DNA of 64,000 nucleotides from an uncultured Thermoplasmata archaeon. Lineage in GTDB: Archaea > Thermoplasmatota > Thermoplasmata > Halarchaeoplasmatales > Halarchaeoplasmataceae. This document shows, piece after piece, positions 1 to 64,000 of the stretch. A model generated the notes under the pieces. The model was given only the letters and a program-made list of their open reading frames with translations. It searched no databases and was not told the DNA's origin. The stretch is taken from positions 5,674 through 69,673 of the forward strand of contig CAYMXS010000005.1 of assembly GCA_964394465.1 (NCBI GenBank), in the 5' to 3' direction. Numbering within the stretch: position 1 is the first letter of the stretch; the number at the start of each line of letters is the position of its first letter. The position numbers and the translations under genes are program-made.

Positions 1-112
1 CGTAGACAGTCATATCCTCCGTTAAGGGTACAGGTATTATATAGGTTCGTATCAAATTTTGTAAGCCCGAAAAGGGAAATCCTTATTATGCTCCATCAAC
101 GGTGTTGTTACG

Positions 113-595
113 ATGAAGGACAAGTACGTGTTGGACACCTCGGCCATACTATCCGGGAAAGACATCCCTCTCAATGAAGTCCTGTACATACCTCCGGGGG
201 TCATGGATGAGATACAGGAAGGTGGAAGATGGCACCGAAAGTTACAGATGATGAGGTCCGCCGGCCTGGAGGTAGTCAGTCCGAACGCCCCTTTCTTGGA
301 GAAGGTGAACAAGCGAGCCAGTAAGACGGGAGACGAGATAAGACTCTCGGATACAGACAAAGAAGTGGTCGCCTTGGCCCTTCAAATGGAAGCAAACATA
401 TTGACGGACGATTACTCCATCCAGAACATCGCAAAGTCACTAGGTATAGAATTTCACGGCATAGCCCAAGACGAGATCGACGAGGAATACGAATGGGAAT
501 ACAGGTGCGTGAAGTGCAGGAGATGGCATAAAGAGCCCCATGATGAATGCCCTGTCTGCGGTGGAGAGGTAAGGAGTGCCCGATTGGTCGGATAG
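113..595 (+). CDS. nob1: Nob1-like endoribonuclease (PIN domain plus C-terminal zinc ribbon)
   Basis: 160-aa ORF from ATG 113. N-terminal PIN-like segment (YVLDTSAILSG ... ILTDDYS) and a C-terminal CxxC...CxxC ribbon (CVKCRRW...CPVCGG). This is the archaeal Nob1 architecture. Confidence 0.7.
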   Translation: MKDKYVLDTSAILSGKDIPLNEVLYIPPGVMDEIQEGGRWHRKLQMMRSAGLEVVSPNAPFLEKVNKRASKTGDEIRLSDTDKEVVALALQMEANILTDDYSIQNIAKSLGIEFHGIAQDEIDEEYEWEYRCVKCRRWHKEPHDECPVCGGEVRSARLVG

Positions 596-643
596 ATTTG
601 AATCGAAGTAGCAATCTTCAAGGCTAATATTTATTTAGGCGGT

Positions 644-1621
644 ATGTTCTATACCACAACGTTCCATTGTTATCATCCAAAGTCAAAAAGTCAAAATGGT
701 GGTGGAAAAATTTCACCTGATTCCAGTGCGAAGATCCAGAGATATAAGATTCTAGTCGTAGACGATGAAGAGGACGTTTTAGAGTTACTAAAGATGACTC
801 TAGAGAGCGCAGATCAATTCGACTGCAGGGTTTTTACTGGAAAAGACGGCTTTACGGGCCTAGAAACGATCAAAGAAGTGGATATAGACCTGGTGATCTC
901 CGACTACAGGATGGAGGATATGGACGGTGTCGAGTTCCTCAAGAAGGTAAAAGAGGACTATCCCGACATAATCCGGATGATGATAACTGGGTATTCTGAA
1001 CTCGACCTGGCGAAGAAGGCGATAAACGAAGCACAGGTATATAACTACATAGAGAAACCCTGGGATAACGAGGATATAAGACTCGCTGTATTCGAAGCGT
1101 TAAAAGAGAGGGAAGAAGAAAGGGAGGAAGAAAAGGAGCCAAGAGAGATAAGTTTCGTAGACGGGAACTCCTACATCCTGGAGGGAGAAAGACCGGTAGA
1201 AACGTTCGAGTACTCCCTGGAAAGGATGAAGAAAGCGGGAGAAGGTCTAATCATATCAAGGAAGCATCCGGACAAGATAAAAGAACGATTTGGAACAAAT
1301 GAAGAAGATCTAGACATAGAGTACTTCTGGCTTACCCGAACATCCGGACAAAACAACATGGATCCAGCAGCACTCGAGTTGATAGCCGACCGCGTGATAA
1401 GGTACTTTGAAGGCGGGGGTAAGACAGTACTGGTCGAGGGGGTCGGCGCACTCCTCAGGGACAATTCATTCAAACGTTTTGTCGGCTTTGTTGACAATAT
1501 TGTGGACGTGGCGAGCGTAGAAAACGGCTGCTTCATGATAGCCTTGGATCCGAGGATAATAGACGATAAAGAATTGGCCTACATCGAGGAGAAGATGGGG
1601 ATCGTAGATTTCCGTGAATAG
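644..1621 (+). CDS. Response regulator: CheY-like receiver fused to a DUF835-type domain
   Basis: Receiver motifs KILVVDDEED and VISDYRMEDMDG, with a later KPW. An acidic linker is followed by about 170 aa carrying ISRKHPDKI...YFWLT and a VLVEGVGALL strand, which is DUF835-like. Confidence 0.8.
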   Translation: MFYTTTFHCYHPKSKSQNGGGKISPDSSAKIQRYKILVVDDEEDVLELLKMTLESADQFDCRVFTGKDGFTGLETIKEVDIDLVISDYRMEDMDGVEFLKKVKEDYPDIIRMMITGYSELDLAKKAINEAQVYNYIEKPWDNEDIRLAVFEALKEREEEREEEKEPREISFVDGNSYILEGERPVETFEYSLERMKKAGEGLIISRKHPDKIKERFGTNEEDLDIEYFWLTRTSGQNNMDPAALELIADRVIRYFEGGGKTVLVEGVGALLRDNSFKRFVGFVDNIVDVASVENGCFMIALDPRIIDDKELAYIEEKMGIVDFRE

Positions 1622-1664
1622 TAAGGCAAAAGTGTAATAAAACAGTATATTTTTCTTCGAAGGG

Positions 1665-2219
1665 ATGTTGGCTGTAGTAGATGCGATAGTGGTCGCTCTG
1701 TTGGCGTTCGTACCTGCCATGATAGCCAACTCTTTAGCGGTCGTCTTTGGAGGTGGTTATCCCATAGACGCTGGAAAAGAGTGGGGTGAGAACAGGCTTC
1801 TAGGGGATGGTAAAACCTGGTATGGTTTATTTGGAGGAACTTTTTCCGCCGCCTTGGTCGGTGCGGTCATCTTCTTCATTTCTAGACCTTTCTACTCTAT
1901 CTATCCTTATGGCTATCGAACGGTAACGATACCTCTAGCGCTTTCCTTCGGCGCACTCTTAGGAGATATAATAGCCAGTTTCATAAAAAGACGGAGTGGA
2001 AAGGAACGAGGAGCGAAAACGCCATTCATCGATCAGTATGATTTCATCTTGGGTGGCTTTTTTCTCGTCTACATATTCGCTCCAGAGTGGACTTATTCTA
2101 CCTATCTCCATGGTAAGGGTTTGATAGGCACGTTGGTCATACTCATAGCTACGCCTCTGCTGCACAGGGGCGTTAATATAATAGGATACAAGCTGGGTCT
2201 AAAAGACGAACCTTGGTAA
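1665..2219 (+). CDS. carS: CDP-archaeol synthase (DUF46/CarS family)
   Basis: 184-aa polytopic membrane ORF with LGDGKTWYG and LGDIIASFIKRR motifs typical of CarS. Confidence 0.8.
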   Translation: MLAVVDAIVVALLAFVPAMIANSLAVVFGGGYPIDAGKEWGENRLLGDGKTWYGLFGGTFSAALVGAVIFFISRPFYSIYPYGYRTVTIPLALSFGALLGDIIASFIKRRSGKERGAKTPFIDQYDFILGGFFLVYIFAPEWTYSTYLHGKGLIGTLVILIATPLLHRGVNIIGYKLGLKDEPW

Positions 2220-2241
2220 AGATTTGTGATAGTGTGATAAG

Positions 2242-2775
2242 ATGAATGGAAAGGATAAAAAGGAAAAGATCTTGCGGATGTTGGAGTCCTGCGGCGCGGT
2301 AAAATACGGAGAGTTCACGCTCACTTCTGGCAAGAAGAGCAGTTATTACGTGGATATAAAGCATGCCAGTACGAAGCCAAAGATACTGAGGAAGATCGCA
2401 AAAGAGATGAGAAAACACGTCGAGGGAGAGAGGATAGCAGGCATGGAGCTAGGTGCGGTTCCACTGGCTACTGCTGTCTCTCTTGAGACAGATCTGCCCT
2501 TCACCATGGTGAGGAAAAAGGAGAAGGGCCACGGGACCAGCAGCAGGATAGAAGGTGAACTAAAAGAAAACGATCTTGTAACGGTAGTTGAGGACGTAAC
2601 GACCACTGGTGGGTCAGCCGTTGAGACCGTAAAAGTCCTGAGAGAGATGGGTGCAAGAGTGAACAAAGTCATCGTCGTTGTAGATAGGCAGGAAGGAGCT
2701 GAAGAGGCTTTGAAGGGCATCGATGTGGAACTGAGCCCTATACTTTCTGCAGACGAATTGGTGGAGGAAAAGTGA
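2242..2775 (+). CDS. pyrE: Orotate phosphoribosyltransferase
   Basis: YGEFTLTSGKKSSYYVD N-terminal motif and PRPP-binding loop VVEDVTTTGGS. 177 aa. Confidence 0.9.
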   Translation: MNGKDKKEKILRMLESCGAVKYGEFTLTSGKKSSYYVDIKHASTKPKILRKIAKEMRKHVEGERIAGMELGAVPLATAVSLETDLPFTMVRKKEKGHGTSSRIEGELKENDLVTVVEDVTTTGGSAVETVKVLREMGARVNKVIVVVDRQEGAEEALKGIDVELSPILSADELVEEK

Positions 2776-2780
2776 ACGAT

Positions 2781-3536
2781 TCAGGGAAACTCCTTCATCT
2801 TGAAAAGTACAGAACCAAACACGATCAAAGTTAAAGTCAAACCAGCTAGAACAACGGTGGAATCGCCTATCTTAGTGGCGTCGTAGTTCGAGATGCCTCC
2901 ATACTTTATCCACTTTGAGCCCATACTCCTGATGTAATGCTTGATCGCTACTGTACGGATCCTTCCGGGTAAAGAGCCGACGAAGCCTTCCCAGATGAAA
3001 GCGAAGAACAGACCGAAGTAGATCGGTCTTTCCAATATTATACTTACCATCAGGAACAAAGAGGAATAGACCACAGAACCGATCACGACCAGGCTGGAGA
3101 CCTTCAGGTAGATCCCGACTGCGGTGCTGTCTACTCCCTGGGGTATGTAGAAAGATAGGAACCCAACAGTGGTGATCAGAACCATGATTATAGATACACT
3201 GAGTACCAAAGAGATATAGTAACCCAGGTAAGCCGTCACTCTATCGATCGGGGATGTCAAAAGATGAGTGATGCTTTTGTCATTAATACCGTCCCTGATC
3301 AGCGAAGAGCCGTATATCATGCTGACCACTGGCATGAAGAAGAAAAGTATCAAACTATCCATCAGGTCGGTTCCACCGTCCAACCTTTCCACGTCCTGGG
3401 TTGCGGCGTATCCCATCACAGCCCCGATGAAGAGCATGATCAGCAGGGCAAGTACAGCCTTCCTGCTGAGTAGGATCTTCCTGGTGGAGAATTTCGTGAT
3501 GGTTACCAACCCGTGGAACTCTCTTCCCATATTCAT
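2781..3536 (-). CDS. ABC-2 type transporter permease
   Basis: 251-aa ORF with about 6 hydrophobic segments. Its start ATG overlaps the stop of the upstream ATPase (ATGA at 3533-3536). Confidence 0.65.
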   Translation of the reverse strand: MNMGREFHGLVTITKFSTRKILLSRKAVLALLIMLFIGAVMGYAATQDVERLDGGTDLMDSLILFFFMPVVSMIYGSSLIRDGINDKSITHLLTSPIDRVTAYLGYYISLVLSVSIIMVLITTVGFLSFYIPQGVDSTAVGIYLKVSSLVVIGSVVYSSLFLMVSIILERPIYFGLFFAFIWEGFVGSLPGRIRTVAIKHYIRSMGSKWIKYGGISNYDATKIGDSTVVLAGLTLTLIVFGSVLFKMKEFP

Positions 3537-4450
3537 CCCATCACCAAGTATTTGAATACCGCTTCAAGACCTTCGTCTTGGCTGTACAGCTGTTCGATCT
3601 CCGCATCCAGTCCGGTCAAGATAGAAGGCAAAGAATCAAAGAACTGGTCCGGTTGGGAGACCTCTATCTTCAGCTGATTTCTATCCTGCTCAAAACCCAC
3701 CGAGACCGTATAGTCCTTCTCTATCAGTTCCTTGGCCAGCTCTACCAGGTGAGTGCCCTGTATGATGATGTTATGAGGATGCTCGTCTATGAGGTCCCTG
3801 ATCTCCGATATGTCGCCTGAGGCAACGGCTCTACCTTTGTAGATGAGCGCTATATTTCTGGTCATACGCTCTATTTCAAAGAGTACGTGTGAGCTCACTA
3901 TGACGTCATGGCCTTCTTTTACGTTCAATCTCTTAATCAGATCTATGAGTGACTTTCGTGAAGCGGGGTCTGCACCGCTAAGGGGCTCATCCAATAACAA
4001 CAGGTCGGGATCGTGTAGGATCGTTCCAGCCAGCTTTATCCTCTGTCTCATGCCCTTGCTGTAGCCACCTATCTTTCTATCCACAGCGTGTTCCATGCCC
4101 ACCAATGAGACCACTTCGGATATCCGACTCTTTAAGGGTGACCCTTTCATACCGTGGAGTCCTCCGATGTATTCTAGAAATTCTTTTCCGGTGTAATCGT
4201 CGGCTAGACTATCGTAGTCGGGACAGAAGCCTATCCTGGAAAGGAGTTCGTCGTTCGACCACGGGTCTTCACCCATGACCCAGAGTTTACCCTGGCTCGG
4301 CTTTATCATGCCCATTGCTATCTTGAATAGTGTCGATTTTCCAGCCCCGTTGGGTCCAACCACACCAGTGATACCTTCAGGTACAGTAAGGTTGAAGGAG
4401 TTGAGTCCGATGACCTCGCCATACCATTTTGACAGGTTTCGAGCCTTCAG
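3533..4450 (-). CDS. ABC transporter ATP-binding protein (start codon unresolved, probably CTG at 4450)
   Basis: Walker A GPNGAGKST, signature YSKGMRQR, Walker B LLLDEP. The GTG at 4363 used by the ORF track lies inside the Walker A strand. The frame is open upstream to 4561 and encodes LKARNLSKWYGEVIGLNSFNLTVPEGITG, but contains no ATG/GTG/TTG. Confidence 0.85.
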   Translation of the reverse strand: MKARNLSKWYGEVIGLNSFNLTVPEGITGVVGPNGAGKSTLFKIAMGMIKPSQGKLWVMGEDPWSNDELLSRIGFCPDYDSLADDYTGKEFLEYIGGLHGMKGSPLKSRISEVVSLVGMEHAVDRKIGGYSKGMRQRIKLAGTILHDPDLLLLDEPLSGADPASRKSLIDLIKRLNVKEGHDVIVSSHVLFEIERMTRNIALIYKGRAVASGDISEIRDLIDEHPHNIIIQGTHLVELAKELIEKDYTVSVGFEQDRNQLKIEVSQPDQFFDSLPSILTGLDAEIEQLYSQDEGLEAVFKYLVMG

Positions 4451-5322
4451 AACGGGAGGAGCCGTTTTCCCACCTCCTTCGTATATATCCTTAAGTAAAG
4501 AACGAGAAGAGGCATGGTCACCATGGAGAGAAGGACGGCCCAGAACACGCTGGAGTTTATATCAGATGGGAGGTCGAAACCGAATATCAAATCGAATGAA
4601 TAATGCAGTATATTTATAGGACTGATGAGTCTCCAGTTGGGGTTAAAAGAAGAGAATATCCCTCCGACTATCGAAAGCACGACGAAGGACATGAAGGTGG
4701 AAACGCCGGCGTAGGCCTTTTTTTCAGTAAAAGAGGATATCATCACGCCGTAAGAGAGATAGAGTTCGGAAGCGAGTATCCCGGCCACAAGGAGCCTACC
4801 GAGGACCTTAAAACTCGATATGAAATCCGAGCCGGTCTGGGTAGCTATTATGGAGAGCGAGACAATCACCGGGCCCAATAAACAGAATATGCTCATGACA
4901 AGAAAGGTCCCGCCCAGCTTTCCTAGAAGGTAATCTATGGGTCTTATGGGTCTTGAGAAGTAAAGTATGAACGAATTGTCGTTCAGATCCTCCGAGATCG
5001 TATCGGATGAAACGACCGCCGCCAGTAGGATAGTAAACGTTGCGAAGAAACCGCCGGTCAGATAGTTGCCGAAGAGGCCCTGCCTTACCAGCATCTCTCC
5101 CGTCAGTTCTTCATGGGGTGAGAGTGAGAGAAAGATAGCAGGGAACACGTGGGTTAAAATCATGCCTATTATCAGAAGGGCCAGAACACCCTTGGACCTT
5201 ATCTTTTGGCCGATGATCTTCTTGATGATCACCAATATGCGCTGGTAGCGTCCAGTCCTTTTGCCCTTCCATGGGCTGTATTCTATAGGGCTAACTCCCA
5301 TCCAGTTCCCCTCCCTTCTCAT
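4447..5322 (-). CDS. ABC-2 type transporter permease
   Basis: 291-aa ORF with multiple TM segments, sandwiched between two ABC ATPase genes with overlapping junctions. Confidence 0.65.
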   Translation of the reverse strand: MRREGNWMGVSPIEYSPWKGKRTGRYQRILVIIKKIIGQKIRSKGVLALLIIGMILTHVFPAIFLSLSPHEELTGEMLVRQGLFGNYLTGGFFATFTILLAAVVSSDTISEDLNDNSFILYFSRPIRPIDYLLGKLGGTFLVMSIFCLLGPVIVSLSIIATQTGSDFISSFKVLGRLLVAGILASELYLSYGVMISSFTEKKAYAGVSTFMSFVVLSIVGGIFSSFNPNWRLISPINILHYSFDLIFGFDLPSDINSSVFWAVLLSMVTMPLLVLYLRIYTKEVGKRLLPF

Positions 5323-6271
5323 TTCCTTTTTCCTTCTCCTCGAAGGCCCTCAAGAAGACCTCTTCCAAGGATAGTATATCTCTTTTATACGAGCGTATCT
5401 GTACGTCCAGATCGGACGCGAATCCGAATATATCCCTACTGTTTTTTACGTTCTCTAGAACCAGGGTCTCCTGTCCCGCTTCCTTCCGAGAGTGAGCTAT
5501 GTTCATACCCTTCTGGGTTATCGAGTTTTTGAACCTCTCGATATGTCCTTTCTCTCCTCTCACCTTCAACTCGTACTGGTTCTCATCACCTTTCAATATA
5601 TCTTCGAGTGACCCCGCTTTCAAAAGCGAGCCCTCGTTTATTATCAGGACGTACTGGGCGACCTGCTCCACCTCTTTGAGGAGATGGGACGAGATGAGCA
5701 GCGTTTTTCCAGATTCACCTATCTTCCTTATGAGTGAAAGCATCTCCTCCCTGCCTTCAGGGTCCATCCCGTTGGTCGGCTCGTCCAAGAACATTATGTT
5801 AGGGTCGTGAACGATACACTGAGCCAGTTTTACTCTCTGTTTCATGCCCGTGGAGTAGGACGATATCTCCCTGTATCTTTCCTCATCGAGTCCAACAAAG
5901 TCCAGTACCTCGTGGGCTCTCCGTATGGCATCTCTTGATCTCATGCCAGATATCTTGCCCAGGTAGGAAACGAGGTCAACGGCGTCCATAGAACCAGGCA
6001 GGCACTCGCTTTCCGGCATATATCCTATATTGTCCCTCAATCTGGACAGGTCTCTATCAGGTGATAAACCGTCTATCTCGATACTGCCTCTGTCGGGCTC
6101 GAGTAGACCAAGGGCCACCTTGATGAATGTGGTCTTACCGGCCCCGTTGGGACCCAGCAAACCAACTACGTTCTGAGGAATCCCAGCGGAGAAGGAATTC
6201 AAAGCCAGGACGTCACCGAACCTGACGACCAGGTCCTTTGATCGTATTTTCAACTTTGAAACCGAGCTCAT
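5291..6271 (-). CDS. ABC transporter ATP-binding protein
   Basis: Walker A GPNGAGKTT, signature YSTGMKQR, Walker B MFLDEP, followed by a C-terminal extra domain. Confidence 0.9.
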   Translation of the reverse strand: MSSVSKLKIRSKDLVVRFGDVLALNSFSAGIPQNVVGLLGPNGAGKTTFIKVALGLLEPDRGSIEIDGLSPDRDLSRLRDNIGYMPESECLPGSMDAVDLVSYLGKISGMRSRDAIRRAHEVLDFVGLDEERYREISSYSTGMKQRVKLAQCIVHDPNIMFLDEPTNGMDPEGREEMLSLIRKIGESGKTLLISSHLLKEVEQVAQYVLIINEGSLLKAGSLEDILKGDENQYELKVRGEKGHIERFKNSITQKGMNIAHSRKEAGQETLVLENVKNSRDIFGFASDLDVQIRSYKRDILSLEEVFLRAFEEKEKGNEKGGELDGS

Positions 6272-6542
6272 CTTTCTATCACGGGCTTAATTTACAGATT
6301 AGTTATTTATTCTTTTTTCTCGATCATATAATCAATTTACTAATATACTAAGCTCACTATGGTTTTTATATGCTATCCCTATATTCCGATTCCATCTGTG
6401 TCAGGGAAGAGTTCCTCGCTGAATTCGTCGTCCGTCCTTCTTTTGATATAATCTTGCTCTTTAACCATGTGTTTTCCCAAAAGAATGTTCACACGATCAT
6501 CTTACCATGGAGAAGCACGAGGAAGTCCTTTCTAGGTTTGTA

Positions 6543-7352
6543 TCATCGTTTCTTCGATCCTTCATTGGAGTTCCCGGATACTACTGATCTAACTATGAGA
6601 TAAGATAAGACTATAACCGTTACAATCACCCCGATCAAAACAATTGAAAAACCACTTGAATCAGATCTATCTTCTCTAAAAACTTTGATACCTTTAAATT
6701 CTCCATCTAATGAGTACTTGACGATACATATATGAGAATCTTCTAAATCGAGAGATGTGGCATTTTTTCTTGGATAGTATTTTTCATCTATATCGACATG
6801 CCAATTTTTTCCACCTCTTGTCATATCCAAATTAGCCGTGGTAACACCAGCCTCTTTCTCAACATCAAAATTCCAATTTTTTTCTTTATTATCCTTCAAG
6901 AAGATATCAACTATTTCTACAGGACTCTTATAGTCATTTTCATAAAAGTCCTTAAGAGTTATTTTTTCTGTTAAATTTTTCCAAATATCTTCCCCTGAGC
7001 TAGGTCTCCCATAAGTAAGTGTTTGCGAGGTTCCTGATCCATTTTCAATAGTAATAAAGACATGTAAGATGGTTTTATTTGAGGGACATATCGCGGAGAT
7101 ATCAATTGTATGATTTGTTTGTTGAAAATCATCTATTTTCATCGACATCTTATGTATCAATGCAGGTTCAATGTCTGGGTTTTCCATTAGGATTTCATTC
7201 AGAAAATGTTCTTTAGATTCTGACTGAGCTGTTAAATCATCACCTAACCCAACATTCAATATATTTATAAGTAAAATAAATAATAAGAGGGTGGGGAATA
7301 TTTTTTTGCAGTACGTACTCATGTGCATTCTATCCCTATCTCGTAATCTCAT
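6543..7352 (-). CDS. Hypothetical surface protein (N-terminal signal/TM, C-terminal TM anchor) in an AT-rich segment
   Basis: 269-aa ORF. Hydrophobic N-terminus (IFPTLLLFILLINILNV) and C-terminal anchor (GFSIVLIGVIVTVIVLSYLIV) followed by a basic tail. Local GC is about 33% against about 50% in the flanks. I recognise no motif. Confidence 0.5.
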   Translation of the reverse strand: MRLRDRDRMHMSTYCKKIFPTLLLFILLINILNVGLGDDLTAQSESKEHFLNEILMENPDIEPALIHKMSMKIDDFQQTNHTIDISAICPSNKTILHVFITIENGSGTSQTLTYGRPSSGEDIWKNLTEKITLKDFYENDYKSPVEIVDIFLKDNKEKNWNFDVEKEAGVTTANLDMTRGGKNWHVDIDEKYYPRKNATSLDLEDSHICIVKYSLDGEFKGIKVFREDRSDSSGFSIVLIGVIVTVIVLSYLIVRSVVSGNSNEGSKKR

Positions 7353-8989
7353 TTTTTTTCCATCTTTTTATCGAATATTTCTTTCAGATATTTCATGGGC
7401 ACGCTTCCAGCGTACAGTATGGTATCGTGGAAGAATTTTTCAGTGAAATCGTTTCCCATCCTATCCTTCACATCTTCCTTAAGCTCTTTTATCATGTGCT
7501 TGCCTAAAAGGTAACTCAACTGATATGTGGGATTCTGCGTGTACCTTTTTACCTCCGCTTCGGCCTTGTGACGTGCCATGTCTAGTTCTTCAACCATGTA
7601 GTCTATGGCCTCATCGAATGACATCTGCCCGGTACTCAGTTTCACGTCCACGATTATCCTAACGGCCCTAAAGAGCATATCTTTAGCCTGCAGCAGTCTT
7701 GCCTCAGGAGTGTCGTCGAATCCCTCATCCTTCATCATCTCCTCACAGTAGTGGGCCCATCCCTCCGTTGTTTCGACCGCATGTGAGAAGAGCCTGAACA
7801 CGTCGTCGTTGGTCATGGCCGCGGTCAGTTGAAGATGATGGCCGGGATAGCCCTCGTGTACCGTTGTATTCCTTACGTCCCAGTATGAATAATCCTGCAG
7901 TTTTTCCTCCTCCTGGGGCGGCGTTACTAAGTAGATACCCTGTTTGACTTCATCGAACTTGGCGGGCGGGATATAAGCTGCGAAGGGGATTATATTTCGG
8001 AGATATTCTGGAGTCTCGGTCACCTCTATCTCCTCATTTTCAGGCAGGGTAGCTAGATCTTCCTCTATGACGAACTCTTTGGCATCTTCTAGGCCCTCTT
8101 CATACCAGCTCAGGGCCTCCGCAAAATCCTCGGGGGCCTGTGACTCGACATCTTCTATGACCTTTTTTACATCAGCTCCTGGATCGATCTCCTCTGCGTA
8201 TCTCTGCATGAGTTCCTTCGACTCCTGAGTCAATCGCTCACCCAGTTCTAGGATCTCATCGGCACTATATCCCAGTTCTCTCTTCAGCAGCATCTTTTCA
8301 AATTTTTCTGGGCCGATGGCAAATTCGTGATTGGCCTCTCTTTTCTTTTTCTTCAACCACTCTATATAATCGTCTAAGGCCTCGTCAGCCTCGTCGACGG
8401 CCTGTTTCAGATCGACTATCTTCTCCTCTTCTAGGCCTGCTTCTTTTGAGGTCATCAATACGAGCTTGAACAGCATCGGCATCTGCTCCGCACTCTCTAT
8501 GGCCATGTCTACCCAGATATCCACGGGGTCTTCCAATTTGCCTTTCTCCTCCTCGATCACCCTTGGGATCTCCTTTATCCTTCCTCTGATACTGTCCAAT
8601 CTTTCCGTCAAAGGGGCGAAATCCCTCCTTATCAACGGGTAGATAGAGGAACCGATGGTTTGAGGTACGGAAGGGCTCTTCTTCCAATTCTCTAACTCCT
8701 TCAGCCGGAATAGGAACATGGAGACGATATGGAGGCCCAGCTTTCTTGCCAATCGGTTCTCTTCAGATAGTTCCGATGGCTCTATCTCCTTCAATCTTTC
8801 ATGCCAGTCCTCCATCAATTCGATATTTTCGAGGTACTTATCCTTCGTCATCTCAGGCAGGATATCATCGTACTCATGGATACCGAACCTGGTAGCCATC
8901 TGAGGATTTCTCTCCATCATCTTTTCGAAAATTTCATGTTCCAGTTGGTCAAATCTATCATCAGCATCTTCAGCCATATCATCCACCAC
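7349..8989 (-). CDS. DUF885 family protein (metallopeptidase-like)
   Basis: 546 aa with the VHEGYPGHHLQ motif characteristic of DUF885. ATGA overlap with the downstream gene at 7349-7352. Confidence 0.75.
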   Translation of the reverse strand: MVDDMAEDADDRFDQLEHEIFEKMMERNPQMATRFGIHEYDDILPEMTKDKYLENIELMEDWHERLKEIEPSELSEENRLARKLGLHIVSMFLFRLKELENWKKSPSVPQTIGSSIYPLIRRDFAPLTERLDSIRGRIKEIPRVIEEEKGKLEDPVDIWVDMAIESAEQMPMLFKLVLMTSKEAGLEEEKIVDLKQAVDEADEALDDYIEWLKKKKREANHEFAIGPEKFEKMLLKRELGYSADEILELGERLTQESKELMQRYAEEIDPGADVKKVIEDVESQAPEDFAEALSWYEEGLEDAKEFVIEEDLATLPENEEIEVTETPEYLRNIIPFAAYIPPAKFDEVKQGIYLVTPPQEEEKLQDYSYWDVRNTTVHEGYPGHHLQLTAAMTNDDVFRLFSHAVETTEGWAHYCEEMMKDEGFDDTPEARLLQAKDMLFRAVRIIVDVKLSTGQMSFDEAIDYMVEELDMARHKAEAEVKRYTQNPTYQLSYLLGKHMIKELKEDVKDRMGNDFTEKFFHDTILYAGSVPMKYLKEIFDKKMEKK

Positions 8990-9156
8990 TTATATTATTA
9001 TCTTCATTATTTAATTAATGACGTGCAGAAGAATATTGAACGCTGTTAGATATATTTATTGGTCTTCTGTGGAACGTAAGGTGTTATAAGATCATCACAG
9101 ATATGAAAATAGAGTAAATAAAGGGTTTTAGAAGGTCTTTAGAGCGGATCTGTCCT

Positions 9157-10830
9157 CTACATCATGCCGGGTGGCATTCCGCCTCCGCCGGGCATACCGC
9201 CGGGGGCTCCACCGGGTGGGCCGCCGCCTCCTGCTGGGGGACCTTCACCTTCTCCGCCCTTGGAGGCAACAACGTCGTCTATCCGCAGTATCATGTTAGC
9301 GACTTCTGTAGCAGCCTGGATGGCCTGCGTTTTCACTCTGATCGGCTCTATCACCTTGTGATCCACCATGTCCGTTATCTCTCCACTCAGTATCTCTATA
9401 CCGTGGTTGGTCAGTCCCTCTTTTTCATGCGTTGTGTTGAGTTCCATCAGCACGTCTATGCCGTCCATGCCTGCGTTCTCTGCCAGTGTCCTCGGGATGA
9501 TGTTGAGGGCCTCGGCGAAGGATTCAACAGCCAGTTGTTCTCTTCCCTTGATAGTTCCTGCGTACTTCTCCAGTTCTCTGCTGAGTTCTATCTCGGTGGC
9601 TCCTCCACCGGGCAGTATCGCTCCGTCTTCTATTGCCACGCCGACTACCTTAAGAGCGTCATGGATAGCTCTCTCCAGCTCGTCAACGACGTGTTCGGTG
9701 CCGCCGCGGAGCAGGAGTGATACGGACTTGCCCTTGCTGGCTTCCTCTACGAAGGTCATATGGCTGTCTCCGACCAGTTTCTCGTGAACGTATCCCGCGG
9801 AACCCAGGTCTGTATCCTCCAGGTCCTTCAGGTTGGTCACTATGTTTCCGCCTGTGGCCTTCGCTAGTTTCTTCATATCGGATTTCTTGACCCTTCTTAT
9901 GGCGAGGATGCCTTCCTTTGCTAAATAGTGCTGAGCCAGATCGTCTATTCCCTTCTGGCATAAGAGTACGTTAGCACCGACATCCTTGACCTCTTCGACC
10001 ATCTTCTTGATGCTCTCCTCTTCCTCATCTATGAAAGATTGAAGCTGATCTGGATTGGTGATCTCTATCTCTGCATCGACTTCTGTCTCTTTTATCTCTA
10101 GAGCGGAGTTGAGAAGTGCTATCTTAGCGTCTTTGACTTCCTTCGGCATGCTAGCATGTAGTCTCTCTTTATCGAGCAGGATACCGTCTATCAACTCTGT
10201 ATTCTCTACGCTGGCACCTGCTTGTTTCTCGACCTTCACGTTGTCTATCTCAACGGAGTAACCTTCTTCCGTTTCCTGAGCTACGTGCCGGATAGCTTCG
10301 ACGGCCATGTTGGCCAATTCTTCTCTATTTCCTTCTATGGCCTTTCCCGTCATAGCGGTCATGGCTATGTCATGCAGCTTGTCTTCGTCGTCTATATCTA
10401 TCTCTATCTTTCTATCTTGGAGAACTTCTTGTGCCTTGTTGGAGGCCATGCGGAAGCCCTTGGCTATGACACTGGGATGTATACCCTGGTCTCTTAGATC
10501 TTCTGCAAGATTCAGGAACTCGCCGGCAAGAACCACTACGGTCGTGGTACCGTCGCCGCACTCGTCATCCTGGCTGTTCGCCACTTCGACGACCATCTTG
10601 GCGGCTGGATGCTCTATATCTATCTCATCCAGTATCGTCGCGCCGTCGTTGGTGATGACGACATCGCCTAGACTGTCCACGAGCATCTTGTCCATGCCCT
10701 TCGGACCCAGCGTGGTCCTCACCGCGTCGGCTATAGCCTTAGCGGCGGCGATGTTCCTCTTTTGAGCGTCTTCTCCTCGTTCTCTCTCTGTACCTTCTTT
10801 TAAAAGTAAGATCGGTTGGTTTCCCATCAT
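9157..10830 (-). CDS. ths: Thermosome subunit (group II chaperonin)
   Basis: [17 protein letters not shown] and [13 protein letters not shown] motifs, plus a Gly/Met/Pro-rich C-terminal tail ([14 protein letters not shown]). Confidence 0.95.
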
Positions 10831-10967
10831 GTTTTTTCACCTTTGTTCTATATCGTATTGGCCGGATGATTGATGTTCTATATAATAGTTTTGGTCGGCC
10901 GTATCATCTTCCAAAACAACTGGATAAGAAAATAGAAAAATAGAAAGGATTTGAAAAGAGCGATTGC

Positions 10968-11399
10968 TCACTCCTCTTCGGGTTCGTGATTATCTGCGGG
11001 CCAGAACTTGTAGCCGTAGTATATAAGCCCTTCAGGACTTTCCTCGCCCAGTCTTCTCATGGATACATCTACCTCCATGCCGGGCTCGACATCTTCCATG
11101 TCCGCGTCCACTAGATGGCCGGTCACTCTAACGCCTTCTTCCATCTCCACAATGGCCATTATATAGGGCGTCATCATCTTGAACTCTGGGTTCGGCTCGT
11201 GTATCTCCGTGAACGTTATAACCTCTCCTTTGCCCGAGAGTTCCTTGTCCTCCATCTTGCCTATGCTCTTTCTCCTGCATTCCGGGCATACTTCTCTGGG
11301 CGGGAAGTAGACCTTGCCGCAGTTACCGCATTCTGAGCCTATACCTTTGTACCTCTGATTTATCTCTCTCCAATATCTCGGTATCGTCATTCTGACCAC
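10968..11399 (-). CDS. DUF35 OB-fold/zinc-ribbon protein (thiolase/HMG-CoA synthase complex partner)
   Basis: CGNCGKVYFPPREVCPEC ribbon followed by an OB-like segment. Third gene of the HMGCS-thiolase-DUF35 order typical of archaea. Confidence 0.85.
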   Translation of the reverse strand: MVRMTIPRYWREINQRYKGIGSECGNCGKVYFPPREVCPECRRKSIGKMEDKELSGKGEVITFTEIHEPNPEFKMMTPYIMAIVEMEEGVRVTGHLVDADMEDVEPGMEVDVSMRRLGEESPEGLIYYGYKFWPADNHEPEEE

Positions 11400-12553
11400 C
11401 TCTCGAATATATGGACGACGGCACTTGCGCCCGTTCCACCGATATTGTGGGTTAGGCCGTATCTCGGTTCTTCTACCTGACGTTCTCCGGCGTCCTCTCT
11501 CAACTGAATCACGGCTTCAACGGCCTGATTTATCCCACTGGCACCTACTGGACGTCCCTTCGCTTTGAGACCTCCAGATGTATTAACCGATACTTCTGAG
11601 TTCAACCTCGTATCTCCTCTTTCTGTTGCCGGACCGCCGTCGCCTTTATCGAAGAACCCTAGATCTTCTATGGCCATTATCTCCGTTATGGTGTAGTTAT
11701 CGTGGACCTCTGCGAAGTCGATATCATCCGGTCCTATATCGGCTTGCCTGTAGGCCTCTTCGGCCGCGTCCTCTGTTGCTCTCATGGTTCCCATGTCCTC
11801 ACGGTCATGCACGGCCATGTGGTCTGCGCCCTGACCTACTCCAGCGATCTTGACCGGTTCGCCAGCAAACTCCTCGGCCTTATCGACCGGACAGAGTACA
11901 ACAGCGGCGGCCCCGTCCGATAGAGGAGCACAATCGAACATGCCTAACGGGTCTGCAACCATGGGCATGGACTTGACGAATTCCTTGCTCGTTTCCCTCG
12001 GATACTGAGCGTTGGGATTCTTCGCCGCGTTCTCGTGATTCTTAACGGCTACTTCCGCCAGGTGATCCTTCGTGGTCCCGTGCTCGTTCATATGATAGCG
12101 TGCCATCATAGCGTACAGCGAATCGAATGTGGCTCCGAACACGGTCTCCCATTCCTGGTCCGCCGTGGATGAAAGTATCTCTTTCGCTTCCTCGTCTCCC
12201 ACGTCGGTCATCTTCTCAGCGCCCCCTACCACGACGATATCGTCCATGCCGGAGGCCACGGCTTTATAACCCTCAGCTAAAGCCATGCCTCCAGATGCTG
12301 AACCAGACTCTATACGTAAAGATGGAAGCTCGTGAAGTCCCGAATAATCCGCGATCAGAGGTGCGACGTGCTCTTGATTGATGAGCTTACCTGCGGACAT
12401 GTTTCCTATGTACATCCTATCGATGTCATCTCCGGAAACCCCAGAGTCCTGTATGGCTTTGAGACCGGCCTCGATGCCAAGCTCTCTGAGAGAGCTTTCC
12501 CAAAGCTCGCCTATCTTCGTTTCGCCTATACCTATAACTGCTACGTCTCTCAA
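11387..12553 (-). CDS. Acetyl-CoA acetyltransferase (archaeal thiolase)
   Basis: 388 aa with thiolase-like N-terminus (VAVIGIGETK) and C-terminal NIGGTGASAVV. Overlaps the DUF35 gene by 13 nt. Confidence 0.9.
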   Translation of the reverse strand: MRDVAVIGIGETKIGELWESSLRELGIEAGLKAIQDSGVSGDDIDRMYIGNMSAGKLINQEHVAPLIADYSGLHELPSLRIESGSASGGMALAEGYKAVASGMDDIVVVGGAEKMTDVGDEEAKEILSSTADQEWETVFGATFDSLYAMMARYHMNEHGTTKDHLAEVAVKNHENAAKNPNAQYPRETSKEFVKSMPMVADPLGMFDCAPLSDGAAAVVLCPVDKAEEFAGEPVKIAGVGQGADHMAVHDREDMGTMRATEDAAEEAYRQADIGPDDIDFAEVHDNYTITEIMAIEDLGFFDKGDGGPATERGDTRLNSEVSVNTSGGLKAKGRPVGASGINQAVEAVIQLREDAGERQVEEPRYGLTHNIGGTGASAVVHIFERWSE

Positions 12554-12554
12554 A

Positions 12555-13628
12555 TTACCAGCCTCCTTCTATCTTCTCTCTAAATTTAGCATACCTCGAA
12601 TAAGTGATGAACTCTTCGTTCTGGATGACGTCTTTTACCAGCGGAGGTGATCGTTCCTCCACCCTTTCGATGTTCTCTGTCACGGTTACATCGAAGGCGT
12701 CGGATCCGGCCCCCGAACCGTAAGACGTGACCAGTATCCGGTCGTCAGGTTCAGCCTGGTCCAGGGTCGCGGCTAGGCCAAGGGGAACCGCGCCTGAGTA
12801 TGTGTTCCCTATCCTGGTGACTAGAAGACCGGGGTCTATCTGCTCCTGAGAGAAGCCCATCTTCTTGGCGGCCTTGGACGGGAACTTACCGTTGGGCTGA
12901 TGGAAGACCGCGTAGTCGTAATCCTCCGGTCCCGTTCCGGCTTCGTCCATCATCATATTGGCACATTCCGTCACGTGTTTGAAATAGGCCGGTTTCCCTG
13001 TGAACCTTCCCCCATGCTGCGGGTACTTTTCTCCCTCACGTCTCCAGAAGTCAGGAGTATCGGTCGTATAGGAACATGTATGGTTTATCTCCGCAAGAAG
13101 GTCATCCTTCCCTATCACATAAGCGGCTCCGCCTGCCGCCGCGGAGTATTCCAAAGCGTCTCCTGGAGCCCCCTGGGATGTATCGGCACCTATGGCTAGG
13201 CCGTTCTCGATCATGCCGGAACTGACCAGACCCATACAGGTCTGGAAAGCCGCTGTTCCAGCCTTACAGGCGAACTCGTAGTCCGCTGCGGTCATGTCCG
13301 GTGAAGCGGCGAGAGAAGCTGCCACGATCGTAGCCGTTGGCTTAACCGCATAGGGATGAGATTCAGAGCCAACGTATATCGCCTCTATATCTTCTCCGTC
13401 TAACTCCGACCTTTTTAGTGCCCAGCGGGCGGCCTGTGTAGCTATAGTTATAACGTCTTCATCCGGGGACGGGACGGATTTACTGTTTATCCTGAGACTC
13501 CTTCCCATCATCTCGCCGTCCTTGCCCCAGACGTCTCCTATCTCCTTGGGCGTTATCCTATACCTCGGCACATATCCTGCGTATCCTCTTATACCAACAT
13601 CATTATCCGGTTTCATATATATCAACAT
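12555..13628 (-). CDS. Hydroxymethylglutaryl-CoA synthase
   Basis: [15 protein letters not shown]-terminus, and [11 protein letters not shown] near the C-terminus. The true start is possibly the second Met (13616). Confidence 0.9.
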
Positions 13629-13664
13629 CCTAGGTCTTGTAAGGTTTATCTTAACAACAAAGGA

Positions 13665-14339
13665 TCAGAGGTCCATCAACTGCTCATTGAGTTCATCGAC
13701 GTCAAGATCCGTCTCCAATAGAGGGATGTTCTCCCTCTCCGCTAGCTTCAAAGAAAGTTTATCCACACGGCCTGGCTTAACATAGCCTACCGCCGCCGGC
13801 GTCAAGGGACTCGAACGGATCGCGACCATGGGAGACCTGCCGTATTCCACACCGGTGAAGAATAGGATCCTCTCCGTACTCCAGCCATAGATACTGAGAT
13901 AATCGAAGGACTTCATGTTCATAATCGCCTTTATACTGTCGATCACCGTATAACCGTAGATGGTCCGTTCCAAGGAATCTTCATCCGATAAGGACCTGAC
14001 GTCAAATCTATCCAAAAGAGTAGCGATCTGGATCGGTCTATGGAACTCACCCATGTTCAGGATACCTTCCTCTCCTGGCTTGGAGAAACGCTCGATCACT
14101 TCGCCGCCTCTTCCCTTGTCTATCTCTATAAGAGAAGAAACGACTTTCTTTACCAGAGGAGTGCCCGGTTTCCGGCGGCCCTTTTCATAGTCGCTGATAA
14201 CTGAAGAAGATATATCCATGTGACCAGCTAGGTCCGTCTGTGAGGTGTCAAAAATATTCCTCCACTTACGGATGATCTCACCTGGGTCGTCCGCAAGAGC
14301 TATCTCGCCAGCTATCTTTTCCTCTAGTTCCAATCTCAC
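13665..14339 (-). CDS. XRE-family HTH transcriptional regulator with a C-terminal domain of unknown function
   Basis: Cro/C1-type HTH (SQTDLAGHMDISSSVISDYEKGRRKP) in a 224-aa ORF. Confidence 0.7.
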   Translation of the reverse strand: MRLELEEKIAGEIALADDPGEIIRKWRNIFDTSQTDLAGHMDISSSVISDYEKGRRKPGTPLVKKVVSSLIEIDKGRGGEVIERFSKPGEEGILNMGEFHRPIQIATLLDRFDVRSLSDEDSLERTIYGYTVIDSIKAIMNMKSFDYLSIYGWSTERILFFTGVEYGRSPMVAIRSSPLTPAAVGYVKPGRVDKLSLKLAERENIPLLETDLDVDELNEQLMDL

Positions 14340-14416
14340 GGGTTGATGTAATCAGGGCTGGTATATAAAATTGTCGAAAGTGGTTTTAGACGATGGTCTA
14401 ATATTTGCAGGTGCGG

Positions 14417-14920
14417 TCATTCCTTCCTTACTACCCAAAGGCTGGTTTTCTTCTTCTGAGAGCCGATCATCCCGTTCTGTACCGCGGTGATGATCATCTT
14501 TCCGTTCTCCTGGTTGGGTTCGAGCCTTATGTCCTCCTTATCCAGTACTACGGATATCTGGCCAGTGTAATTAGTCGTACCTGAAGCGTCTGCACCGCAT
14601 CCCGTTATATGAACGTCTATATTCTGCATGGGGTCTCCGTTCTCATCCCGTACATAGACCACTATATACGGATCATCGTCAGGTTTGGCGGTTCCGTCGT
14701 CCAAGATACGGTCACACTCCAAGGGCGCATCCGGCCTACCGCCGTACCTGTGTGTTACTTTTGCCTCGACTCTATCTATCGTTGGAGAGGAAGTCACCAG
14801 GAATCCCAGTATGGCACTCAATGAAACAACGGCGATCAGCACGATCAGAAGAATATAGAGCGGTATACCCATGATCTGGCCGCTCTGGTCACCTTTCAAT
14901 CTCCGGGGTATATCTCTCAT
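14417..14920 (-). CDS. Hypothetical membrane-anchored protein
   Basis: 167-aa ORF with one N-terminal TM (IPLYILLIVLIAVVSLSAILGFLV) and a probably beta-rich ectodomain. No recognised motif. Confidence 0.45.
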   Translation of the reverse strand: MRDIPRRLKGDQSGQIMGIPLYILLIVLIAVVSLSAILGFLVTSSPTIDRVEAKVTHRYGGRPDAPLECDRILDDGTAKPDDDPYIVVYVRDENGDPMQNIDVHITGCGADASGTTNYTGQISVVLDKEDIRLEPNQENGKMIITAVQNGMIGSQKKKTSLWVVRKE

Positions 14921-14973
14921 GTTTCCACCTTGTCTTCGGTCAAGTTCATCGAAGTTTATATAGGTTTTTCTTT

Positions 14974-15498
14974 TTAGGGTTCACCTTTGATCATCATGTT
15001 CAGGTCTCTTTTTCCCCTCAATCTTTCAAACTCAACCTCACACCTTCCACAGTACCATCCTGACTTTCTATCCGTATCCGACAGGCTGTTCGAGAAGTGC
15101 ATCACGCAGTTCGGGTCGCTGCAGTGGTTAAGACCTATAACATGGCCCAGTTCGTGGACCGCCTCCTTCTCCATCCTCTCGATCAGTTGTGGACCACTTC
15201 CCAGACGATGTGTGGATATGACGCACCCCCAACCGGATAGATTAGCGGTGCCGAAAACGAAGTTAAGCCCCTCTGTATAGAGGTCCACACCGGTGACGCC
15301 TATGACGAGCTTTTCCTTTGCTCTACCTATATTTTCACATAAGTCCACGTAATCATCGGACTTGTACTGTCTCCGTCCTTCAGAGTACGCGTTCTTCAGG
15401 TCTTCACGAACATCTAGAACTCTATTCTTGAACGGGATATTCTCACTCAGTATATTCGATTCTTCCTCGGCGCTTTCAAAGGGCGATATGAGGACCAT
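14974..15498 (-). CDS. amzA: Archaemetzincin (peptidase M54)
   Basis: HELGHVIGLNHCSDPNCVMHFSNS...CGRC matches the HExxHxxGxxHCx4CxM...CxxC archaemetzincin signature. Confidence 0.9.
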   Translation of the reverse strand: MVLISPFESAEEESNILSENIPFKNRVLDVREDLKNAYSEGRRQYKSDDYVDLCENIGRAKEKLVIGVTGVDLYTEGLNFVFGTANLSGWGCVISTHRLGSGPQLIERMEKEAVHELGHVIGLNHCSDPNCVMHFSNSLSDTDRKSGWYCGRCEVEFERLRGKRDLNMMIKGEP

Positions 15499-15567
15499 AC
15501 ACGTATAAGTAATAGAGGCAAAATATTTAATTCATCCCGAGTTGAGTGCAGAAAAGGTTCGATCAAA

Positions 15568-16326
15568 ATGTCAGTCCGTTATATACCACCGATAGAGGCC
15601 CGTGCAGAACGTCAGATGGCCATCGATGAGGCGATCCTCAGGAGCTATGACGAAGGCGAATGTCCACCCACGATACGGTTCTTCAGGTTCAAACCGTCAG
15701 CCATAACCATAGGGTACAGTCACGACGTACAGGACGTGATACACGAAGAAGAATGTAAAGACCTAGATATCCCTTTTGTCAGGAGGGCGACCGGTGGAGG
15801 CACCGTATTTCACGATCATCAGGGAGAGATCACCTATTCTATGGTCACCGAGAAGGTAGAAGGCAACATAGAAGACAGTTTCTATCAGAACCTCAAACCC
15901 ATAATAAAAACCTTGGAAAACTACGAGTTGGATGCGAAATTCAAGCCATACAACGATATCCTTGTCAACGGAAAAAAGATATCTGGAAGTGCCCAGAGGA
16001 GAGGTAAAAGGGGACTTCTTCAGCACGGCACACTGATGTACGCCACCGATATAGAAACTTTGACATCTATACTGAAGATAGATGAAGATAAACTGAAAGA
16101 AAAGGGAGCGTCTTCATTCTCAGACCTGGTAACGACCATCGAGGACGAGACCGGGTGGAAACCAGATCCAGAAGAACTTATCCAGGAGATGAAGGAAGCC
16201 TACGCGTCGATTCTAGAGGTCGAGCTAGAGGAGGGCGAACTGACCGACAAAGAGAAAGAGAGCGCTAAAAGATTGGAGGAAAAATACGGATCGGAGGGGT
16301 GGACCTATGACAGAAGATGGGGCTGA
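15568..16326 (+). CDS. lplA: Lipoate-protein ligase A family protein (BPL/LPL catalytic domain)
   Basis: RFFRFKPSAITIGY, RRATGGGTVFHD and KISGSAQRR motifs of the lipoate/biotin ligase catalytic fold. Confidence 0.8.
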   Translation: MSVRYIPPIEARAERQMAIDEAILRSYDEGECPPTIRFFRFKPSAITIGYSHDVQDVIHEEECKDLDIPFVRRATGGGTVFHDHQGEITYSMVTEKVEGNIEDSFYQNLKPIIKTLENYELDAKFKPYNDILVNGKKISGSAQRRGKRGLLQHGTLMYATDIETLTSILKIDEDKLKEKGASSFSDLVTTIEDETGWKPDPEELIQEMKEAYASILEVELEEGELTDKEKESAKRLEEKYGSEGWTYDRRWG

Positions 16327-17242
16327 TTTGGATAAGATAAGGGCCTCAAGCGGCACACTCATGGAGCTCGGACTTAAGTCGGGAGAAGCGCTGGAAAAAC
16401 CTACAACTGCATACCTCATGATACCTGGAGGAACCTGCAGGGGAGGCTGCACCTACTGCCCTCAATCCTCAGGCGATTCCAAATGGCTGTCAAGGGTATC
16501 CTGGCCCCTTCATGATACGGAAGAAGTTATAGAAAAGCTGAAAGATAACGATGATCTCAAAAGGATATGTCTGCAGTCCCCAGACATTGAAAGTTACGAG
16601 GAAAAGATAGTCGAGGCCGTGGATCGTTTGAAAAGAGCGGGAAAACCGATCTCACTTTCCGTCCCTCCCCTTAAAAAGGATGTAATCACCAGCGTTAAAA
16701 AAGACGTGGACCGGATAGGTGTCGGCATAGACGCGGTCTCGGATGACCTAAGAAAGAAAACGAAGCCGAACTACGACCCGGCCGTCTTCTGGGACTTCAT
16801 GGGTGATGCGTTAGACGTTCTTGGAGATAAAAAGGTCACGGCCCACCTGATGGTCGGTCTGGGTGAAAACCTGGAAGAAGTCGGCTTCGCAGTGAACAGG
16901 GTTCTAAAATCCGGCGGGACCGTCTCGCTGTTTCCCTACATGACGAAGGAGGAGCAGGTCGACCTGCGGTATTATCGAAAAAGTCAGCTGTTGACTGCCC
17001 TACTGGAAAAAGAGCACACACTGGATGAAGCTCTCCAGATAGTACAAAACAGGCCCTCAGAAGCCCTTGATTCAATAGAAAAAGGTGACACGTTCTGTAC
17101 ACAGGGCTGCCCTGGATGCAATAGACCGTTCTATACGACGAGACCCGGACACGAGCATAGAAACTTTCCAAGGGTGCCGGACGAAGAGGAGGTAAAGGAA
17201 ATAAAAAGAGAACTGGATATAACTGAAGAGGTATCAAGATGA
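16307..17242 (+). CDS. Radical SAM protein (possible LipS-type lipoyl synthase component)
   Basis: CRGGCTYC (Cx3Cx2C) near the N-terminus and a second Cys cluster CTQGCPGC near the C-terminus. 20-nt overlap with lplA. The lipoyl synthase assignment is inferred from synteny only. Confidence 0.6.
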   Translation: MTEDGADLDKIRASSGTLMELGLKSGEALEKPTTAYLMIPGGTCRGGCTYCPQSSGDSKWLSRVSWPLHDTEEVIEKLKDNDDLKRICLQSPDIESYEEKIVEAVDRLKRAGKPISLSVPPLKKDVITSVKKDVDRIGVGIDAVSDDLRKKTKPNYDPAVFWDFMGDALDVLGDKKVTAHLMVGLGENLEEVGFAVNRVLKSGGTVSLFPYMTKEEQVDLRYYRKSQLLTALLEKEHTLDEALQIVQNRPSEALDSIEKGDTFCTQGCPGCNRPFYTTRPGHEHRNFPRVPDEEEVKEIKRELDITEEVSR

Positions 17243-17892
17243 AGAAAGTCGAGAAGACCATGGAATCCTACAACGAGATTGCTGAGAGCTACTGCCAGAA
17301 GACAAGTGAAGGCGGTGACAGAGAACTGCAGGAGAGGATTATCGATAAAACCGTAAAGATGGTCCGCTCGAGAACGAAAGGGGAGGCACCGGGAAAACCA
17401 AGGATGATCGATTTAGGCTGCGGCGATGGAAGAGACACTTCTTACCTGAAGAACAAGGGCATGGACGTGGTCGGCATAGACCTCTCGATCAGCATGATAC
17501 AGTTAGCTAGAAGAAAGTATCCGGACTGCTCTTTCATCCACGGGGACATGAGAGACACAGTCTTTCCGGACGATACCTTCCATGGGGCCTGGGCAAGCGC
17601 TTCGATAATAAATCTTCCCAAATCGGAGTTATCTAGTTTAGAATCCGAGGTTTTCAGGATACTGGATAGGAACGGTATCTTCACCTTCAGCTTCAAAAAA
17701 GGCCAGGGAGAGGGCTTCGAAGAGGAAGGCGTGATAGACGGACATCCACGCTACTTTGCTTACTACACGCTCCAGGAACTTCGTGAGAGATTTAGCCTGT
17801 TCGAGATAATAGACAGTGAGGAATGCACAGAGGAGATATTCGGATCCAAATTCGTCTACTGTTGGGCGGAGCCCATGAAGCATAAAAAGTAG
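17239..17892 (+). CDS. Class I SAM-dependent methyltransferase
   Basis: Motif I MIDLGCGDGRD. ATGA overlap with the radical SAM gene. Confidence 0.8.
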   Translation: MKKVEKTMESYNEIAESYCQKTSEGGDRELQERIIDKTVKMVRSRTKGEAPGKPRMIDLGCGDGRDTSYLKNKGMDVVGIDLSISMIQLARRKYPDCSFIHGDMRDTVFPDDTFHGAWASASIINLPKSELSSLESEVFRILDRNGIFTFSFKKGQGEGFEEEGVIDGHPRYFAYYTLQELRERFSLFEIIDSEECTEEIFGSKFVYCWAEPMKHKK

Positions 17893-17932
17893 AACCTAAA
17901 GATTTAAAATCAACCTGGATCCCTCTATCACC

Positions 17933-19165
17933 ATGAAGATATCGATACCTTACGGTGAAGAGGAGATAACTGTTGAACTTGCCAGGGAGAAGGTGAACGC
18001 CGTTTTAGAACCGATCGATGTTGAGAGCAAGGACGAAAGTGAACTGATCGAGAGAGCCCTCCAGGAACCGATAGACAAAGAACCTTTCTCGGAATTCGTC
18101 GAGAACGGTACCCTCTTCATAGTGAACGACGCAACGAGAGCGACTCCTACCGCCACCGTTCTCCAAGTGATGAAAGACGTCATCGAAAAGAAAGAAGTTA
18201 AATTCATCGTGGCTAGAGGGTCTCACAGCGATCCCACGGAGGAGGAATACCGGAGAATATTTGGAGAACTTTACGACTCTTTAGATATATACTCACATGA
18301 CGCCGAAGAGGATCCTATGAAAGAGTACGGTGAAACGGAGAGAGGGACGCCAGTGAAGTTCAACGAGCTGCTCGATGAGTCTAAAAAAGTTGTCAATATC
18401 AATTCTGTCGAACCTCACTACTTCGCGGGCTTCACCGGAGGTAGAAAGTCATTTCTGCCCGGTATAGCATCTTACGAGACTATAGAGGAGAACCATTCTC
18501 ACGCCTTGAAGGAGAACGCAAATCCGTTGCAACTGAGAGATAACCCGATACACGAGGACATGATGGAAGCCGTCGGGATGATAGACAAGGATATCTTCTC
18601 TTTGAACTTGACTTTAGACAAGAAAAACAGGGTCTATCACGCCTCTGCGGGAGACGTTAAGGAGTCATTCCTGAAGGAGACGGAGAAAGCGAAGGAAGTC
18701 TTTGCGGTACCGCTAAAGGAAAGGTCAGAAGTGGTGGTCAGTTCGGCATACCCCATGGACGTTAACCTCTACCAGAGTGCAAAAGCCATAGAGAACGGTA
18801 AGTTAGCTTTGAAGAAAGGAGGTATACTCATACTCGTGGCTGAATGCCCCCAGGGGATAGGCCCGCAGAATTTCTACGATCTCCTTAGTTCGATAGATTC
18901 ACCGGAGAAGACCGTCGAGGAGATAAAGAAGGGATACAAACTTGGCTATCATAAAGCGGGGAGGATGGCCGATATGGTGGCCTGCTGGGACAAGTCAGAA
19001 GGTTCAGAGATATGGGGCGTTACAGAACTAGATGACGAGACTCAAAGAAAGGTGTTCATCACTCCAAAGGGTGAATTACAAGAGGCGGTGGATGAAGCTT
19101 TAGAACGCACTGGAGGTAAAGTGACGTTTTTGAAAGAAGGTAGCATGGTCGTCCCCTTGAGCTAG
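17933..19165 (+). CDS. LarA-family protein (nickel-pincer-dependent 2-hydroxyacid racemase/epimerase-like, DUF2088)
   Basis: VEPHYFAGFTGGRKSFLPGI and ENHSHAL resemble the LarA catalytic region. 410 aa. Confidence 0.7.
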   Translation: MKISIPYGEEEITVELAREKVNAVLEPIDVESKDESELIERALQEPIDKEPFSEFVENGTLFIVNDATRATPTATVLQVMKDVIEKKEVKFIVARGSHSDPTEEEYRRIFGELYDSLDIYSHDAEEDPMKEYGETERGTPVKFNELLDESKKVVNINSVEPHYFAGFTGGRKSFLPGIASYETIEENHSHALKENANPLQLRDNPIHEDMMEAVGMIDKDIFSLNLTLDKKNRVYHASAGDVKESFLKETEKAKEVFAVPLKERSEVVVSSAYPMDVNLYQSAKAIENGKLALKKGGILILVAECPQGIGPQNFYDLLSSIDSPEKTVEEIKKGYKLGYHKAGRMADMVACWDKSEGSEIWGVTELDDETQRKVFITPKGELQEAVDEALERTGGKVTFLKEGSMVVPLS

Positions 19166-19178
19166 ATGAATTATGATC

Positions 19179-19844
19179 TCAGATAAAGGACTGGAAAGGT
19201 CCTAAGAAATAGCCTGCGGCTAAGGTTCCACCTATGAGAACTATCAGCATCAGATAGGCCGTTCCGCTCCAGCTGAATATCTTGCGGCCGTCTAACGGCC
19301 CCAGCGGTAAAAGGTTGAAACCGCCGATGAATAGGTTGACGAATGCCACAAAGGCCAGTACGAAGCTGAAGAAAGACGAAAGAGGGAGTGAGAGTGAACT
19401 CAAAACTAGCGAGCCAGCTAAAAAGCCGATGCCGACGAAGCCGTTGGTGGCTGGACCCGCCGCTGAGATCTTTCCGTTCTCCTCTTTGCTAACATGACCC
19501 CTTATCATCACGGCGCCCGGAGCGGCGAAAACGAAGCCGAATAGGCTCATCCCTAGAGCCATTATCAGGCCCATGCGCCACATCCTGAACTCCGCCCAGC
19601 AGCCGTAATCTCTGGCAAGTTTACGATGGGCTAACTCGTGGAATAAAAAAGCGGTCCCTACGGATAGGAGAGAGATACCCAGGAAGATAGGAAAATTAGG
19701 GCTTGTTATACCGTTGATACCTCCGGTAAAAGCTAGAGCAAAGGCAAGAGTCAGAACACCCAGAGCTATAGCTAGATGTTTCTTCTCCGTCGAACTCATG
19801 CCGCCTTGCTTTACATCTACGGTCATATTGTACTGTGGTCTCAT
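19179..19844 (-). CDS. Site-2 protease family metalloprotease (peptidase M50)
   Basis: HELAHRKLAR (HExxH) and NLLPLGPLDGRK motifs in a polytopic membrane ORF. Confidence 0.8.
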   Translation of the reverse strand: MRPQYNMTVDVKQGGMSSTEKKHLAIALGVLTLAFALAFTGGINGITSPNFPIFLGISLLSVGTAFLFHELAHRKLARDYGCWAEFRMWRMGLIMALGMSLFGFVFAAPGAVMIRGHVSKEENGKISAAGPATNGFVGIGFLAGSLVLSSLSLPLSSFFSFVLAFVAFVNLFIGGFNLLPLGPLDGRKIFSWSGTAYLMLIVLIGGTLAAGYFLGPFQSFI

Positions 19845-21247
19845 CTATCTCTCACCTCTTCTTTGAACAGTTTTTCTATCCTTTTTACGGCTTCCTTCTC
19901 CCCTTCAAATTCATCCAATGATATCTTACCTCCTCCAGAGTGCCTGTGACCTCCCGCCTCACCTATCTCGGAGAAGGCCCTCTTCATCTTACCGCCTATG
20001 TTCTTACTCAAATCTTTACATCGAGCGGACATATATATATCGTTTCCCAAGATACCATAAACAAGTATTGTCGCGGCGTCTTCTTCTCTCATCAGTAATT
20101 CAACGACCTGGCTCAGGTCGTCCCTATCGTTTATCTCTCCCGCGAAAGCCATCAAAAGTCCATGGTCCATCTTCCTGTTCTGGATGGCACGGCCCAACAC
20201 GTCGATGGTCTCTGGATTCAGAGGGGGACTCTCAAATATATCCAGGAGTTCTTCGTCAGCTAACGCGCCGAGATAAGTTATCGCCTTATAATCAGCGGGA
20301 TACACGTTCTTTGTATAATCATGGGTGTCGACCTTTATCCCGTAGAGGAGGGCTGAAGCCAGTAAGGGATCGATCTCCATATCTAGGTCCTGTAGATGTC
20401 TGGTCATCAATGTAGAGGTAGCTCCTACATCGCTCCTTACCTGGACGAACCTTCCCTCGTAGATATCCTTGTTCGTGTAGTGATGATCCAGGATTATATC
20501 TGGCTTGATATCCTCGGGAACTATGTTGTTGACTGAAGCTTGAGCGAAATCGACGAAAACGACCTTATCATGATCGGACAGAAGTCCCTTCACTTCGTTG
20601 CTATCAACCCTCTCCATCTCGAAGCCAGTATTAGCGATGAAGGCCTCGTTCTCCGGATGTCCAACGGTGCCGCCGTGAAACGTTGTAGAGTCCGTTCCGG
20701 CTTTTTCGCATATCTTCTCCAGGGCCATGGCGGACGCCATGGCATCTGGGTCTGGATCGTCGTGTATGAATACAGCTAATCTCTCACCCTCAGATATGGC
20801 TTTGAAAAGTTTCTTGCTCTCCCTTTTAAACTTCAAACGCTCGAGGGTACAGAGTAAACCCTGGATCGCTTTTTCTAACGAAGTAACCGCGGCTTCAAGG
20901 TCAGTCTGTTTTAGCCCTTCTTCAGGGGACCCCTCGGCGAAGAGTATCATGGGTACATCAGGAGCGAACTGTTTTTTCTGCTGGATGAATTCCTCTATCT
21001 TATCCGATGAAAGCCCGGTCAGGATGATCACAGTATCCTCTGGAGTACCGGCCCCTCTCTTCATCAGCGCCTGGGTCTGCTCTATCAGATCCGTAATATC
21101 TGTACCTGTGATGGACCTTAGAGCGGTTTTATCGGTATAACCTTTAAGCTCCCGTTTCAACCTCTCAGTAGAAGTCTTATCACCGACCAAAAGTAGATCG
21201 AAGTCGGTCACAGCGCTGGTCTTCACAGAACTGGTCTCATCAAGCAT
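19841..21247 (-). CDS. DHH/DHHA1 phosphoesterase with an N-terminal degenerate receiver-like region
   Basis: DHH motifs FIHDDPDPDAMASA, VDFA and LDHHYT. DHHA1 GGHRHSGGG near the C-terminus. About 150 aa of N-terminal extension. Confidence 0.8.
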   Translation of the reverse strand: MLDETSSVKTSAVTDFDLLLVGDKTSTERLKRELKGYTDKTALRSITGTDITDLIEQTQALMKRGAGTPEDTVIILTGLSSDKIEEFIQQKKQFAPDVPMILFAEGSPEEGLKQTDLEAAVTSLEKAIQGLLCTLERLKFKRESKKLFKAISEGERLAVFIHDDPDPDAMASAMALEKICEKAGTDSTTFHGGTVGHPENEAFIANTGFEMERVDSNEVKGLLSDHDKVVFVDFAQASVNNIVPEDIKPDIILDHHYTNKDIYEGRFVQVRSDVGATSTLMTRHLQDLDMEIDPLLASALLYGIKVDTHDYTKNVYPADYKAITYLGALADEELLDIFESPPLNPETIDVLGRAIQNRKMDHGLLMAFAGEINDRDDLSQVVELLMREEDAATILVYGILGNDIYMSARCKDLSKNIGGKMKRAFSEIGEAGGHRHSGGGKISLDEFEGEKEAVKRIEKLFKEEVRDR

Positions 21248-22040
21248 CTACTACCTCGTCGAATTCCGCCTTAATCTTCTCTAGGAACTTGTCCTTCACG
21301 GCTTTACTTGAAACAGATAAGAGGAAAAAACCCCTCTGTCCACTTGAACCCCTGCCGGCCACTCTATCGCGTGCCCAACTGAGGAAATTGAAGATCTTCT
21401 TCCTCTCCGAGAAGTTCGTCATGGAAGAGAGACCGGATATGAACACCACACACTCTCCCTTCTCCTTCTCGAAGCTTCCGATAACGCTTGATAGCGCCGA
21501 GAGATTCGACGGCGATACCTTCCTGCCGTCCATACCCTCTATCTTCGGGGAATCGCTACCCCCCTTAGAGAGCCAGATGAACTCGCAGTTCTCCTTCGGT
21601 ATTTGGTATTTATCGACGGCCTTATCCGGAGATGCCCTCGAGATGAAAAGGCCAGGGACTCCTTCTTTCAGCAGCCTAGAGAACTCTTTAAAACCCCTAC
21701 TCGGCCTCTCCTCCATTATGATACAGGAGTCGCCTGGGTTCCAATCTATGCCTTTTCTCTTCTCAGTCTTTTGGTCTTTTTTCTGCTCCTCTTCTTTTTC
21801 CTGGTCCTTCGAGCTTTCCTTTTCCAAAACCTCGATAGATTCCATGAAGTCCGGGTCTTTCTTCACTTCGGCCCGCTTGGCCTTCACGTCCTGATAGAGG
21901 GTGCCTATCTTGCTTTCGACCCTGCTCTTCAATTCCCATCCGTCGTGATGAGATATGAGATTCTGGACCTCTTTCCAGGCTTCCTTTTGGCCCCTCTTGT
22001 ATCCCTGGATGTATATCTCGATGTAATCTTCCTTGTCCAT
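21240..22040 (-). CDS. DUF835 domain protein
   Basis: C-terminal half carries SCIIMEERP...GLFISRASPDK...FIWLS and VVFISGLSSM, colinear with the DUF835 domain of the 644-1621 protein. 8-nt overlap with the DHH gene. Confidence 0.7.
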   Translation of the reverse strand: MDKEDYIEIYIQGYKRGQKEAWKEVQNLISHHDGWELKSRVESKIGTLYQDVKAKRAEVKKDPDFMESIEVLEKESSKDQEKEEEQKKDQKTEKRKGIDWNPGDSCIIMEERPSRGFKEFSRLLKEGVPGLFISRASPDKAVDKYQIPKENCEFIWLSKGGSDSPKIEGMDGRKVSPSNLSALSSVIGSFEKEKGECVVFISGLSSMTNFSERKKIFNFLSWARDRVAGRGSSGQRGFFLLSVSSKAVKDKFLEKIKAEFDEVVDA

Positions 22041-22066
22041 CTAGATCACTCGTTTCTTTTCCCGCT

Positions 22067-22879
22067 TCATCCTATGTAGTTCAGATCCTCATTGGCGCTA
22101 TCCTGCTGCATACCGCTTCCCAGGTCCATGTCCTGCACCTTGCTCGTCAGCTCTTCGACCTCTTCGGCCTTCTCGTCCAGTTTATCGTAGGTTATCTCGA
22201 CCTCTAGGAAATCTACCAATATCTCGAGGACCGCTCTAGCCGCCCCTGGATCGACGAAATAACCGGAGGTCTCTCCCATCAGGCAGATACCGGTTAGATC
22301 GTAGAGTTTATCGCCGAGGCCGAGCAGTAAGCCGCTAGCCCCAACGATACCTGAGGATGGATGCTCTTCTGAGAATCTGACGCCTAGTTCTTCCATCTCC
22401 TCTATCTTTTCTTCAGTAGTTACGGCTCCTAAAACACCGGGTTCGTCTACCATCTCACCCTGGCCGTAGCCGCCGAGGGAGAACACGGTCTTCACTCCCA
22501 TCTCCTTGGCCTCGGCTAGAAGTTTATCAGTAAGCTGGTACTGACCCTGTGGTGTCATGCCCTGATAGTCGCCGGTCAGTATGACCAGATCAGTATCGCT
22601 CTCTCCGACGTTCTCTTTATAGAAGAGGCGGTTGTTGACCAGTTTGGCCATCCCATCATCGTCGACTAAGACCTGGGGAGGAAAATAAAGGGAGTATATC
22701 TCGGCGAACTGCTCCGCTTCTATCTCGTCTATGAGGTGTTCGACGGCCAGTTTACCTACATTTCCCACTCCTGGAAGACCCTCGATCAAGACAGCGTCTT
22801 CGAACTCTTTGCTTTCCTCAAAATCAAATATTATATCATCCATATTATCATCCTTTTTTCCTTTTGAACCGTTTTCCAT
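22067..22879 (-). CDS. PAC2-family proteasome assembly chaperone-like protein
   Basis: IEGLPGVGNVGKLAVEHLI N-terminal motif typical of the PAC2/PbaA-B family. The start may be the internal Met at 22843. Confidence 0.7.
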   Translation of the reverse strand: MENGSKGKKDDNMDDIIFDFEESKEFEDAVLIEGLPGVGNVGKLAVEHLIDEIEAEQFAEIYSLYFPPQVLVDDDGMAKLVNNRLFYKENVGESDTDLVILTGDYQGMTPQGQYQLTDKLLAEAKEMGVKTVFSLGGYGQGEMVDEPGVLGAVTTEEKIEEMEELGVRFSEEHPSSGIVGASGLLLGLGDKLYDLTGICLMGETSGYFVDPGAARAVLEILVDFLEVEITYDKLDEKAEEVEELTSKVQDMDLGSGMQQDSANEDLNYIG

Positions 22880-22892
22880 CTATCCTTTATCT

Positions 22893-23075
22893 CTATTTTT
22901 CGTCTCTCTTCTTCCTTTCGTCATACTTCCTTTTCTGCTTCCGCCTGTACTCACCGTATCTGTCTTCCGGTGAGAAGGAAGGGGGCTTGGGGTTTATAGT
23001 CTTCACTCCACAGTCCTCACATCTTTCACTCAGGAAGTAGGCCCCACAAGACGGACATCTCTTGATCTTATTCAT
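22893..23075 (-). CDS. nop10: H/ACA RNP protein Nop10
   Basis: MNKIKRCPSCGAYFLSERCEDCG...PPSFSPEDRYGEYRRK is a Nop10 zinc ribbon plus the PxxFSPxDxYxxYR motif. I chose the start at the internal ATG (23075) rather than the track start at 23129. Confidence 0.85.
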   Translation of the reverse strand: MNKIKRCPSCGAYFLSERCEDCGVKTINPKPPSFSPEDRYGEYRRKQKRKYDERKKRDEK

Positions 23076-23188
23076 CCTTTGAACCGTCCCTCTAACCAAG
23101 TAGGCTTTTAAATATTTAAGGATTGTCAACCGATGATCTCTCTCTCATTGGCCAGAATAGTTAAATAAGTTCCTATCGATTCAAAATC

Positions 23189-23941
23189 ATGGCTGTATAC
23201 TTACTCGTTATCTTGATCATGGTCATCTGTGTGGTCGGCATCGTAGGGATAATGGGCTTCATCTTCTTCGTGGTCAGAAAAAAGGAGAAGAAGAAAAGTA
23301 AAGCCCTGAGGAGGTTCGCTAGTCAGAACGGTTTTCAGTTCTATGATGACAACGGTAGAGGTATGATCAATATCAACCGGATGGCAAAGTTCCCGATCTT
23401 CAATATAGGCTACATGAAGAGTGTAAAGAACATCCTTATAGGGGGCAGGAGATACAACTGGACCATCTTCGATTATCATTATACCACGGGACATTCCGGT
23501 CCTCACACATCGGCTACGCATCACCAGTTCACGGTATTCCGGGTCAGACTGGATAGGAACATAGCTGATTTCGTCCTTACAAAGGAGAATTTCATAACCA
23601 AGGTAGCCGACGCCTTCGGAGCCAACGACATCGATTTTCAAACGCACCCTCGCTTTTCAAACACCTACCGCCTCAGGAGCAAGGACCCTTCCATAAGGAG
23701 CACGTTCAACAAACAGGCATTAGACTTCTTCGAGAGGAGCAACTTCAACTTCTGTATACAATCCGTAGGTAATGAAGTGATCTTCTACAACCATTCAGTA
23801 AGGGCTTCGCCTTCCAACATCTTCCCGTACCTCGATCAGTTCGAGACACTGCTGGATCTGTTCACCGGAAGGGTTGATCAGAATGTAAGAACGGACCAAA
23901 ATGTGTCTAACGGAAGGATGGAAAGCAGAAATAGAAGATAG
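23189..23941 (+). CDS. Hypothetical protein with an N-terminal TM anchor
   Basis: 250-aa ORF with a hydrophobic N-terminus followed by a KKEKKKSK stop-transfer. No motif recognised. Confidence 0.45.
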   Translation: MAVYLLVILIMVICVVGIVGIMGFIFFVVRKKEKKKSKALRRFASQNGFQFYDDNGRGMININRMAKFPIFNIGYMKSVKNILIGGRRYNWTIFDYHYTTGHSGPHTSATHHQFTVFRVRLDRNIADFVLTKENFITKVADAFGANDIDFQTHPRFSNTYRLRSKDPSIRSTFNKQALDFFERSNFNFCIQSVGNEVIFYNHSVRASPSNIFPYLDQFETLLDLFTGRVDQNVRTDQNVSNGRMESRNRR

Positions 23942-23981
23942 AAATAGGGTTGGGTTTTATCGTGTTTCCGTCACTGAAAAA

Positions 23982-24893
23982 CTATCCCTTCAGTATCTCT
24001 TCGTACTCCGGTATAACATCGTCCACAAAGGACTTCATCCCCTCTTTCGTCTTGTAGTGGGTCATCATGTCCTCGATGACGTTGAACGGTATCGTGGCGA
24101 CTTCGGCGCCTATCTCGGCACACAGTCTTGCCTGCCTGGCCGTTCTGATACTGGCCGCTAGTATCTCGGTATCGAACTCATAGTTATCGAATATCTCTTT
24201 TATGGACCAGACCATGTCGACGCCCGAGACTATTCCTTCGTCGTGTCCCCACTCGTACATGTCCATGAACTCTTTGTTACGGTAGATCAGATCCTCTGGA
24301 TCTTTAGTGGATATATGCTGTTGAAGGTTGGTCTGCCTTATCCGTTCTGTGACTTCCTCCGGGTAATAGGTACCTTTTGCGTAATCCTCTCCTCTTTCCA
24401 AGCCGATATCCTTTCTGATATAGTCATCGATCCTTCCCAAGAACGGGCTGACGTAGGATGCGCCGGCTTTGGCGGCCATCAACGCCTGGTTGGGGCTCAT
24501 GATCAGGGTGCAGTTGATTGGTATATCTTCCCCGGACAATTTCTTTATGGCCTTTATCCCGTCGAAATCATCGTCGCCTTCCTCCATGGAGGGGTTCACC
24601 GGTATCTTGATGACCACGTTATCGTTCATGGGATTGAACTTGTCGTAAAGGGTCTCGGCCTCGGAGACCATGTCTTCATAGGATGTTCCGGCCACTTCCA
24701 GACTGACCGGTCCATCAACTGTTTTCAGTATCTCCGTGATGTGCTCCTCTAAACTTATATCTCTCGTGCTGGAGTTCACAGCGCTCTTTATCAGCGAGGG
24801 GTTCGTCGTCACGCCGTCTAAGATCCCCCAAGATTCCGCTTCCTTTATCTCGTTCAGATCAGCCGTATCTACGAATATCTTCATCTTTATCAT
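23982..24893 (-). CDS. tal: Transaldolase (TalC/Fsa-type) with a large internal insertion
   Basis: MKIFVDTADLNEIKEA...GVTTNPSLI, Schiff-base Lys context VVIKIP, and SPFLGRIDD. About 300 aa against about 220 for the compact subfamily. Confidence 0.85.
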   Translation of the reverse strand: MIKMKIFVDTADLNEIKEAESWGILDGVTTNPSLIKSAVNSSTRDISLEEHITEILKTVDGPVSLEVAGTSYEDMVSEAETLYDKFNPMNDNVVIKIPVNPSMEEGDDDFDGIKAIKKLSGEDIPINCTLIMSPNQALMAAKAGASYVSPFLGRIDDYIRKDIGLERGEDYAKGTYYPEEVTERIRQTNLQQHISTKDPEDLIYRNKEFMDMYEWGHDEGIVSGVDMVWSIKEIFDNYEFDTEILAASIRTARQARLCAEIGAEVATIPFNVIEDMMTHYKTKEGMKSFVDDVIPEYEEILKG

Positions 24894-24942
24894 CTCCTCT
24901 ATCTCATGCCTTCATATATTCTTTATCTGTCTTGGAAAAGGT

Positions 24943-25887
24943 TCATCTCCTTTCTATGACATCGTGGGCGCTCTCCACTATGGCCTCAGCCGTCAGACCG
25001 TACTTCCTCATCAGCTCTTCGCTTCCACCGGACTCTCCGAACACGTTGGGTATGCCGACCCTTTTCATGGGAACGTGATAGCTTTCGGAGACGACCTGAG
25101 ATATGCTGCTGCCCATGCCCTGGCTGACCACGTGTTCCTCTGCAGTGACTATACCTCCGGTCTTTTTCGCGGAGTCCAATATCATCTCCCTATCTAGAGG
25201 TTTTATGGTGCTCATGTTCACAACTCTAGCGTCTATATCTTCCTTCTTATCCAGCATCTTCGCAGCTTTGAGACACCTGGAGACCATTATTCCGGTCCCT
25301 ATCAGTGTAACGTCCGACCCCTCTCGGAGTATCGTAGCCTTTCCGAACTCGAAGGGGTCGTCCTCGTCCGTTATGATAGGAACGCTCGAACGGCCCATCC
25401 TCATGTAGAGCGGTCCTTCGACGTCCGCTATGGCCCGGGTGGCCTTTCCAGCTTCATGATAATCGGCCGGAGCCACGACATTCATGTTCGGGATGACCCT
25501 CATGAGCGCTATATCCTCCAGCATCTGGTGAGATGCACCGTCTCCGCCTACCGTTATGCCAGCATGGGTAGAGACCAGCTTGACGTTGAGTTCTGGATAG
25601 GCGATACTCTGCCTCACCTGGTCGTAGGCCCTCCCGGTTGCGAAGACCGCGAAGGTGCTGGCGAAGACCGTCTTGCCAGTTGTCGCTAAACCGGCGGCTA
25701 CACCGGTCATGTTCTGCTCGGCTATACCGGCGTTGAACATCCTCTCAGGAAATTCTTCCCCAAAGCTGGTTATCCTGCAGGAACCGCAGAGGTCGGCGCC
25801 TATGACTACTATATCATCTCTCTCTCTGCCTAATTCGACTAGGACTTCACCGTAGGCGTCCCTTTGCTTGGCCATCTCCCACATCAT
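24943..25887 (-). CDS. Transketolase, C-terminal (pyrimidine-binding) subunit
   Basis: FNAGIAEQNMTGVAAGLA and THAGITVGGDGASHQ motifs. ATGA-type overlap with the N-terminal subunit gene. Confidence 0.9.
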   Translation of the reverse strand: MMWEMAKQRDAYGEVLVELGRERDDIVVIGADLCGSCRITSFGEEFPERMFNAGIAEQNMTGVAAGLATTGKTVFASTFAVFATGRAYDQVRQSIAYPELNVKLVSTHAGITVGGDGASHQMLEDIALMRVIPNMNVVAPADYHEAGKATRAIADVEGPLYMRMGRSSVPIITDEDDPFEFGKATILREGSDVTLIGTGIMVSRCLKAAKMLDKKEDIDARVVNMSTIKPLDREMILDSAKKTGGIVTAEEHVVSQGMGSSISQVVSESYHVPMKRVGIPNVFGESGGSEELMRKYGLTAEAIVESAHDVIERR

Positions 25888-26720
25888 TCGTCACCTCCTA
25901 ACGCTTCTAGAGCGATCTCCAACTGTTCGTCGTTGGCCGGCTTGCCGTGGAAAGCCAATGAGCCTTCCATGAAGGGAACGCCCTTTCCTTTGACCGTTTT
26001 AGCAATTATTATGGTCGGACGACCGTCCACCTCGTCGGCTTCTCTGGTCGCTCCGACGATCTCCTTCATATCATGTCCGTTTATCTCCAACACCTTCCAA
26101 CCGAAGGACTTCCATTTAGAGACAAGCGGTTCTATAGAGACGACTTCATCCGTGGCGCCGTCGATCTGCAGGTTGTTCCTGTCCAAAAAGACGGTGAGAT
26201 TATCCAGTTTGTTATGACTGGCGAACATCGCCGCCTCCCAGATCTGTCCCGACTGCACCTCTCCGTCCCCGCACATTGCGAAAACGCGATAGTCTCTTCT
26301 GTCCAGTCTTGCCGCTAGAGCCATGCCGCAGGCTATAGAGACTCCCTGACCTAAAGAACCGGTCGAGGCGTCTATTCCCGGTGTTTTGTTCATGTCTGGG
26401 TGGCCCTGCAGCATGGACCCAAGTTTTCTTAGTTCCATGAGTTTCTCAACGGGAAAATAACCCGATTCAGCTAGAACTCCGTAAAGGGCCGGGGCCGCAT
26501 GACCCTTGCTCAGGACGAAGCGATCTCTGTCCAGCCAGTCGGGTTCTTTCGGTCTATGCTCCATGATCTCGAAATATAAGGCTGTGAGTATATCCGTAGC
26601 AGATAAAGAACCGCCCGGGTGGCCCGAACCCGCTTCGTGTGTACTTTCGACTACGTGTACTCTTACCTTACGTGCTATCTCTTCCAACTCTTCTATTTTA
26701 GATTCTTCAAGTACTGGCAT
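25884..26720 (-). CDS. Transketolase, N-terminal (TPP-binding) subunit
   Basis: SGHPGGSLS, KGHAAPALY and CGDGEVQSG motifs. Confidence 0.9.
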   Translation of the reverse strand: MPVLEESKIEELEEIARKVRVHVVESTHEAGSGHPGGSLSATDILTALYFEIMEHRPKEPDWLDRDRFVLSKGHAAPALYGVLAESGYFPVEKLMELRKLGSMLQGHPDMNKTPGIDASTGSLGQGVSIACGMALAARLDRRDYRVFAMCGDGEVQSGQIWEAAMFASHNKLDNLTVFLDRNNLQIDGATDEVVSIEPLVSKWKSFGWKVLEINGHDMKEIVGATREADEVDGRPTIIIAKTVKGKGVPFMEGSLAFHGKPANDEQLEIALEALGGDE

Positions 26721-26760
26721 CTACTATTTTCCTCCAAATGCTTCTTATGAGCGCAATACA

Positions 26761-27399
26761 TCATGACTTATTATCTTTTTCGGGAGCCTCTATCCAAGCC
26801 ATCCCCTCTTCTAGATGAACCCTTCCCTCGGCATAAGCCCCCACTACCGAAGGTAGAAGCTCGTGTTCTTTTTCTAGTACCCTTTCGGCGAGACTCTCGA
26901 CGTCATCGTCATTTTTCACCGGAACGCATCTCTGGTCGATTATCGGTCCCATGTCGACCTCATTTGTTACAAAGTGAACGGAGCAGCCGCTCCTCTTCAT
27001 GCCGGATTCCAAAACTGCTTCATGCACCTTCTCTCCGTACATGCCTTCTCCACCGAAGAGAGGTAAAAGTGCCGGATGTATGTTGATGATCCTACCGTAG
27101 TGATCGTCCACGAATCTATCTGTGAATATCCTCATGTAACCGGCGAGAACTATCAGATCTGGATCTATCTCTTCTAGAATTTTTCTTATCTCTGCTTCGT
27201 GCTCTTCCCTCGTCTTTCCCCTGTGGTCTATGACCTCGTAGTCTATATCGTGTTCTTTGGCTCTCTCTATGCAGTAAGCATCGGGGTTGTTCGTTATCAG
27301 AAGAGAGATATCGACATCGATCTCACCGGTCTCAGAGGCGTCTATTATCGACTGGAAATCGGTCCCGCTTCCGGATGCAAAGACTACTACGTCTGTCAT
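26761..27399 (-). CDS. purN: Phosphoribosylglycinamide formyltransferase
   Basis: VVFASGSGTDFQSIID and NIHPALLP motifs. I chose the start at the internal ATG 27399, because the 59 upstream residues of the track ORF have no PurN counterpart and cover the divergent promoter. Confidence 0.85.
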   Translation of the reverse strand: MTDVVVFASGSGTDFQSIIDASETGEIDVDISLLITNNPDAYCIERAKEHDIDYEVIDHRGKTREEHEAEIRKILEEIDPDLIVLAGYMRIFTDRFVDDHYGRIINIHPALLPLFGGEGMYGEKVHEAVLESGMKRSGCSVHFVTNEVDMGPIIDQRCVPVKNDDDVESLAERVLEKEHELLPSVVGAYAEGRVHLEEGMAWIEAPEKDNKS

Positions 27400-27492
27400 T
27401 CTTGAGTCGGTAATTAAGACATGAGATAAAAACGTTCTGATGAATGGATGAGAAACCCATATGTATCCAGATGCAAATAATAAATCCCAAGA

Positions 27493-27502
27493 TTTATATA
27501 AA
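27493..27502 (+). promoter_or_regulatory. TATA-like box upstream of the TFS-like paralog
   Basis: tttatataaa lies about 40 nt upstream of ATG 27540. SD aaggagggg at 27527-27535. Confidence 0.45.
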
Positions 27503-27539
27503 GGCTTTTTTCTGACTTTGACTGAAAAGGAGGGGTAAG

Positions 27540-28112
27540 ATGTTCTGCCCTGAATGTAACTCACTGATGAGACCAAAAGAAGACAAGTGGGTCTGTACCA
27601 CCTGTAACGAAGTCATAGACAGAGAGGAAAAAAAATCCAACGAGATCGCCTCAGACAGCGACTCAAATAGTAATATAACAAAACAGCCAGAGAGAGATTT
27701 ACCCACTACTGGTTCTCACTGTCCTGTATGTGGTCACGACGAGGCCTATTACAGACCAGAAGAACACAACCATCTGGATAACACTGCGGCAGACGTGAAG
27801 AACTGGGTCTATCGATGTACCGAATGTGGGCATACGAAGAAATCCATGGAGATAGTTGACAATCCATTCTACCGTCAGATGGCCGGGGATCACCACTTTG
27901 AAGAGGGTGATTTCGACAGGGCCATGGAGCACTATAAAAGGGCAGTGGAGATAGATCCAGAGAACAAGCACGAGTATCTTTCAGATCTGGCCTTGAAGGT
28001 GATATACGAGGCGTCGGAGAGTGAGCGGAACAAGGTCCTAAAGAAAACACTCGACTACTGGACAGACCTGATGAACAGCGAAGACGGAGTAAATGACATT
28101 TTTCAGGGATGA
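27540..28112 (+). CDS. TFS/RpoM-like paralog with degenerate acidic loop and a C-terminal TPR-like extension
   Basis: MFCPECNSLM...WVCTTC N-ribbon and CPVCG...YRCTECGH C-ribbon align with the adjacent TFS. The RAADEPET tip is replaced by NTAADVKNW. An extra 85 aa or so has a TPR-like sequence (GDFDRAMEHYKRAVEIDPEN). Confidence 0.7.
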   Translation: MFCPECNSLMRPKEDKWVCTTCNEVIDREEKKSNEIASDSDSNSNITKQPERDLPTTGSHCPVCGHDEAYYRPEEHNHLDNTAADVKNWVYRCTECGHTKKSMEIVDNPFYRQMAGDHHFEEGDFDRAMEHYKRAVEIDPENKHEYLSDLALKVIYEASESERNKVLKKTLDYWTDLMNSEDGVNDIFQG

Positions 28113-28179
28113 ATTAAAGCTAGAGAGGTAGCGAATCATTCTCTATTGGATGAATAAGATTCCCGCAGATAGCTACACA

Positions 28180-28191
28180 AATTATATATTA
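28180..28191 (+). promoter_or_regulatory. TATA-like box upstream of tfs (would give a near-leaderless mRNA)
   Basis: aattatatatta is centred about 25 nt upstream of ATG 28211. Confidence 0.45.
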
Positions 28192-28207
28192 TACCGTCCT
28201 CAATCTT

Positions 28208-28522
28208 TTGATGAGAACGATGTTCTGTCCAAACTGCAATTCCCTGATGAAGCCCTCCGGAGGAGAATGGGTCTGCCAGAACTGTGGTAAGACCGTCAAC
28301 ACAGATAAGAACGATAACAACGTGATCACTTCCAAGAGAGAAGAGAAAGAGACGGTTGTTGTCGAGGAGGAAGTGAGCACACTGCCGACCACAAAAGCTA
28401 GGTGCCCGAACTGTGGAAACAACGAAGCCTACTGGCGGCTCGAACAGACAAGGGCAGCGGATGAACCCGAGACCCGTATCTATCGATGTACTGAGTGCAA
28501 CCACACTTGGAGGGAATACTGA
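28208..28522 (+). CDS. tfs: Transcription factor S (TFIIS-like cleavage factor)
   Basis: Two zinc ribbons and the canonical QTRAADEPET acidic hairpin. Likely start at ATG 28211 or 28220. Confidence 0.9.
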   Translation: MMRTMFCPNCNSLMKPSGGEWVCQNCGKTVNTDKNDNNVITSKREEKETVVVEEEVSTLPTTKARCPNCGNNEAYWRLEQTRAADEPETRIYRCTECNHTWREY

Positions 28523-28826
28523 AAGATCAAGATCATGGATAACGGCTATTCCGGATATTGAGTACCGTTGAATAAATCCAAAACGATTTATTCCTAAATT
28601 ATAAATGATAGTTAGGATTTTATACTGTAAAAATCCCTTTCCGATTTAGAAGCGATCAAGACTCGAGGATGGAGTAGGACCTCAAGCCCATTTAACAGAT
28701 AGAACAGCGTTTGATATAGATAAACACAGTCGAACCTTCCCGACCCTTGAATAAAAGTGGGACCTGATGTGTGGTTAGAGATAGTCTATATGGACATCAA
28801 GTTATAGAGGAGAAAGCAAAGGGTAG

Positions 28827-30542
28827 ATGATGAGAGAAGAGGATAGATCAGAAACATATCCGATAAAAAGGATAGACGATCCGCAACAGCGTCTAGTGTA
28901 TCTAAAAAAGCCCCTCTTAGTTATCATTGTACTCGTACTTCTGTTCTCTGTCTTTATCTCTCCAGTGTTTTGTAATCTTACTGACGGGTCGAACCAGGAG
29001 CAGAGACCCACTGTCAAGGTCGGGATATATGATGACTATCCCGTGGTTTATTCCAAGGATGGAAAGGCTAAAGGTATCTATGTGGAGATACTAGAAAAGG
29101 TAGCCAAAGAAGAGAACTGGAAAATAGAATATATAAATCAGAACTGGGAACGTTCTCTCCAGCTTTTGGAAAACGGAAGTATAGACATCATGACGGGCAT
29201 CGCCTACAGCCAGGAGAGGACGGATAGGTTCAAATTCTCTAAAGAGACGGTATTATCCAACTGGGGACAGGTCTACATTCAACAGAATTCCAATATCGAA
29301 TCGTTCGAAGACCTGGAGAGTAAAAAGATAGCTGGCATGGAAGGAGACGTGTACTATGAAGGGGAGAAGGGGATCAAAAACCTGTTGGAACGTTTCAACA
29401 TAAATGCAACATTTGTTGAGTATCAGGAAAATTCTCAAGTCCTTAAGGCTATCGAAAACGGGAGCGCAGATGCTGGGGTGGTCACCCGACTCTACGGAGA
29501 GCGGAAGGAAAGCAGTTTTTCAGTGGAAAAAAGCCCCATTATCTTCAGTCCTACAGAACTTCGCTTTGCTTTCCCAAAGAATAGTGATTCCGATCATCTC
29601 ATGGAGAGGATAGACGAAAATTTGAGAGAGATGAAAAAGAACCCTGATTCGACTTACTACCGGGCACTGGAGCAATACCTTTCTAGTGGCTCCGATGAAG
29701 GAGGAGGACAAAAACACGTGATGCCGATTTGGGCCGAGCAATTATTGTTCATAGGTGGCATTCTACTAGGATTTTTAGCCTTGATTTCCGTCATATTCAG
29801 GAGACAGCTAAAGAAGAAAACCGAGGAGTTAGGCAAGATAAATATAAGGTTGAACGAGCATATCAGGGAGAAAGAGGAAGCGGAGAAGAGGGAGGAATTC
29901 TTCCATACTCTTCTAAGACAGGATCTGAGAAGCAAGACCCAGCTTTCTCTTGGATACTTGAACCTACTGGAGGAACATCTAGATAAAAAGGAGCTCTCTG
30001 AAGAAGAAAGAGAGGTATTGGAAAAGGCCAAAGATAATACATTGGACGGATTGAACCTGATTCACCAGGTCAAACAGGTCAGAGCCGTAGAGAACATGGA
30101 AGGCAGAGGAAAGATCAAGCTCCAGAAGGTCATCGGAGATGCTTTGGAGGATAACGAAAACCTCTTAAAAAGAAAAAATGTAGAGATAAAACTTGAAGAG
30201 GACGACCCTATAATCGAAGGAAACTATTACCTTTCAGACCTTTTCTCTAACTTCATAAGGATGAGAGCGAGCGATAAATCCTGCAACATGATCGACATAA
30301 GAATAGTGGAGAAAAAGAAAAAAGTATTCGTCACGATGGATGATGACGGGAGAAAGTTCCCTAAAGATATGAAAAAGGACATAATGAATAGACCTTACAA
30401 CGGAAGGACGACCGGCTTCGGGGGCATACGGTTCTATCTCGCTCGAAGGATCGCCGATAAAGAGGATATAGATATCAAATTGAAGGACTCGAGCATGGGG
30501 GGCGGAAGGATAGAGATATGGCTGGATAAACCGACGGACTGA
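28827..30542 (+). CDS. Sensor histidine kinase with an extracytoplasmic solute-binding (SBP family 3-like) domain
   Basis: N-terminal TM, then a periplasmic binding-protein-like region of about 240 aa (VKVGIYDDYPVVY...), a second TM, a coiled coil with FHTLLRQDLRSK (H-box-like), and a C-terminal GFGGIRFYLARRI G-box. Confidence 0.7.
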   Translation: MMREEDRSETYPIKRIDDPQQRLVYLKKPLLVIIVLVLLFSVFISPVFCNLTDGSNQEQRPTVKVGIYDDYPVVYSKDGKAKGIYVEILEKVAKEENWKIEYINQNWERSLQLLENGSIDIMTGIAYSQERTDRFKFSKETVLSNWGQVYIQQNSNIESFEDLESKKIAGMEGDVYYEGEKGIKNLLERFNINATFVEYQENSQVLKAIENGSADAGVVTRLYGERKESSFSVEKSPIIFSPTELRFAFPKNSDSDHLMERIDENLREMKKNPDSTYYRALEQYLSSGSDEGGGQKHVMPIWAEQLLFIGGILLGFLALISVIFRRQLKKKTEELGKINIRLNEHIREKEEAEKREEFFHTLLRQDLRSKTQLSLGYLNLLEEHLDKKELSEEEREVLEKAKDNTLDGLNLIHQVKQVRAVENMEGRGKIKLQKVIGDALEDNENLLKRKNVEIKLEEDDPIIEGNYYLSDLFSNFIRMRASDKSCNMIDIRIVEKKKKVFVTMDDDGRKFPKDMKKDIMNRPYNGRTTGFGGIRFYLARRIADKEDIDIKLKDSSMGGGRIEIWLDKPTD

Positions 30543-30603
30543 AGGTAAAAGAGTCGATTGCCATTAAGAAATTTCTTATATCGCGTTTCCCTTTTTATAG
30601 ACG

Positions 30604-33600
30604 ATGATCTCCTCAACGGGTAGAGAAAGGATACTGCTGCTTCTCCAGAACTTCTCGGATATCGAAAAACGGAAGGAGGTGCCTTACCACACATCTCAGG
30701 CCGGCATATCAGAAGGCGTTGACCTATCACAGACCAGAGTGAGCAGATTGATGAAGGACATGATAGAGGATGACCAGATCAAAGAGCTCAAAAAACACGT
30801 GAAGGGCCTGAAGCGGAGAAGGAAGGTCTACGGTTTGACTCATCAGGGAGAGCGGAAAGCTGGGGATATCAGAGAGAAACTTATGGATGAAAAAGTTTCC
30901 ATCAGAACGAGTTCTGGGAAAAAAGAGATCAGACTCGAAGAGATAGACAGTTATATCGATTCTAGGTACCCCACTGTGGAGGCATTAGTTCGCCTTGAAG
31001 AGAGAGATATTATAGATACGAGCGAGGAGAAAAAGAAAAGAGAAGATGTGTTCGTTGGAAGGAAAGAAGAGCTTGGAGAACTTATCTCCTCAATAGAAAA
31101 CGTGGAAGAGATAGGATGCTCGGTCGTCTTCATCCAGGGTGAAGCGGGGATAGGAAAAACAAGGCTGGTCTCTGAGTTCAAAATGCATGCGGCAGAGAGG
31201 GGTTTTAACTTCCTTGTCGGGAACTCTTATTATGAATCCTCCGACCCTTATCTGCCCTTGAAAGAAGCATTCCAAGAGTATATGGATAGGAGCTTCGAGG
31301 GTTATGATGAAGGTCTGGTCTCTAGTCTTGTAGACCTGACTAGAGAGGGACCGAGGCCCGAGGATAGAAAGATGTTCGATGCCCAGAGGAAATCGGCTTT
31401 CTATGAGAGTACACAGGAGGTCAAGAAGATAGCTGAAAAAAACCCTCTAGTCATATTTCTAGATGATCTACAGTGGGCAGACAGAGCCTCTCTAGAGATC
31501 TTTCATTACATGATCCAGCACCTGAAAGACGCTCCGGTCCTTTTCATCGGTGCCTTCAGGCCAGAGGAGATCGGCCGAGAACATCCACTCTCGGAGGTGC
31601 TTCAAAGGATATCCTATTCGGAGAGAGAACGATCAAAGAAGATCGAGCTAGACAGGCTTGGAGAAGGGGAAACAAGAGAGATAATAGAGGGACTGGTTGA
31701 CAGTGAAGATGTATCCGAAGGTTTCGTCGATCTACTACATTCTAGGTCAGAAGGTAATCCCCTTTTCATTAAGGAATGCGTAGGGGAGATGCAGGAGAAC
31801 GGGAGCCTAGACCCTGTTGAAGGTAGATATCCATCTTCAGAAGATGATTTCAGCATACCGTCGCTGATCAAGGATATAATCTCTAGGCGGGTAGACCGAC
31901 TGGACAGAGAGACGAGAAAGATACTGCAGGTCGGGAGTGTGATCGGAGAGAAGGTTCCCTTTCCGATACTCCTGGAGACATCAGGGATGGACGAACTTGA
32001 TATGCTGGACCATATAGACATACTGCAGGAAAGCAGACTCTGGATAGAGGATCCAGACGAAGAGAGGTTGGACTTCACCCATGAGTTAGTCCGGAACTCA
32101 GTCTATCAGGATATTCCCGAGCCGGTCAAACTCTCTCTGCATGAAAAAGTAGCAGGAAAGATCGAGTCAATATACGAGGAGCGGTTGAACGAATTCTATT
32201 CAGATTTGGGCTACCATTATAAGAAGGCTGACATCTCCATGAGCTCATTCAAGTATTATCTTAAAGCGGCTGAGGAAGCCGAGAATGTATACGCTCATGA
32301 GAACGCCATCGATTTTTATGATGAAGCTCTAGATATAGCCCCTGATGAAGAGGACCGATTGAACGCGTTAGAGGGTCTGAGCGATGTTAACCGGGTATTG
32401 GGGGAGTATGAAACGGCAAGAGGATACCTAGAGGAAGGCCTAGAAATCACAGAGAGTATCGAAACGAAACAGCGTCTTTATCGAAAACTGGGAAAGACCT
32501 GGGAAAGACAGAGCCAATATGATAAAGGCTTGGAGATGATCGAAAGGGGGTTGAACCTTTCAAACAAGAGAAACCTAGAACGGTCAAGGCTGCTTTCCAA
32601 CAGAGGTTGGATGATGATGAGGATGAGGGAATACGAAGAAGCAGTGGAGGCCATAGAAGAGGGAAAGGATATAGCAGAGGACCTGAACGATAAGAGACAG
32701 ATAGCTCAATGTCTACATCACCTTGGTTCGGTCTTGTTTTACGAAGCGAAGTTCGATAAAGCTCTAGATAATTTAAGTCGCTCTCTGGAACTTAGAGAGG
32801 AGACGGAGGAAGAAAGGGAGCGGGCGGCCACCCTAAATAATATCGGAGCCATCTATGGACAGTTGAACGAATTGGGCAAGGCTTTAGAGCATCACGAAAA
32901 GGCCTTGGAGATCAGAAAAAGGATAGGAGACAAATCCGGTATATCGGGCTCTCTGAACAATCTAGGAGTGATACATTTCAACAGATCCGAGTATGAACAG
33001 GCTATCGACTATTTTGAAGAGAGCCTTGAACTTACTAGGAGGATAGGAGACAGATCTGGCGTCGCCTTCGCTCTCAATAACATAGGCATGGTCAGCCTTG
33101 AAAGAGGAGAGCCTGAAGAAGCTGCAAAACGGTTCAAAAAGAGCATCGAGGTCTGTGACGAGATAGACGATAAGCTCACTAAGGCCGGTTCTTTGAACAA
33201 CCTCGGGTTATATCATCATTCGATGGGAGAACTCGACCAGGCTTTAGACTTGCTCAAAGATAGCCTGGGGATACGGGAAAAAGTGGGTGACCAGAGTGGT
33301 AAAGCATCCTCTCTAGCCAATATCGGAGATGCCCTCTATGAAAAACAAAAATATGACGAATCTGAAAAAAATTATGAGAAGAGTTTGAAGATATGCAGGG
33401 AGCTAGGTGATATGGAGCAACTGGTCAACGGCCTACAGGGCCTTGCAAAGGTGAAGGCCAAGAATGATGAAAATGAGAAGGCATTGGAAATCATAGAAGA
33501 AGCCATAGAGACCAGTGGAAAGTTAGATTCCCCAGAAAAGGAAAAGACCAGCTACTTGGTCAGATCACTCATAAACCGGAAGAAAGGCGATCTTGAGAAA

Positions 33601-33816
33601 GCCAAAGAGGATATAGAGAAAACTAAAGCCTCGGTCTCCAAAGATGATCGTGATGTATGGGGCAAGATTCGCTTCCATGAAGGCTTGGTTCTCAAAGAAT
33701 TGGGGTCCAAGATGGAGGCAAAAGAGAGGCTAAAAGAGGCCGTCGACCTGTTCCAAAAGAGGGGGATGAAACTCTGGGCAGACAAAACGAAAGAGGAGTT
33801 GGATAGCCTTGGTTAG
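30604..33816 (+). CDS. STAND-type NTPase with N-terminal winged HTH and C-terminal TPR array (MalT/AAA_16-like regulator)
   Basis: wHTH-like first 100 aa or so. Walker A GEAGIGKTRL, Walker B VIFLDDLQWAD. At least 10 TPR units with a recurring LNN(I/L)G...Y...A pattern. 1070 aa. Confidence 0.8.
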   Translation: MISSTGRERILLLLQNFSDIEKRKEVPYHTSQAGISEGVDLSQTRVSRLMKDMIEDDQIKELKKHVKGLKRRRKVYGLTHQGERKAGDIREKLMDEKVSIRTSSGKKEIRLEEIDSYIDSRYPTVEALVRLEERDIIDTSEEKKKREDVFVGRKEELGELISSIENVEEIGCSVVFIQGEAGIGKTRLVSEFKMHAAERGFNFLVGNSYYESSDPYLPLKEAFQEYMDRSFEGYDEGLVSSLVDLTREGPRPEDRKMFDAQRKSAFYESTQEVKKIAEKNPLVIFLDDLQWADRASLEIFHYMIQHLKDAPVLFIGAFRPEEIGREHPLSEVLQRISYSERERSKKIELDRLGEGETREIIEGLVDSEDVSEGFVDLLHSRSEGNPLFIKECVGEMQENGSLDPVEGRYPSSEDDFSIPSLIKDIISRRVDRLDRETRKILQVGSVIGEKVPFPILLETSGMDELDMLDHIDILQESRLWIEDPDEERLDFTHELVRNSVYQDIPEPVKLSLHEKVAGKIESIYEERLNEFYSDLGYHYKKADISMSSFKYYLKAAEEAENVYAHENAIDFYDEALDIAPDEEDRLNALEGLSDVNRVLGEYETARGYLEEGLEITESIETKQRLYRKLGKTWERQSQYDKGLEMIERGLNLSNKRNLERSRLLSNRGWMMMRMREYEEAVEAIEEGKDIAEDLNDKRQIAQCLHHLGSVLFYEAKFDKALDNLSRSLELREETEEERERAATLNNIGAIYGQLNELGKALEHHEKALEIRKRIGDKSGISGSLNNLGVIHFNRSEYEQAIDYFEESLELTRRIGDRSGVAFALNNIGMVSLERGEPEEAAKRFKKSIEVCDEIDDKLTKAGSLNNLGLYHHSMGELDQALDLLKDSLGIREKVGDQSGKASSLANIGDALYEKQKYDESEKNYEKSLKICRELGDMEQLVNGLQGLAKVKAKNDENEKALEIIEEAIETSGKLDSPEKEKTSYLVRSLINRKKGDLEKAKEDIEKTKASVSKDDRDVWGKIRFHEGLVLKELGSKMEAKERLKEAVDLFQKRGMKLWADKTKEELDSLG

Positions 33817-33839
33817 GATAAGATTGATAAAACAGGCTC

Positions 33840-33851
33840 AAATTATATATG
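33840..33851 (+). promoter_or_regulatory. TATA-like box upstream of the receiver-PAS gene
   Basis: aaattatatatg lies about 35-40 nt upstream of ATG 33884. SD gaggtga at 33871-33877. Confidence 0.4.
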
Positions 33852-33883
33852 TGATAAATTTAATTTAATAGAGGTGAGTCGAG

Positions 33884-34816
33884 ATGAGAGTGCTATTGAT
33901 CGATGACGAGGAGTTCATTCTTAGCAGGATTAAATCTGGCCTCGAGGAGATAGATGATTTTGATCTTGAAGTGGACACCTCTCTTAAGGCCAAGAACGCC
34001 CTAGATAAAGTCAAAGAAAACGGGTATGTCGCCGTGGTCTCAGACTATATGTTGGAGGATATGGACGGGCTGGAATTGCTGAAAGAATTGAAACAGATCA
34101 GAGAAGATATCCCATTCATCCTTTTGACCGGAAAAGGACATGAAGATGTGGCCATGGAAGCGCTGAATCTTGGAGCCGAAAGATACCTGACGAAGGAGAA
34201 AGCGGCGGAGTCTGGCTTTAAAAGATTGGCTGAAGCTATAAACGACGTTGTCGAGAGAAAAGAGATCACGAAGGAGTTGAAGAAAAAGGAACAGATGTAC
34301 AGGACAGTTTTCGAGAACACTGGTACAGCGATCGCTCTCATCGATGACGATTTCAATATATCGGTCGCGAACAGAAAATTCCATAAGCTGATCGGTTTCT
34401 ATGAGGAGGATGTAACAGGAAGGTCCCTGTTGGATTTCATAGTCGAAGAGGATAGGAAAAGGATAAAAGACTATACTAGGGAACAGCAAGAGGAAACAGA
34501 CGAAATGCCCAGACACATAGATATGCAGTTGAAAACCAAACACGATGACCTGATACATGTACTCGGGAGGATTAGTTCTATCCCGGACACGAACAAGAGT
34601 CTGGTATCATATATAGATATGAGTGAGAGAAAGGAGTTCAAGGACATATACAAGATGATGTCCGCGAAGGAACTCGATGAACAGCTAGAATATCTCTCTT
34701 CAAAGGTTCAACGTCTTAAGGACTCCGATATCTCTCAGGAACAGACAGACATAATAAAAGAGGTCGAATCAACGGTGAAAAAGATTATGAATATATGTGA
34801 AGAGGCAAAACGATAG
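33884..34816 (+). CDS. Response regulator: receiver plus PAS domain, no recognisable DNA-binding output
   Basis: VLLIDDEEF and VVSDYMLEDMDG receiver motifs. PAS-like region (YRTVFENTGTAIALIDDDFNI...). Coiled-coil tail. Confidence 0.8.
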   Translation: MRVLLIDDEEFILSRIKSGLEEIDDFDLEVDTSLKAKNALDKVKENGYVAVVSDYMLEDMDGLELLKELKQIREDIPFILLTGKGHEDVAMEALNLGAERYLTKEKAAESGFKRLAEAINDVVERKEITKELKKKEQMYRTVFENTGTAIALIDDDFNISVANRKFHKLIGFYEEDVTGRSLLDFIVEEDRKRIKDYTREQQEETDEMPRHIDMQLKTKHDDLIHVLGRISSIPDTNKSLVSYIDMSERKEFKDIYKMMSAKELDEQLEYLSSKVQRLKDSDISQEQTDIIKEVESTVKKIMNICEEAKR

Positions 34817-34819
34817 GAG

Positions 34820-35218
34820 CTAATCTATAAAGTACTTCAACATGTGGATATATTCCTTTATTATCCCCGCCTTGGCGTTCTCGATTGCCTTTTCAGCTTT
34901 CTCTGCACCGTATAGGTCTTCAAAGGCGGGATAGAGGTTCTTGAATCCCTCAACATCCAGGTTCTCAACTATACCTCGCTTTATAGATCGAGGTATCTCC
35001 GGACCATGATCTTTCATATACTGAGTATAGATGACTCCTCTGGTATGTATATCGTAATCTATGGCCTTGTCGAACCTGATCAACCTCCTAAAGGTGTTGT
35101 ATCTAACCCCCCTTAGACAGACCCGGGTGTCCTGCCTATACATCTCCCGTAGATATTCGTTGGTCAGGTCCTCTCGATCCTGCTCGTTCATCTTCAATTT
35201 AGAATGTCCTTCTGACAT
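34820..35218 (-). CDS. Hypothetical protein
   Basis: 132-aa ORF with coding-like composition and no recognised motif. Confidence 0.4.
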   Translation of the reverse strand: MSEGHSKLKMNEQDREDLTNEYLREMYRQDTRVCLRGVRYNTFRRLIRFDKAIDYDIHTRGVIYTQYMKDHGPEIPRSIKRGIVENLDVEGFKNLYPAFEDLYGAEKAEKAIENAKAGIIKEYIHMLKYFID

Positions 35219-35330
35219 TTATATTCATCGGTTAATCCTTAATTAAATCACTATCAGTCATACTTTAAAATCGGATTTTTAGACACTAGTCTGCAGCAAA
35301 ATATTTTTGTGAGGAGTTAAATCAGCGTAC

Positions 35331-35816
35331 ATGCAAAACCTCTTAGATGAGAAGCTAACGAAGAAGAGCTGGGAAAACTACGTCTTGCAGAGTTCACTAG
35401 CAGCTCTGGTTCTTTACATCGGCCTCAAACTGCCATTCATGAGTGACGCGGTCATAATCGCGGCTATAGGTTCCACAGCGTTCATCGTCTTCGCCATGCC
35501 GAGCAGTAAAACCTCCAAGCCCAGAAACGTGTTGGGCGGTCACTTCGTGTGTGGCCTCATCGGTCTTTTCGCTAACGCAGTCTTCACGGAATTCATCCCT
35601 TTAGTACCATCTATCAGCATAGGTGTCGGACTCGCGATCTTCTTTATGGTGGTACTAGATGTCGAACATCCACCGGCTGGAGGAACGGTCATATTCCTCA
35701 CCATGACGCCCAATCTTCGACCTTTCATATCCCTTCTTTTACTAGCTAGTATCTTGAGCCTGATCTCTTACAGCATGAAACACTTCATGGGCTCGTATCT
35801 TAAAGACCTGGTCTAG
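35331..35816 (+). CDS. HPP family membrane protein
   Basis: Four TM segments and the EHPPAGGT motif. Confidence 0.75.
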   Translation: MQNLLDEKLTKKSWENYVLQSSLAALVLYIGLKLPFMSDAVIIAAIGSTAFIVFAMPSSKTSKPRNVLGGHFVCGLIGLFANAVFTEFIPLVPSISIGVGLAIFFMVVLDVEHPPAGGTVIFLTMTPNLRPFISLLLLASILSLISYSMKHFMGSYLKDLV

Positions 35817-35865
35817 GTTCAGCACTTCTTTTCCCGTCGATGGCAACGAAGAATATATAAGTTGG

Positions 35866-36201
35866 ATGTCTTATTGTACAATCGATACTTTGAGTGAAGA
35901 CGAAGATGAAGTTGTTAGGGTGCCCTATCCAAGAAGAAACGAGGGTCAGATGTTCGCAGTAGCCGATAAGATGCTGGGAGGAGCTAGAGTCAGGGTCATC
36001 TGTGAAGATGGGGAATCACGTTTGGGCCGGATACCAGGTAAGATGAAGAAGAGGATGTGGATCAGAGAAGGCGACCTGCTCATAATCAAGCCATGGGATT
36101 TCCAGGACGAGAAATGTGATATAGAATACAGATATACCAGGACGCAGGTCAGTTACCTCCAGAAGAAGAACGAGATACCCGATGAGATAGACGTTTTCTA
36201 G
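35866..36201 (+). CDS. eif1a: Translation initiation factor aIF-1A
   Basis: VRVPYPRRNEGQ...MLGGARVRVICEDG...GRIPGKMKKRMWIREGDLLI is the S1-like aIF1A fold. The start is uncertain: a TATA-like gaatatataag lies only about 10 nt upstream of ATG 35866, and an in-frame TTG at 35890 is an alternative. Confidence 0.9.
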   Translation: MSYCTIDTLSEDEDEVVRVPYPRRNEGQMFAVADKMLGGARVRVICEDGESRLGRIPGKMKKRMWIREGDLLIIKPWDFQDEKCDIEYRYTRTQVSYLQKKNEIPDEIDVF

Positions 36202-36262
36202 CACTTTTTGCAAAGACTCAGAAGGGGAAAAAGTTTAATATAGCAATCTTAATATTCAAAAC

Positions 36263-36433
36263 ATGCGAAGAGACCTCATGAACATCCTTAGATGCCCGAA
36301 GTGTAAAAAGGAACTAGAGTTGACCGTGGAAAAGGAGAACGATGAGATCGAAGAGGGAACCCTGTACTGTGAATCCTGCAAGATAGAGTACCCTATCCAA
36401 GAGGGTATCCCGAACATGATAATCGAAGAGTGA
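36263..36433 (+). CDS. trm112: Trm112-like small zinc-ribbon protein
   Basis: 56-aa ORF absent from the supplied track: MRRDLMNILRCPKCKKEL...LYCESCKIEYPIQEGIPNMI. This is the Trm112/UPF0434 signature. Confidence 0.75.
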   Translation: MRRDLMNILRCPKCKKELELTVEKENDEIEEGTLYCESCKIEYPIQEGIPNMIIEE

Positions 36434-36472
36434 TATCAAGTGATATCAAGGTGTTGATCCATCTTAGGATCT

Positions 36473-36967
36473 CTAAATATAGTCCTTCTGAATCTCGACT
36501 ATCTCCTCGCTGTTTTCTGCCTCTTTGTACTCTTCTAAAGGCTCCTCGTTCATCTGGAAAAAATGCTCTCCCCAGTTGAACCTAGACAGTATCTCTTTAC
36601 TCTGATCTTCTTCGCCGAGTATGTAGAGAGCTCCAGCTAAGGCTTCCACGGTCGTCAGTTGGAAGGGCTTACCGTAATTCACTGGGTTGACGGCTACGAG
36701 GTAAGGCAGAGCTCTCTCGTTGTCGAAGCGCGGTATCTCCTCGTCGGCTCCTTCCCATGTGCAGTCTATGGCTCTGATGCCACCCTGCTGAGCAGTTTCT
36801 TTATCCTCCGGAGACAGAGCCCTCTCCGCAAGGGGCGAGAGATAGACCCCTCCTTTGCCCAGCCCGTCTTCATATTTTAACTTCTCCGCGTAGTCCTCTC
36901 TGATCAGTTTCTTTGCTGTGCACTTCCTCGGGTCGCACTCCCTTCGATCGAAAATATACAGTTCCAT
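36473..36967 (-). CDS. tsr3: Tsr3-type SSU rRNA aminocarboxypropyltransferase (DUF367)
   Basis: ECDPRKCTAKKL N-terminal motif and overall length of 164 aa. Confidence 0.8.
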   Translation of the reverse strand: MELYIFDRRECDPRKCTAKKLIREDYAEKLKYEDGLGKGGVYLSPLAERALSPEDKETAQQGGIRAIDCTWEGADEEIPRFDNERALPYLVAVNPVNYGKPFQLTTVEALAGALYILGEEDQSKEILSRFNWGEHFFQMNEEPLEEYKEAENSEEIVEIQKDYI

Positions 36968-37040
36968 CTTGTTCCACCATCAATAGGCATAGATAATAAA
37001 TCATTCGGATTTTGACCCGATGACTTAGAGAAAGGGCACA

Positions 37041-37050
37041 AAATATATGA
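37041..37050 (+). promoter_or_regulatory. TATA-like box for the C/D sRNA candidate
   Basis: aaatatatga is centred about 26 nt upstream of the first base of the predicted terminal stem (37073). Confidence 0.45.
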
Positions 37051-37072
37051 ATATCCTTCGTCATCTTCGAAG

Positions 37073-37130
37073 GCCCGATGATGAAGAATCCAAAACTGAC
37101 TGATGATGATTGATGGGCAGTCTGATGGGC
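37073..37130 (+). ncRNA. C/D box sRNA candidate (2'-O-methylation guide)
   Basis: GCCC-g-ATGATGA(C, 37078-84)-11 nt-CTGA(D', 37096-99)-ctg-ATGATGA(C', 37103-09)-12 nt-CTGA(D, 37122-25)-t-GGGC. The terminal 4-bp stem pairs 37073-76 with 37127-30. An A/T box aaaatatatg sits about 26 nt upstream. Confidence 0.7.
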
Positions 37131-37140
37131 ATAAATATCG

Positions 37141-37764
37141 GTGGAAAGGATGGTAACAGGTTTCGACTTACTGCACCACAACAAGCACCTGCAGAAGCAC
37201 TGGGTCAGCAGGGTCATAGCCTTCTTTATAGACCTGCTCATATCGTCGATGCTGGTCTGGGTCTTTTTCGTTTTGTTCTCATTGGGGATCTTTCATTACC
37301 TCTTCTGGTACCTGCCCTTCGCCGCAGGACTGTTCCAGGTATTCTATTCCGCCATCCTGGAGTACTGGAAAGGGAAGACCATCGGTAAATTACTTCTCGA
37401 CCTCGAGATAGAGCCCCTGAGAGAGAACCTGTATTTCTCCGAAACGGTCATAAGGAACTTCAGCAAGATTCACGGTCTCTTCTTACTCATTGACTGGGTC
37501 CTTGGGATGATGACTGAGGGAGATCCGAGACAGCGTTACCTGGACAGGGTGGCCGATACGACCGTTATAGGCGGCGAAGAGCCCAAAAAAGTAGAACATT
37601 ACCTATCAGAGCATCTTCTCAGAGATGAAGATGAGGCAGAGGAGAAAGAGGAAGGTACTGTAGACTCAGGCGAGGAGAAGAGAGAATGCAGGGAATGCGG
37701 CGGAGAACTGAAGGATATAGGAGAAGGTAAGGCCAGATGTACCGAATGCGGCAGGATCCAATAA
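37141..37764 (+). CDS. RDD family membrane protein with a C-terminal zinc ribbon
   Basis: RVIAFFIDLLISS RDD-type N-terminus and 3 TM segments. Acidic linker, then CRECGG...CTECG. Likely start at ATG 37150. Confidence 0.65.
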   Translation: MERMVTGFDLLHHNKHLQKHWVSRVIAFFIDLLISSMLVWVFFVLFSLGIFHYLFWYLPFAAGLFQVFYSAILEYWKGKTIGKLLLDLEIEPLRENLYFSETVIRNFSKIHGLFLLIDWVLGMMTEGDPRQRYLDRVADTTVIGGEEPKKVEHYLSEHLLRDEDEAEEKEEGTVDSGEEKRECRECGGELKDIGEGKARCTECGRIQ

Positions 37765-37775
37765 ACTAAAAGATC

Positions 37776-39083
37776 ATGTTCATAGCCGTCGATGACACGG
37801 ACTCCAGGAAGGGGATGTGCACCACTTTTCTCGCCACCGAACTGATAAAGGAATTCAAAGAGTTCCAGCTCCTCGATCATCCAAGATTGGTCAGGCTGAA
37901 TCCAAACGTGCCGTGGAAGACCAGAGGTAATGGAGCGATCGTTCTTGAGATCGGGAAGGGAGAGAAAAAGAAAGAGAAGCTCGGCGTGATAGAAGAAGAT
38001 GTTTATCTATGGGAAGGGGATGGAGATCTACAGAGAGAGGAGCAAAGAAAGATATTCAAAAAAGTGAGGGAAAAAGTGGAGGAATTCGCCGAGTTCGATT
38101 CAAAGAAGACCAACCCAGGGATAGTCGTAGGGAGTTCAAGGCCGCCTTTAGAATTATACGAGAAGGGGGTACAGGACGTCGTCCAGATAGAGGAGATAAA
38201 GAGTTTACTGGATCAGGAGTATCGCCTTCATAAGGGCTACCAAGAGGAAAGAGGCCTTATAGGAGCTACCTGCGCACTGGCATGGCGTCCAAAAGACCAC
38301 ACCTACGAACTTATCGCGTATAGAGAGAAGAAAAGGTGGGGGACGGAAAGGGAAGTGAACGTGGAGGATATAAAAAATTTAGATGAGAAGCTGAAAAGCA
38401 CCTTCGATAACTACGACCATGAGGAGGAAAAACAGGCCATCGCTCCGCGCTCTCCCTGCCCTGTACTGTACGGCATCCGGGGAGAGGACCGCCAAGAACT
38501 TCAAAAGGCCTTGGATATAGTCGAAAGTGAGAAAGTAGAAAGATGGATGACGTTCCTCACAAATCAGGGAACCGACGATCACATTCAGACAGGTCATATG
38601 AAGGAACTGAAACCTTGGACCTCCGTGAAACTGAAGGGAAAGGTCTCTTCCAGACCCGAGTCAATAGAAGGGGGACACGTCCTCATACAGTTGGAGAAGA
38701 ACGATAAAGAGGTCACGGCCGCGGCCTATGAGCCGACGAAGGACTTCAGAAAGATAATAGAGAGACTCATACCCGGAGATATCGTAGAAGTCTACGGAGG
38801 AGTGAGGAAAGAGCCCATCTCTATCAATATGGAGAAGATCAAGATCCTGAAGCTTGAAGAGAAGATAAAGAAGATCAGCAATCCAGAGTGTCCTAAATGC
38901 GGTAAGAACATGTCTTCTATGGGGAGGAACGCAGGGTATCGATGCAAGCGCTGCAGGACGAAGGCGGACGAAGACGAAGCGTTGACCAAAAGGGTCGAAA
39001 GGGAACTGAAAGAAGGATGGTACGAGGTACCAGTTTCGGCTAGAAGACATCTTTCTAAGCCGTTGAAAAGGATAAAAAACTGA
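37776..39083 (+). CDS. tiaS: tRNA(Ile2) 2-agmatinylcytidine synthetase
   Basis: MFIAVDDTDSRKGMCTTFLA N-terminus, OB-like middle region and a C-terminal CPKCG...CKRC ribbon. 435 aa. Confidence 0.85.
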   Translation: MFIAVDDTDSRKGMCTTFLATELIKEFKEFQLLDHPRLVRLNPNVPWKTRGNGAIVLEIGKGEKKKEKLGVIEEDVYLWEGDGDLQREEQRKIFKKVREKVEEFAEFDSKKTNPGIVVGSSRPPLELYEKGVQDVVQIEEIKSLLDQEYRLHKGYQEERGLIGATCALAWRPKDHTYELIAYREKKRWGTEREVNVEDIKNLDEKLKSTFDNYDHEEEKQAIAPRSPCPVLYGIRGEDRQELQKALDIVESEKVERWMTFLTNQGTDDHIQTGHMKELKPWTSVKLKGKVSSRPESIEGGHVLIQLEKNDKEVTAAAYEPTKDFRKIIERLIPGDIVEVYGGVRKEPISINMEKIKILKLEEKIKKISNPECPKCGKNMSSMGRNAGYRCKRCRTKADEDEALTKRVERELKEGWYEVPVSARRHLSKPLKRIKN

Positions 39084-39144
39084 GTAACTCATCGTCAAAA
39101 ATTTAATTATATACTATCTCACTTACTATCCGAAGGTGAGAAGA

Positions 39145-39396
39145 ATGGAGGAAAAAGTCGGAGAGGTCTTCAAGTACTTCAGGAAACCGGAAGTCGCGGC
39201 TATAAAGATTCGTTCTGGAAAGTTAGAGGTCGGAGACACCGTCCGCTTCAAAGGAGAACACACCGATTTTACTCAAGAAGTAGAATCCATGCAGATCGAC
39301 CAGGACAGCGTTGAGAAAGTCGAAGCTGGAGACGACGTCGGTATAAAGGTAAAAGAGAGGGTACGACCCAACGACGAAGTCTTCAGGGTCGATTGA
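39145..39396 (+). CDS. Small beta-barrel protein resembling EF-Tu domain 2
   Basis: LEVGDTVRFKG...VEKVEAGDDVGIKV pattern. I prefer ATG 39145, preceded by aggtga, over the track GTG at 39136. Confidence 0.5.
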   Translation: MEEKVGEVFKYFRKPEVAAIKIRSGKLEVGDTVRFKGEHTDFTQEVESMQIDQDSVEKVEAGDDVGIKVKERVRPNDEVFRVD

Positions 39397-39407
39397 AAAC
39401 TACTTTT

Positions 39408-40796
39408 CTATCCTGGATAGTACTTGTCTATCCATTTCTGGTCTATCCTCTTGAGGTCCCTCTTCGGTATAAGGGTCAAAAGGTTCCAAGCCAGGTCCAA
39501 GGTCTCGTCTATAGTCCTGTCTTCCTCTTCACCCTGGTCTATGAACCTATCCTCGAACTCGTCTGCGAAATTCAGATATTTTCTGTCTCTTTCACTCAGT
39601 GCCTCTTCCCCTACAACAGCAACCAGATCTCTCAGGTCCAGCCCTTCGGCGTAGGCCGCATACAACTGATTACTCACATCGGCGTGATCCTCTCTGGTCC
39701 TTTCTTCGCCGATTCCCTGCTGCATCAGACGGGATAGACTCTCACCTGGCGTTATCGGAGGTCTTATACCTTTCCTGTGAAGTTCTCTAGAAAAGACCAT
39801 CTGGCCCTCGGTGATGTAACCGGTCAGGTCGGGGATCGGATGAGTCACATCGTCATCAGGCATAGTAAGGATGGGTATCATCGTTATGGAACCTTCCCTG
39901 CCCTGAATCCTTCCGGCCCTTTCATATATGGTCGAAAGGTCGGTGTACATGTAACCGGGATAACCTCTTCTGCCGGGCACCTCTTCTCTGGCCGCGGCTA
40001 TCTCCCTCAACGCTTCGCAGTAGTTGGTCATATCAGTGAGAATCACTAGAACCTCCATGCCCTCATCGAAGGCTAGATATTCAGCCGCTGTAAGAGCCAT
40101 CCTAGGTATGATTATCCTCTCTATAGCGGGATCGTCGGCCAGATTCAGGAATAAAACCGCTCTTTCCAAGGCTCCAGTCCTCTCGAAGTCCCTTTTGAAG
40201 AAATTGGCTTCCTCCGCAGTTATACCCATGGCACAGAATACAACGGCGAACTCCTCTTCTTCTCCAAGAACTTTGGCCTGCCTCGCGATCTGGGCGGCCA
40301 TACTGTTATGAGGAAGACCTGAAGCGCTGAATATCGGTAGTTTCTGACCCCTCACCAGGGTAAACATGCCGTCTACGGTTGAAATACCGGTCTGGATGAA
40401 CTCTCTCGGGAACTCTCTTGTAGAGGGGTTGATCGGCGCGCCGTTTATGTCCCTTCTCTCGTCCGGTATTATATCCGGACTGTCATCGATGGGCTCGCCG
40501 ACGCCGTTGAAGACCCTTCCTAAAAGCTCTCTAGATACGCCGAACTTCATCACTTCACCGGTGAACTGGACCGAGGTCGTATCTGTATCCAATCCCCTGG
40601 TACCTCCGAAGACCTGGATGACCGCTTCATTTGACGAGGCCTCCAGCACCTGCCCGAGCCTTTCTTCACCACTTGGCAGTGTTATCTTCGCAATCTCATC
40701 GTAAGCTACACCGCTCACTCCCTCTACTACCATCAAGGGACCTGATACCTCAGTAACGTTCTGGTACTCCGTCCTTTTGGATATATCTTCTTCCAT
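39408..40796 (-). CDS. atpB: A-type ATP synthase subunit B
   Basis: 462 aa, with [10 protein letters not shown] near the N-terminus and the [16 protein letters not shown] regions typical of A1 B subunits. Confidence 0.95.
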
Positions 40797-40798
40797 GC

Positions 40799-42613
40799 TT
40801 ATCCCTCCATCGATTCAAATTCTTCGTTCATCTCCATCTCGATCTCGTCGAACTCCTCTTCCCACTCTTCGGATGGGACCTCGGACATCCTGCTTATCCT
40901 GCTCAGGCAGTCCATCTTTGCAAGCTTGTCTGGGTCAGCGCCCTCTTCGACCGCTTTCTGTCCGGCTTCGTGGAACTCCATCATTATCTGCATCATCCTG
41001 AACTGTTTCCCCGGCTCGCAGAAGGTATCTACATCATGGAAGGCGTTCTGCTGCAGGAAGTCCTCTCTTATGACTCTAGCAGCGTGCCGAGCGAACTGAT
41101 CCGAAGGCGGTAAAGCATCGGGACCGACCAGCTGTACGATCTCTTGTAGTTCTGATTCTTTCTCCAAAAGGCGCATCGCATCTCTCCTTAGTTCGTGCCA
41201 CCTTTCATCGATTTCCTCGTGCCACCAGTCTTTCACTGAGTCGAGATAAAGCGAGTACGATTTCAACCAGCTGACCGCCGGGAAATGCCTTTTGTTCTTC
41301 AATTCAGTATCAAGAGCCCAGAATACCTGGACTATCCTCAAGGTGTTCTGAGTCACCGGCTCAGAGAAATCACCGCCGGAAGGACTAACAGCTCCGATGA
41401 CGGAGATAGAGCCCTCTCTATCCTCGCCCCCGTGCAATCTACAGATACCAGCTCTTTCATAGAACGCTGCAAGAGAAGAAGCTAGATATGCTGGATAGCC
41501 CTCTTCTCCGGGCATCTCTTCTAGTCTACCTGAAATCTCTCTCAGAGCTTCGGCCCATCGTGAAGTGGAATCGGCCATCAGAGCCACGTTGTAACCCATA
41601 TCTCTATAATACTCCGCGATGGTTATACCGGAATAAACTGAAGCCTCTCTAGCCGCAACAGGCATATTACTGGTATTGGCTATGAGAACGGTACGTTTCA
41701 TCAATGGCTTACCCGTTCTCGGGTCTTCTAATTCAGGGAAGTCTCTCAGCACTTCCGTCATCTCGTTCCCTCTCTCACCGCATCCTACGTAGACAACTAT
41801 GTCGGCGTCGCTCCATTTAGCCAATTGATGCTGGATTACCGTCTTTCCAGTCCCGAACCCCCCAGGGATAGCGGCTGTTCCTCCCTTAGCTATAGGGAAG
41901 AAGGTATCTAAAACTCTCTGCCCGGTAGTCAGAAGCTCGCCGGGAGCCTTCTTCTCATCTATCGGCCTGCCTATCCTGACGGGCCATTTCTGGAGCATCG
42001 ATATCTCTTTTTCACCCTCTTCGGTGTCCAGCACGGCTATCGTATCCTCTATAGTGTATTCTCCTTCACCGACTATCTCTTTCACCGTTCCGCTCTCACC
42101 GGGAGGAACCATGACCTTGTGCTCTACAACGGGCGTTTCTGGAACTATGCCCAGAACGTCGCCGTGTTCGACCTCTTCGCCTTCCTCGACTTCAGGTGTG
42201 AACTCCCATTCCTTTGAACGGTCAAGGGGAGAGACATCGACTCCTCTTCCGATGAAATCCCCCGTCTGTTCAGCGATATCCTCCAAAGGTCTTTGGATAC
42301 CGTCGTATATACGCTCGATAAGACCGGGTGCTAGGTCAAGAGAGAGGGGATGTCCGGTCCTATGTACGGGCTCTCCGGGCTTGACCCCACCGGTCTCCTC
42401 GTACACCTGGATGGTGGCAACGTCCTCATCCAGTTCGATTATCTCTCCTACCAGGCCCTCCTCACCTACGTCTACGACTTCGTACATCTCTGCACCGCGA
42501 AGGTCTTCAGCTTCCACGACAGGACCCGCGACCCTGATTATCGTACCCTTTTCTTTCTCCTCAGGTTCCGACATCCTGTCTATGCTTTTCTCGACTTCTC
42601 CTGACTCGCTCAT
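40799..42613 (-). CDS. atpA: A-type ATP synthase catalytic subunit A
   Basis: Walker [11 protein letters not shown], plus the GERGNEM and SRWAEALRE motifs. 604 aa, no intein. Confidence 0.95.
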
Positions 42614-42619
42614 ACTATC

Positions 42620-42973
42620 TCACTCCTTTGAAGTTATATCAATACCAACAGCTCTTCTTATCTTGCTCTGTAATGGGTCCTCTTTGTCCTCTACTGGACC
42701 CTCCTTATCCGGTATCTCGACTATCACCGGAAACAGGCTCTCTTTCCTACTTCTCTTTTTGTTAAGGTGCTCCCTGATGTTTTCAGCTATGGTCTCAGAG
42801 ATAAGGATAACGCCAACATCAGAGGATTCTAATAGATAATCTATCTCTTTCTTAGCTTCGTAATCGTCAGTGGGAATTATACTCTCGTCCACACCGGCCA
42901 ACGAGAAACCTAAAGCCATGTCCTCCTGGCCGATGACTACAACCTTCATCCTGTCTTCAGTTCCTTCCATCAT
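42620..42973 (-). CDS. atpF: A-type ATP synthase subunit F
   Basis: 117-aa ORF ([19 protein letters not shown]) in the canonical position between C and A. Confidence 0.85.
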
Positions 42974-44109
42974 CTCTCCTCCATTATCACCATGTCTCTG
43001 ATCATCTCCGGGCTGACGCCTTCCTTCACACCTCGGATTATAACTTTAAGATTCCTGAACTCCAGTTCCTTACCGACCAGGTACTTCACCATCGGCCCTA
43101 CACTCAACACGTGTTGGCTCATTATCTCCGAGATCAGAGAATACAACTTCTTGTCCAAGTACTTTTCAAGATCATAATGTGACATGGAGGCGCTCTCGCT
43201 TCTCAGGTCTTCGTATGACGTTCCCTCTAACTCGACGAGCGCTTCCTCCATATTGTTCGATTCTATCATGTTCTCCAGCTTCCAGTGCTCGAGTTCCCTT
43301 CCAGCTGGGAGCAGCGCCTCTTTCAGGGTCTCCTCTTCTATATCCTCCTGACCTCTCAAGCCTCTCAAAACGATCTTCAGATTCATCAGGTCAGTGTACT
43401 TACCGAAGAAGTACTTCAAGGGTGCCCGTTCCTCGGCGCCGGCCTTGTTGACAGCTTTCTTCAATCTCTCGTATGCGAAACGGTCCAGCTCCACATCCAG
43501 CAGGAAGAAATTGTCCTTCCATTCCTGACCGGACAGTACCTCTCCAAGTTCCGTATCCTTCAATATGCTCGTGAGTTCCTGGACATTCCTGGCCGACACC
43601 ATATCGTCTATCATGCCCTTGTCTATTATCTTGACCGGCTGGATCTTCCTCCTCAGGTCCTCCTTTTCCGTTCCCCGGTCTATGGCCTTGATCGCTCTCT
43701 TGACCATCCTGACGTCATACCTGTTAAGCCACGCGTTGACGAACTCTTTAGCGTCTTCCGGCGTGGCCATAAAGGCCCTCTTGACGGATGCGATCATCTC
43801 CTTTTCGAGCTCTCTCTCCGCCTCTAATATATCATCTGCGGCTTCCTTCGGAAGTTCATAGCCTTCGTCTCGTATCTCACTCAAGACCTCGTTTATGTTC
43901 CTGCTCTCGATCAGGGGCTCGAGCTTCTCCTTTTTTAAGAAGGGTGTACCTTCCGCTCTAAACTTCGCGTTGGGGTAGGTGAAGTTCGCTATGGAAAGTA
44001 GGACCTTGAAGTAGCTCATGACGAGTATCACAACGACCAGAAGTGACACTCCAACGATGATCAGTACGAGGGTCGGTAATCCCACGCTGCTTACGAACTC
44101 TTCCAGCAC
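42970..44109 (-). CDS. atpC: A-type ATP synthase subunit C (V-type d homolog)
   Basis: 379-aa helical protein in the operon position between E and F. Overlapping stop/start with atpF. Confidence 0.85.
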   Translation of the reverse strand: MLEEFVSSVGLPTLVLIIVGVSLLVVVILVMSYFKVLLSIANFTYPNAKFRAEGTPFLKKEKLEPLIESRNINEVLSEIRDEGYELPKEAADDILEAERELEKEMIASVKRAFMATPEDAKEFVNAWLNRYDVRMVKRAIKAIDRGTEKEDLRRKIQPVKIIDKGMIDDMVSARNVQELTSILKDTELGEVLSGQEWKDNFFLLDVELDRFAYERLKKAVNKAGAEERAPLKYFFGKYTDLMNLKIVLRGLRGQEDIEEETLKEALLPAGRELEHWKLENMIESNNMEEALVELEGTSYEDLRSESASMSHYDLEKYLDKKLYSLISEIMSQHVLSVGPMVKYLVGKELEFRNLKVIIRGVKEGVSPEMIRDMVIMEER

Positions 44110-44112
44110 TTT

Positions 44113-44694
44113 TCAGTCCTCCGCGAACAACATATCGGATATATCCTTTCTAAGCTCTTTCTTCTTCCTCTCGAAACTTGCTTCGAATGTCAGGTCTATC
44201 TCGGAGCCCGAGTCCGAAACGGCCTTGATGCCTCCTATGACGTCTAGGTCGGATTTCACGTCCAGGGAGGGGGCGATCTTACTGACCAGTTCCTCAACTT
44301 TCTCTTCACTCTCTGGATTACAGTGTATGGCGATGGAGTCGCCCTCCAGGATATTGCTGGCTTTGCCGATGGCCTTCCTCAGGTAATCTTCATAATCCTC
44401 AGGGGACGCTTCGTCCAGTTCCTCCATGGCTTGGTCGAATATCTTCTCTATCATCTCTTCTCTCGCCTGGAGCTTGTTCTTCCTGGCGTCCAGTTTGGCC
44501 TGGGAGATTATCCGGTTTCTCGTCGTATCGATCTCCCTCTCCTTCTCCTTCCTGATCTGGTCCAGTTTCCTGTCCTTCTCTCTCTCTATCTCCTGTTCTA
44601 TCTCTTCGGCCTTCTCTTCTTTCCTCTTCTCTATATTCTTAACCTTTCTCTGCGCGGCCTGTTTTATCCTCTTGATTATCTCATCCACTGGCAT
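44113..44694 (-). CDS. atpE: A-type ATP synthase subunit E
   Basis: 193 aa. The N-terminal half is a long charged helix and the C-terminal half is globular. Operon position fits. Confidence 0.85.
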   Translation of the reverse strand: MPVDEIIKRIKQAAQRKVKNIEKRKEEKAEEIEQEIEREKDRKLDQIRKEKEREIDTTRNRIISQAKLDARKNKLQAREEMIEKIFDQAMEELDEASPEDYEDYLRKAIGKASNILEGDSIAIHCNPESEEKVEELVSKIAPSLDVKSDLDVIGGIKAVSDSGSEIDLTFEASFERKKKELRKDISDMLFAED

Positions 44695-44712
44695 CTTTTA
44701 CCCTCCTGCACC

Positions 44713-46596
44713 TCACATGAATCCCAAGAACACTATTATGAATATGGCGATCAGAAGACCAAAGATAGCGAAGGTCTCCGACATAACGCTGAATATCATA
44801 CCTTTACCGAAGGTCTCCTCACGCTTGGAGACCGCTGCGATAGCCGAGCCGGATGTGATACCCTGACCGACTCCCGAGACACCGGATACACCTATGGCCA
44901 TGCCTGCACCTATGGCCGCTATGCCCATGCCGACTCCGGCATCGACCGGGAAGTTGCCTCCCAGCATGCCGCTGAAGACCATCAGAAGGATGGATATGAG
45001 CATGCCGTATATGGCCTGGGTCTCTGGCAAGACTGAAAAGACCATGCCTCTACCGAACATGGACTCGTCTTCCGCCACCGTTGCTATCCCGCTGGCGGCC
45101 GCGACTCCCTGGCCTATACCCGAGAGACCGGCTACACCGACAGAAAGGCCGGCGCCCACTCCGACCAGACCGAGGAACAGCTGAATATCGGAGGAGAACC
45201 CGAGCAGACCGCCTCCGCCCAGAAGTCCGCTGAAGATCATGAGTAAGATGGCTATCAGCATGCCGTATATAGCTTGAGTTTCTGGTAGAACTGAAAAGAC
45301 CATACCTCTACCGAATATGTCCTCTTTCTCGGCGACGCTGCCTATCCCTGAAGCGGCTGCTATGCCCTGACCTATTCCCGAGAGTCCGGCTACACCGACT
45401 GCAAGACCGGCGCCTATGCCTATCAGACCTAGACTGTATCCGGGCAGACCGGCCATTATGTCTTTCGCCCCTCCACCCAGTAAACCGGTGAAGACCATCA
45501 GTAAGATGGCTATCAGCATACCGTATATAGCTTGTGTCTCTGGTAGAACTGAAAAGACCATGCTCTTGCCGAAGAGGTCTTCTCTCTCCGCGACGCTGCC
45601 TATACCTGCACCGGCCGCTATACCCTGTCCGACTCCGGACAGTCCGGCCACACCGACGGCGAGACCGGCACCGATGGTCACGACGGCTAATCCCAAACCT
45701 TTGGCACCCAGCATGTCAGCGGAGATGCCACCGCCGAGAAGACCGGTGAACACCATTATCAAGATGCCGACCAAGAGACCATAGATCGCCTGTGTCTCTG
45801 GTAGAACTGAAAAGACCATGCCTTTACCGAAGAGCTCTTCCTTCTCGCTGTAGGAAGCTATACTTCCGGAAGCCGCGACGCCCTGGCCTATGGCGGAAAG
45901 ACCGGCTATGCCGACCGCAAGGCCCACGCCTATAGAGGCTAGACCGATAGGTAAAGGAACGTATCCGCCGCCTCCGATTATGCCCGTGAAGAGTAACAGG
46001 AGTACGGCCGTTAATAATCCATAGATAGCCTGGGTCTGTGGAAGTGCTTGGAAGACCAGGCACTTGCCGAACTTCTCCGGCTTCTCAGCTATCGTCCCAG
46101 CACCGGCTGCCCCGGCTATACCTACACCTATACCGGCACCCATCCCGGCTATACCGACTGCAAGACCGGCTCCTAAAGCCGTTAGAAAAGTACCTCTCTC
46201 ATCCTTCTGCAGATCGATGTGTACGGTGTCTTCGTAACTCCTATTGTTGGATTCTACCGTCAGATTCACCCTGTACTGACCCTCCGTTTCGTACGTGTGG
46301 GTGACGTTTTTCTCCGTTGAGGAGGTACCGTCACCGAAGGTCCAGTTGATCGTGGCATTGTCCAGGTCGATATTATGTGATGATATGGAGAATTCTACAT
46401 CCTTTGATTTGTCCAGGGATTGATAAACCGTCTTGTTGGCCCCCGGGTCTTCTCCCTCGATCATTATATCCACTTTGCCCATGGACTGCTCCTGAGCGGT
46501 GGTGGAGACGGTCCCGAACAGTATGGTAAGGGCCACTATCAGGGTCGTCAAGAGTAAAAATACCCTTCCGTTCTCGAAACTTTTCTTGACACTCAT
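44713..46596 (-). CDS. atpK: A-type ATP synthase proteolipid subunit K: signal peptide + PKD domain + six fused c-subunit hairpins
   Basis: Residues 1-35 form a signal/TM segment and residues 41-128 or so are PKD-like (INWTFGDGTSSTEKNVTHTYETEGQYRVNLTV). Six repeats of G-rich helix / loop / (V/A)LP(E/Q)TQAIYG helix follow. Sits in the operon between atpI and atpE. Confidence 0.9.
   Translation of the reverse strand: MSVKKSFENGRVFLLLTTLIVALTILFGTVSTTAQEQSMGKVDIMIEGEDPGANKTVYQSLDKSKDVEFSISSHNIDLDNATINWTFGDGTSSTEKNVTHTYETEGQYRVNLTVESNNRSYEDTVHIDLQKDERGTFLTALGAGLAVGIAGMGAGIGVGIAGAAGAGTIAEKPEKFGKCLVFQALPQTQAIYGLLTAVLLLLFTGIIGGGGYVPLPIGLASIGVGLAVGIAGLSAIGQGVAASGSIASYSEKEELFGKGMVFSVLPETQAIYGLLVGILIMVFTGLLGGGISADMLGAKGLGLAVVTIGAGLAVGVAGLSGVGQGIAAGAGIGSVAEREDLFGKSMVFSVLPETQAIYGMLIAILLMVFTGLLGGGAKDIMAGLPGYSLGLIGIGAGLAVGVAGLSGIGQGIAAASGIGSVAEKEDIFGRGMVFSVLPETQAIYGMLIAILLMIFSGLLGGGGLLGFSSDIQLFLGLVGVGAGLSVGVAGLSGIGQGVAAASGIATVAEDESMFGRGMVFSVLPETQAIYGMLISILLMVFSGMLGGNFPVDAGVGMGIAAIGAGMAIGVSGVSGVGQGITSGSAIAAVSKREETFGKGMIFSVMSETFAIFGLLIAIFIIVFLGFM
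44716..46190 (-). repeat. Six tandem intragenic repeats (about 240-258 bp each) encoding c-subunit hairpins
   Basis: The string tctgg(t/c)a(g/a)(a/g)actgaaaagaccat recurs at 45023, 45281, 45539 and 45797, exactly 258 bp apart. Diverged copies lie near 44775 and 46035. Confidence 0.9.
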
Positions 46597-48731
46597 TCTA
46601 TCACGTCCTCTTCTATCTCGGTGTGCTCCCTTTCTGGTTTGAACGGAGTGAAGGAAGAACCTCCGCCTTCATAGAAGTAATTGAAGAACTCAACGTACTG
46701 AAGCCTGAGTGAATGAACGAAGGAACCTAGAGCCTGTAAAACCGCGTTGGCTAAGTGCCCTCCGATGATGACGAACAGTCCGACTATGTAGAAAGGATAG
46801 GAAGGATCCAAGGGTCCGAATGCAGCGATAGTACCGAGACCCCCCATGATAGCCAGTAGGACTCCGACCCCCAGATATATCATGTTATCCTTCATGCGTG
46901 AATAGACCAGTAAGAACGAACCAGCAACTAACAAGATAAGCGATAAGGGTAAAGGCATCTCGGCCGCCGTCAGCAGGTCAGCGAGAACGTTGACCGTTAG
47001 GGCTATACCGCCGGTCGCGAGACCCAAAGCAAGGATCCTGGAGAACGAAAGGAAGTCGCCTATGAAACCGGTCAAGTCGAAGAAAGACAGGCCTTTTGCT
47101 CTCACCACTAGAAGTAACAGGCCAATGGCTGAAAGGACGCCCGCTAGGATATAGTGTGTCTGAGAGAACTCGAACCAGCCGAAGAGCTTACCCGAGAGAA
47201 GGATGAAGCCGCCGGGCTGGAGAGTCCACCACGAGCCGTTCTCCAGCAGTATGTTCCTGTAGTCCTTCCTGTTCAAGTGCTGGACGAAGGCGAGGGCCAG
47301 ACCTATATTTATGTAGACTAAACCGATTATGAGCGAGATGACCAACAGTGTCAGAGGGCCCTGTCCTTCCAAGGTCTCGAGCGGCGCGTTGTAACCCATG
47401 CCTAACCTGCCAAGCAGATTGGGATGGCCAGGCTTGGAAGGACCCAAAAAGCCTCCCTGCAGTATGCCGAATATAAAGGTGGATATGCCCGTACCCAGAA
47501 GTAGAAGGGCGAAATCCCTGGTGCCCTCCTCCACCTTCCCTATCCCCTGTAGGATCAATGCTGAAGTGAGTATGATGAGTAAGCCGTAAACCGCGTCGCC
47601 CAACATCAGACCGAAGAAGAGTACAAAGGCGGGAGCCAGTATGAAAGTGGGGTCTATCTCGTCGTACTTCGGCGGCGCGAACATGTTCGTCAGAAGCTCG
47701 TAAGGCCTTATCAGCTTGGGGTTGTCCAGCTCGATGGGGACCTCGTCCAGATCCTCGTCCTTCGGCTCCTCGGTCATGAATGCAGCGCAGCCGTTCGAAC
47801 TCTTCTCCACTATCTTTTCCACTTTATCTTCATTCTTCTCGGCAACCCATCCCTTGACCACGCTTGTCTCTTCTGTGGTACCAAAACGCTGCGTGATCTC
47901 TCTTTTCTGCCTGTAGATGTTCAGTTCTTCTTCTAAAACCTTGTACTCCTTCTCGTGCTCATCCTTCATCTTCGCCAGGGTGTCTTCGATCCTCTCTTTC
48001 TTCTCCTTCAGATCCCCTATTTTATCCTTTATCTTTTCCAGAGCTTCCTTTGGATGACCGGTCAGATTCTCTAAGTCGAAGGGTCTGACGTCTCCCTGTC
48101 TTAGGGCGCTCTCGAACTCCGTTTTTTCTCTTATGAAGGCCCCGGCTATGACGATATACTTGTCCTCGGTGACCTTCTTTATGGTGTGGAATTCCGACTT
48201 TATATCGGACACGGCCTCCTTGAACTTGAGAGGCGAAGTCGTGGTACCCACTCTGATATCGGTCCAGTCCGATTCTCCTATATGTGAGAGTTCAAGCTCG
48301 AATTCTTTCAAGAGAGTCAGGTCCTTCTTCAACTCCTCCAGGTTCTGAAGCTCCTCCTCTATATTGCCCAGTTTCTCGTCGAGTTTTACGACCCTGTTGC
48401 CGTGCTTTTCAAAAACAGTATCGATCTCCTTCAGGAGTTCCTTCAGTTCCCTACTTTCCCTCTTCACTTTCTTGGTCTCGATCGGGTTCAAGAACTCTTG
48501 GACAGCGCTCCTCTCCTCTTCGAACCTGCTGAAAACGTCCAGTACATTAGAAAGCTTTATCTCGTAATCGGTGAGCCTCGTGATTATGGCCGGTATACCG
48601 CTGGGCTCGACTCTATCGAAGACTTCTTTGTCTCTATCTATATCGGATATCTCGGCTACCCCAGACTGGTGTAAAGAATCTATGACCTCGTCGACATAAT
48701 CATCATGCACGACGGCGGTGAAATCCTTCAT
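46593..48731 (-). CDS. atpI: A-type ATP synthase subunit I (stator a-subunit homolog)
   Basis: 712 aa: a cytoplasmic coiled-coil N-terminal half and a polytopic C-terminal half. ATGA overlap with atpK. Confidence 0.9.
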   Translation of the reverse strand: MKDFTAVVHDDYVDEVIDSLHQSGVAEISDIDRDKEVFDRVEPSGIPAIITRLTDYEIKLSNVLDVFSRFEEERSAVQEFLNPIETKKVKRESRELKELLKEIDTVFEKHGNRVVKLDEKLGNIEEELQNLEELKKDLTLLKEFELELSHIGESDWTDIRVGTTTSPLKFKEAVSDIKSEFHTIKKVTEDKYIVIAGAFIREKTEFESALRQGDVRPFDLENLTGHPKEALEKIKDKIGDLKEKKERIEDTLAKMKDEHEKEYKVLEEELNIYRQKREITQRFGTTEETSVVKGWVAEKNEDKVEKIVEKSSNGCAAFMTEEPKDEDLDEVPIELDNPKLIRPYELLTNMFAPPKYDEIDPTFILAPAFVLFFGLMLGDAVYGLLIILTSALILQGIGKVEEGTRDFALLLLGTGISTFIFGILQGGFLGPSKPGHPNLLGRLGMGYNAPLETLEGQGPLTLLVISLIIGLVYINIGLALAFVQHLNRKDYRNILLENGSWWTLQPGGFILLSGKLFGWFEFSQTHYILAGVLSAIGLLLLVVRAKGLSFFDLTGFIGDFLSFSRILALGLATGGIALTVNVLADLLTAAEMPLPLSLILLVAGSFLLVYSRMKDNMIYLGVGVLLAIMGGLGTIAAFGPLDPSYPFYIVGLFVIIGGHLANAVLQALGSFVHSLRLQYVEFFNYFYEGGGSSFTPFKPEREHTEIEEDVIE

Positions 48732-48751
48732 CCGTTCTGGGTATATTATCG

Positions 48752-49066
48752 TTATACCTCCTTTATCCGTTCTATGACCCTGTCAACAGCCTCAGAGATG
48801 TTCTCGCGGCTCTGCTCCCTGATCTTTTCGGCTTCCTGGTCGGCCTCCTCCCTTATCTCTTCGGCTTCTTTTTGTGCCTCTTCCTCCACCTCTTTCTTCT
48901 TCTCTTCCAGTTCCTTCTTTAGAGAGAATATCTCCTCTTCTTTCTCCTGCTTGGCCTTCTCTTTTAGCTTCTTCAGCTCCTCACGTGCTTCCTGCTGCTT
49001 TCTCTCTATAAGCTGCTTTGACTTCCTTTCCTCTTCCTTGACCTTTTCTATTTCCTCTACCGGCAC
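48752..49066 (-). CDS. atpH: A-type ATP synthase subunit H
   Basis: 104-aa Glu/Lys-rich single-helix protein. First gene of the operon. Confidence 0.75.
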   Translation of the reverse strand: MPVEEIEKVKEEERKSKQLIERKQQEAREELKKLKEKAKQEKEEEIFSLKKELEEKKKEVEEEAQKEAEEIREEADQEAEKIREQSRENISEAVDRVIERIKEV

Positions 49067-49270
49067 GAAAAATCCTCCAGGAGGGCCTCAAATATGCTTT
49101 TAGGCGTTATTCAAGATGGTGCATAATCAATCAAGATATAAGCGTTTTGGTTAGTTTTTAGCTCAATTATATAGTCTATGATGACTCTCAATTCGAATTC
49201 TGTTAAAAAAAGAATATATACGTAAGATACAAATAATATATAGTGAGTCTATAACTAAGAGGTCTACCCC

Positions 49271-50884
49271 ATGGACAATGAGATCGAGCGTAGGAAGATT
49301 CTATCATGTCTTTTGGTCTATACCACCCTAGCCTTGCTTCTTGCTTCAACCGTTTTCGGCAGTTTAAACGTTTTAGCTCAGCAAGAAAATCAAACAAACC
49401 CCCCACAAAAGGTCACAGCGGCCTTCACCTATTCACCTCAAAATCCTGTAGTGGATGAAGAGATCCAGTTCACAGACCGGTCGAAGGCTGTACAGGGTAC
49501 CATCGGGACATGGAGTTGGAAGTTCGGAGACGGAACGAAGACCGAAGAGAAGGATCCAACTCATACATACGATTCAAAGGGCAACTACACGGTGAAACTG
49601 ACAGTCAAAACGGACGAAGGGAAGAGTGATCATCGGATACAGGTCCTGTACGTGAGAGGGAAAGATGGCGGAGACGATCAGGAACCTCCAGAGGAAGGAA
49701 ATAAATCAGGAGACATAGGTGATTTCAGGAAAGGAACAGAGGGATCATTCGTCTCTTTTGATGTATCTAGACAGGGGATATCAAATCACATATTTAGACG
49801 GAAGGGAGATAGATTCTGTCTGTTTCAAGACATCGATATCGAGGAAGCCGAGATAGACGAGAGTAGAAGTGAAGGAGCTCTCTATCATATCGGAGGTAGG
49901 AATCTAGATATAGACGTGTATGACAGTTCTTCAGCTCTGATACAGATGAGGATAGGTCAGATCAAGGCCGAAACAGAGAGAAGGATAAGTTTCGAGCTCG
50001 GCCAGATAGAACCAGTGGATAAAAAGATAACCGGTAATCTGGTGGACCTACGGACGGGGGATGGTGAGATGAACTCCAGCCTATTGATACCCAACTCAGA
50101 GACAGAATCTTTCTCTTGGAACTATGAAAACGGTCATATCAACCTGACAGCTGAGGAAGGTATAAGGTTGATATTCAGGGCATCCAAGCAGGGGTTTAAC
50201 AAGGGAGAAGGTTACGGCCTGGATGACCACAGGTTTCAAGAGGGCATAGTGAACAGGGAGATCGGCGGAGAGATAACTATCGAAAAAGACCAGAACAGAT
50301 ACAGAGAGATGTCCATAGCCTATTCTGACATGGATATGCTGACCCATGTCTCGGATAGAAGGATAGAGGTACTGGTCTCCTCGAATACATTGAGACATGG
50401 ACGTACTTTGCTGATATCATTCTCCAAAGACGTCATCGATATCTCTGATATAGGTGAGGAAAGCGTGCTCCTAGATGGTAATAGTTTAGAGCGGACCAAA
50501 GACTACTCAGACCTGATAGACGAGAAGAAGGATCCTAAGTATATTCTGACCGAGGGAGAGGACAAGGTCAGAGTAATGGTAGAGATACCCGATTTTTCCT
50601 CCCATACAATCCAGATTGTGGAAGAAACCGAGACGGGAGGAGAAGACCCAACCGGTGATTTCTATTTCTACCTGCCGGCGGCGCTGGGCGTCGCCATACT
50701 GGTCCTGATTAGTTCCATATTCTGGAGGAGCAAGGAGGACGCCTATACCGAGAGCATCATAGATAAGGAGAAGGAGAAGCAAGATGGAGATACTGAAGAA
50801 GATCTAGCCGATCACGGGGATAAGAAAGATAGGCCTCCGGCAAAGGAAAATGAAAAAAAAGAAGAAAAGGAGAAAAAAGAATAA
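49271..50884 (+). CDS. Secreted PKD-domain surface protein with a C-terminal TM anchor and charged tail
   Basis: Signal peptide (ILSCLLVYTTLALLLASTVFG), PKD motif (WSWKFGDGTKTEEKDPTHTYDSKGNYTVKLTV), C-terminal TM (FYFYLPAALGVAILVLISSIFW) and a K/E-rich tail. Confidence 0.8.
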   Translation: MDNEIERRKILSCLLVYTTLALLLASTVFGSLNVLAQQENQTNPPQKVTAAFTYSPQNPVVDEEIQFTDRSKAVQGTIGTWSWKFGDGTKTEEKDPTHTYDSKGNYTVKLTVKTDEGKSDHRIQVLYVRGKDGGDDQEPPEEGNKSGDIGDFRKGTEGSFVSFDVSRQGISNHIFRRKGDRFCLFQDIDIEEAEIDESRSEGALYHIGGRNLDIDVYDSSSALIQMRIGQIKAETERRISFELGQIEPVDKKITGNLVDLRTGDGEMNSSLLIPNSETESFSWNYENGHINLTAEEGIRLIFRASKQGFNKGEGYGLDDHRFQEGIVNREIGGEITIEKDQNRYREMSIAYSDMDMLTHVSDRRIEVLVSSNTLRHGRTLLISFSKDVIDISDIGEESVLLDGNSLERTKDYSDLIDEKKDPKYILTEGEDKVRVMVEIPDFSSHTIQIVEETETGGEDPTGDFYFYLPAALGVAILVLISSIFWRSKEDAYTESIIDKEKEKQDGDTEEDLADHGDKKDRPPAKENEKKEEKEKKE

Positions 50885-50917
50885 ATAATCCATTATTTTT
50901 CTTTGACCAGGGTTACA

Positions 50918-51196
50918 ATGATATGGTATAGTCCTCTTTACAATATTCTCTTAGCTTCCATGACCGTCCTGTCTCTTTTCCTTACAGTGGTATCTATTCT
51001 AGCCTATAGAAGGAGTAAAAATAAAAAACTACTCTACGTATCTGGTGCCTTTCTTTTGTTTCTGGGAAAGGGACTCTGGCTTTCCTATAATTCCTTCATA
51101 GTATCCTTATCCAGCAATAACGATATCTGGATACCGGTGCTAGCCCTGGACATGGTGATACTTGTGATATTCTATTTCGGCGCTATGAAGAGGTAA
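50918..51196 (+). CDS. Small membrane protein (3 predicted TM)
   Basis: The ORF from ATG 50918 (the track starts at TTG 50903) is hydrophobic throughout. It lies 5 nt upstream of the wHTH regulator gene. Confidence 0.5.
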   Translation: MIWYSPLYNILLASMTVLSLFLTVVSILAYRRSKNKKLLYVSGAFLLFLGKGLWLSYNSFIVSLSSNNDIWIPVLALDMVILVIFYFGAMKR

Positions 51197-51200
51197 AGGC

Positions 51201-51728
51201 ATGAATGACAGGGAAGTAGAGTTGGAACTAGAGAACCGACGGATCATATACGAAGTTATAGAGAGATACCCAGGTCTACATATGAGAGACATAAAAAGAA
51301 GGACCTCATTGAGTCTAAACCTGGTCAGATATCACCTGGGAGAACTGGAAAGATACGGACTCATAAAAGAAGTGGAGACGGAGGGTTACAAGAGATACTA
51401 CCCCACAAAAGATGAGGATTTCCAGTTGGATAAGAAGGAGAAGGATATCTTGGCCCTTCTTCGGAAGAAAAAACCACTCAAGATCACACTTTACCTTTTG
51501 AAAGAACAACGAGCCACACATAACGAGATCGCGACGGAACTCGAGATGGCTCATTCCACCCTTTCTTACCATCTCAAGAAGCTGAAGGACCATGATATCC
51601 TGATCGAGGAGAACAGACTCTACAGAGTGTCCGAGCCCGAGAGGATAGCCGAGTTACTCACGCTTTACGAACCTCCTGATGATATAATAGACGGCTTCAT
51701 CGACCTGTGGGAGGACTTTTCCTTTTGA
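51201..51728 (+). CDS. Winged-helix (ArsR/MarR-like) transcriptional regulator with two tandem wHTH units
   Basis: Two repeats of the HTH pattern: YPGLHMRDIKRRTSLSLNLVRYHLGELERYGLI and ATHNEIATELEMAHSTLSYHLKKLKDHDIL. Confidence 0.7.
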   Translation: MNDREVELELENRRIIYEVIERYPGLHMRDIKRRTSLSLNLVRYHLGELERYGLIKEVETEGYKRYYPTKDEDFQLDKKEKDILALLRKKKPLKITLYLLKEQRATHNEIATELEMAHSTLSYHLKKLKDHDILIEENRLYRVSEPERIAELLTLYEPPDDIIDGFIDLWEDFSF

Positions 51729-51768
51729 GGCAGCAAAGGTTTAAAACCATAATTATCATTCTATCCTC

Positions 51769-52572
51769 ATGGACAGAATGCTAGAGACGTTTCGACAATG
51801 TGGAGACGAAGTGGCCAGGATAGTAGAAGAAACGGACCCTAGTACTAGAGGCGAAAACGTCGGCATGGGGGCGGACGGAACCCCGACGAAGGACATAGAT
51901 AGGAGAGCGGAGGAGAGAGCTATAAAGATCCTCACAGAGAAAACGGACCATGATATCCTGAGCGAGGAAGAGGGCATCTTAGAAGGTAGTGGAGAGGGAA
52001 CTATGATCATAGACCCCATAGACGGGACCAGGAATTCACTACTCTCACTGCCGTTCTACTGCATATCTTTAGCGTATACACCGGGAGACCTATCTGATGT
52101 AGAAGTGGGTTACGTGAGGAACCTGATCACCGGCAGGGAATACTTCGCCGAGGCAGGAGAAGGGGCCTATCGGGGCCAGAGAGAAAAGGAAACAGAACAC
52201 AGATTGAAGAAAGAGGAAGAAGATATAGATGAAAAGGAACTCACCTTTGCCCTATACCTCGGGAAAAAATCCATCCCTGAGACTTCCAGATTGGCTCGTC
52301 TACCAAGAAGGGTCCGATGTCTGGGCTCCGCCGCTCTGGAGATATGTCGGGTAGCCGATGATACCTTCGATCTTTACTACCAGAGGAGCATCGATAAAGA
52401 GAAGAGCCTGAGGATCACGGATATAGCCGCCTCCACGTTGATACTCAGGGAAGCGGGCGGCGAGGTCTACGACGGTGACTGGGAGCCTATAAATATGTCA
52501 CTAGACCCTGCGGAAAGAAAAGACGTAATTGCAATAAAGAACCCCCGTATTAAGGAGTTTGTAATAAGATGA
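51769..52572 (+). CDS. Inositol monophosphatase family protein (possible NADP phosphatase / FBPase-IMPase)
   Basis: IIDPIDGTRN metal-binding motif, and SEEEG upstream. ATGA overlap with the NAD kinase gene. Confidence 0.8.
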   Translation: MDRMLETFRQCGDEVARIVEETDPSTRGENVGMGADGTPTKDIDRRAEERAIKILTEKTDHDILSEEEGILEGSGEGTMIIDPIDGTRNSLLSLPFYCISLAYTPGDLSDVEVGYVRNLITGREYFAEAGEGAYRGQREKETEHRLKKEEEDIDEKELTFALYLGKKSIPETSRLARLPRRVRCLGSAALEICRVADDTFDLYYQRSIDKEKSLRITDIAASTLILREAGGEVYDGDWEPINMSLDPAERKDVIAIKNPRIKEFVIR

Positions 52573-53393
52573 GTCTGAGATTCGGAGTCTACGGAACCTC
52601 TCGTGAAAGTATCTCAGCAGAAGTATTGACGTCCTTGGGATCGCACCCAGCCGTAGAGGAGGTCTTCTTTCACAAAGAGCTAGCTGAAGGTCTGGACGGG
52701 GTGGGCTACAGTCTAGAAGAACTGAAATCACTAGACCTGGACTTCATGATGACCATCGGCGGCGACGGCACGATCTTGAGATTACTCCAAAAGTGCGACA
52801 TGCCCGTTCTGGGGGTCAATACAGGGACGGTCGGTTTTCTCACATCTACAGAAGTGAACGATGTGGATCAAGCCCTTGATAGGATAGAGGAGGAAAGTTT
52901 CTTCATCGACGATAGGTTAAGGCTCAAGGTCTATCTGAACGGCGAGGAGAAGGGAGATAGTACCAACGAGGTGGTGGTTCACAGCAACCAGATAGCCAAG
53001 ATAAGGGGCTTCAAGGTATCCCAGGGGGATGTAGAACTGGACAAGTTCAGAGCCGATGGGCTGATCGTTGCGACTCCCACCGGCTCCACATCCTACGCCA
53101 TGAGTGCCGGAGGCCCTATCGTGGACCCTTCCGTAGAGGCCTTCGTAATGGTCCCGATATCCCCCTACGAGTTGGCTACAAAGCCCTACGTGGTGCCCGT
53201 GGATAAGAAAGTGAAGGTAGAGCTGACCGAGAAGGACAAGCCCTGCCTGATGGTCCTGGACGGCCAGAAGGAATTCGAGGTCAAAAGTGAAGATATTGTA
53301 GAGGTGGAGGTCTCGGAAACCAGATCGAAATTCATCAAATTTGAAAAGGACTTCTACGAGAGGGTAAAAAAGAAGCTGATCTCAAATGACTAA
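52569..53393 (+). CDS. nadK: NAD kinase
   Basis: GGDGTILR, NEVVV and ATPTGSTSYAMSAGGPIV motifs. Confidence 0.9.
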   Translation: MSLRFGVYGTSRESISAEVLTSLGSHPAVEEVFFHKELAEGLDGVGYSLEELKSLDLDFMMTIGGDGTILRLLQKCDMPVLGVNTGTVGFLTSTEVNDVDQALDRIEEESFFIDDRLRLKVYLNGEEKGDSTNEVVVHSNQIAKIRGFKVSQGDVELDKFRADGLIVATPTGSTSYAMSAGGPIVDPSVEAFVMVPISPYELATKPYVVPVDKKVKVELTEKDKPCLMVLDGQKEFEVKSEDIVEVEVSETRSKFIKFEKDFYERVKKKLISND

Positions 53394-53760
53394 AGTCGAA
53401 GGAATAACAGAGCGGATCCTACGGATGATAATGGAGAGTGCTAAGGACAGCCATCCGAACGAATTCGCAGCCGGAATGAGAGAGATAGACGGCATCATCT
53501 CCGAGTTGATACTGGTTCCAGGTACCATCTCTGGTTCCCAGAGTGCTATCTTACAACTTCACAACTTGCCCATAGATTACTCCATCGTCGGAGTCGTCCA
53601 CAGTCATCCAACGCCCAATTTTTCACCTTCAGAAGAGGACATAGAGATGTTCGGAAGGTACGGACGTATCCATGTAATAGCGGCCTACCCGTACGACCTG
53701 GATTCCTGGCAGGCCTACGACCAAACGGGGAACGTGGTGGAATTAGAGGTGTTCAAATAG
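53386..53760 (+). CDS. JAMM/MPN+ metalloprotease domain protein
   Basis: HSHPTPNFSPSEED matches HxHx7Sx2D, with an upstream Glu (HPNEF). 8-nt overlap with nadK. Confidence 0.8.
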   Translation: MTKVEGITERILRMIMESAKDSHPNEFAAGMREIDGIISELILVPGTISGSQSAILQLHNLPIDYSIVGVVHSHPTPNFSPSEEDIEMFGRYGRIHVIAAYPYDLDSWQAYDQTGNVVELEVFK

Positions 53761-53772
53761 AAGTATAGAGGA

Positions 53773-54900
53773 TCAAACTAGGGATTCATAGACCTTTTCT
53801 ATATCCTCTGCCACTTGATCCCAGGTGAATTTATCGACCACTCTTTCCCTGCCATTTTCACCCATCCTCTCCGACATATCGGGGTTCTCCAAGAGTGTCC
53901 TTATCTTACCGGCTAGATCTCTAGAGTTCATGGGCTCAGCTAACAAACCATGTTTTCCCTCCACGATGACCTCTCTAACGCCGGGTATATCCGAGACTAT
54001 GACAGGTACACCTGATGCCATCGCTTCGAGGGCGACTATCCCAAAGGCTTCCAGTCTAGAAACGGAAGGCAGTACACAAACGTCTGAAGCGGCGTAGTAC
54101 GAAGGTAACTCCTCGTTGGGAACCCTACCCGCGAACAACACCTGATCCTGGAGGCCCTCATCTTCGATTATCTTCTCCAATTCTTCCCTGAAGTCTCCAG
54201 TGCCCACTAGAACGAATTTAGCCCTGTCCTCGTCTAGATATCTTGCTGCTCTAACGAAGTATTCAAGACCTTTATGATACACGATCCTCCCGACGTACAT
54301 GACCATCTTCGTGTCCTCGTCTAGACCGAGTCTTTCTCTGGCAAGAGTCCCTTCATTGGTGGGGTTGAACCTCTCGGCGTCTACCGCGTTCGGTATGACC
54401 TCAGAGTTCTGATGCCAGACCATCTTTGAAGTAGCACCATAGGTGGTCGTCGTCGTTATCACCTGATCGGATTTGCTGACCGTGTAGGTACCTATAGTCC
54501 GCTGATAGAGCGCCACTATCATCGGTCCCAACAGGTGTGGTATCTCGAGGTCGCAGTGATAAGTCAGAACCGAGGGAACGTCCTTCTTGGAGGCTCTCCT
54601 GACGCCGAAGAAAGAGAGCAGCGGAGGTGGAGAATGGGAATGCAGGATATCGTACTCCTCGTCCATCAGGACCTTGCTCACACCTGGAACGATAGGTGTG
54701 GAAAGAAATATGGTCAGGGGCTCTACCCTTCTCACCGGTACGCCTTCCACCACGGACTCTTCTTCAGTATCCTCCAGTCTGGTGGTCACCACCAAGATCT
54801 CATGACCTCTCTTCTGGAGGTGCTTTGATAGCTCTAAAACATGGGATTCCACCCCTCCAAGGTGCGGGTAGAAATACGGTGTGAGTTGAAGTATGTTCAT
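53773..54900 (-). CDS. Glycosyltransferase family 4 (GT-B, Glycos_transf_1)
   Basis: PHLGGVESHV N-terminus and EAFGIVALEAMASGVPVIVSD C-terminal motif. Confidence 0.85.
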   Translation of the reverse strand: MNILQLTPYFYPHLGGVESHVLELSKHLQKRGHEILVVTTRLEDTEEESVVEGVPVRRVEPLTIFLSTPIVPGVSKVLMDEEYDILHSHSPPPLLSFFGVRRASKKDVPSVLTYHCDLEIPHLLGPMIVALYQRTIGTYTVSKSDQVITTTTTYGATSKMVWHQNSEVIPNAVDAERFNPTNEGTLARERLGLDEDTKMVMYVGRIVYHKGLEYFVRAARYLDEDRAKFVLVGTGDFREELEKIIEDEGLQDQVLFAGRVPNEELPSYYAASDVCVLPSVSRLEAFGIVALEAMASGVPVIVSDIPGVREVIVEGKHGLLAEPMNSRDLAGKIRTLLENPDMSERMGENGRERVVDKFTWDQVAEDIEKVYESLV

Positions 54901-56138
54901 TGTATCCTGCTGTCTCTACCCAGTTCCCCCTCGGCCAAGGCTCCGGGCCCTATCAGGGTCCCCTGCCCTATTATCGTTCCAGTGTTTATCATGGCGTTGA
55001 TACCTGTCTTGACGTCGTCACCCATTATCGTGCCCAGCTTCCTTCTTCCGGTCTGGACCTCTTCGCCGTTCTGCACGACATTTATGTTCTTCTCATCCAA
55101 TCTCAAATTGGCCACCTTGGTTCCGGACCCAAAGTTGCAGTTCTTTCCTATGACGCTGTCTCCCACATAGTTGTGATGTGGCACGTTACTCCCTTCCATC
55201 AATATGGTGTTTTTGACTTCAACGGCGTTGCCGACCTTACATCCCTCTTGTATGGTGGTGGCTCCTCTTATGAGACAGTTGGGGCCTATCTCCGCTCCGG
55301 AAGATATGTGTACTGGGCCCTTGATATAGCTACCCCGCTTGACGGTCGCTCCTTTCTCTATAGAGACTTTTCCTTCCATATGGACCCCTTCCTGTATCTC
55401 ACCCTCTCTCTTTTCTTCGAACATGCCCTTCCCCATGAGTTCTTTGTTAACGGATAGGAGTTCCCAGGGCCTGCTCAGTTCGAACCAGGTATCTCTTTTC
55501 AGCTCATAACCTCTCAGTTTTTCTTCATCCATCAGCAATTCCAAAGAGTCCGTTATCTCGTACTCTCCCCTGGATGATCTTTCCGTCTCATCGATGGCCC
55601 CGAATATCTCGGGAGTGAAGCCGTATATACCTGCGTTGACCAGATCGGAGGGTGGATCGTTCGGTTTCTCCATTATCTCCTTTATCATGTCTCCCTCCTT
55701 GACCATGACCCCATAACTGCCGGGCTCCTCGACAGGAACGGTACCTACCACTGAGGTATCTTCCTCTTCGAAGAAATCCACGAAATTTTTGATCTCTTGC
55801 GGTAAAAGTATCACGTCCCCGTTCATACAGATGAACTTCTCGTCTATGTATCTCTCGGCGTTGCTCACCGCGTCAGCAGTCCCCAGCAGCTCGTTCTGTC
55901 TGGTGAAGCTCAATTCAGCCTTGGAAGAACTCAGAGAATCCTCTATCATCCTTCCCTTCCAGCCCACGAGAACCACGATCTCGTCCACAAAATCCTCCAA
56001 GGAATCCACGATATGCTGGATTATCGGTTTTCCCGCAACCGGAAGCAGGGGCTTCGGTGTTCCGGTGGTCAAAGGTCTCATCCTAGTTCCTTTTCCTGCG
56101 GCCAAGATAAATGCCTTCATCTCTATTCCTCCATGCAT
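54897..56138 (-). CDS. Bifunctional sugar-1-phosphate nucleotidylyltransferase / acetyltransferase (GlmU-like)
   Basis: MKAFILAAGKGTRMRPLT N-terminus and C-terminal left-handed beta-helix hexapeptide repeats. The start may be the internal Met at 56120. Confidence 0.85.
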   Translation of the reverse strand: MHGGIEMKAFILAAGKGTRMRPLTTGTPKPLLPVAGKPIIQHIVDSLEDFVDEIVVLVGWKGRMIEDSLSSSKAELSFTRQNELLGTADAVSNAERYIDEKFICMNGDVILLPQEIKNFVDFFEEEDTSVVGTVPVEEPGSYGVMVKEGDMIKEIMEKPNDPPSDLVNAGIYGFTPEIFGAIDETERSSRGEYEITDSLELLMDEEKLRGYELKRDTWFELSRPWELLSVNKELMGKGMFEEKREGEIQEGVHMEGKVSIEKGATVKRGSYIKGPVHISSGAEIGPNCLIRGATTIQEGCKVGNAVEVKNTILMEGSNVPHHNYVGDSVIGKNCNFGSGTKVANLRLDEKNINVVQNGEEVQTGRRKLGTIMGDDVKTGINAMINTGTIIGQGTLIGPGALAEGELGRDSRIQ

Positions 56139-57421
56139 CTCTCAAGACGGTCTTTAACGTTTTTGAATATGTCTTTTAAACTTTGCTCGTCAGAAGCCTC
56201 GACAGTTATCCTTATCTTCGGTTCCGTTCCAGACGGTCTGACAAGGGCCCATCCCCCTTCGTAGCTTATGCGAACCCCGTCAACGAAGTTCAGCCTCTCT
56301 TTATCGAAGCTCTCTCGGCAGGACGATCTGAATCTATCCATTATCTCTTCCTTTTTGGAGACTTCAAAGGAGAACTTCTTCCTGGGATAGCACGGCATCT
56401 GTTCTATCTTTTTAGGGATGTCTGTAGATCCGAAAAGATCGACCAAGAAGGCGGCGGCGTAAACACCGTCCGGCGCATAACTGATCTCAGGGAATATCCA
56501 CGTCCCGGAGGGCTCACCCCCGAAGTCGGTACCGTGTTCCTTGAGTGCCTGGGCCACGAAGACATCACCTACTTTCGTCCTGATGACATCATCGACAATC
56601 TCATCTATGACCATGGAGGAGTTCACCGGGACCGCAACAGACCCGGAGAACTCCGAGGCGAAGAGTGCCAGGAGAGTATCACCGCCCAAGAAACGTCCTG
56701 AGGAATCGAAAGCGACCATCCTGTCCGCGTCTCCGTCGTGGGCGATGCCCAGGTCCGCTTCGGTTCCCCTCACGAACTGTTTGAGCTCGAGAAGGTTCTC
56801 TTCAGTGGGCTCTGGATCGTGTGAAGGGAAGGTACCGTCGGGGTTTGAATTCAAGGTTTTGACCTCACAGCCCATATCTCTAAGAAGGTACGGCGTGATC
56901 GAACACCCGGCACCGTTGGCACAGTCCAGGGCTACAGTAAGGTCGTGGTCGTCCCCGACTATATCCAGTATAGCTTCTATATGCTGGTCTATTATCTCTC
57001 CCGACTCGGACGTTTTCCCGACCTTGTCCCATGTAGGCAGGGTCTGAGGTTCTTCCACGCTGTCCTCTACGGCCTCCATCTGCCCCGTGTTGAACGAACT
57101 CCCATCTGGGTTCCACATCTTGATACCGTTGTCGGGAGCCGGGTTGTGTGAAGCCGTGACCATCAGGCCACAGTCATGATCTTGTGCCGCGTACGCCAGC
57201 GTTGGAGTCGAGACCATACCGGTCCTTACAACGTCAGCACCTACAGATGTGAGGCCAGCTATCAAACTGCTCTTGACCATATCACTGGTAGGTCTGGGGT
57301 CGTGCCCCAATATAACATCTCTGTATCCTTCTCCGACTGCTCGACCCACTCTCATGGCCAGATCTGGAGTGATCTTCTCATTGACCGGTCCTCTGATACC
57401 AGACGATCCGAATAACTTCAT
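56123..57421 (-). CDS. glmM: Phosphoglucosamine mutase / phosphomannomutase family
   Basis: Active-site loop TASHNPAPDNGIK, metal loop DGDADR, C-terminal RPSGTEPKIR. Confidence 0.9.
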   Translation of the reverse strand: MKLFGSSGIRGPVNEKITPDLAMRVGRAVGEGYRDVILGHDPRPTSDMVKSSLIAGLTSVGADVVRTGMVSTPTLAYAAQDHDCGLMVTASHNPAPDNGIKMWNPDGSSFNTGQMEAVEDSVEEPQTLPTWDKVGKTSESGEIIDQHIEAILDIVGDDHDLTVALDCANGAGCSITPYLLRDMGCEVKTLNSNPDGTFPSHDPEPTEENLLELKQFVRGTEADLGIAHDGDADRMVAFDSSGRFLGGDTLLALFASEFSGSVAVPVNSSMVIDEIVDDVIRTKVGDVFVAQALKEHGTDFGGEPSGTWIFPEISYAPDGVYAAAFLVDLFGSTDIPKKIEQMPCYPRKKFSFEVSKKEEIMDRFRSSCRESFDKERLNFVDGVRISYEGGWALVRPSGTEPKIRITVEASDEQSLKDIFKNVKDRLERCMEE

Positions 57422-57624
57422 TACTATCCCTTTTCTCCCTTCCGATATTTCCAGAAAGAATATAAATCCTTTGTTTTATAGGTGATTGTTCTATCATGCA
57501 AGCTACCCTCCTAGAAAATTATACAAAAGATTAAAATTACACATTACATTAGGGTACTGCGGAATCCATCAAATTCGATAGAAAAACGAATAAAAAATAA
57601 AATTCATTTCACAATGTGGTTTAA

Positions 57625-58404
57625 ATGTCTGAAGAGCAGATGACCATAATACCTGACAGGAAAAGAGAGAGATGCGTCACGGGTATCGAGGGACTCGATA
57701 CCATACTGAACGGGGGTATACCTAGGGGTAATTCTGTGCTCGTGACCGGGAGTTGTGGAACCGGCAAGACTACGATGAGTTTGGAGTTCCTAGTACATGG
57801 GGCGTTGAAGGATGAGAACTGCCTCTTCTTCTCGGTCACCGAGGCCTCTAGAAAGATGTTGAATAATGTAGTCCCCTATGATTTCTTCGAGCAGTCGTTG
57901 GTGGATGAGGGAAAGCTCTCCTTCATCGACATGCCGGACATCTACGAACAGTTGGGCTTGTTAGAGAAGAGCGAGTTCTCGTTCCAGGAGATAGACGAAC
58001 TGGTCGAAGTTATCGGTAAAAAGGTCGAAGAGAAGAATGTAAAAAGATTGGTCATAGACTCCGTCACATCGGTCTGTTTTCAATTAAAAACGGAGGAGAA
58101 GATCCGAGATTTCATCCTGAAACTCATGAAGACCCTCTCATCTCACGGCTGCACATCTCTGCTTGTCTCCGAGATATCTCCGGAGGAACCCCGTTATTCC
58201 CTGTACGGTGTGGAGGAAGCCATCGCGGACGGGATAATCTTGATGGGAAATATGGAGAGGCACGGAGATCTTCTGAGAACATTACAGGTAGTCAAGATGA
58301 GAGGAACCGACCATTCCAGAGCCAAATACGTGCTCGACCTGACACCGGTGGGCGTACTGCTCGTACCACTTTTGAAGGGCGGCGGCATAGAGGGGGTGGA
58401 ATAG
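57625..58404 (+). CDS. KaiC/RecA-like single-domain ATPase
   Basis: GIEGLDTILNGGIPRGNSVLVTGSCGTGKTT (Walker A) and RLVIDSVTS (Walker B). 259 aa. Confidence 0.85.
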   Translation: MSEEQMTIIPDRKRERCVTGIEGLDTILNGGIPRGNSVLVTGSCGTGKTTMSLEFLVHGALKDENCLFFSVTEASRKMLNNVVPYDFFEQSLVDEGKLSFIDMPDIYEQLGLLEKSEFSFQEIDELVEVIGKKVEEKNVKRLVIDSVTSVCFQLKTEEKIRDFILKLMKTLSSHGCTSLLVSEISPEEPRYSLYGVEEAIADGIILMGNMERHGDLLRTLQVVKMRGTDHSRAKYVLDLTPVGVLLVPLLKGGGIEGVE

Positions 58405-58406
58405 AC

Positions 58407-58982
58407 ATGCTGAAGCCCTCTGAACTTGCCGATAAACTGGAGACCATCGAGCCAGGTTCTGCAATAGCCTTAAAATTCGACGTTGATTCCTACTTCGATA
58501 TCGTTACCACCTTGACAGACGATTTTCCGGGGAACAGGGACATGCAGGTGATCTACACGTCCTCGACGATCTCATCCCAGACCACGATCCAGGTGTTGAA
58601 AGCCTTCGATATAGACAGGAGCGATATCAGATTCGTGGATGCGGTCTCTTACATGACAATGGGGTCTGCGGAAAAGGCGGAAGGCGTGACGTACGTGGAA
58701 AGCCCGACCATGCTCGAGAACATAATGCTCAAGATCGAGTACCTCTTCAAGAAGTACCCCAGCGAAGAGAACACCGTGGTGATAGACTCCATAGATTCCT
58801 TAGCGATACATAACAACAACAGGATCCTCTCAGAGTTCCTCCACATCCTGATATCGAACCTCAGGTCTTACGACTGCTACACCATAATACTCTCTGGCTT
58901 CGAGCAGGAATCCGAGGAGATAGACAACATGCTGGCCATGGTGTGCGACGACGTCCTGGAAGTCAAAGCGTCAGAGGACTAG
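58407..58982 (+). CDS. Walker-A-less KaiC/RecA-like (DUF835-like) paralog
   Basis: Starts 2 nt after the KaiC-like stop. Colinear with the RecA-like fold (SAIALKFDVDS in place of the P-loop, then VVIDSIDSL and CYTIILSG strands), but has no GxxGxGKT. Confidence 0.55.
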   Translation: MLKPSELADKLETIEPGSAIALKFDVDSYFDIVTTLTDDFPGNRDMQVIYTSSTISSQTTIQVLKAFDIDRSDIRFVDAVSYMTMGSAEKAEGVTYVESPTMLENIMLKIEYLFKKYPSEENTVVIDSIDSLAIHNNNRILSEFLHILISNLRSYDCYTIILSGFEQESEEIDNMLAMVCDDVLEVKASED

Positions 58983-59049
58983 TTTTTAAGTCTGAAGTTG
59001 ATGAATCACGATAAAACATAAATAATTTATACTCGCATAGGCTTAACAC

Positions 59050-59071
59050 GGGACGTAAAAGTCTCAGGAGG
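59050..59071 (+). promoter_or_regulatory. Leader hairpin plus SD upstream of pilin paralog 1
   Basis: GGGAC-gtaaaa-GTCTC (5 bp including one G-U), followed directly by AGGAGG, 9 nt before the ATG. An A/T box aaataatttatac lies about 25-30 nt upstream. Confidence 0.5.
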
Positions 59072-59080
59072 ACCAAACTT

Positions 59081-59575
59081 ATGAGAAAAATAAAAAGAGA
59101 AGACGAAGGTGTGTCGCCCGTTATAGCTACCATCCTTATGGTGGCTATAACCGTGGTTCTGGCAGCGACCTTATACATGATGCTGCCCAAAAGCCAAGAC
59201 ACCGAAACGACTGAAGCGATGTCCGGTAGGGTCAACGAAGTCAGTGACGGTTGGATAATACAGATAGACGCTGGTTCAGTTACTTGGGGCTCAGACAAAC
59301 CAATGATGTACAATACTAGCTCTGGTGCATCTTATAGCCTGAGCGCTGGGACAGACGCTAGCTCGTTTACCGGTCAATCACTGAATATTGATACAAATAG
59401 CGCCGACGAGGTTGAACTAACCTTCAATGATAATAATAACAACCAGAAAATAGACGGTGGAGACAGCTTTAAGATAACATACCTCGACGGTACTGCCGAT
59501 TTCTCCCAAGACTATATCCAGGATCACTATGAGTTCAGAATCTCCGGAACCAACCTAGCTGTTCCATTGGCATAA
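59081..59575 (+). CDS. Archaeal type IV pilin-like protein (class III signal peptide), paralog 1
   Basis: MRKIKREDEG-VSPVIATILMVAITVVLAATLYMM N-terminus. The C-terminal domain is shared with paralogs 2 and 3. Confidence 0.85.
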   Translation: MRKIKREDEGVSPVIATILMVAITVVLAATLYMMLPKSQDTETTEAMSGRVNEVSDGWIIQIDAGSVTWGSDKPMMYNTSSGASYSLSAGTDASSFTGQSLNIDTNSADEVELTFNDNNNNQKIDGGDSFKITYLDGTADFSQDYIQDHYEFRISGTNLAVPLA

Positions 59576-59601
59576 GATAGACACACCAAACTTGAAAACC
59601 C

Positions 59602-59627
59602 TTTCTTTTTTCTTTTGTTTTTGATTT
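59602..59627 (+). terminator. Oligo-T terminator after pilin paralog 1
   Basis: tttcttttttcttttgtttttgattt lies 27 nt after the stop. Archaeal RNAP terminates at T tracts. Confidence 0.5.
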
Positions 59628-59747
59628 CGTGCTCTAGTTTACTAAAACCAATCCGCGACTGTATTCTATTTTGATCTCTACAACTAAAGAAGATTTTTGA
59701 TAAATATGCATAATCCTTAAATAATTAAAGTGAGGATGATTTTTATT

Positions 59748-59769
59748 GGGGCGTAAAAGTCCCAGGAGG
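59748..59769 (+). promoter_or_regulatory. Leader hairpin plus SD upstream of pilin paralog 2
   Basis: GGGGC-gtaaaa-GTCCC (5 bp; the G-U position differs from paralog 1, so the pairing is preserved), followed by AGGAGG, 9 nt before the ATG. Confidence 0.5.
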
Positions 59770-59778
59770 ACTTAACCT

Positions 59779-60300
59779 ATGAGGGAGATAAAAAGAGACA
59801 CCTCTGGTGTGTCTCCAGTTATAGCTACCATCCTCATGGTGGCTATAACGGTGGTTCTGTCCGCCACCCTGTATATGATGATCGATCCGGGGGACCAAAC
59901 AGAACCACCAGAAGCCATGTCTGGCAGGATAAACTCTGTCAGCGATGGTTGGGTCGTACAGGTAGACGCCGGCTCGGTATCCTGGAACACGGAGAAACCT
60001 ATATTCTATAACGTGAGTTCCGGCGCATCCTATAAGACCAGTGGCACGGGAGACTTCGAAGCGGACACGGTAGCAAATGCAGCACAGTTCGACGTGAACG
60101 GAGGCGGTACAGCCGATCTCTGGGTACTGTGGAACGACAACAACGACAACGACGACATAGACGGTGGAGACAGCTTCAAGATAACGTACAACGACGATAC
60201 CAGTACTATCTCCGGTGAGGCAGATATCTCAAAAGGATACCTGGAGAACCACTACGAGTTCCGGCTGTCCAACACCAATCTAGGCGTTTCGCTGGGCTGA
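59779..60300 (+). CDS. Archaeal type IV pilin-like protein, paralog 2
   Basis: MREIKRDTSG-VSPVIATILMVAITVVLSATLYMM. SGRINSVSDGWVVQVDAGSVSW is shared with paralog 1. Confidence 0.85.
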   Translation: MREIKRDTSGVSPVIATILMVAITVVLSATLYMMIDPGDQTEPPEAMSGRINSVSDGWVVQVDAGSVSWNTEKPIFYNVSSGASYKTSGTGDFEADTVANAAQFDVNGGGTADLWVLWNDNNDNDDIDGGDSFKITYNDDTSTISGEADISKGYLENHYEFRLSNTNLGVSLG

Positions 60301-60330
60301 GGTAACAAAAGATTCAACCATCCAAAACCT

Positions 60331-60350
60331 CTTCCTCTTTTTATTTTTTC
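60331..60350 (+). terminator. Oligo-T terminator after pilin paralog 2
   Basis: cttcctctttttattttttc lies about 30 nt after the stop. Confidence 0.5.
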
Positions 60351-60462
60351 AAGAATTTCCTGAATATAAACTCGTAACTCCTCTTGGGCACTTTTTATCA
60401 TTTCCATTACTATGTTTTGATTAATTGTCCTAACAAATAAATAAGCCATATACCTATGTTCA

Positions 60463-60488
60463 CCTGTAGGTTAGAAACCTACAGGAGG
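60463..60488 (+). promoter_or_regulatory. Leader hairpin overlapping SD upstream of pilin paralog 3
   Basis: CCTGTAGG-ttagaaa-CCTACAGG is a perfect 8-bp stem whose 3' arm supplies the first 3 nt of AGGAGG. 10 nt before the ATG. Confidence 0.55.
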
Positions 60489-60498
60489 ACTCAACCCT

Positions 60499-60951
60499 AT
60501 GATTAAAAGAAGATTGGATAAAAAAGCCGTTTCCCCCGTGATAGCTACCATCCTGATGGTCGCTATCACCGTGGTCTTGTCCGCCACCCTGTATATGATG
60601 ATATCTACCGAGGACAAACCGGAGCAGACCAAAGCCTTGGCCGGTGACCTGAAAGAGGTACAGTACGGATGGCTGATAGAGATACACAGCAGTTCAGGCG
60701 TTCTGTATGACAAGGACAAAGTGCAGATATACAACCCCCAAACGGGTGCAGTTCTAGAGAATGTGACTGAATTTACTGGGGATGGTAATCCACCAGATAT
60801 CGACAGCGACATACATGTCAAGTTCAGGGACAACGACGGCAACGGAGAGATCACCCAAGGCGATACCTTCGTTATCGGAGACCAAAGCGACTACCTAGAG
60901 GACAAGTATAAGTTCAGGATAGACCAGACCACGCTATCTATAAAATTCTAA
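60499..60951 (+). CDS. Archaeal type IV pilin-like protein, paralog 3
   Basis: MIKRRLDKKA-VSPVIATILMVAITVVLSATLYMM. More diverged C-terminal domain carrying DNDGNGEITQGD. Confidence 0.85.
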   Translation: MIKRRLDKKAVSPVIATILMVAITVVLSATLYMMISTEDKPEQTKALAGDLKEVQYGWLIEIHSSSGVLYDKDKVQIYNPQTGAVLENVTEFTGDGNPPDIDSDIHVKFRDNDGNGEITQGDTFVIGDQSDYLEDKYKFRIDQTTLSIKF

Positions 60952-60954
60952 AAT

Positions 60955-60980
60955 TCTTTCTCTTTTTTATTTAGCTTTTC
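60955..60980 (+). terminator. Oligo-T terminator after pilin paralog 3
   Basis: tctttctcttttttatttagcttttc lies immediately after the stop. Confidence 0.5.
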
Positions 60981-61052
60981 AACCTATTTTTCCTTGTAAA
61001 ACTTCAAAAAAGCTTTATATTGTGTTCCACTTCTATAAAATAGGGATTGAAC

Positions 61053-61313
61053 ATGGCTAAGAAGAAATCAACTAAATCTAAGAAAAGGGGAGATCAGAGG
61101 AAGAAATCAGCCAAGAAGAAAGCAGACAGAGCTAAGCAGCTCAAGAAACAGGCGAAGTACCAGAAGAAAGCGGCGAAGGAAGACAAGAAGATAGCGAAAT
61201 ACGAGAAGAAGATAGAGAAATACCAGGACAAGATCAAGAAGCACAGGAAGAAGAAAAAGAAGTACGAGAAGAAAGCTAGACAGGCCAACCCCCGAAAATC
61301 CAGCACGACCTGA
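61053..61313 (+). CDS. Small, extremely Lys-rich basic protein (function unknown)
   Basis: 86-88 aa, about 45% Lys, with a recurring KYxKK pattern. An A/T box aaagctttatattg lies about 30 nt upstream. Strong purine strand bias. Coding status is not certain. Confidence 0.45.
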   Translation: MAKKKSTKSKKRGDQRKKSAKKKADRAKQLKKQAKYQKKAAKEDKKIAKYEKKIEKYQDKIKKHRKKKKKYEKKARQANPRKSSTT

Positions 61314-61342
61314 ATGTTATCAAAGAGCCAGCCATAACCGCC

Positions 61343-62614
61343 TTATCCTTTTTTATCCTTTAGTTCCTCGATTATCTCTTTTGCTCTATCAGCTCTGACG
61401 TTGCCTTCATCAACCATCTGTTGGGCCACTTCATCCACTATATCTTCATCCGCACCGGCGGATATAGCAACGTTCTTCGCATGCAGCTTCATGTGACCTT
61501 TCTGGATGCCTTCAGAAGCGAGCGCTCTCAGCGCACCGAAGTTCTGTGCCAGGCCCACGGAGGCCATCACTTTACCCAGCTCCTGACTGTTCTCGACCCC
61601 TAAGACCTCAAGGTTTGCCTGGGCACCTGGATGGGAAGAAGTCGCTCCTCCTATTATACCGACGGGGACCGGTATCTCGATGCTCCCAACCAGGTCTCCC
61701 TTCTCATCTTTCTCCCACTGCGTCAACGGTCTGTACGTACCATCCACGGAGGCGTAGGAGTGAGCTCCGGCTTCGACCGCTCTAGAGTCGTTTCCTGTGG
61801 CGTTAACAACCGCGGTCACACCGTTCATTATGCCCTTGTTATGGGTCGCACATCTATACGGGTCCACGCGAGCGAATTCGTACGCGTGAAGTATCCCTTC
61901 GATTGTTTCTTCACCTAGATCCTCCTCGCTGAAAACCGCCCTAGCCCTGGCTAAACGATGCTCTGCGAGATTCGAAAGTATCCTTAGATAGACTTTTCCT
62001 CCCGTCAATTCCTCCACCTTCGGGGCCAGTGCCTCGGCCATGGTATTCACTGCGTTGGCTCCCATGGCGTCCCTACAGTCGACCAGAAGATGTATGACAA
62101 GGTAGGAGCCGAACCTACAGTCCATAACCCTGCACTCTATCTCTTTAGCTCCACCGCCGTGCTCTACCAGCACTGGATCCTGTTCATTCGCCAGTTCCAA
62201 GAGTTCCTCTTCATTCTCGAATATTTTGGCCCTCGCATTGTGAGGGTCCGACAGACCAGTGACCTGTATCTGGGATATCATGACCGGCTCAGTAATGGAA
62301 GCGTGAAAACCGCCGGTCTTCCTAGCCAACTTAGCGGCATAGGAAGCCGCAGCGACCACGGAAGACTCCTCGATGACCATCGGCACCAGGAAATCCTCCT
62401 CGTCTATCGTAAAATTGGTCGCTATCCCGACCGGAAGTTCATAAGTCCCTATAACGTTCTCTATCAGACGGTCCGCTTCTTCGTTAGACAATCCTTCACC
62501 GGTTATCGGCTCTATATCCTCCCTATCTATCTCCCCACTCTGGACCAACTGTTCGATCCTACTGTCCAAGTCCTTCTTGTGAAAACCAGACAAACGTGAA
62601 TTCTCTACGGGCAT
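61343..62614 (-). CDS. hmgA: HMG-CoA reductase, class II-type
   Basis: ENVIGTYELPVGIATNF, DAMGANAVNTMAE and QKGHMKLHAKNVA motifs. I chose the start at internal ATG 62614 (MPVENSRLSGFHKK...), because the track extension adds 27 residues with no counterpart. Confidence 0.9.
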   Translation of the reverse strand: MPVENSRLSGFHKKDLDSRIEQLVQSGEIDREDIEPITGEGLSNEEADRLIENVIGTYELPVGIATNFTIDEEDFLVPMVIEESSVVAAASYAAKLARKTGGFHASITEPVMISQIQVTGLSDPHNARAKIFENEEELLELANEQDPVLVEHGGGAKEIECRVMDCRFGSYLVIHLLVDCRDAMGANAVNTMAEALAPKVEELTGGKVYLRILSNLAEHRLARARAVFSEEDLGEETIEGILHAYEFARVDPYRCATHNKGIMNGVTAVVNATGNDSRAVEAGAHSYASVDGTYRPLTQWEKDEKGDLVGSIEIPVPVGIIGGATSSHPGAQANLEVLGVENSQELGKVMASVGLAQNFGALRALASEGIQKGHMKLHAKNVAISAGADEDIVDEVAQQMVDEGNVRADRAKEIIEELKDKKG

Positions 62615-62748
62615 GGCTATCGGGTCTTGTAAGACCAAACGGGTATAATAATATTTAGGATTCGTACAGTTCACAGATTGAACAGATCTCTTCAAACCAT
62701 CAAAAGATTTATTATGATATTCATTTCTTACCCACCAAAGTGGTATGG

Positions 62749-63423
62749 ATGATAAGGGAATGTGAGGAGCATGGCTATTACAGGGGCGACGAATGCCCGG
62801 AATGTGGGAGCAGAGGCAGATTTATAATGAGCGACGAAGAGAGCAAGAACCTGGGTAAGACCACTGCAGGTATCCTTCGTCACTTTCCAGATAAATACGG
62901 CCTAGAGATGGACGACCGGGGATGGGTGGACCTAGAACACTTCGTCAAATCACTGCGTAACCGTCAGAAAAGATTCCACTGGCTGAGAAAGTATCATGTC
63001 AAAGCCCTGGCGGGGACCGACGACAAGGGACGTTATCAAGAAGAAGACGGGTATGTCAGAGCAACATATGGTCATTCGGTGGAGGTAGACCTTGATCTTC
63101 CCTCCGAAGACATACCAGACAAACTTTTCGCACCTACGACGGAAAAAGAAGCTGATCTTCTGATGGAAGGCGGCATCAGACCTTCCGATAGGGCCTACGT
63201 TCATTTAAGCGGTACCTATGAATCCGCGGTGGAAGCTGGGGCCGTAAGAAGCGACAATCCAGTCATACTAGAAGTCGATGCGGAGAAAGCCATGGAAGAG
63301 GGGCAGGCGATAATGGAAGCCGGAAAGGGCGTCTATATCACCAAAGAGATACCAGCTGATTGCCTGGAGAAGTACGAAGAACAACCTACGGAAGAAGAGA
63401 TAGAAGAAGCGAAAGACGAATAA
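62749..63423 (+). CDS. kptA: RNA 2'-phosphotransferase (KptA/Tpt1) with an N-terminal zinc ribbon
   Basis: LGKTTAGILRHFPDKYGLEMDDRGWVDLEHF and ATYGHSV motifs. N-terminal CEEH...CPECG. ATG 62749 preferred over the track GTG at 62740. Confidence 0.85.
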   Translation: MIRECEEHGYYRGDECPECGSRGRFIMSDEESKNLGKTTAGILRHFPDKYGLEMDDRGWVDLEHFVKSLRNRQKRFHWLRKYHVKALAGTDDKGRYQEEDGYVRATYGHSVEVDLDLPSEDIPDKLFAPTTEKEADLLMEGGIRPSDRAYVHLSGTYESAVEAGAVRSDNPVILEVDAEKAMEEGQAIMEAGKGVYITKEIPADCLEKYEEQPTEEEIEEAKDE

Positions 63424-63446
63424 AAAACCTTTTTCTTTTCATCGAT

Positions 63447-63662
63447 CTATTCTGGGTTCAGCGTTACGACGTTGTTACCCCTCAAAACGATGGTACCTAT
63501 CTTTCTGTGAGAGTCCTCTTTCCTTTCCTCGGTCTCTTCCAGTACTAAATTCATATGATCGTCGTAGCCCACCAAAGTACCTTTCAAGATGCTACCGTCC
63601 TTTAGGAGGAGTTCGACTTTTTCACCCAAGTTCTCATTTAGAAATCCTGAAGGTTTTACCAT
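63447..63662 (-). CDS. Sm-like archaeal protein (SmAP/LSm)
   Basis: Sm1/Sm2 motifs: LKDGSILKGTLVGYDDHMNLVLEE and IVLRGNNVVTLNP. Confidence 0.9.
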   Translation of the reverse strand: MVKPSGFLNENLGEKVELLLKDGSILKGTLVGYDDHMNLVLEETEERKEDSHRKIGTIVLRGNNVVTLNPE

Positions 63663-63722
63663 TATACCACACTTACCTGTTGAATTCTTTTAAACGCGGA
63701 CTATCAATTCCCTTTTACTATT

Positions 63723-64000
63723 TTAATATTTGGTCAAATCGTCTATCATCCTAGCCACTTCCTCCTTCCTTTTAGCCAGGTCCAAGCTGTCATATATCTG
63801 GTATGCCCTCTCCAGATATTCTTTCGCTTCCCCAAAGTTTTCAAGTCGGCTCTCTACCTTACCCAGAAGTTCCAAGGTCTCCGCTTCATAGCTCGCCAGC
63901 TCGTCCAGTTCATCTTCTCCCAGTTCTTCTCTCTGTATCTCCTCGAGAAGGTCCAAGGAATCCTTGAGACCTTTATCCGCTTCTTCTAGTCTTCCCTGTT
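63723..64000 (-). CDS. TPR-like/helical repeat protein, 5'-partial (continues beyond the window)
   Basis: The frame stays open from 63956 to the window edge. Sequence GEAKEYLERAYQIYDSL is TPR-like. Confidence 0.45.
   Translation of the reverse strand, partial: QGRLEEADKGLKDSLDLLEEIQREELGEDELDELASYEAETLELLGKVESRLENFGEAKEYLERAYQIYDSLDLAKRKEEVARMIDDLTKY

Follow-up and report, generated by a model that had tools for sequence, protein, structure and literature searches.

In archaea, signalling hubs are suspected above all among the KaiC-like proteins, few of which have a defined target. The KaiC-like GvpD acts on the gas-vesicle activator GvpE. Makarova, Koonin and Albers (2016) reported KaiC-family proteins together with inactivated RAD55-like proteins (arCOG01171/01174/01175, arCOG03793) beside type IV pilus loci (PMC4858521). 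KaiC-like CirA of Haloferax volcanii is known from suppressors of ΔpilA[1-6] and is tied to PilA-dependent motility control and arl transcription (PMC10983859). Euryarchaeal pilin genes as a rule stand alone, far from PilB/PilC, as for Haloferax PilA1-6 and for the Cuniculiplasma pilins, which lie ~500 kb from their machinery (PMC12448462, PMC4858521).

The locus described here lies in a window of 64 kb (the whole stretch of DNA analysed) from an archaeon of salty sediment, the sequence being present in DNA metagenomes only. It comprises five ORFs on the + strand, K1, P and pilins 1, 2 and 3, all of them found where the initial annotation had placed them. Together they form a real, conserved module, which is probably regulatory, a function that we infer. 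The locus resembles the set of Makarova et al. in combining a single-domain KaiC-like ATPase and its dead relatives with euryarchaeal PilA-type genes; in both cases the proteins are predicted regulators and the mechanism is only predicted (PMC4858521). The initial annotation had presented a KaiC pair beside pilins as non-canonical, a view to be softened: KaiC-family ATPases, including inactivated ones, had already been reported beside archaeal type IV pilus loci (PMC4858521). Unlike that set, K1-P is locked to stand-alone pilin genes and not to an ATPase/TadC module, has a fixed order (active K1, P without a P-loop, optional K2 without the Walker A lysine) and is conserved in this arrangement across the sampled Thermoplasmata metagenome-assembled genomes (MAGs).

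ArlH/FlaH is likewise a KaiC-like single-domain protein tied to a type IV filament and offers a plausible model of nucleotide-dependent control. In contrast to ArlH, K1 scores far below the family cutoffs, is encoded outside an arl operon and not beside an ArlI-type ATPase, and has in P a putative pseudo-ATPase partner of a kind that ArlH lacks. CirA shares with K1 its KaiC-like nature and its connection to pilins, and affects filament-gene transcription; unlike K1, it regulates archaellum genes and is transcribed divergently from within the arl region, and an inactive partner is undescribed for it (PMC10983859). The window pilins are homologous to CdiPB of the CdiP pilus of Cuniculiplasma divulgatum (8REY, PMC12448462; E=1.4e-5) and, like cdiPA/cdiPB and pilA1-6 (Haloferax/Natrinema PilA), are arranged in tandem apart from the assembly machinery; unlike CdiPB, they have diverged heads (20% identity in the Foldseek alignment) with a conserved NDNxxNxxIDGGD. 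The mixture of active and inactive putative subunits of RecA/KaiC fold recalls hetero-oligomeric rings with dead members (Elp4/5/6, Rad51 paralog complexes) in fold and logic only.

K1 (57625-58404, + strand, 259 aa) is predicted to be an active KaiC-type ATPase. It belongs to the KaiC family (PF06745; 196.8 bits against a cutoff of 26.6, E=4.5e-58, Pfam), and the single domain with intact Walker A (GSCGTGKTT) and Walker B (LVIDSVTS, core LVIDS) of the initial annotation is read within these coordinates, together with one catalytic Glu (TE) and KMRGTDHSR. Walker A, the catalytic Glu and the trans-acting motif KMRGT.HSR are invariant across 80 orthologs or show a two-residue alternation only, and Walker B LVIDS is likewise conserved in them; of the two glutamates of the KaiC CI domain, K1 keeps one (T-E-A). 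In the PDB sequence search K1 matches KaiC (8zn5, 2.8e-54), PH0186 (9e-39), PH0284 (2e-34), SSO2452 (9.4e-21) and FlaH (4.9e-6), and RecA through its N-terminal segment only. A weak match to PAXNEB/Elp4 (4.2e-6, Pfam) is below the family cutoff.

Assignment of K1 to the cyanobacterial clock protein KaiC was rejected: K1 is a single domain of 259 aa, compared with two tandem domains (~500 aa), and the two NCBIfam KaiC equivalog models give 156 bits (cutoff 408) and 123 bits (cutoff 546). A clock-like phospho-switch is unsupported, since K1 has E-A where KaiC has the CII phospho-sites S431/T432 ('ST'). Partner genes for KaiB or KaiA are not evident among the window ORFs read or scanned, nor in annotated relatives. 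Assignment to ArlH/FlaH was rejected as well (NF052589, 42.6 bits against 215; PRK06067, 57.3 against 194; PRK08533, 34 against 215).

P (58407-58982, + strand, 191 aa) starts 2 nt past K1, the gap being correctly noted earlier because the K1 stop codon TAG (58402-58404) is followed by 'AC' and then by ATG at 58407; a Shine-Dalgarno-like GAGGGGGTGG precedes this start. Sequence and model together identify P as a pseudo-ATPase of DUF7090/DUF7504 type that has the RecA/KaiC fold (Pfam, AF2, Foldseek). The catalytic motifs are lost in P and K2. The profile scores of P are barely above cutoff for DUF7090 (30.4 bits, cutoff 27) and KaiC (29.9, cutoff 26.6), and below cutoff for DUF7504 (22.2, cutoff 27); a match to Iki1/Elp5 (4.1e-4) is weak and below the family cutoff (all Pfam). 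The AF2 model (pLDDT 89, pTM 0.88) matches 2dr3 (PH0284, TM 0.72), 2w0m, 4yds and the KaiC CI domain in the PDB, all with a Foldseek probability of 1.00; by name, the fold matches include SSO2452, FlaH (4yds, 4wia) and Rad51/DMC1. The structural similarity of P to RecA and KaiC, on which the initial annotation had staked its reading, is thus present.

The segments VVIDSIDSL and CYTIILSG and the absence of GxxGxGK[ST] from P were also described correctly, and this motif is found nowhere in 18 aligned P homologs. In the model of P the P-loop position, between the strand 19-24 and the helix 26-39, reads FDVDSY; the Walker B Asp is kept and no catalytic Glu follows the second strand. The same 18 homologs strongly conserve VESPTMLEN and DSInSLAIHNN..ILSEFLHIL. 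The description of P as a paralog of K1 is valid at superfamily level and does not extend to a closer relationship, the profile-profile alignment covering the Walker B region only (42 columns, E=0.0023). Many relatives carry another dead KaiC-like gene, K2, which is inserted between P and the pilins and no longer encodes the Walker A lysine (G.PGSGTE). P domains also occur at the C-terminus of large TPR and CARDB/NEW3 proteins and in DUF835 fusions, a distribution as expected of a signalling adaptor and not of a repair enzyme.

Pilin 1 (59081-59575, 164 aa), pilin 2 (59779-60300, 173 aa; 57-59% identity to pilin 1) and pilin 3 (60499-60951, 150 aa; more diverged, 42-43% identity to pilin 1), all on the + strand, are paralogs with class III signal peptides, as initially annotated. 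All three pass Pilin_N (PF07790; 29.6, 25.4 and 33.0 bits, cutoff 25.2, Pfam) and TIGR02537 (46, 41 and 47.8 bits, cutoff 20). The charged head ends in G or A and is followed by VSPVIATILMVAITVVL in all three, the signal peptides reading ...EDEG|VSPVIATILMVAITVVLAATLY, ...DTSG|VSP... and ...DKKA|VSP...; the class III motif is invariant across 27 pilin homologs. The closest PDB sequence match of pilin 1 is the C. divulgatum pilus subunit 8rey (E=1.4e-5), which is also the sole significant fold match of its AF2 model (pLDDT 83.6; N-terminal helix at 13-34 and beta-rich head, a 'lollipop' fold); the archaellins 5z1l and 7txi come next. The window pilins are of PilA/CdiPB type and are probably major pilins.

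A gene for a small Lys-rich protein follows at 61053-61313 (+ strand), with 25 homologs directly downstream of pilins in loci L001-L039; in the halophilic clade it occurs after the pilins in 1-3 copies. The protein has no Pfam family match. By reading it looks coiled-coil-like, and its membership of the module is uncertain.

The pilin genes carry independent promoter-like and terminator-like signals. Each of the three has a TATA box to itself, a T-rich terminator and, just 5' of the Shine-Dalgarno sequence, a conserved hairpin, in agreement with the promoters and terminators initially described. T-runs stand after P and after every pilin gene; that after P (T5, TAG TTTTT, 58983-58987, + strand) directly follows the stop codon and could act as an archaeal terminator. 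The leader of pilin 1 (59050-59071, + strand) consists of the hairpin GGGAC-GTAAAA-GTCTC (59050-59065) and the Shine-Dalgarno sequence AGGAGG (59066-59071), with TATA-like TTTATA ~30 nt upstream. In pilin 2 (59748-59769, + strand) the hairpin GGGGC-GTAAAA-GTCCC precedes AGGAGG, and in pilin 3 (60464-60488, + strand) the 3' end of a 9-bp hairpin, CTGTAGGTT-AGA-AACCTACAG, overlaps it; these elements were found by sequence reading. The architecture of the pilin 1 leader is found in 77 of 93 unique pilin leaders, compared with 8.6 +/- 2.7 in shuffled sequences, and every pilin mRNA seems to begin, at its very 5' end, with the stem-loop. Owing to their TATA boxes, leader hairpins and T-rich terminators the pilins are probably transcribed apart from K1-P. 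The T-runs after P and the pilins and the TATA boxes of the pilins therefore make co-transcription unlikely, and the link between pair and pilins is one of synteny alone.

Gene linkage was followed in 80 species-level Thermoplasmata genomes, with 76 loci testable for the K1-P order and 43 with enough downstream DNA for pilins; P is encoded in 284 species-level genomes. K1 lies directly upstream of P in 76/76 testable loci, with a 4-8 nt overlap or a 2-nt gap in every locus inspected, and 41 of the 43 loci have 1-4 pilin genes on the same strand within 3.5 kb downstream of the pair. No pilin was detected downstream of the pair in two loci, L044 and L079. The linkage persists in proteins that have diverged by ~50% and recurs in at least 7 flank contexts upstream and at least 11 downstream. 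These contexts are uneven, two of them dominating upstream (36 and 27 loci), and part of the conservation could therefore be inherited gene order. Pilin-first look-ups gave the same picture, since all three pilin homologs whose contigs include upstream DNA (34-56% identity) adjoin K1-P(-K2). Pilin-model matches in ~1.2 Mb of loci all lie directly downstream of the pair, save four that lack the class III motif. The adjacency of K1-P to pilins is not chance. The initial annotation had allowed that pair and pilins might nowhere be co-localised in related genomes; they are so in almost every one examined, in several flank contexts and also when the pilins are taken as the starting point. A functional link is well supported by this co-localisation in varied contexts and both search directions. 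That part of the regulatory or switch reading proposed earlier stands, and the regulatory role itself is still inferential.

All window ORFs of at least 140 aa were read, and membrane and ATPase ORFs were scanned with Pfam, which gave CarS, M50, HPP, RDD, ABC-2, DHH and AAA_16-TPR, while T2SSE, T2SSF and Peptidase_A24 were not among the matches; a secretion-ATPase motif screen of the window had no match. ORF reading, scans and screen agree with the earlier statement that a PilB/ArlI-type ATPase, a PilC/ArlJ platform and a prepilin peptidase are absent from the 64 kb. A secretion-ATPase-like, ArlI-like or ArlJ-like gene was found within 10 kb in 0/86 loci, and PilB/PilC/TadC/peptidase are absent from the annotated flanks of relatives. 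The initial annotation took this absence as a peculiarity, which it is not, because stand-alone pilin genes are the euryarchaeal rule.

Conservation of the arrangement in the sampled Thermoplasmata suggests that pilus production has a switch of its own, and we tentatively favour, at rather less than even confidence, a reading in which K1-P(-K2) sets the supply of the adjacent pilins. K1 and P would be translated from one tightly coupled transcript and would form a hetero-oligomeric, nucleotide-dependent switch, which K2 may join in many relatives. It would be devoted to the adjacent downstream pilins of PilA/CdiPB type and most likely control the expression or stability of their separately transcribed mRNAs or of the proteins. 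Its action could proceed via a partner protein, as with the KaiC-like CirA and GvpD, target and direction of regulation being conjectural, and PilB/PilC/PibD from elsewhere in the genome would assemble the pili. The linkage of K1 to P and of the pair to pilins, the pilin-first look-ups, tight coupling, intact sites in K1 against dead ones in P and K2, the signalling context of P domains and literature precedents support this switch. Separate pilin transcription, the two dominant flank contexts and the two loci without a detected pilin speak against it, as do the absence of a DNA- or RNA-binding domain from K1 and P and of an identified partner gene from the window. The lack of a DNA-binding domain would suit protein-protein action by an ArlH-like accessory, a K1-P(-K2) ring that binds a PilB-type ATPase or PilC and gates assembly post-translation in the manner of ArlH with ArlI in the archaellum. 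The pair would then sit with the subunits only because pilin loci are what moves and duplicates within the system. The KaiC/RecA fold common to K1, P and ArlH/FlaH (4yds and 4wia among the fold matches of P) and the nucleotide-dependent ArlH-ArlI interaction in the literature (cited in PMC12448462, PMC4858521) favour such an accessory. K1 is no ArlH ortholog, however (42.6 bits against 215; FlaH 4.9e-6 against KaiC 1e-54, PDB), and ArlH is encoded beside ArlI, in contrast to the 0/86 loci with a secretion-ATPase-like gene within 10 kb, which leaves the accessory role somewhat unlikely.

A general KaiC-type signalling or housekeeping pair, held near pilins by ancestral gene order in Thermoplasmata without a dedicated link, would account for the pilins being separate transcription units, for most loci falling into two synteny groups and for the pair being kept in L044 and L079; archaeal KaiC-like genes are also numerous, with many roles (PMC4858521). 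We consider it improbable, as the linkage outlasts at least 7 upstream and at least 11 downstream context changes, K2 insertion and 1-4 pilin copies, every pilin-model match in the ~1.2 Mb (save the four noted) is directly downstream of the pair, and pilin-first look-ups recover the pair. Recombination mediators of RadA-paralog type (cf. Sulfolobus aRadC, SSO2452), coupling DNA exchange or repair with pili, could be imagined from SSO2452, Rad51, DMC1 and RecA among the sequence and fold matches of K1 and P. The analogy would be the UV-inducible Ups pili. This is the most improbable reading: K1 matches KaiC (2.8e-54) far better than it does SSO2452 (9.4e-21) or RecA (N-terminal segment only), the fusion partners of P-type domains are TPR/sensor-like and DUF835 modules and not DNA-binding ones, and DNA-transfer genes are absent from the annotated loci. 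Scarcely more probable is a K1-P(-K2) hetero-ring acting as an RNA-binding switch on the pilin-leader stem-loop, with ATP turnover by K1 controlling translation or decay of the pilin transcript. The Elp4/5/6 ring acts on tRNA; to our knowledge, post-transcriptional regulation is a mechanism not described for the KaiC family.

The general picture is unchanged, since a tie between KaiC-like proteins and archaeal pili had already been predicted. Several 'hypothetical' families of uncultured Thermoplasmata now have provisional names, and the conserved pilin mRNA leader could serve expression studies. For the control of adhesive pilus production in archaea, K1-P is a clean test case: a single active ATPase is joined by one or two dead partners, and the adjacent pilin genes are the obvious candidate output.

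In the window, the gene of a single-domain KaiC-family ATPase (K1, 57625-58404, +) is followed by the gene of a 191-aa partner (P, 58407-58982, +) and by three pilin-like genes (pilins 1, 2 and 3; 59081-59575, 59779-60300 and 60499-60951, all +). The coordinates of these five ORFs in the initial annotation are exact, as is the 2-nt gap described there between K1 and P: the K1 stop codon TAG (58402-58404) is followed by AC and then by the P start codon ATG at 58407, ahead of which lies a Shine-Dalgarno-like GAGGGGGTGG. Judged from its ORFs, the gene content of the window is archaeal, and the nearest P homologs (74-76% identity) belong to Thermoplasmata MAGs, including 'Candidatus Natronoplasma' and 'Saliniplasma', of the order Ca. 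Halarchaeoplasmatales. DNA of this region occurs only in sediment and hypersaline-lake metagenomes, all of them DNA metagenomes, and the exact pilin 3 protein is recorded only on contigs of at most 2.2 kb.

The co-localization of the ATPase pair with pilin genes, noticed in the window, is clearly present in relatives. A search with the P alignment against one genome per GTDB species revealed P relatives encoded in 284 genomes. The 80 loci returned all carry the label Thermoplasmata, Thermoplasmatota or a synonym, with one contig labelled Aenigmatarchaeota. The K1 ortholog is located directly upstream of P in every locus with room for it (76/76), and the inspected loci show either a 4-8 nt overlap of the two genes or a 2-nt gap between them. 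One to four same-strand pilin genes follow within 3.5 kb in 41 of the 43 loci whose downstream DNA extends for 2.5 kb or more (40 detected by script, plus L085, missed only because the mechanically called ORF start overlaps P at its end); the two loci without a following pilin are L044 and L079. Of 18 shorter loci, 16 already show the beginning of a pilin gene. When searches were started from the pilins, three homologs (34-56% identity) had upstream DNA on their contigs, and each of them adjoined K1-P or K1-P-K2, K2 being an additional inactive KaiC-like gene. In about 1.2 Mb of loci, pilin-model matches lie directly downstream of the pair except for four sequences, which have no class III motif and two of which are outside the module.

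K1 (259 aa) was correctly described as a single-domain KaiC-family ATPase (Pfam KaiC, E=4.5e-58); its best solved relatives are KaiC (8zn5, 2.8e-54), then the Pyrococcus single-domain proteins PH0186 and PH0284. Among 80 orthologs, Walker A (GS[CV]GTGKT[ST]), the Glu of 'VTE' and KMRGT.HSR are invariant or limited to a choice of two residues. Since one KaiC CI glutamate out of two is lost and the CII phospho-acceptors S431/T432 correspond to E-A in the alignment, K1 looks like a CI-type ATPase, and a clock-like phosphorylation cycle is unsupported by its sequence. The identity of K1 with ArlH is ruled out by scores of 34-57 bits against the ArlH and FlaH models, whose cutoffs are 194-215.

The P-loop is indeed missing from P, which passes the Pfam cutoffs narrowly (DUF7090, 30.4/27; KaiC, 29.9/26.6). 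The P profile (18 homologs) has no match at E<=1 among PDB sequences. In profile-profile comparison with K1 the Walker B segment alone aligns (42 columns, E=0.0023), so that P is no recent duplicate of K1. A confident AlphaFold model built from the 18-homolog alignment (pLDDT 89.1, pTM 0.88) is matched by Foldseek to PH0284 (TM 0.72), SSO2452, FlaH, KaiC CI and Rad51/DMC1, each with probability 1.00. The model firmly indicates a RecA/KaiC fold; the structural similarity on which the initial annotation had made its proposal depend is therefore found. The P-loop position (strand 1 to helix 1 of the model) reads FDVDSY. P retains the Walker B aspartate (VVIDS), and its second strand is not followed by an acidic catalytic residue. 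Despite ~50% overall divergence, the blocks VESPTMLEN and DSInSLAIHNN..ILSEFLHIL are invariant, a pattern that would be expected for a conserved interaction surface and not for a decaying gene.

An exhaustive P profile search gave 1411 cluster representatives at E<=0.001, of which 480 reached E<=1e-10, and in many family members the P-type domain forms the C-terminus of much larger proteins. Ten such proteins were scanned: TPR arrays and CARDB/NEW3/TRAP-beta Ig-like domains occur together in three, three others are DUF835 fusions and four have no extra domain. The dead KaiC domain is C-terminal in TPR/Ig-like proteins of 900-1770 aa, or fused to DUF835, in P0277, P0287, P0298, P0270, P0306 and P0307. 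The TPR/Ig-like and DUF835 architectures look like the sensor-adaptor type, and their distribution points to the P domain as a signalling adaptor or output domain.

Two DUF835 proteins are encoded in the window: 644-1621 (+), fused to a response-regulator receiver domain, and 21240-22040 (-), just upstream of a same-strand DHH-family phosphoesterase gene (19841-21247). Because a DUF835-family arCOG is labelled 'Inactivated KaiC-like ATPase' in a published supplement (PMC4858521), several KaiC-derived signalling parts are present in this genome. A separate signalling cluster (28827-34816, +) comprises a periplasmic-binding-domain histidine-kinase-like protein, a 1070-aa AAA_16 + TPR (MalT-like) protein and a receiver-PAS-like protein, of which the 1070-aa protein was assigned by Pfam and the other two were named from their translations; no evidence ties this cluster to the K1-P-pilin module. 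The window also encodes an unusual fused, multiplied c subunit, an A-type ATPase proteolipid of 627 aa (44713-46596, -) with an N-terminal PKD domain and six ATP-synt_C hairpins (E=4.7e-96, 6 stretches).

K2 (~241 aa; Pfam KaiC, 2.9e-20) is located between P and the pilins in 15 of 43 loci; it occurs in locus L004 (10584-11306) and 24 others, for example L041, L045, L059, L062, L081 and L086. Its Walker A reads G.PGSGTE, the lysine and the next threonine being lost, so the fuller module has one active KaiC-fold protein and two inactive ones. The two-gene form is that of the halophilic clade to which the window belongs, and K2 was not found elsewhere in the window.

Small genes accompany both forms. 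An extremely Lys-rich protein of ~80 aa, KKQAKYEKKAAKEEKKI..YE.KI.KY, is encoded at 61053-61313 (+), and its homologs follow the pilins in the halophilic clade (L001-L039) in 1-3 tandem copies. It matched no Pfam family, and on reading it contrasts with a seemingly acidic proteome. In the K2-containing clade, the last pilin gene is followed, at a distance of 24-186 nt, by the gene of a conserved 78-83 aa protein, CPDQTVIFLTKMKKKGLIKGE..E.RGW.W, as seen in L004 (13717-13953) and no fewer than 16 further loci; no homolog is encoded in the window. The only family match of this protein is a weak one to MarR (E=0.17); by eye it appears winged-helix-like, and it could serve the module as a DNA-binding output.

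All three pilin-like genes pass Pilin_N and TIGR02537, and, in agreement with the initial annotation, they have class III signal peptides; these, like the hydrophobic helix, are near-identical among the three. The closest solved relative is 8REY, the subunit of the Cuniculiplasma divulgatum CdiP pilus (PMC12448462), by sequence (E=1.4e-5) and as the sole significant fold match; the Natrinema PilA2 pilin is second by sequence. The pilin model (pLDDT 83.6) shows, as expected, an N-terminal helix with a beta-rich head. By these matches and this shape the window pilins are of PilA/CdiPB type, and probably major pilins. An NDNxxNxxIDGGD motif, which resembles a calcium-binding loop, is conserved in the pilin heads (pilin 1 residues ~113-129), with two Asp invariant among 27 homologs. 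An N-x-S/T sequon is present in each window pilin; pilins 1 and 2 share its position in the alignment, and that of pilin 3 lies a few residues further along. A small protein at 14417-14920 (-), in which a segment ...GQIMGIPLYILLIVLIAVV at the N-terminus is combined with an Ig-like domain, might be minor-pilin-like; it resembles ORFs adjoining the KaiC pair in L044 (cf. 12047-12985, -), a locus without standard pilins.

The pilus machinery is absent from the window, as had been claimed: among ORFs read or scanned over the 64 kb, there is no PilB/ArlI ATPase, PilC/TadC platform or A24 peptidase. This result is based mainly on Pfam-annotated contexts; a secretion-ATPase motif regex, which had no positive control, gave a single match, an ABC transporter ATPase. 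Genes of PilA/CdiPB type usually stand alone, often as tandem duplicates, remote from the ATPase/platform operon, as in Haloferax PilA1-6 and in cdiPA/cdiPB, ~500 kb from the machinery (PMC4858521, PMC12448462), and the missing machinery is therefore ordinary.

Promoter-like and terminator-like signals of the pilin genes' own were likewise recovered. The intergenic gaps from P through pilin 3 are 98, 203 and 198 nt; a T5 run is located immediately 3' of the P stop and long T-rich runs 3' of each pilin gene. Each window pilin leader consists of a TATA-like box, a short hairpin and AGGAGGAC, with the ATG 7-9 nt on; the hairpins with AGGAGGAC lie at 59050-59071, 59748-59769 and 60464-60488 (+) and have stems of 5-9 bp. 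In a hairpin scan with shuffles of ~90 pilin leaders from L001-L086, 77 of 93 distinct leaders had a hairpin of >=5 bp whose end lies 10-17 nt ahead of the ATG, vs 8.6 +/- 2.7 (maximum 15) in shuffled leaders. RNAalifold on a MAFFT leader alignment gave no consensus; in further MAFFT alignments the stems were out of register owing to variable loop and stem lengths, a failure of the method and not a negative result. Stems change between lineages with pairing kept (GCAGG/CCTGC, GTAGGC/GCCTAC, GCGGGCC/GGTCCGC, GCGGC/GCCGC, GGGAC/GTCTC). Measured from the hairpin, the TATA-like element usually begins 29-33 nt upstream, so that transcription is predicted to start at or near the hairpin. The hairpin probably forms the 5' end of the pilin mRNA, a position suggestive of a stability or translation element. 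With TATA boxes, leaders and T-runs of their own, the pilin genes look like strong independent transcription units, and any link of K1-P to them would act in trans.

Inactivated homologs are reportedly discussed in a 2017 mBio paper on KaiC hubs by Makarova, Galperin and Koonin. A strong association of KaiC-family ATPases with archaeal type IV pilus systems, including euryarchaeal clade 2, was described by Makarova, Koonin and Albers in 2016 (PMC4858521). In their supplementary neighbourhood tables, a 'KaiC-like protein ATPase' stands beside a clade 2 pilus component, and 'inactivated' RAD55-type and DUF835-type KaiC-like genes adjoin FlaI/TadC genes (PMC4858521), whereas here K1-P(-K2) adjoins stand-alone pilins. 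Three features appear to be additional: the fixed K1-P(-K2) composition, the conserved leader of the pilin genes, and the strict tie of K1-P(-K2), across Thermoplasmata, to pilin genes that stand alone.

Several explanations of this arrangement could be considered. Outside the module, at least seven unrelated upstream contexts (sizes 36, 27, 2, 2, 1, 1, 1) and 11 downstream contexts are found; inherited synteny, in which the neighbours have no functional link, is judged improbable. A recombination role of the pair as RadA paralogs is highly improbable, the P-domain distribution arguing against DNA repair and fitting signalling instead. The pair could also act on the assembly motor in the manner of ArlH; this is rather doubtful, as the pair travels with the pilin genes and not with the assembly ATPase.

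Control of pilin supply by a K1-P switch is therefore favoured over such action on the motor, and it is put forward tentatively. Besides the association with subunit genes, it is favoured because these genes bear elaborate expression signals of their own and because the KaiC-like regulators CirA and GvpD affect gene expression through other factors (PMC10983859, PMC4858521). In this mechanism K1 and P, with K2 in relatives, would assemble as a hetero-oligomer in which K1 only would turn over ATP, and the switch would be dedicated to the adjacent pilins.
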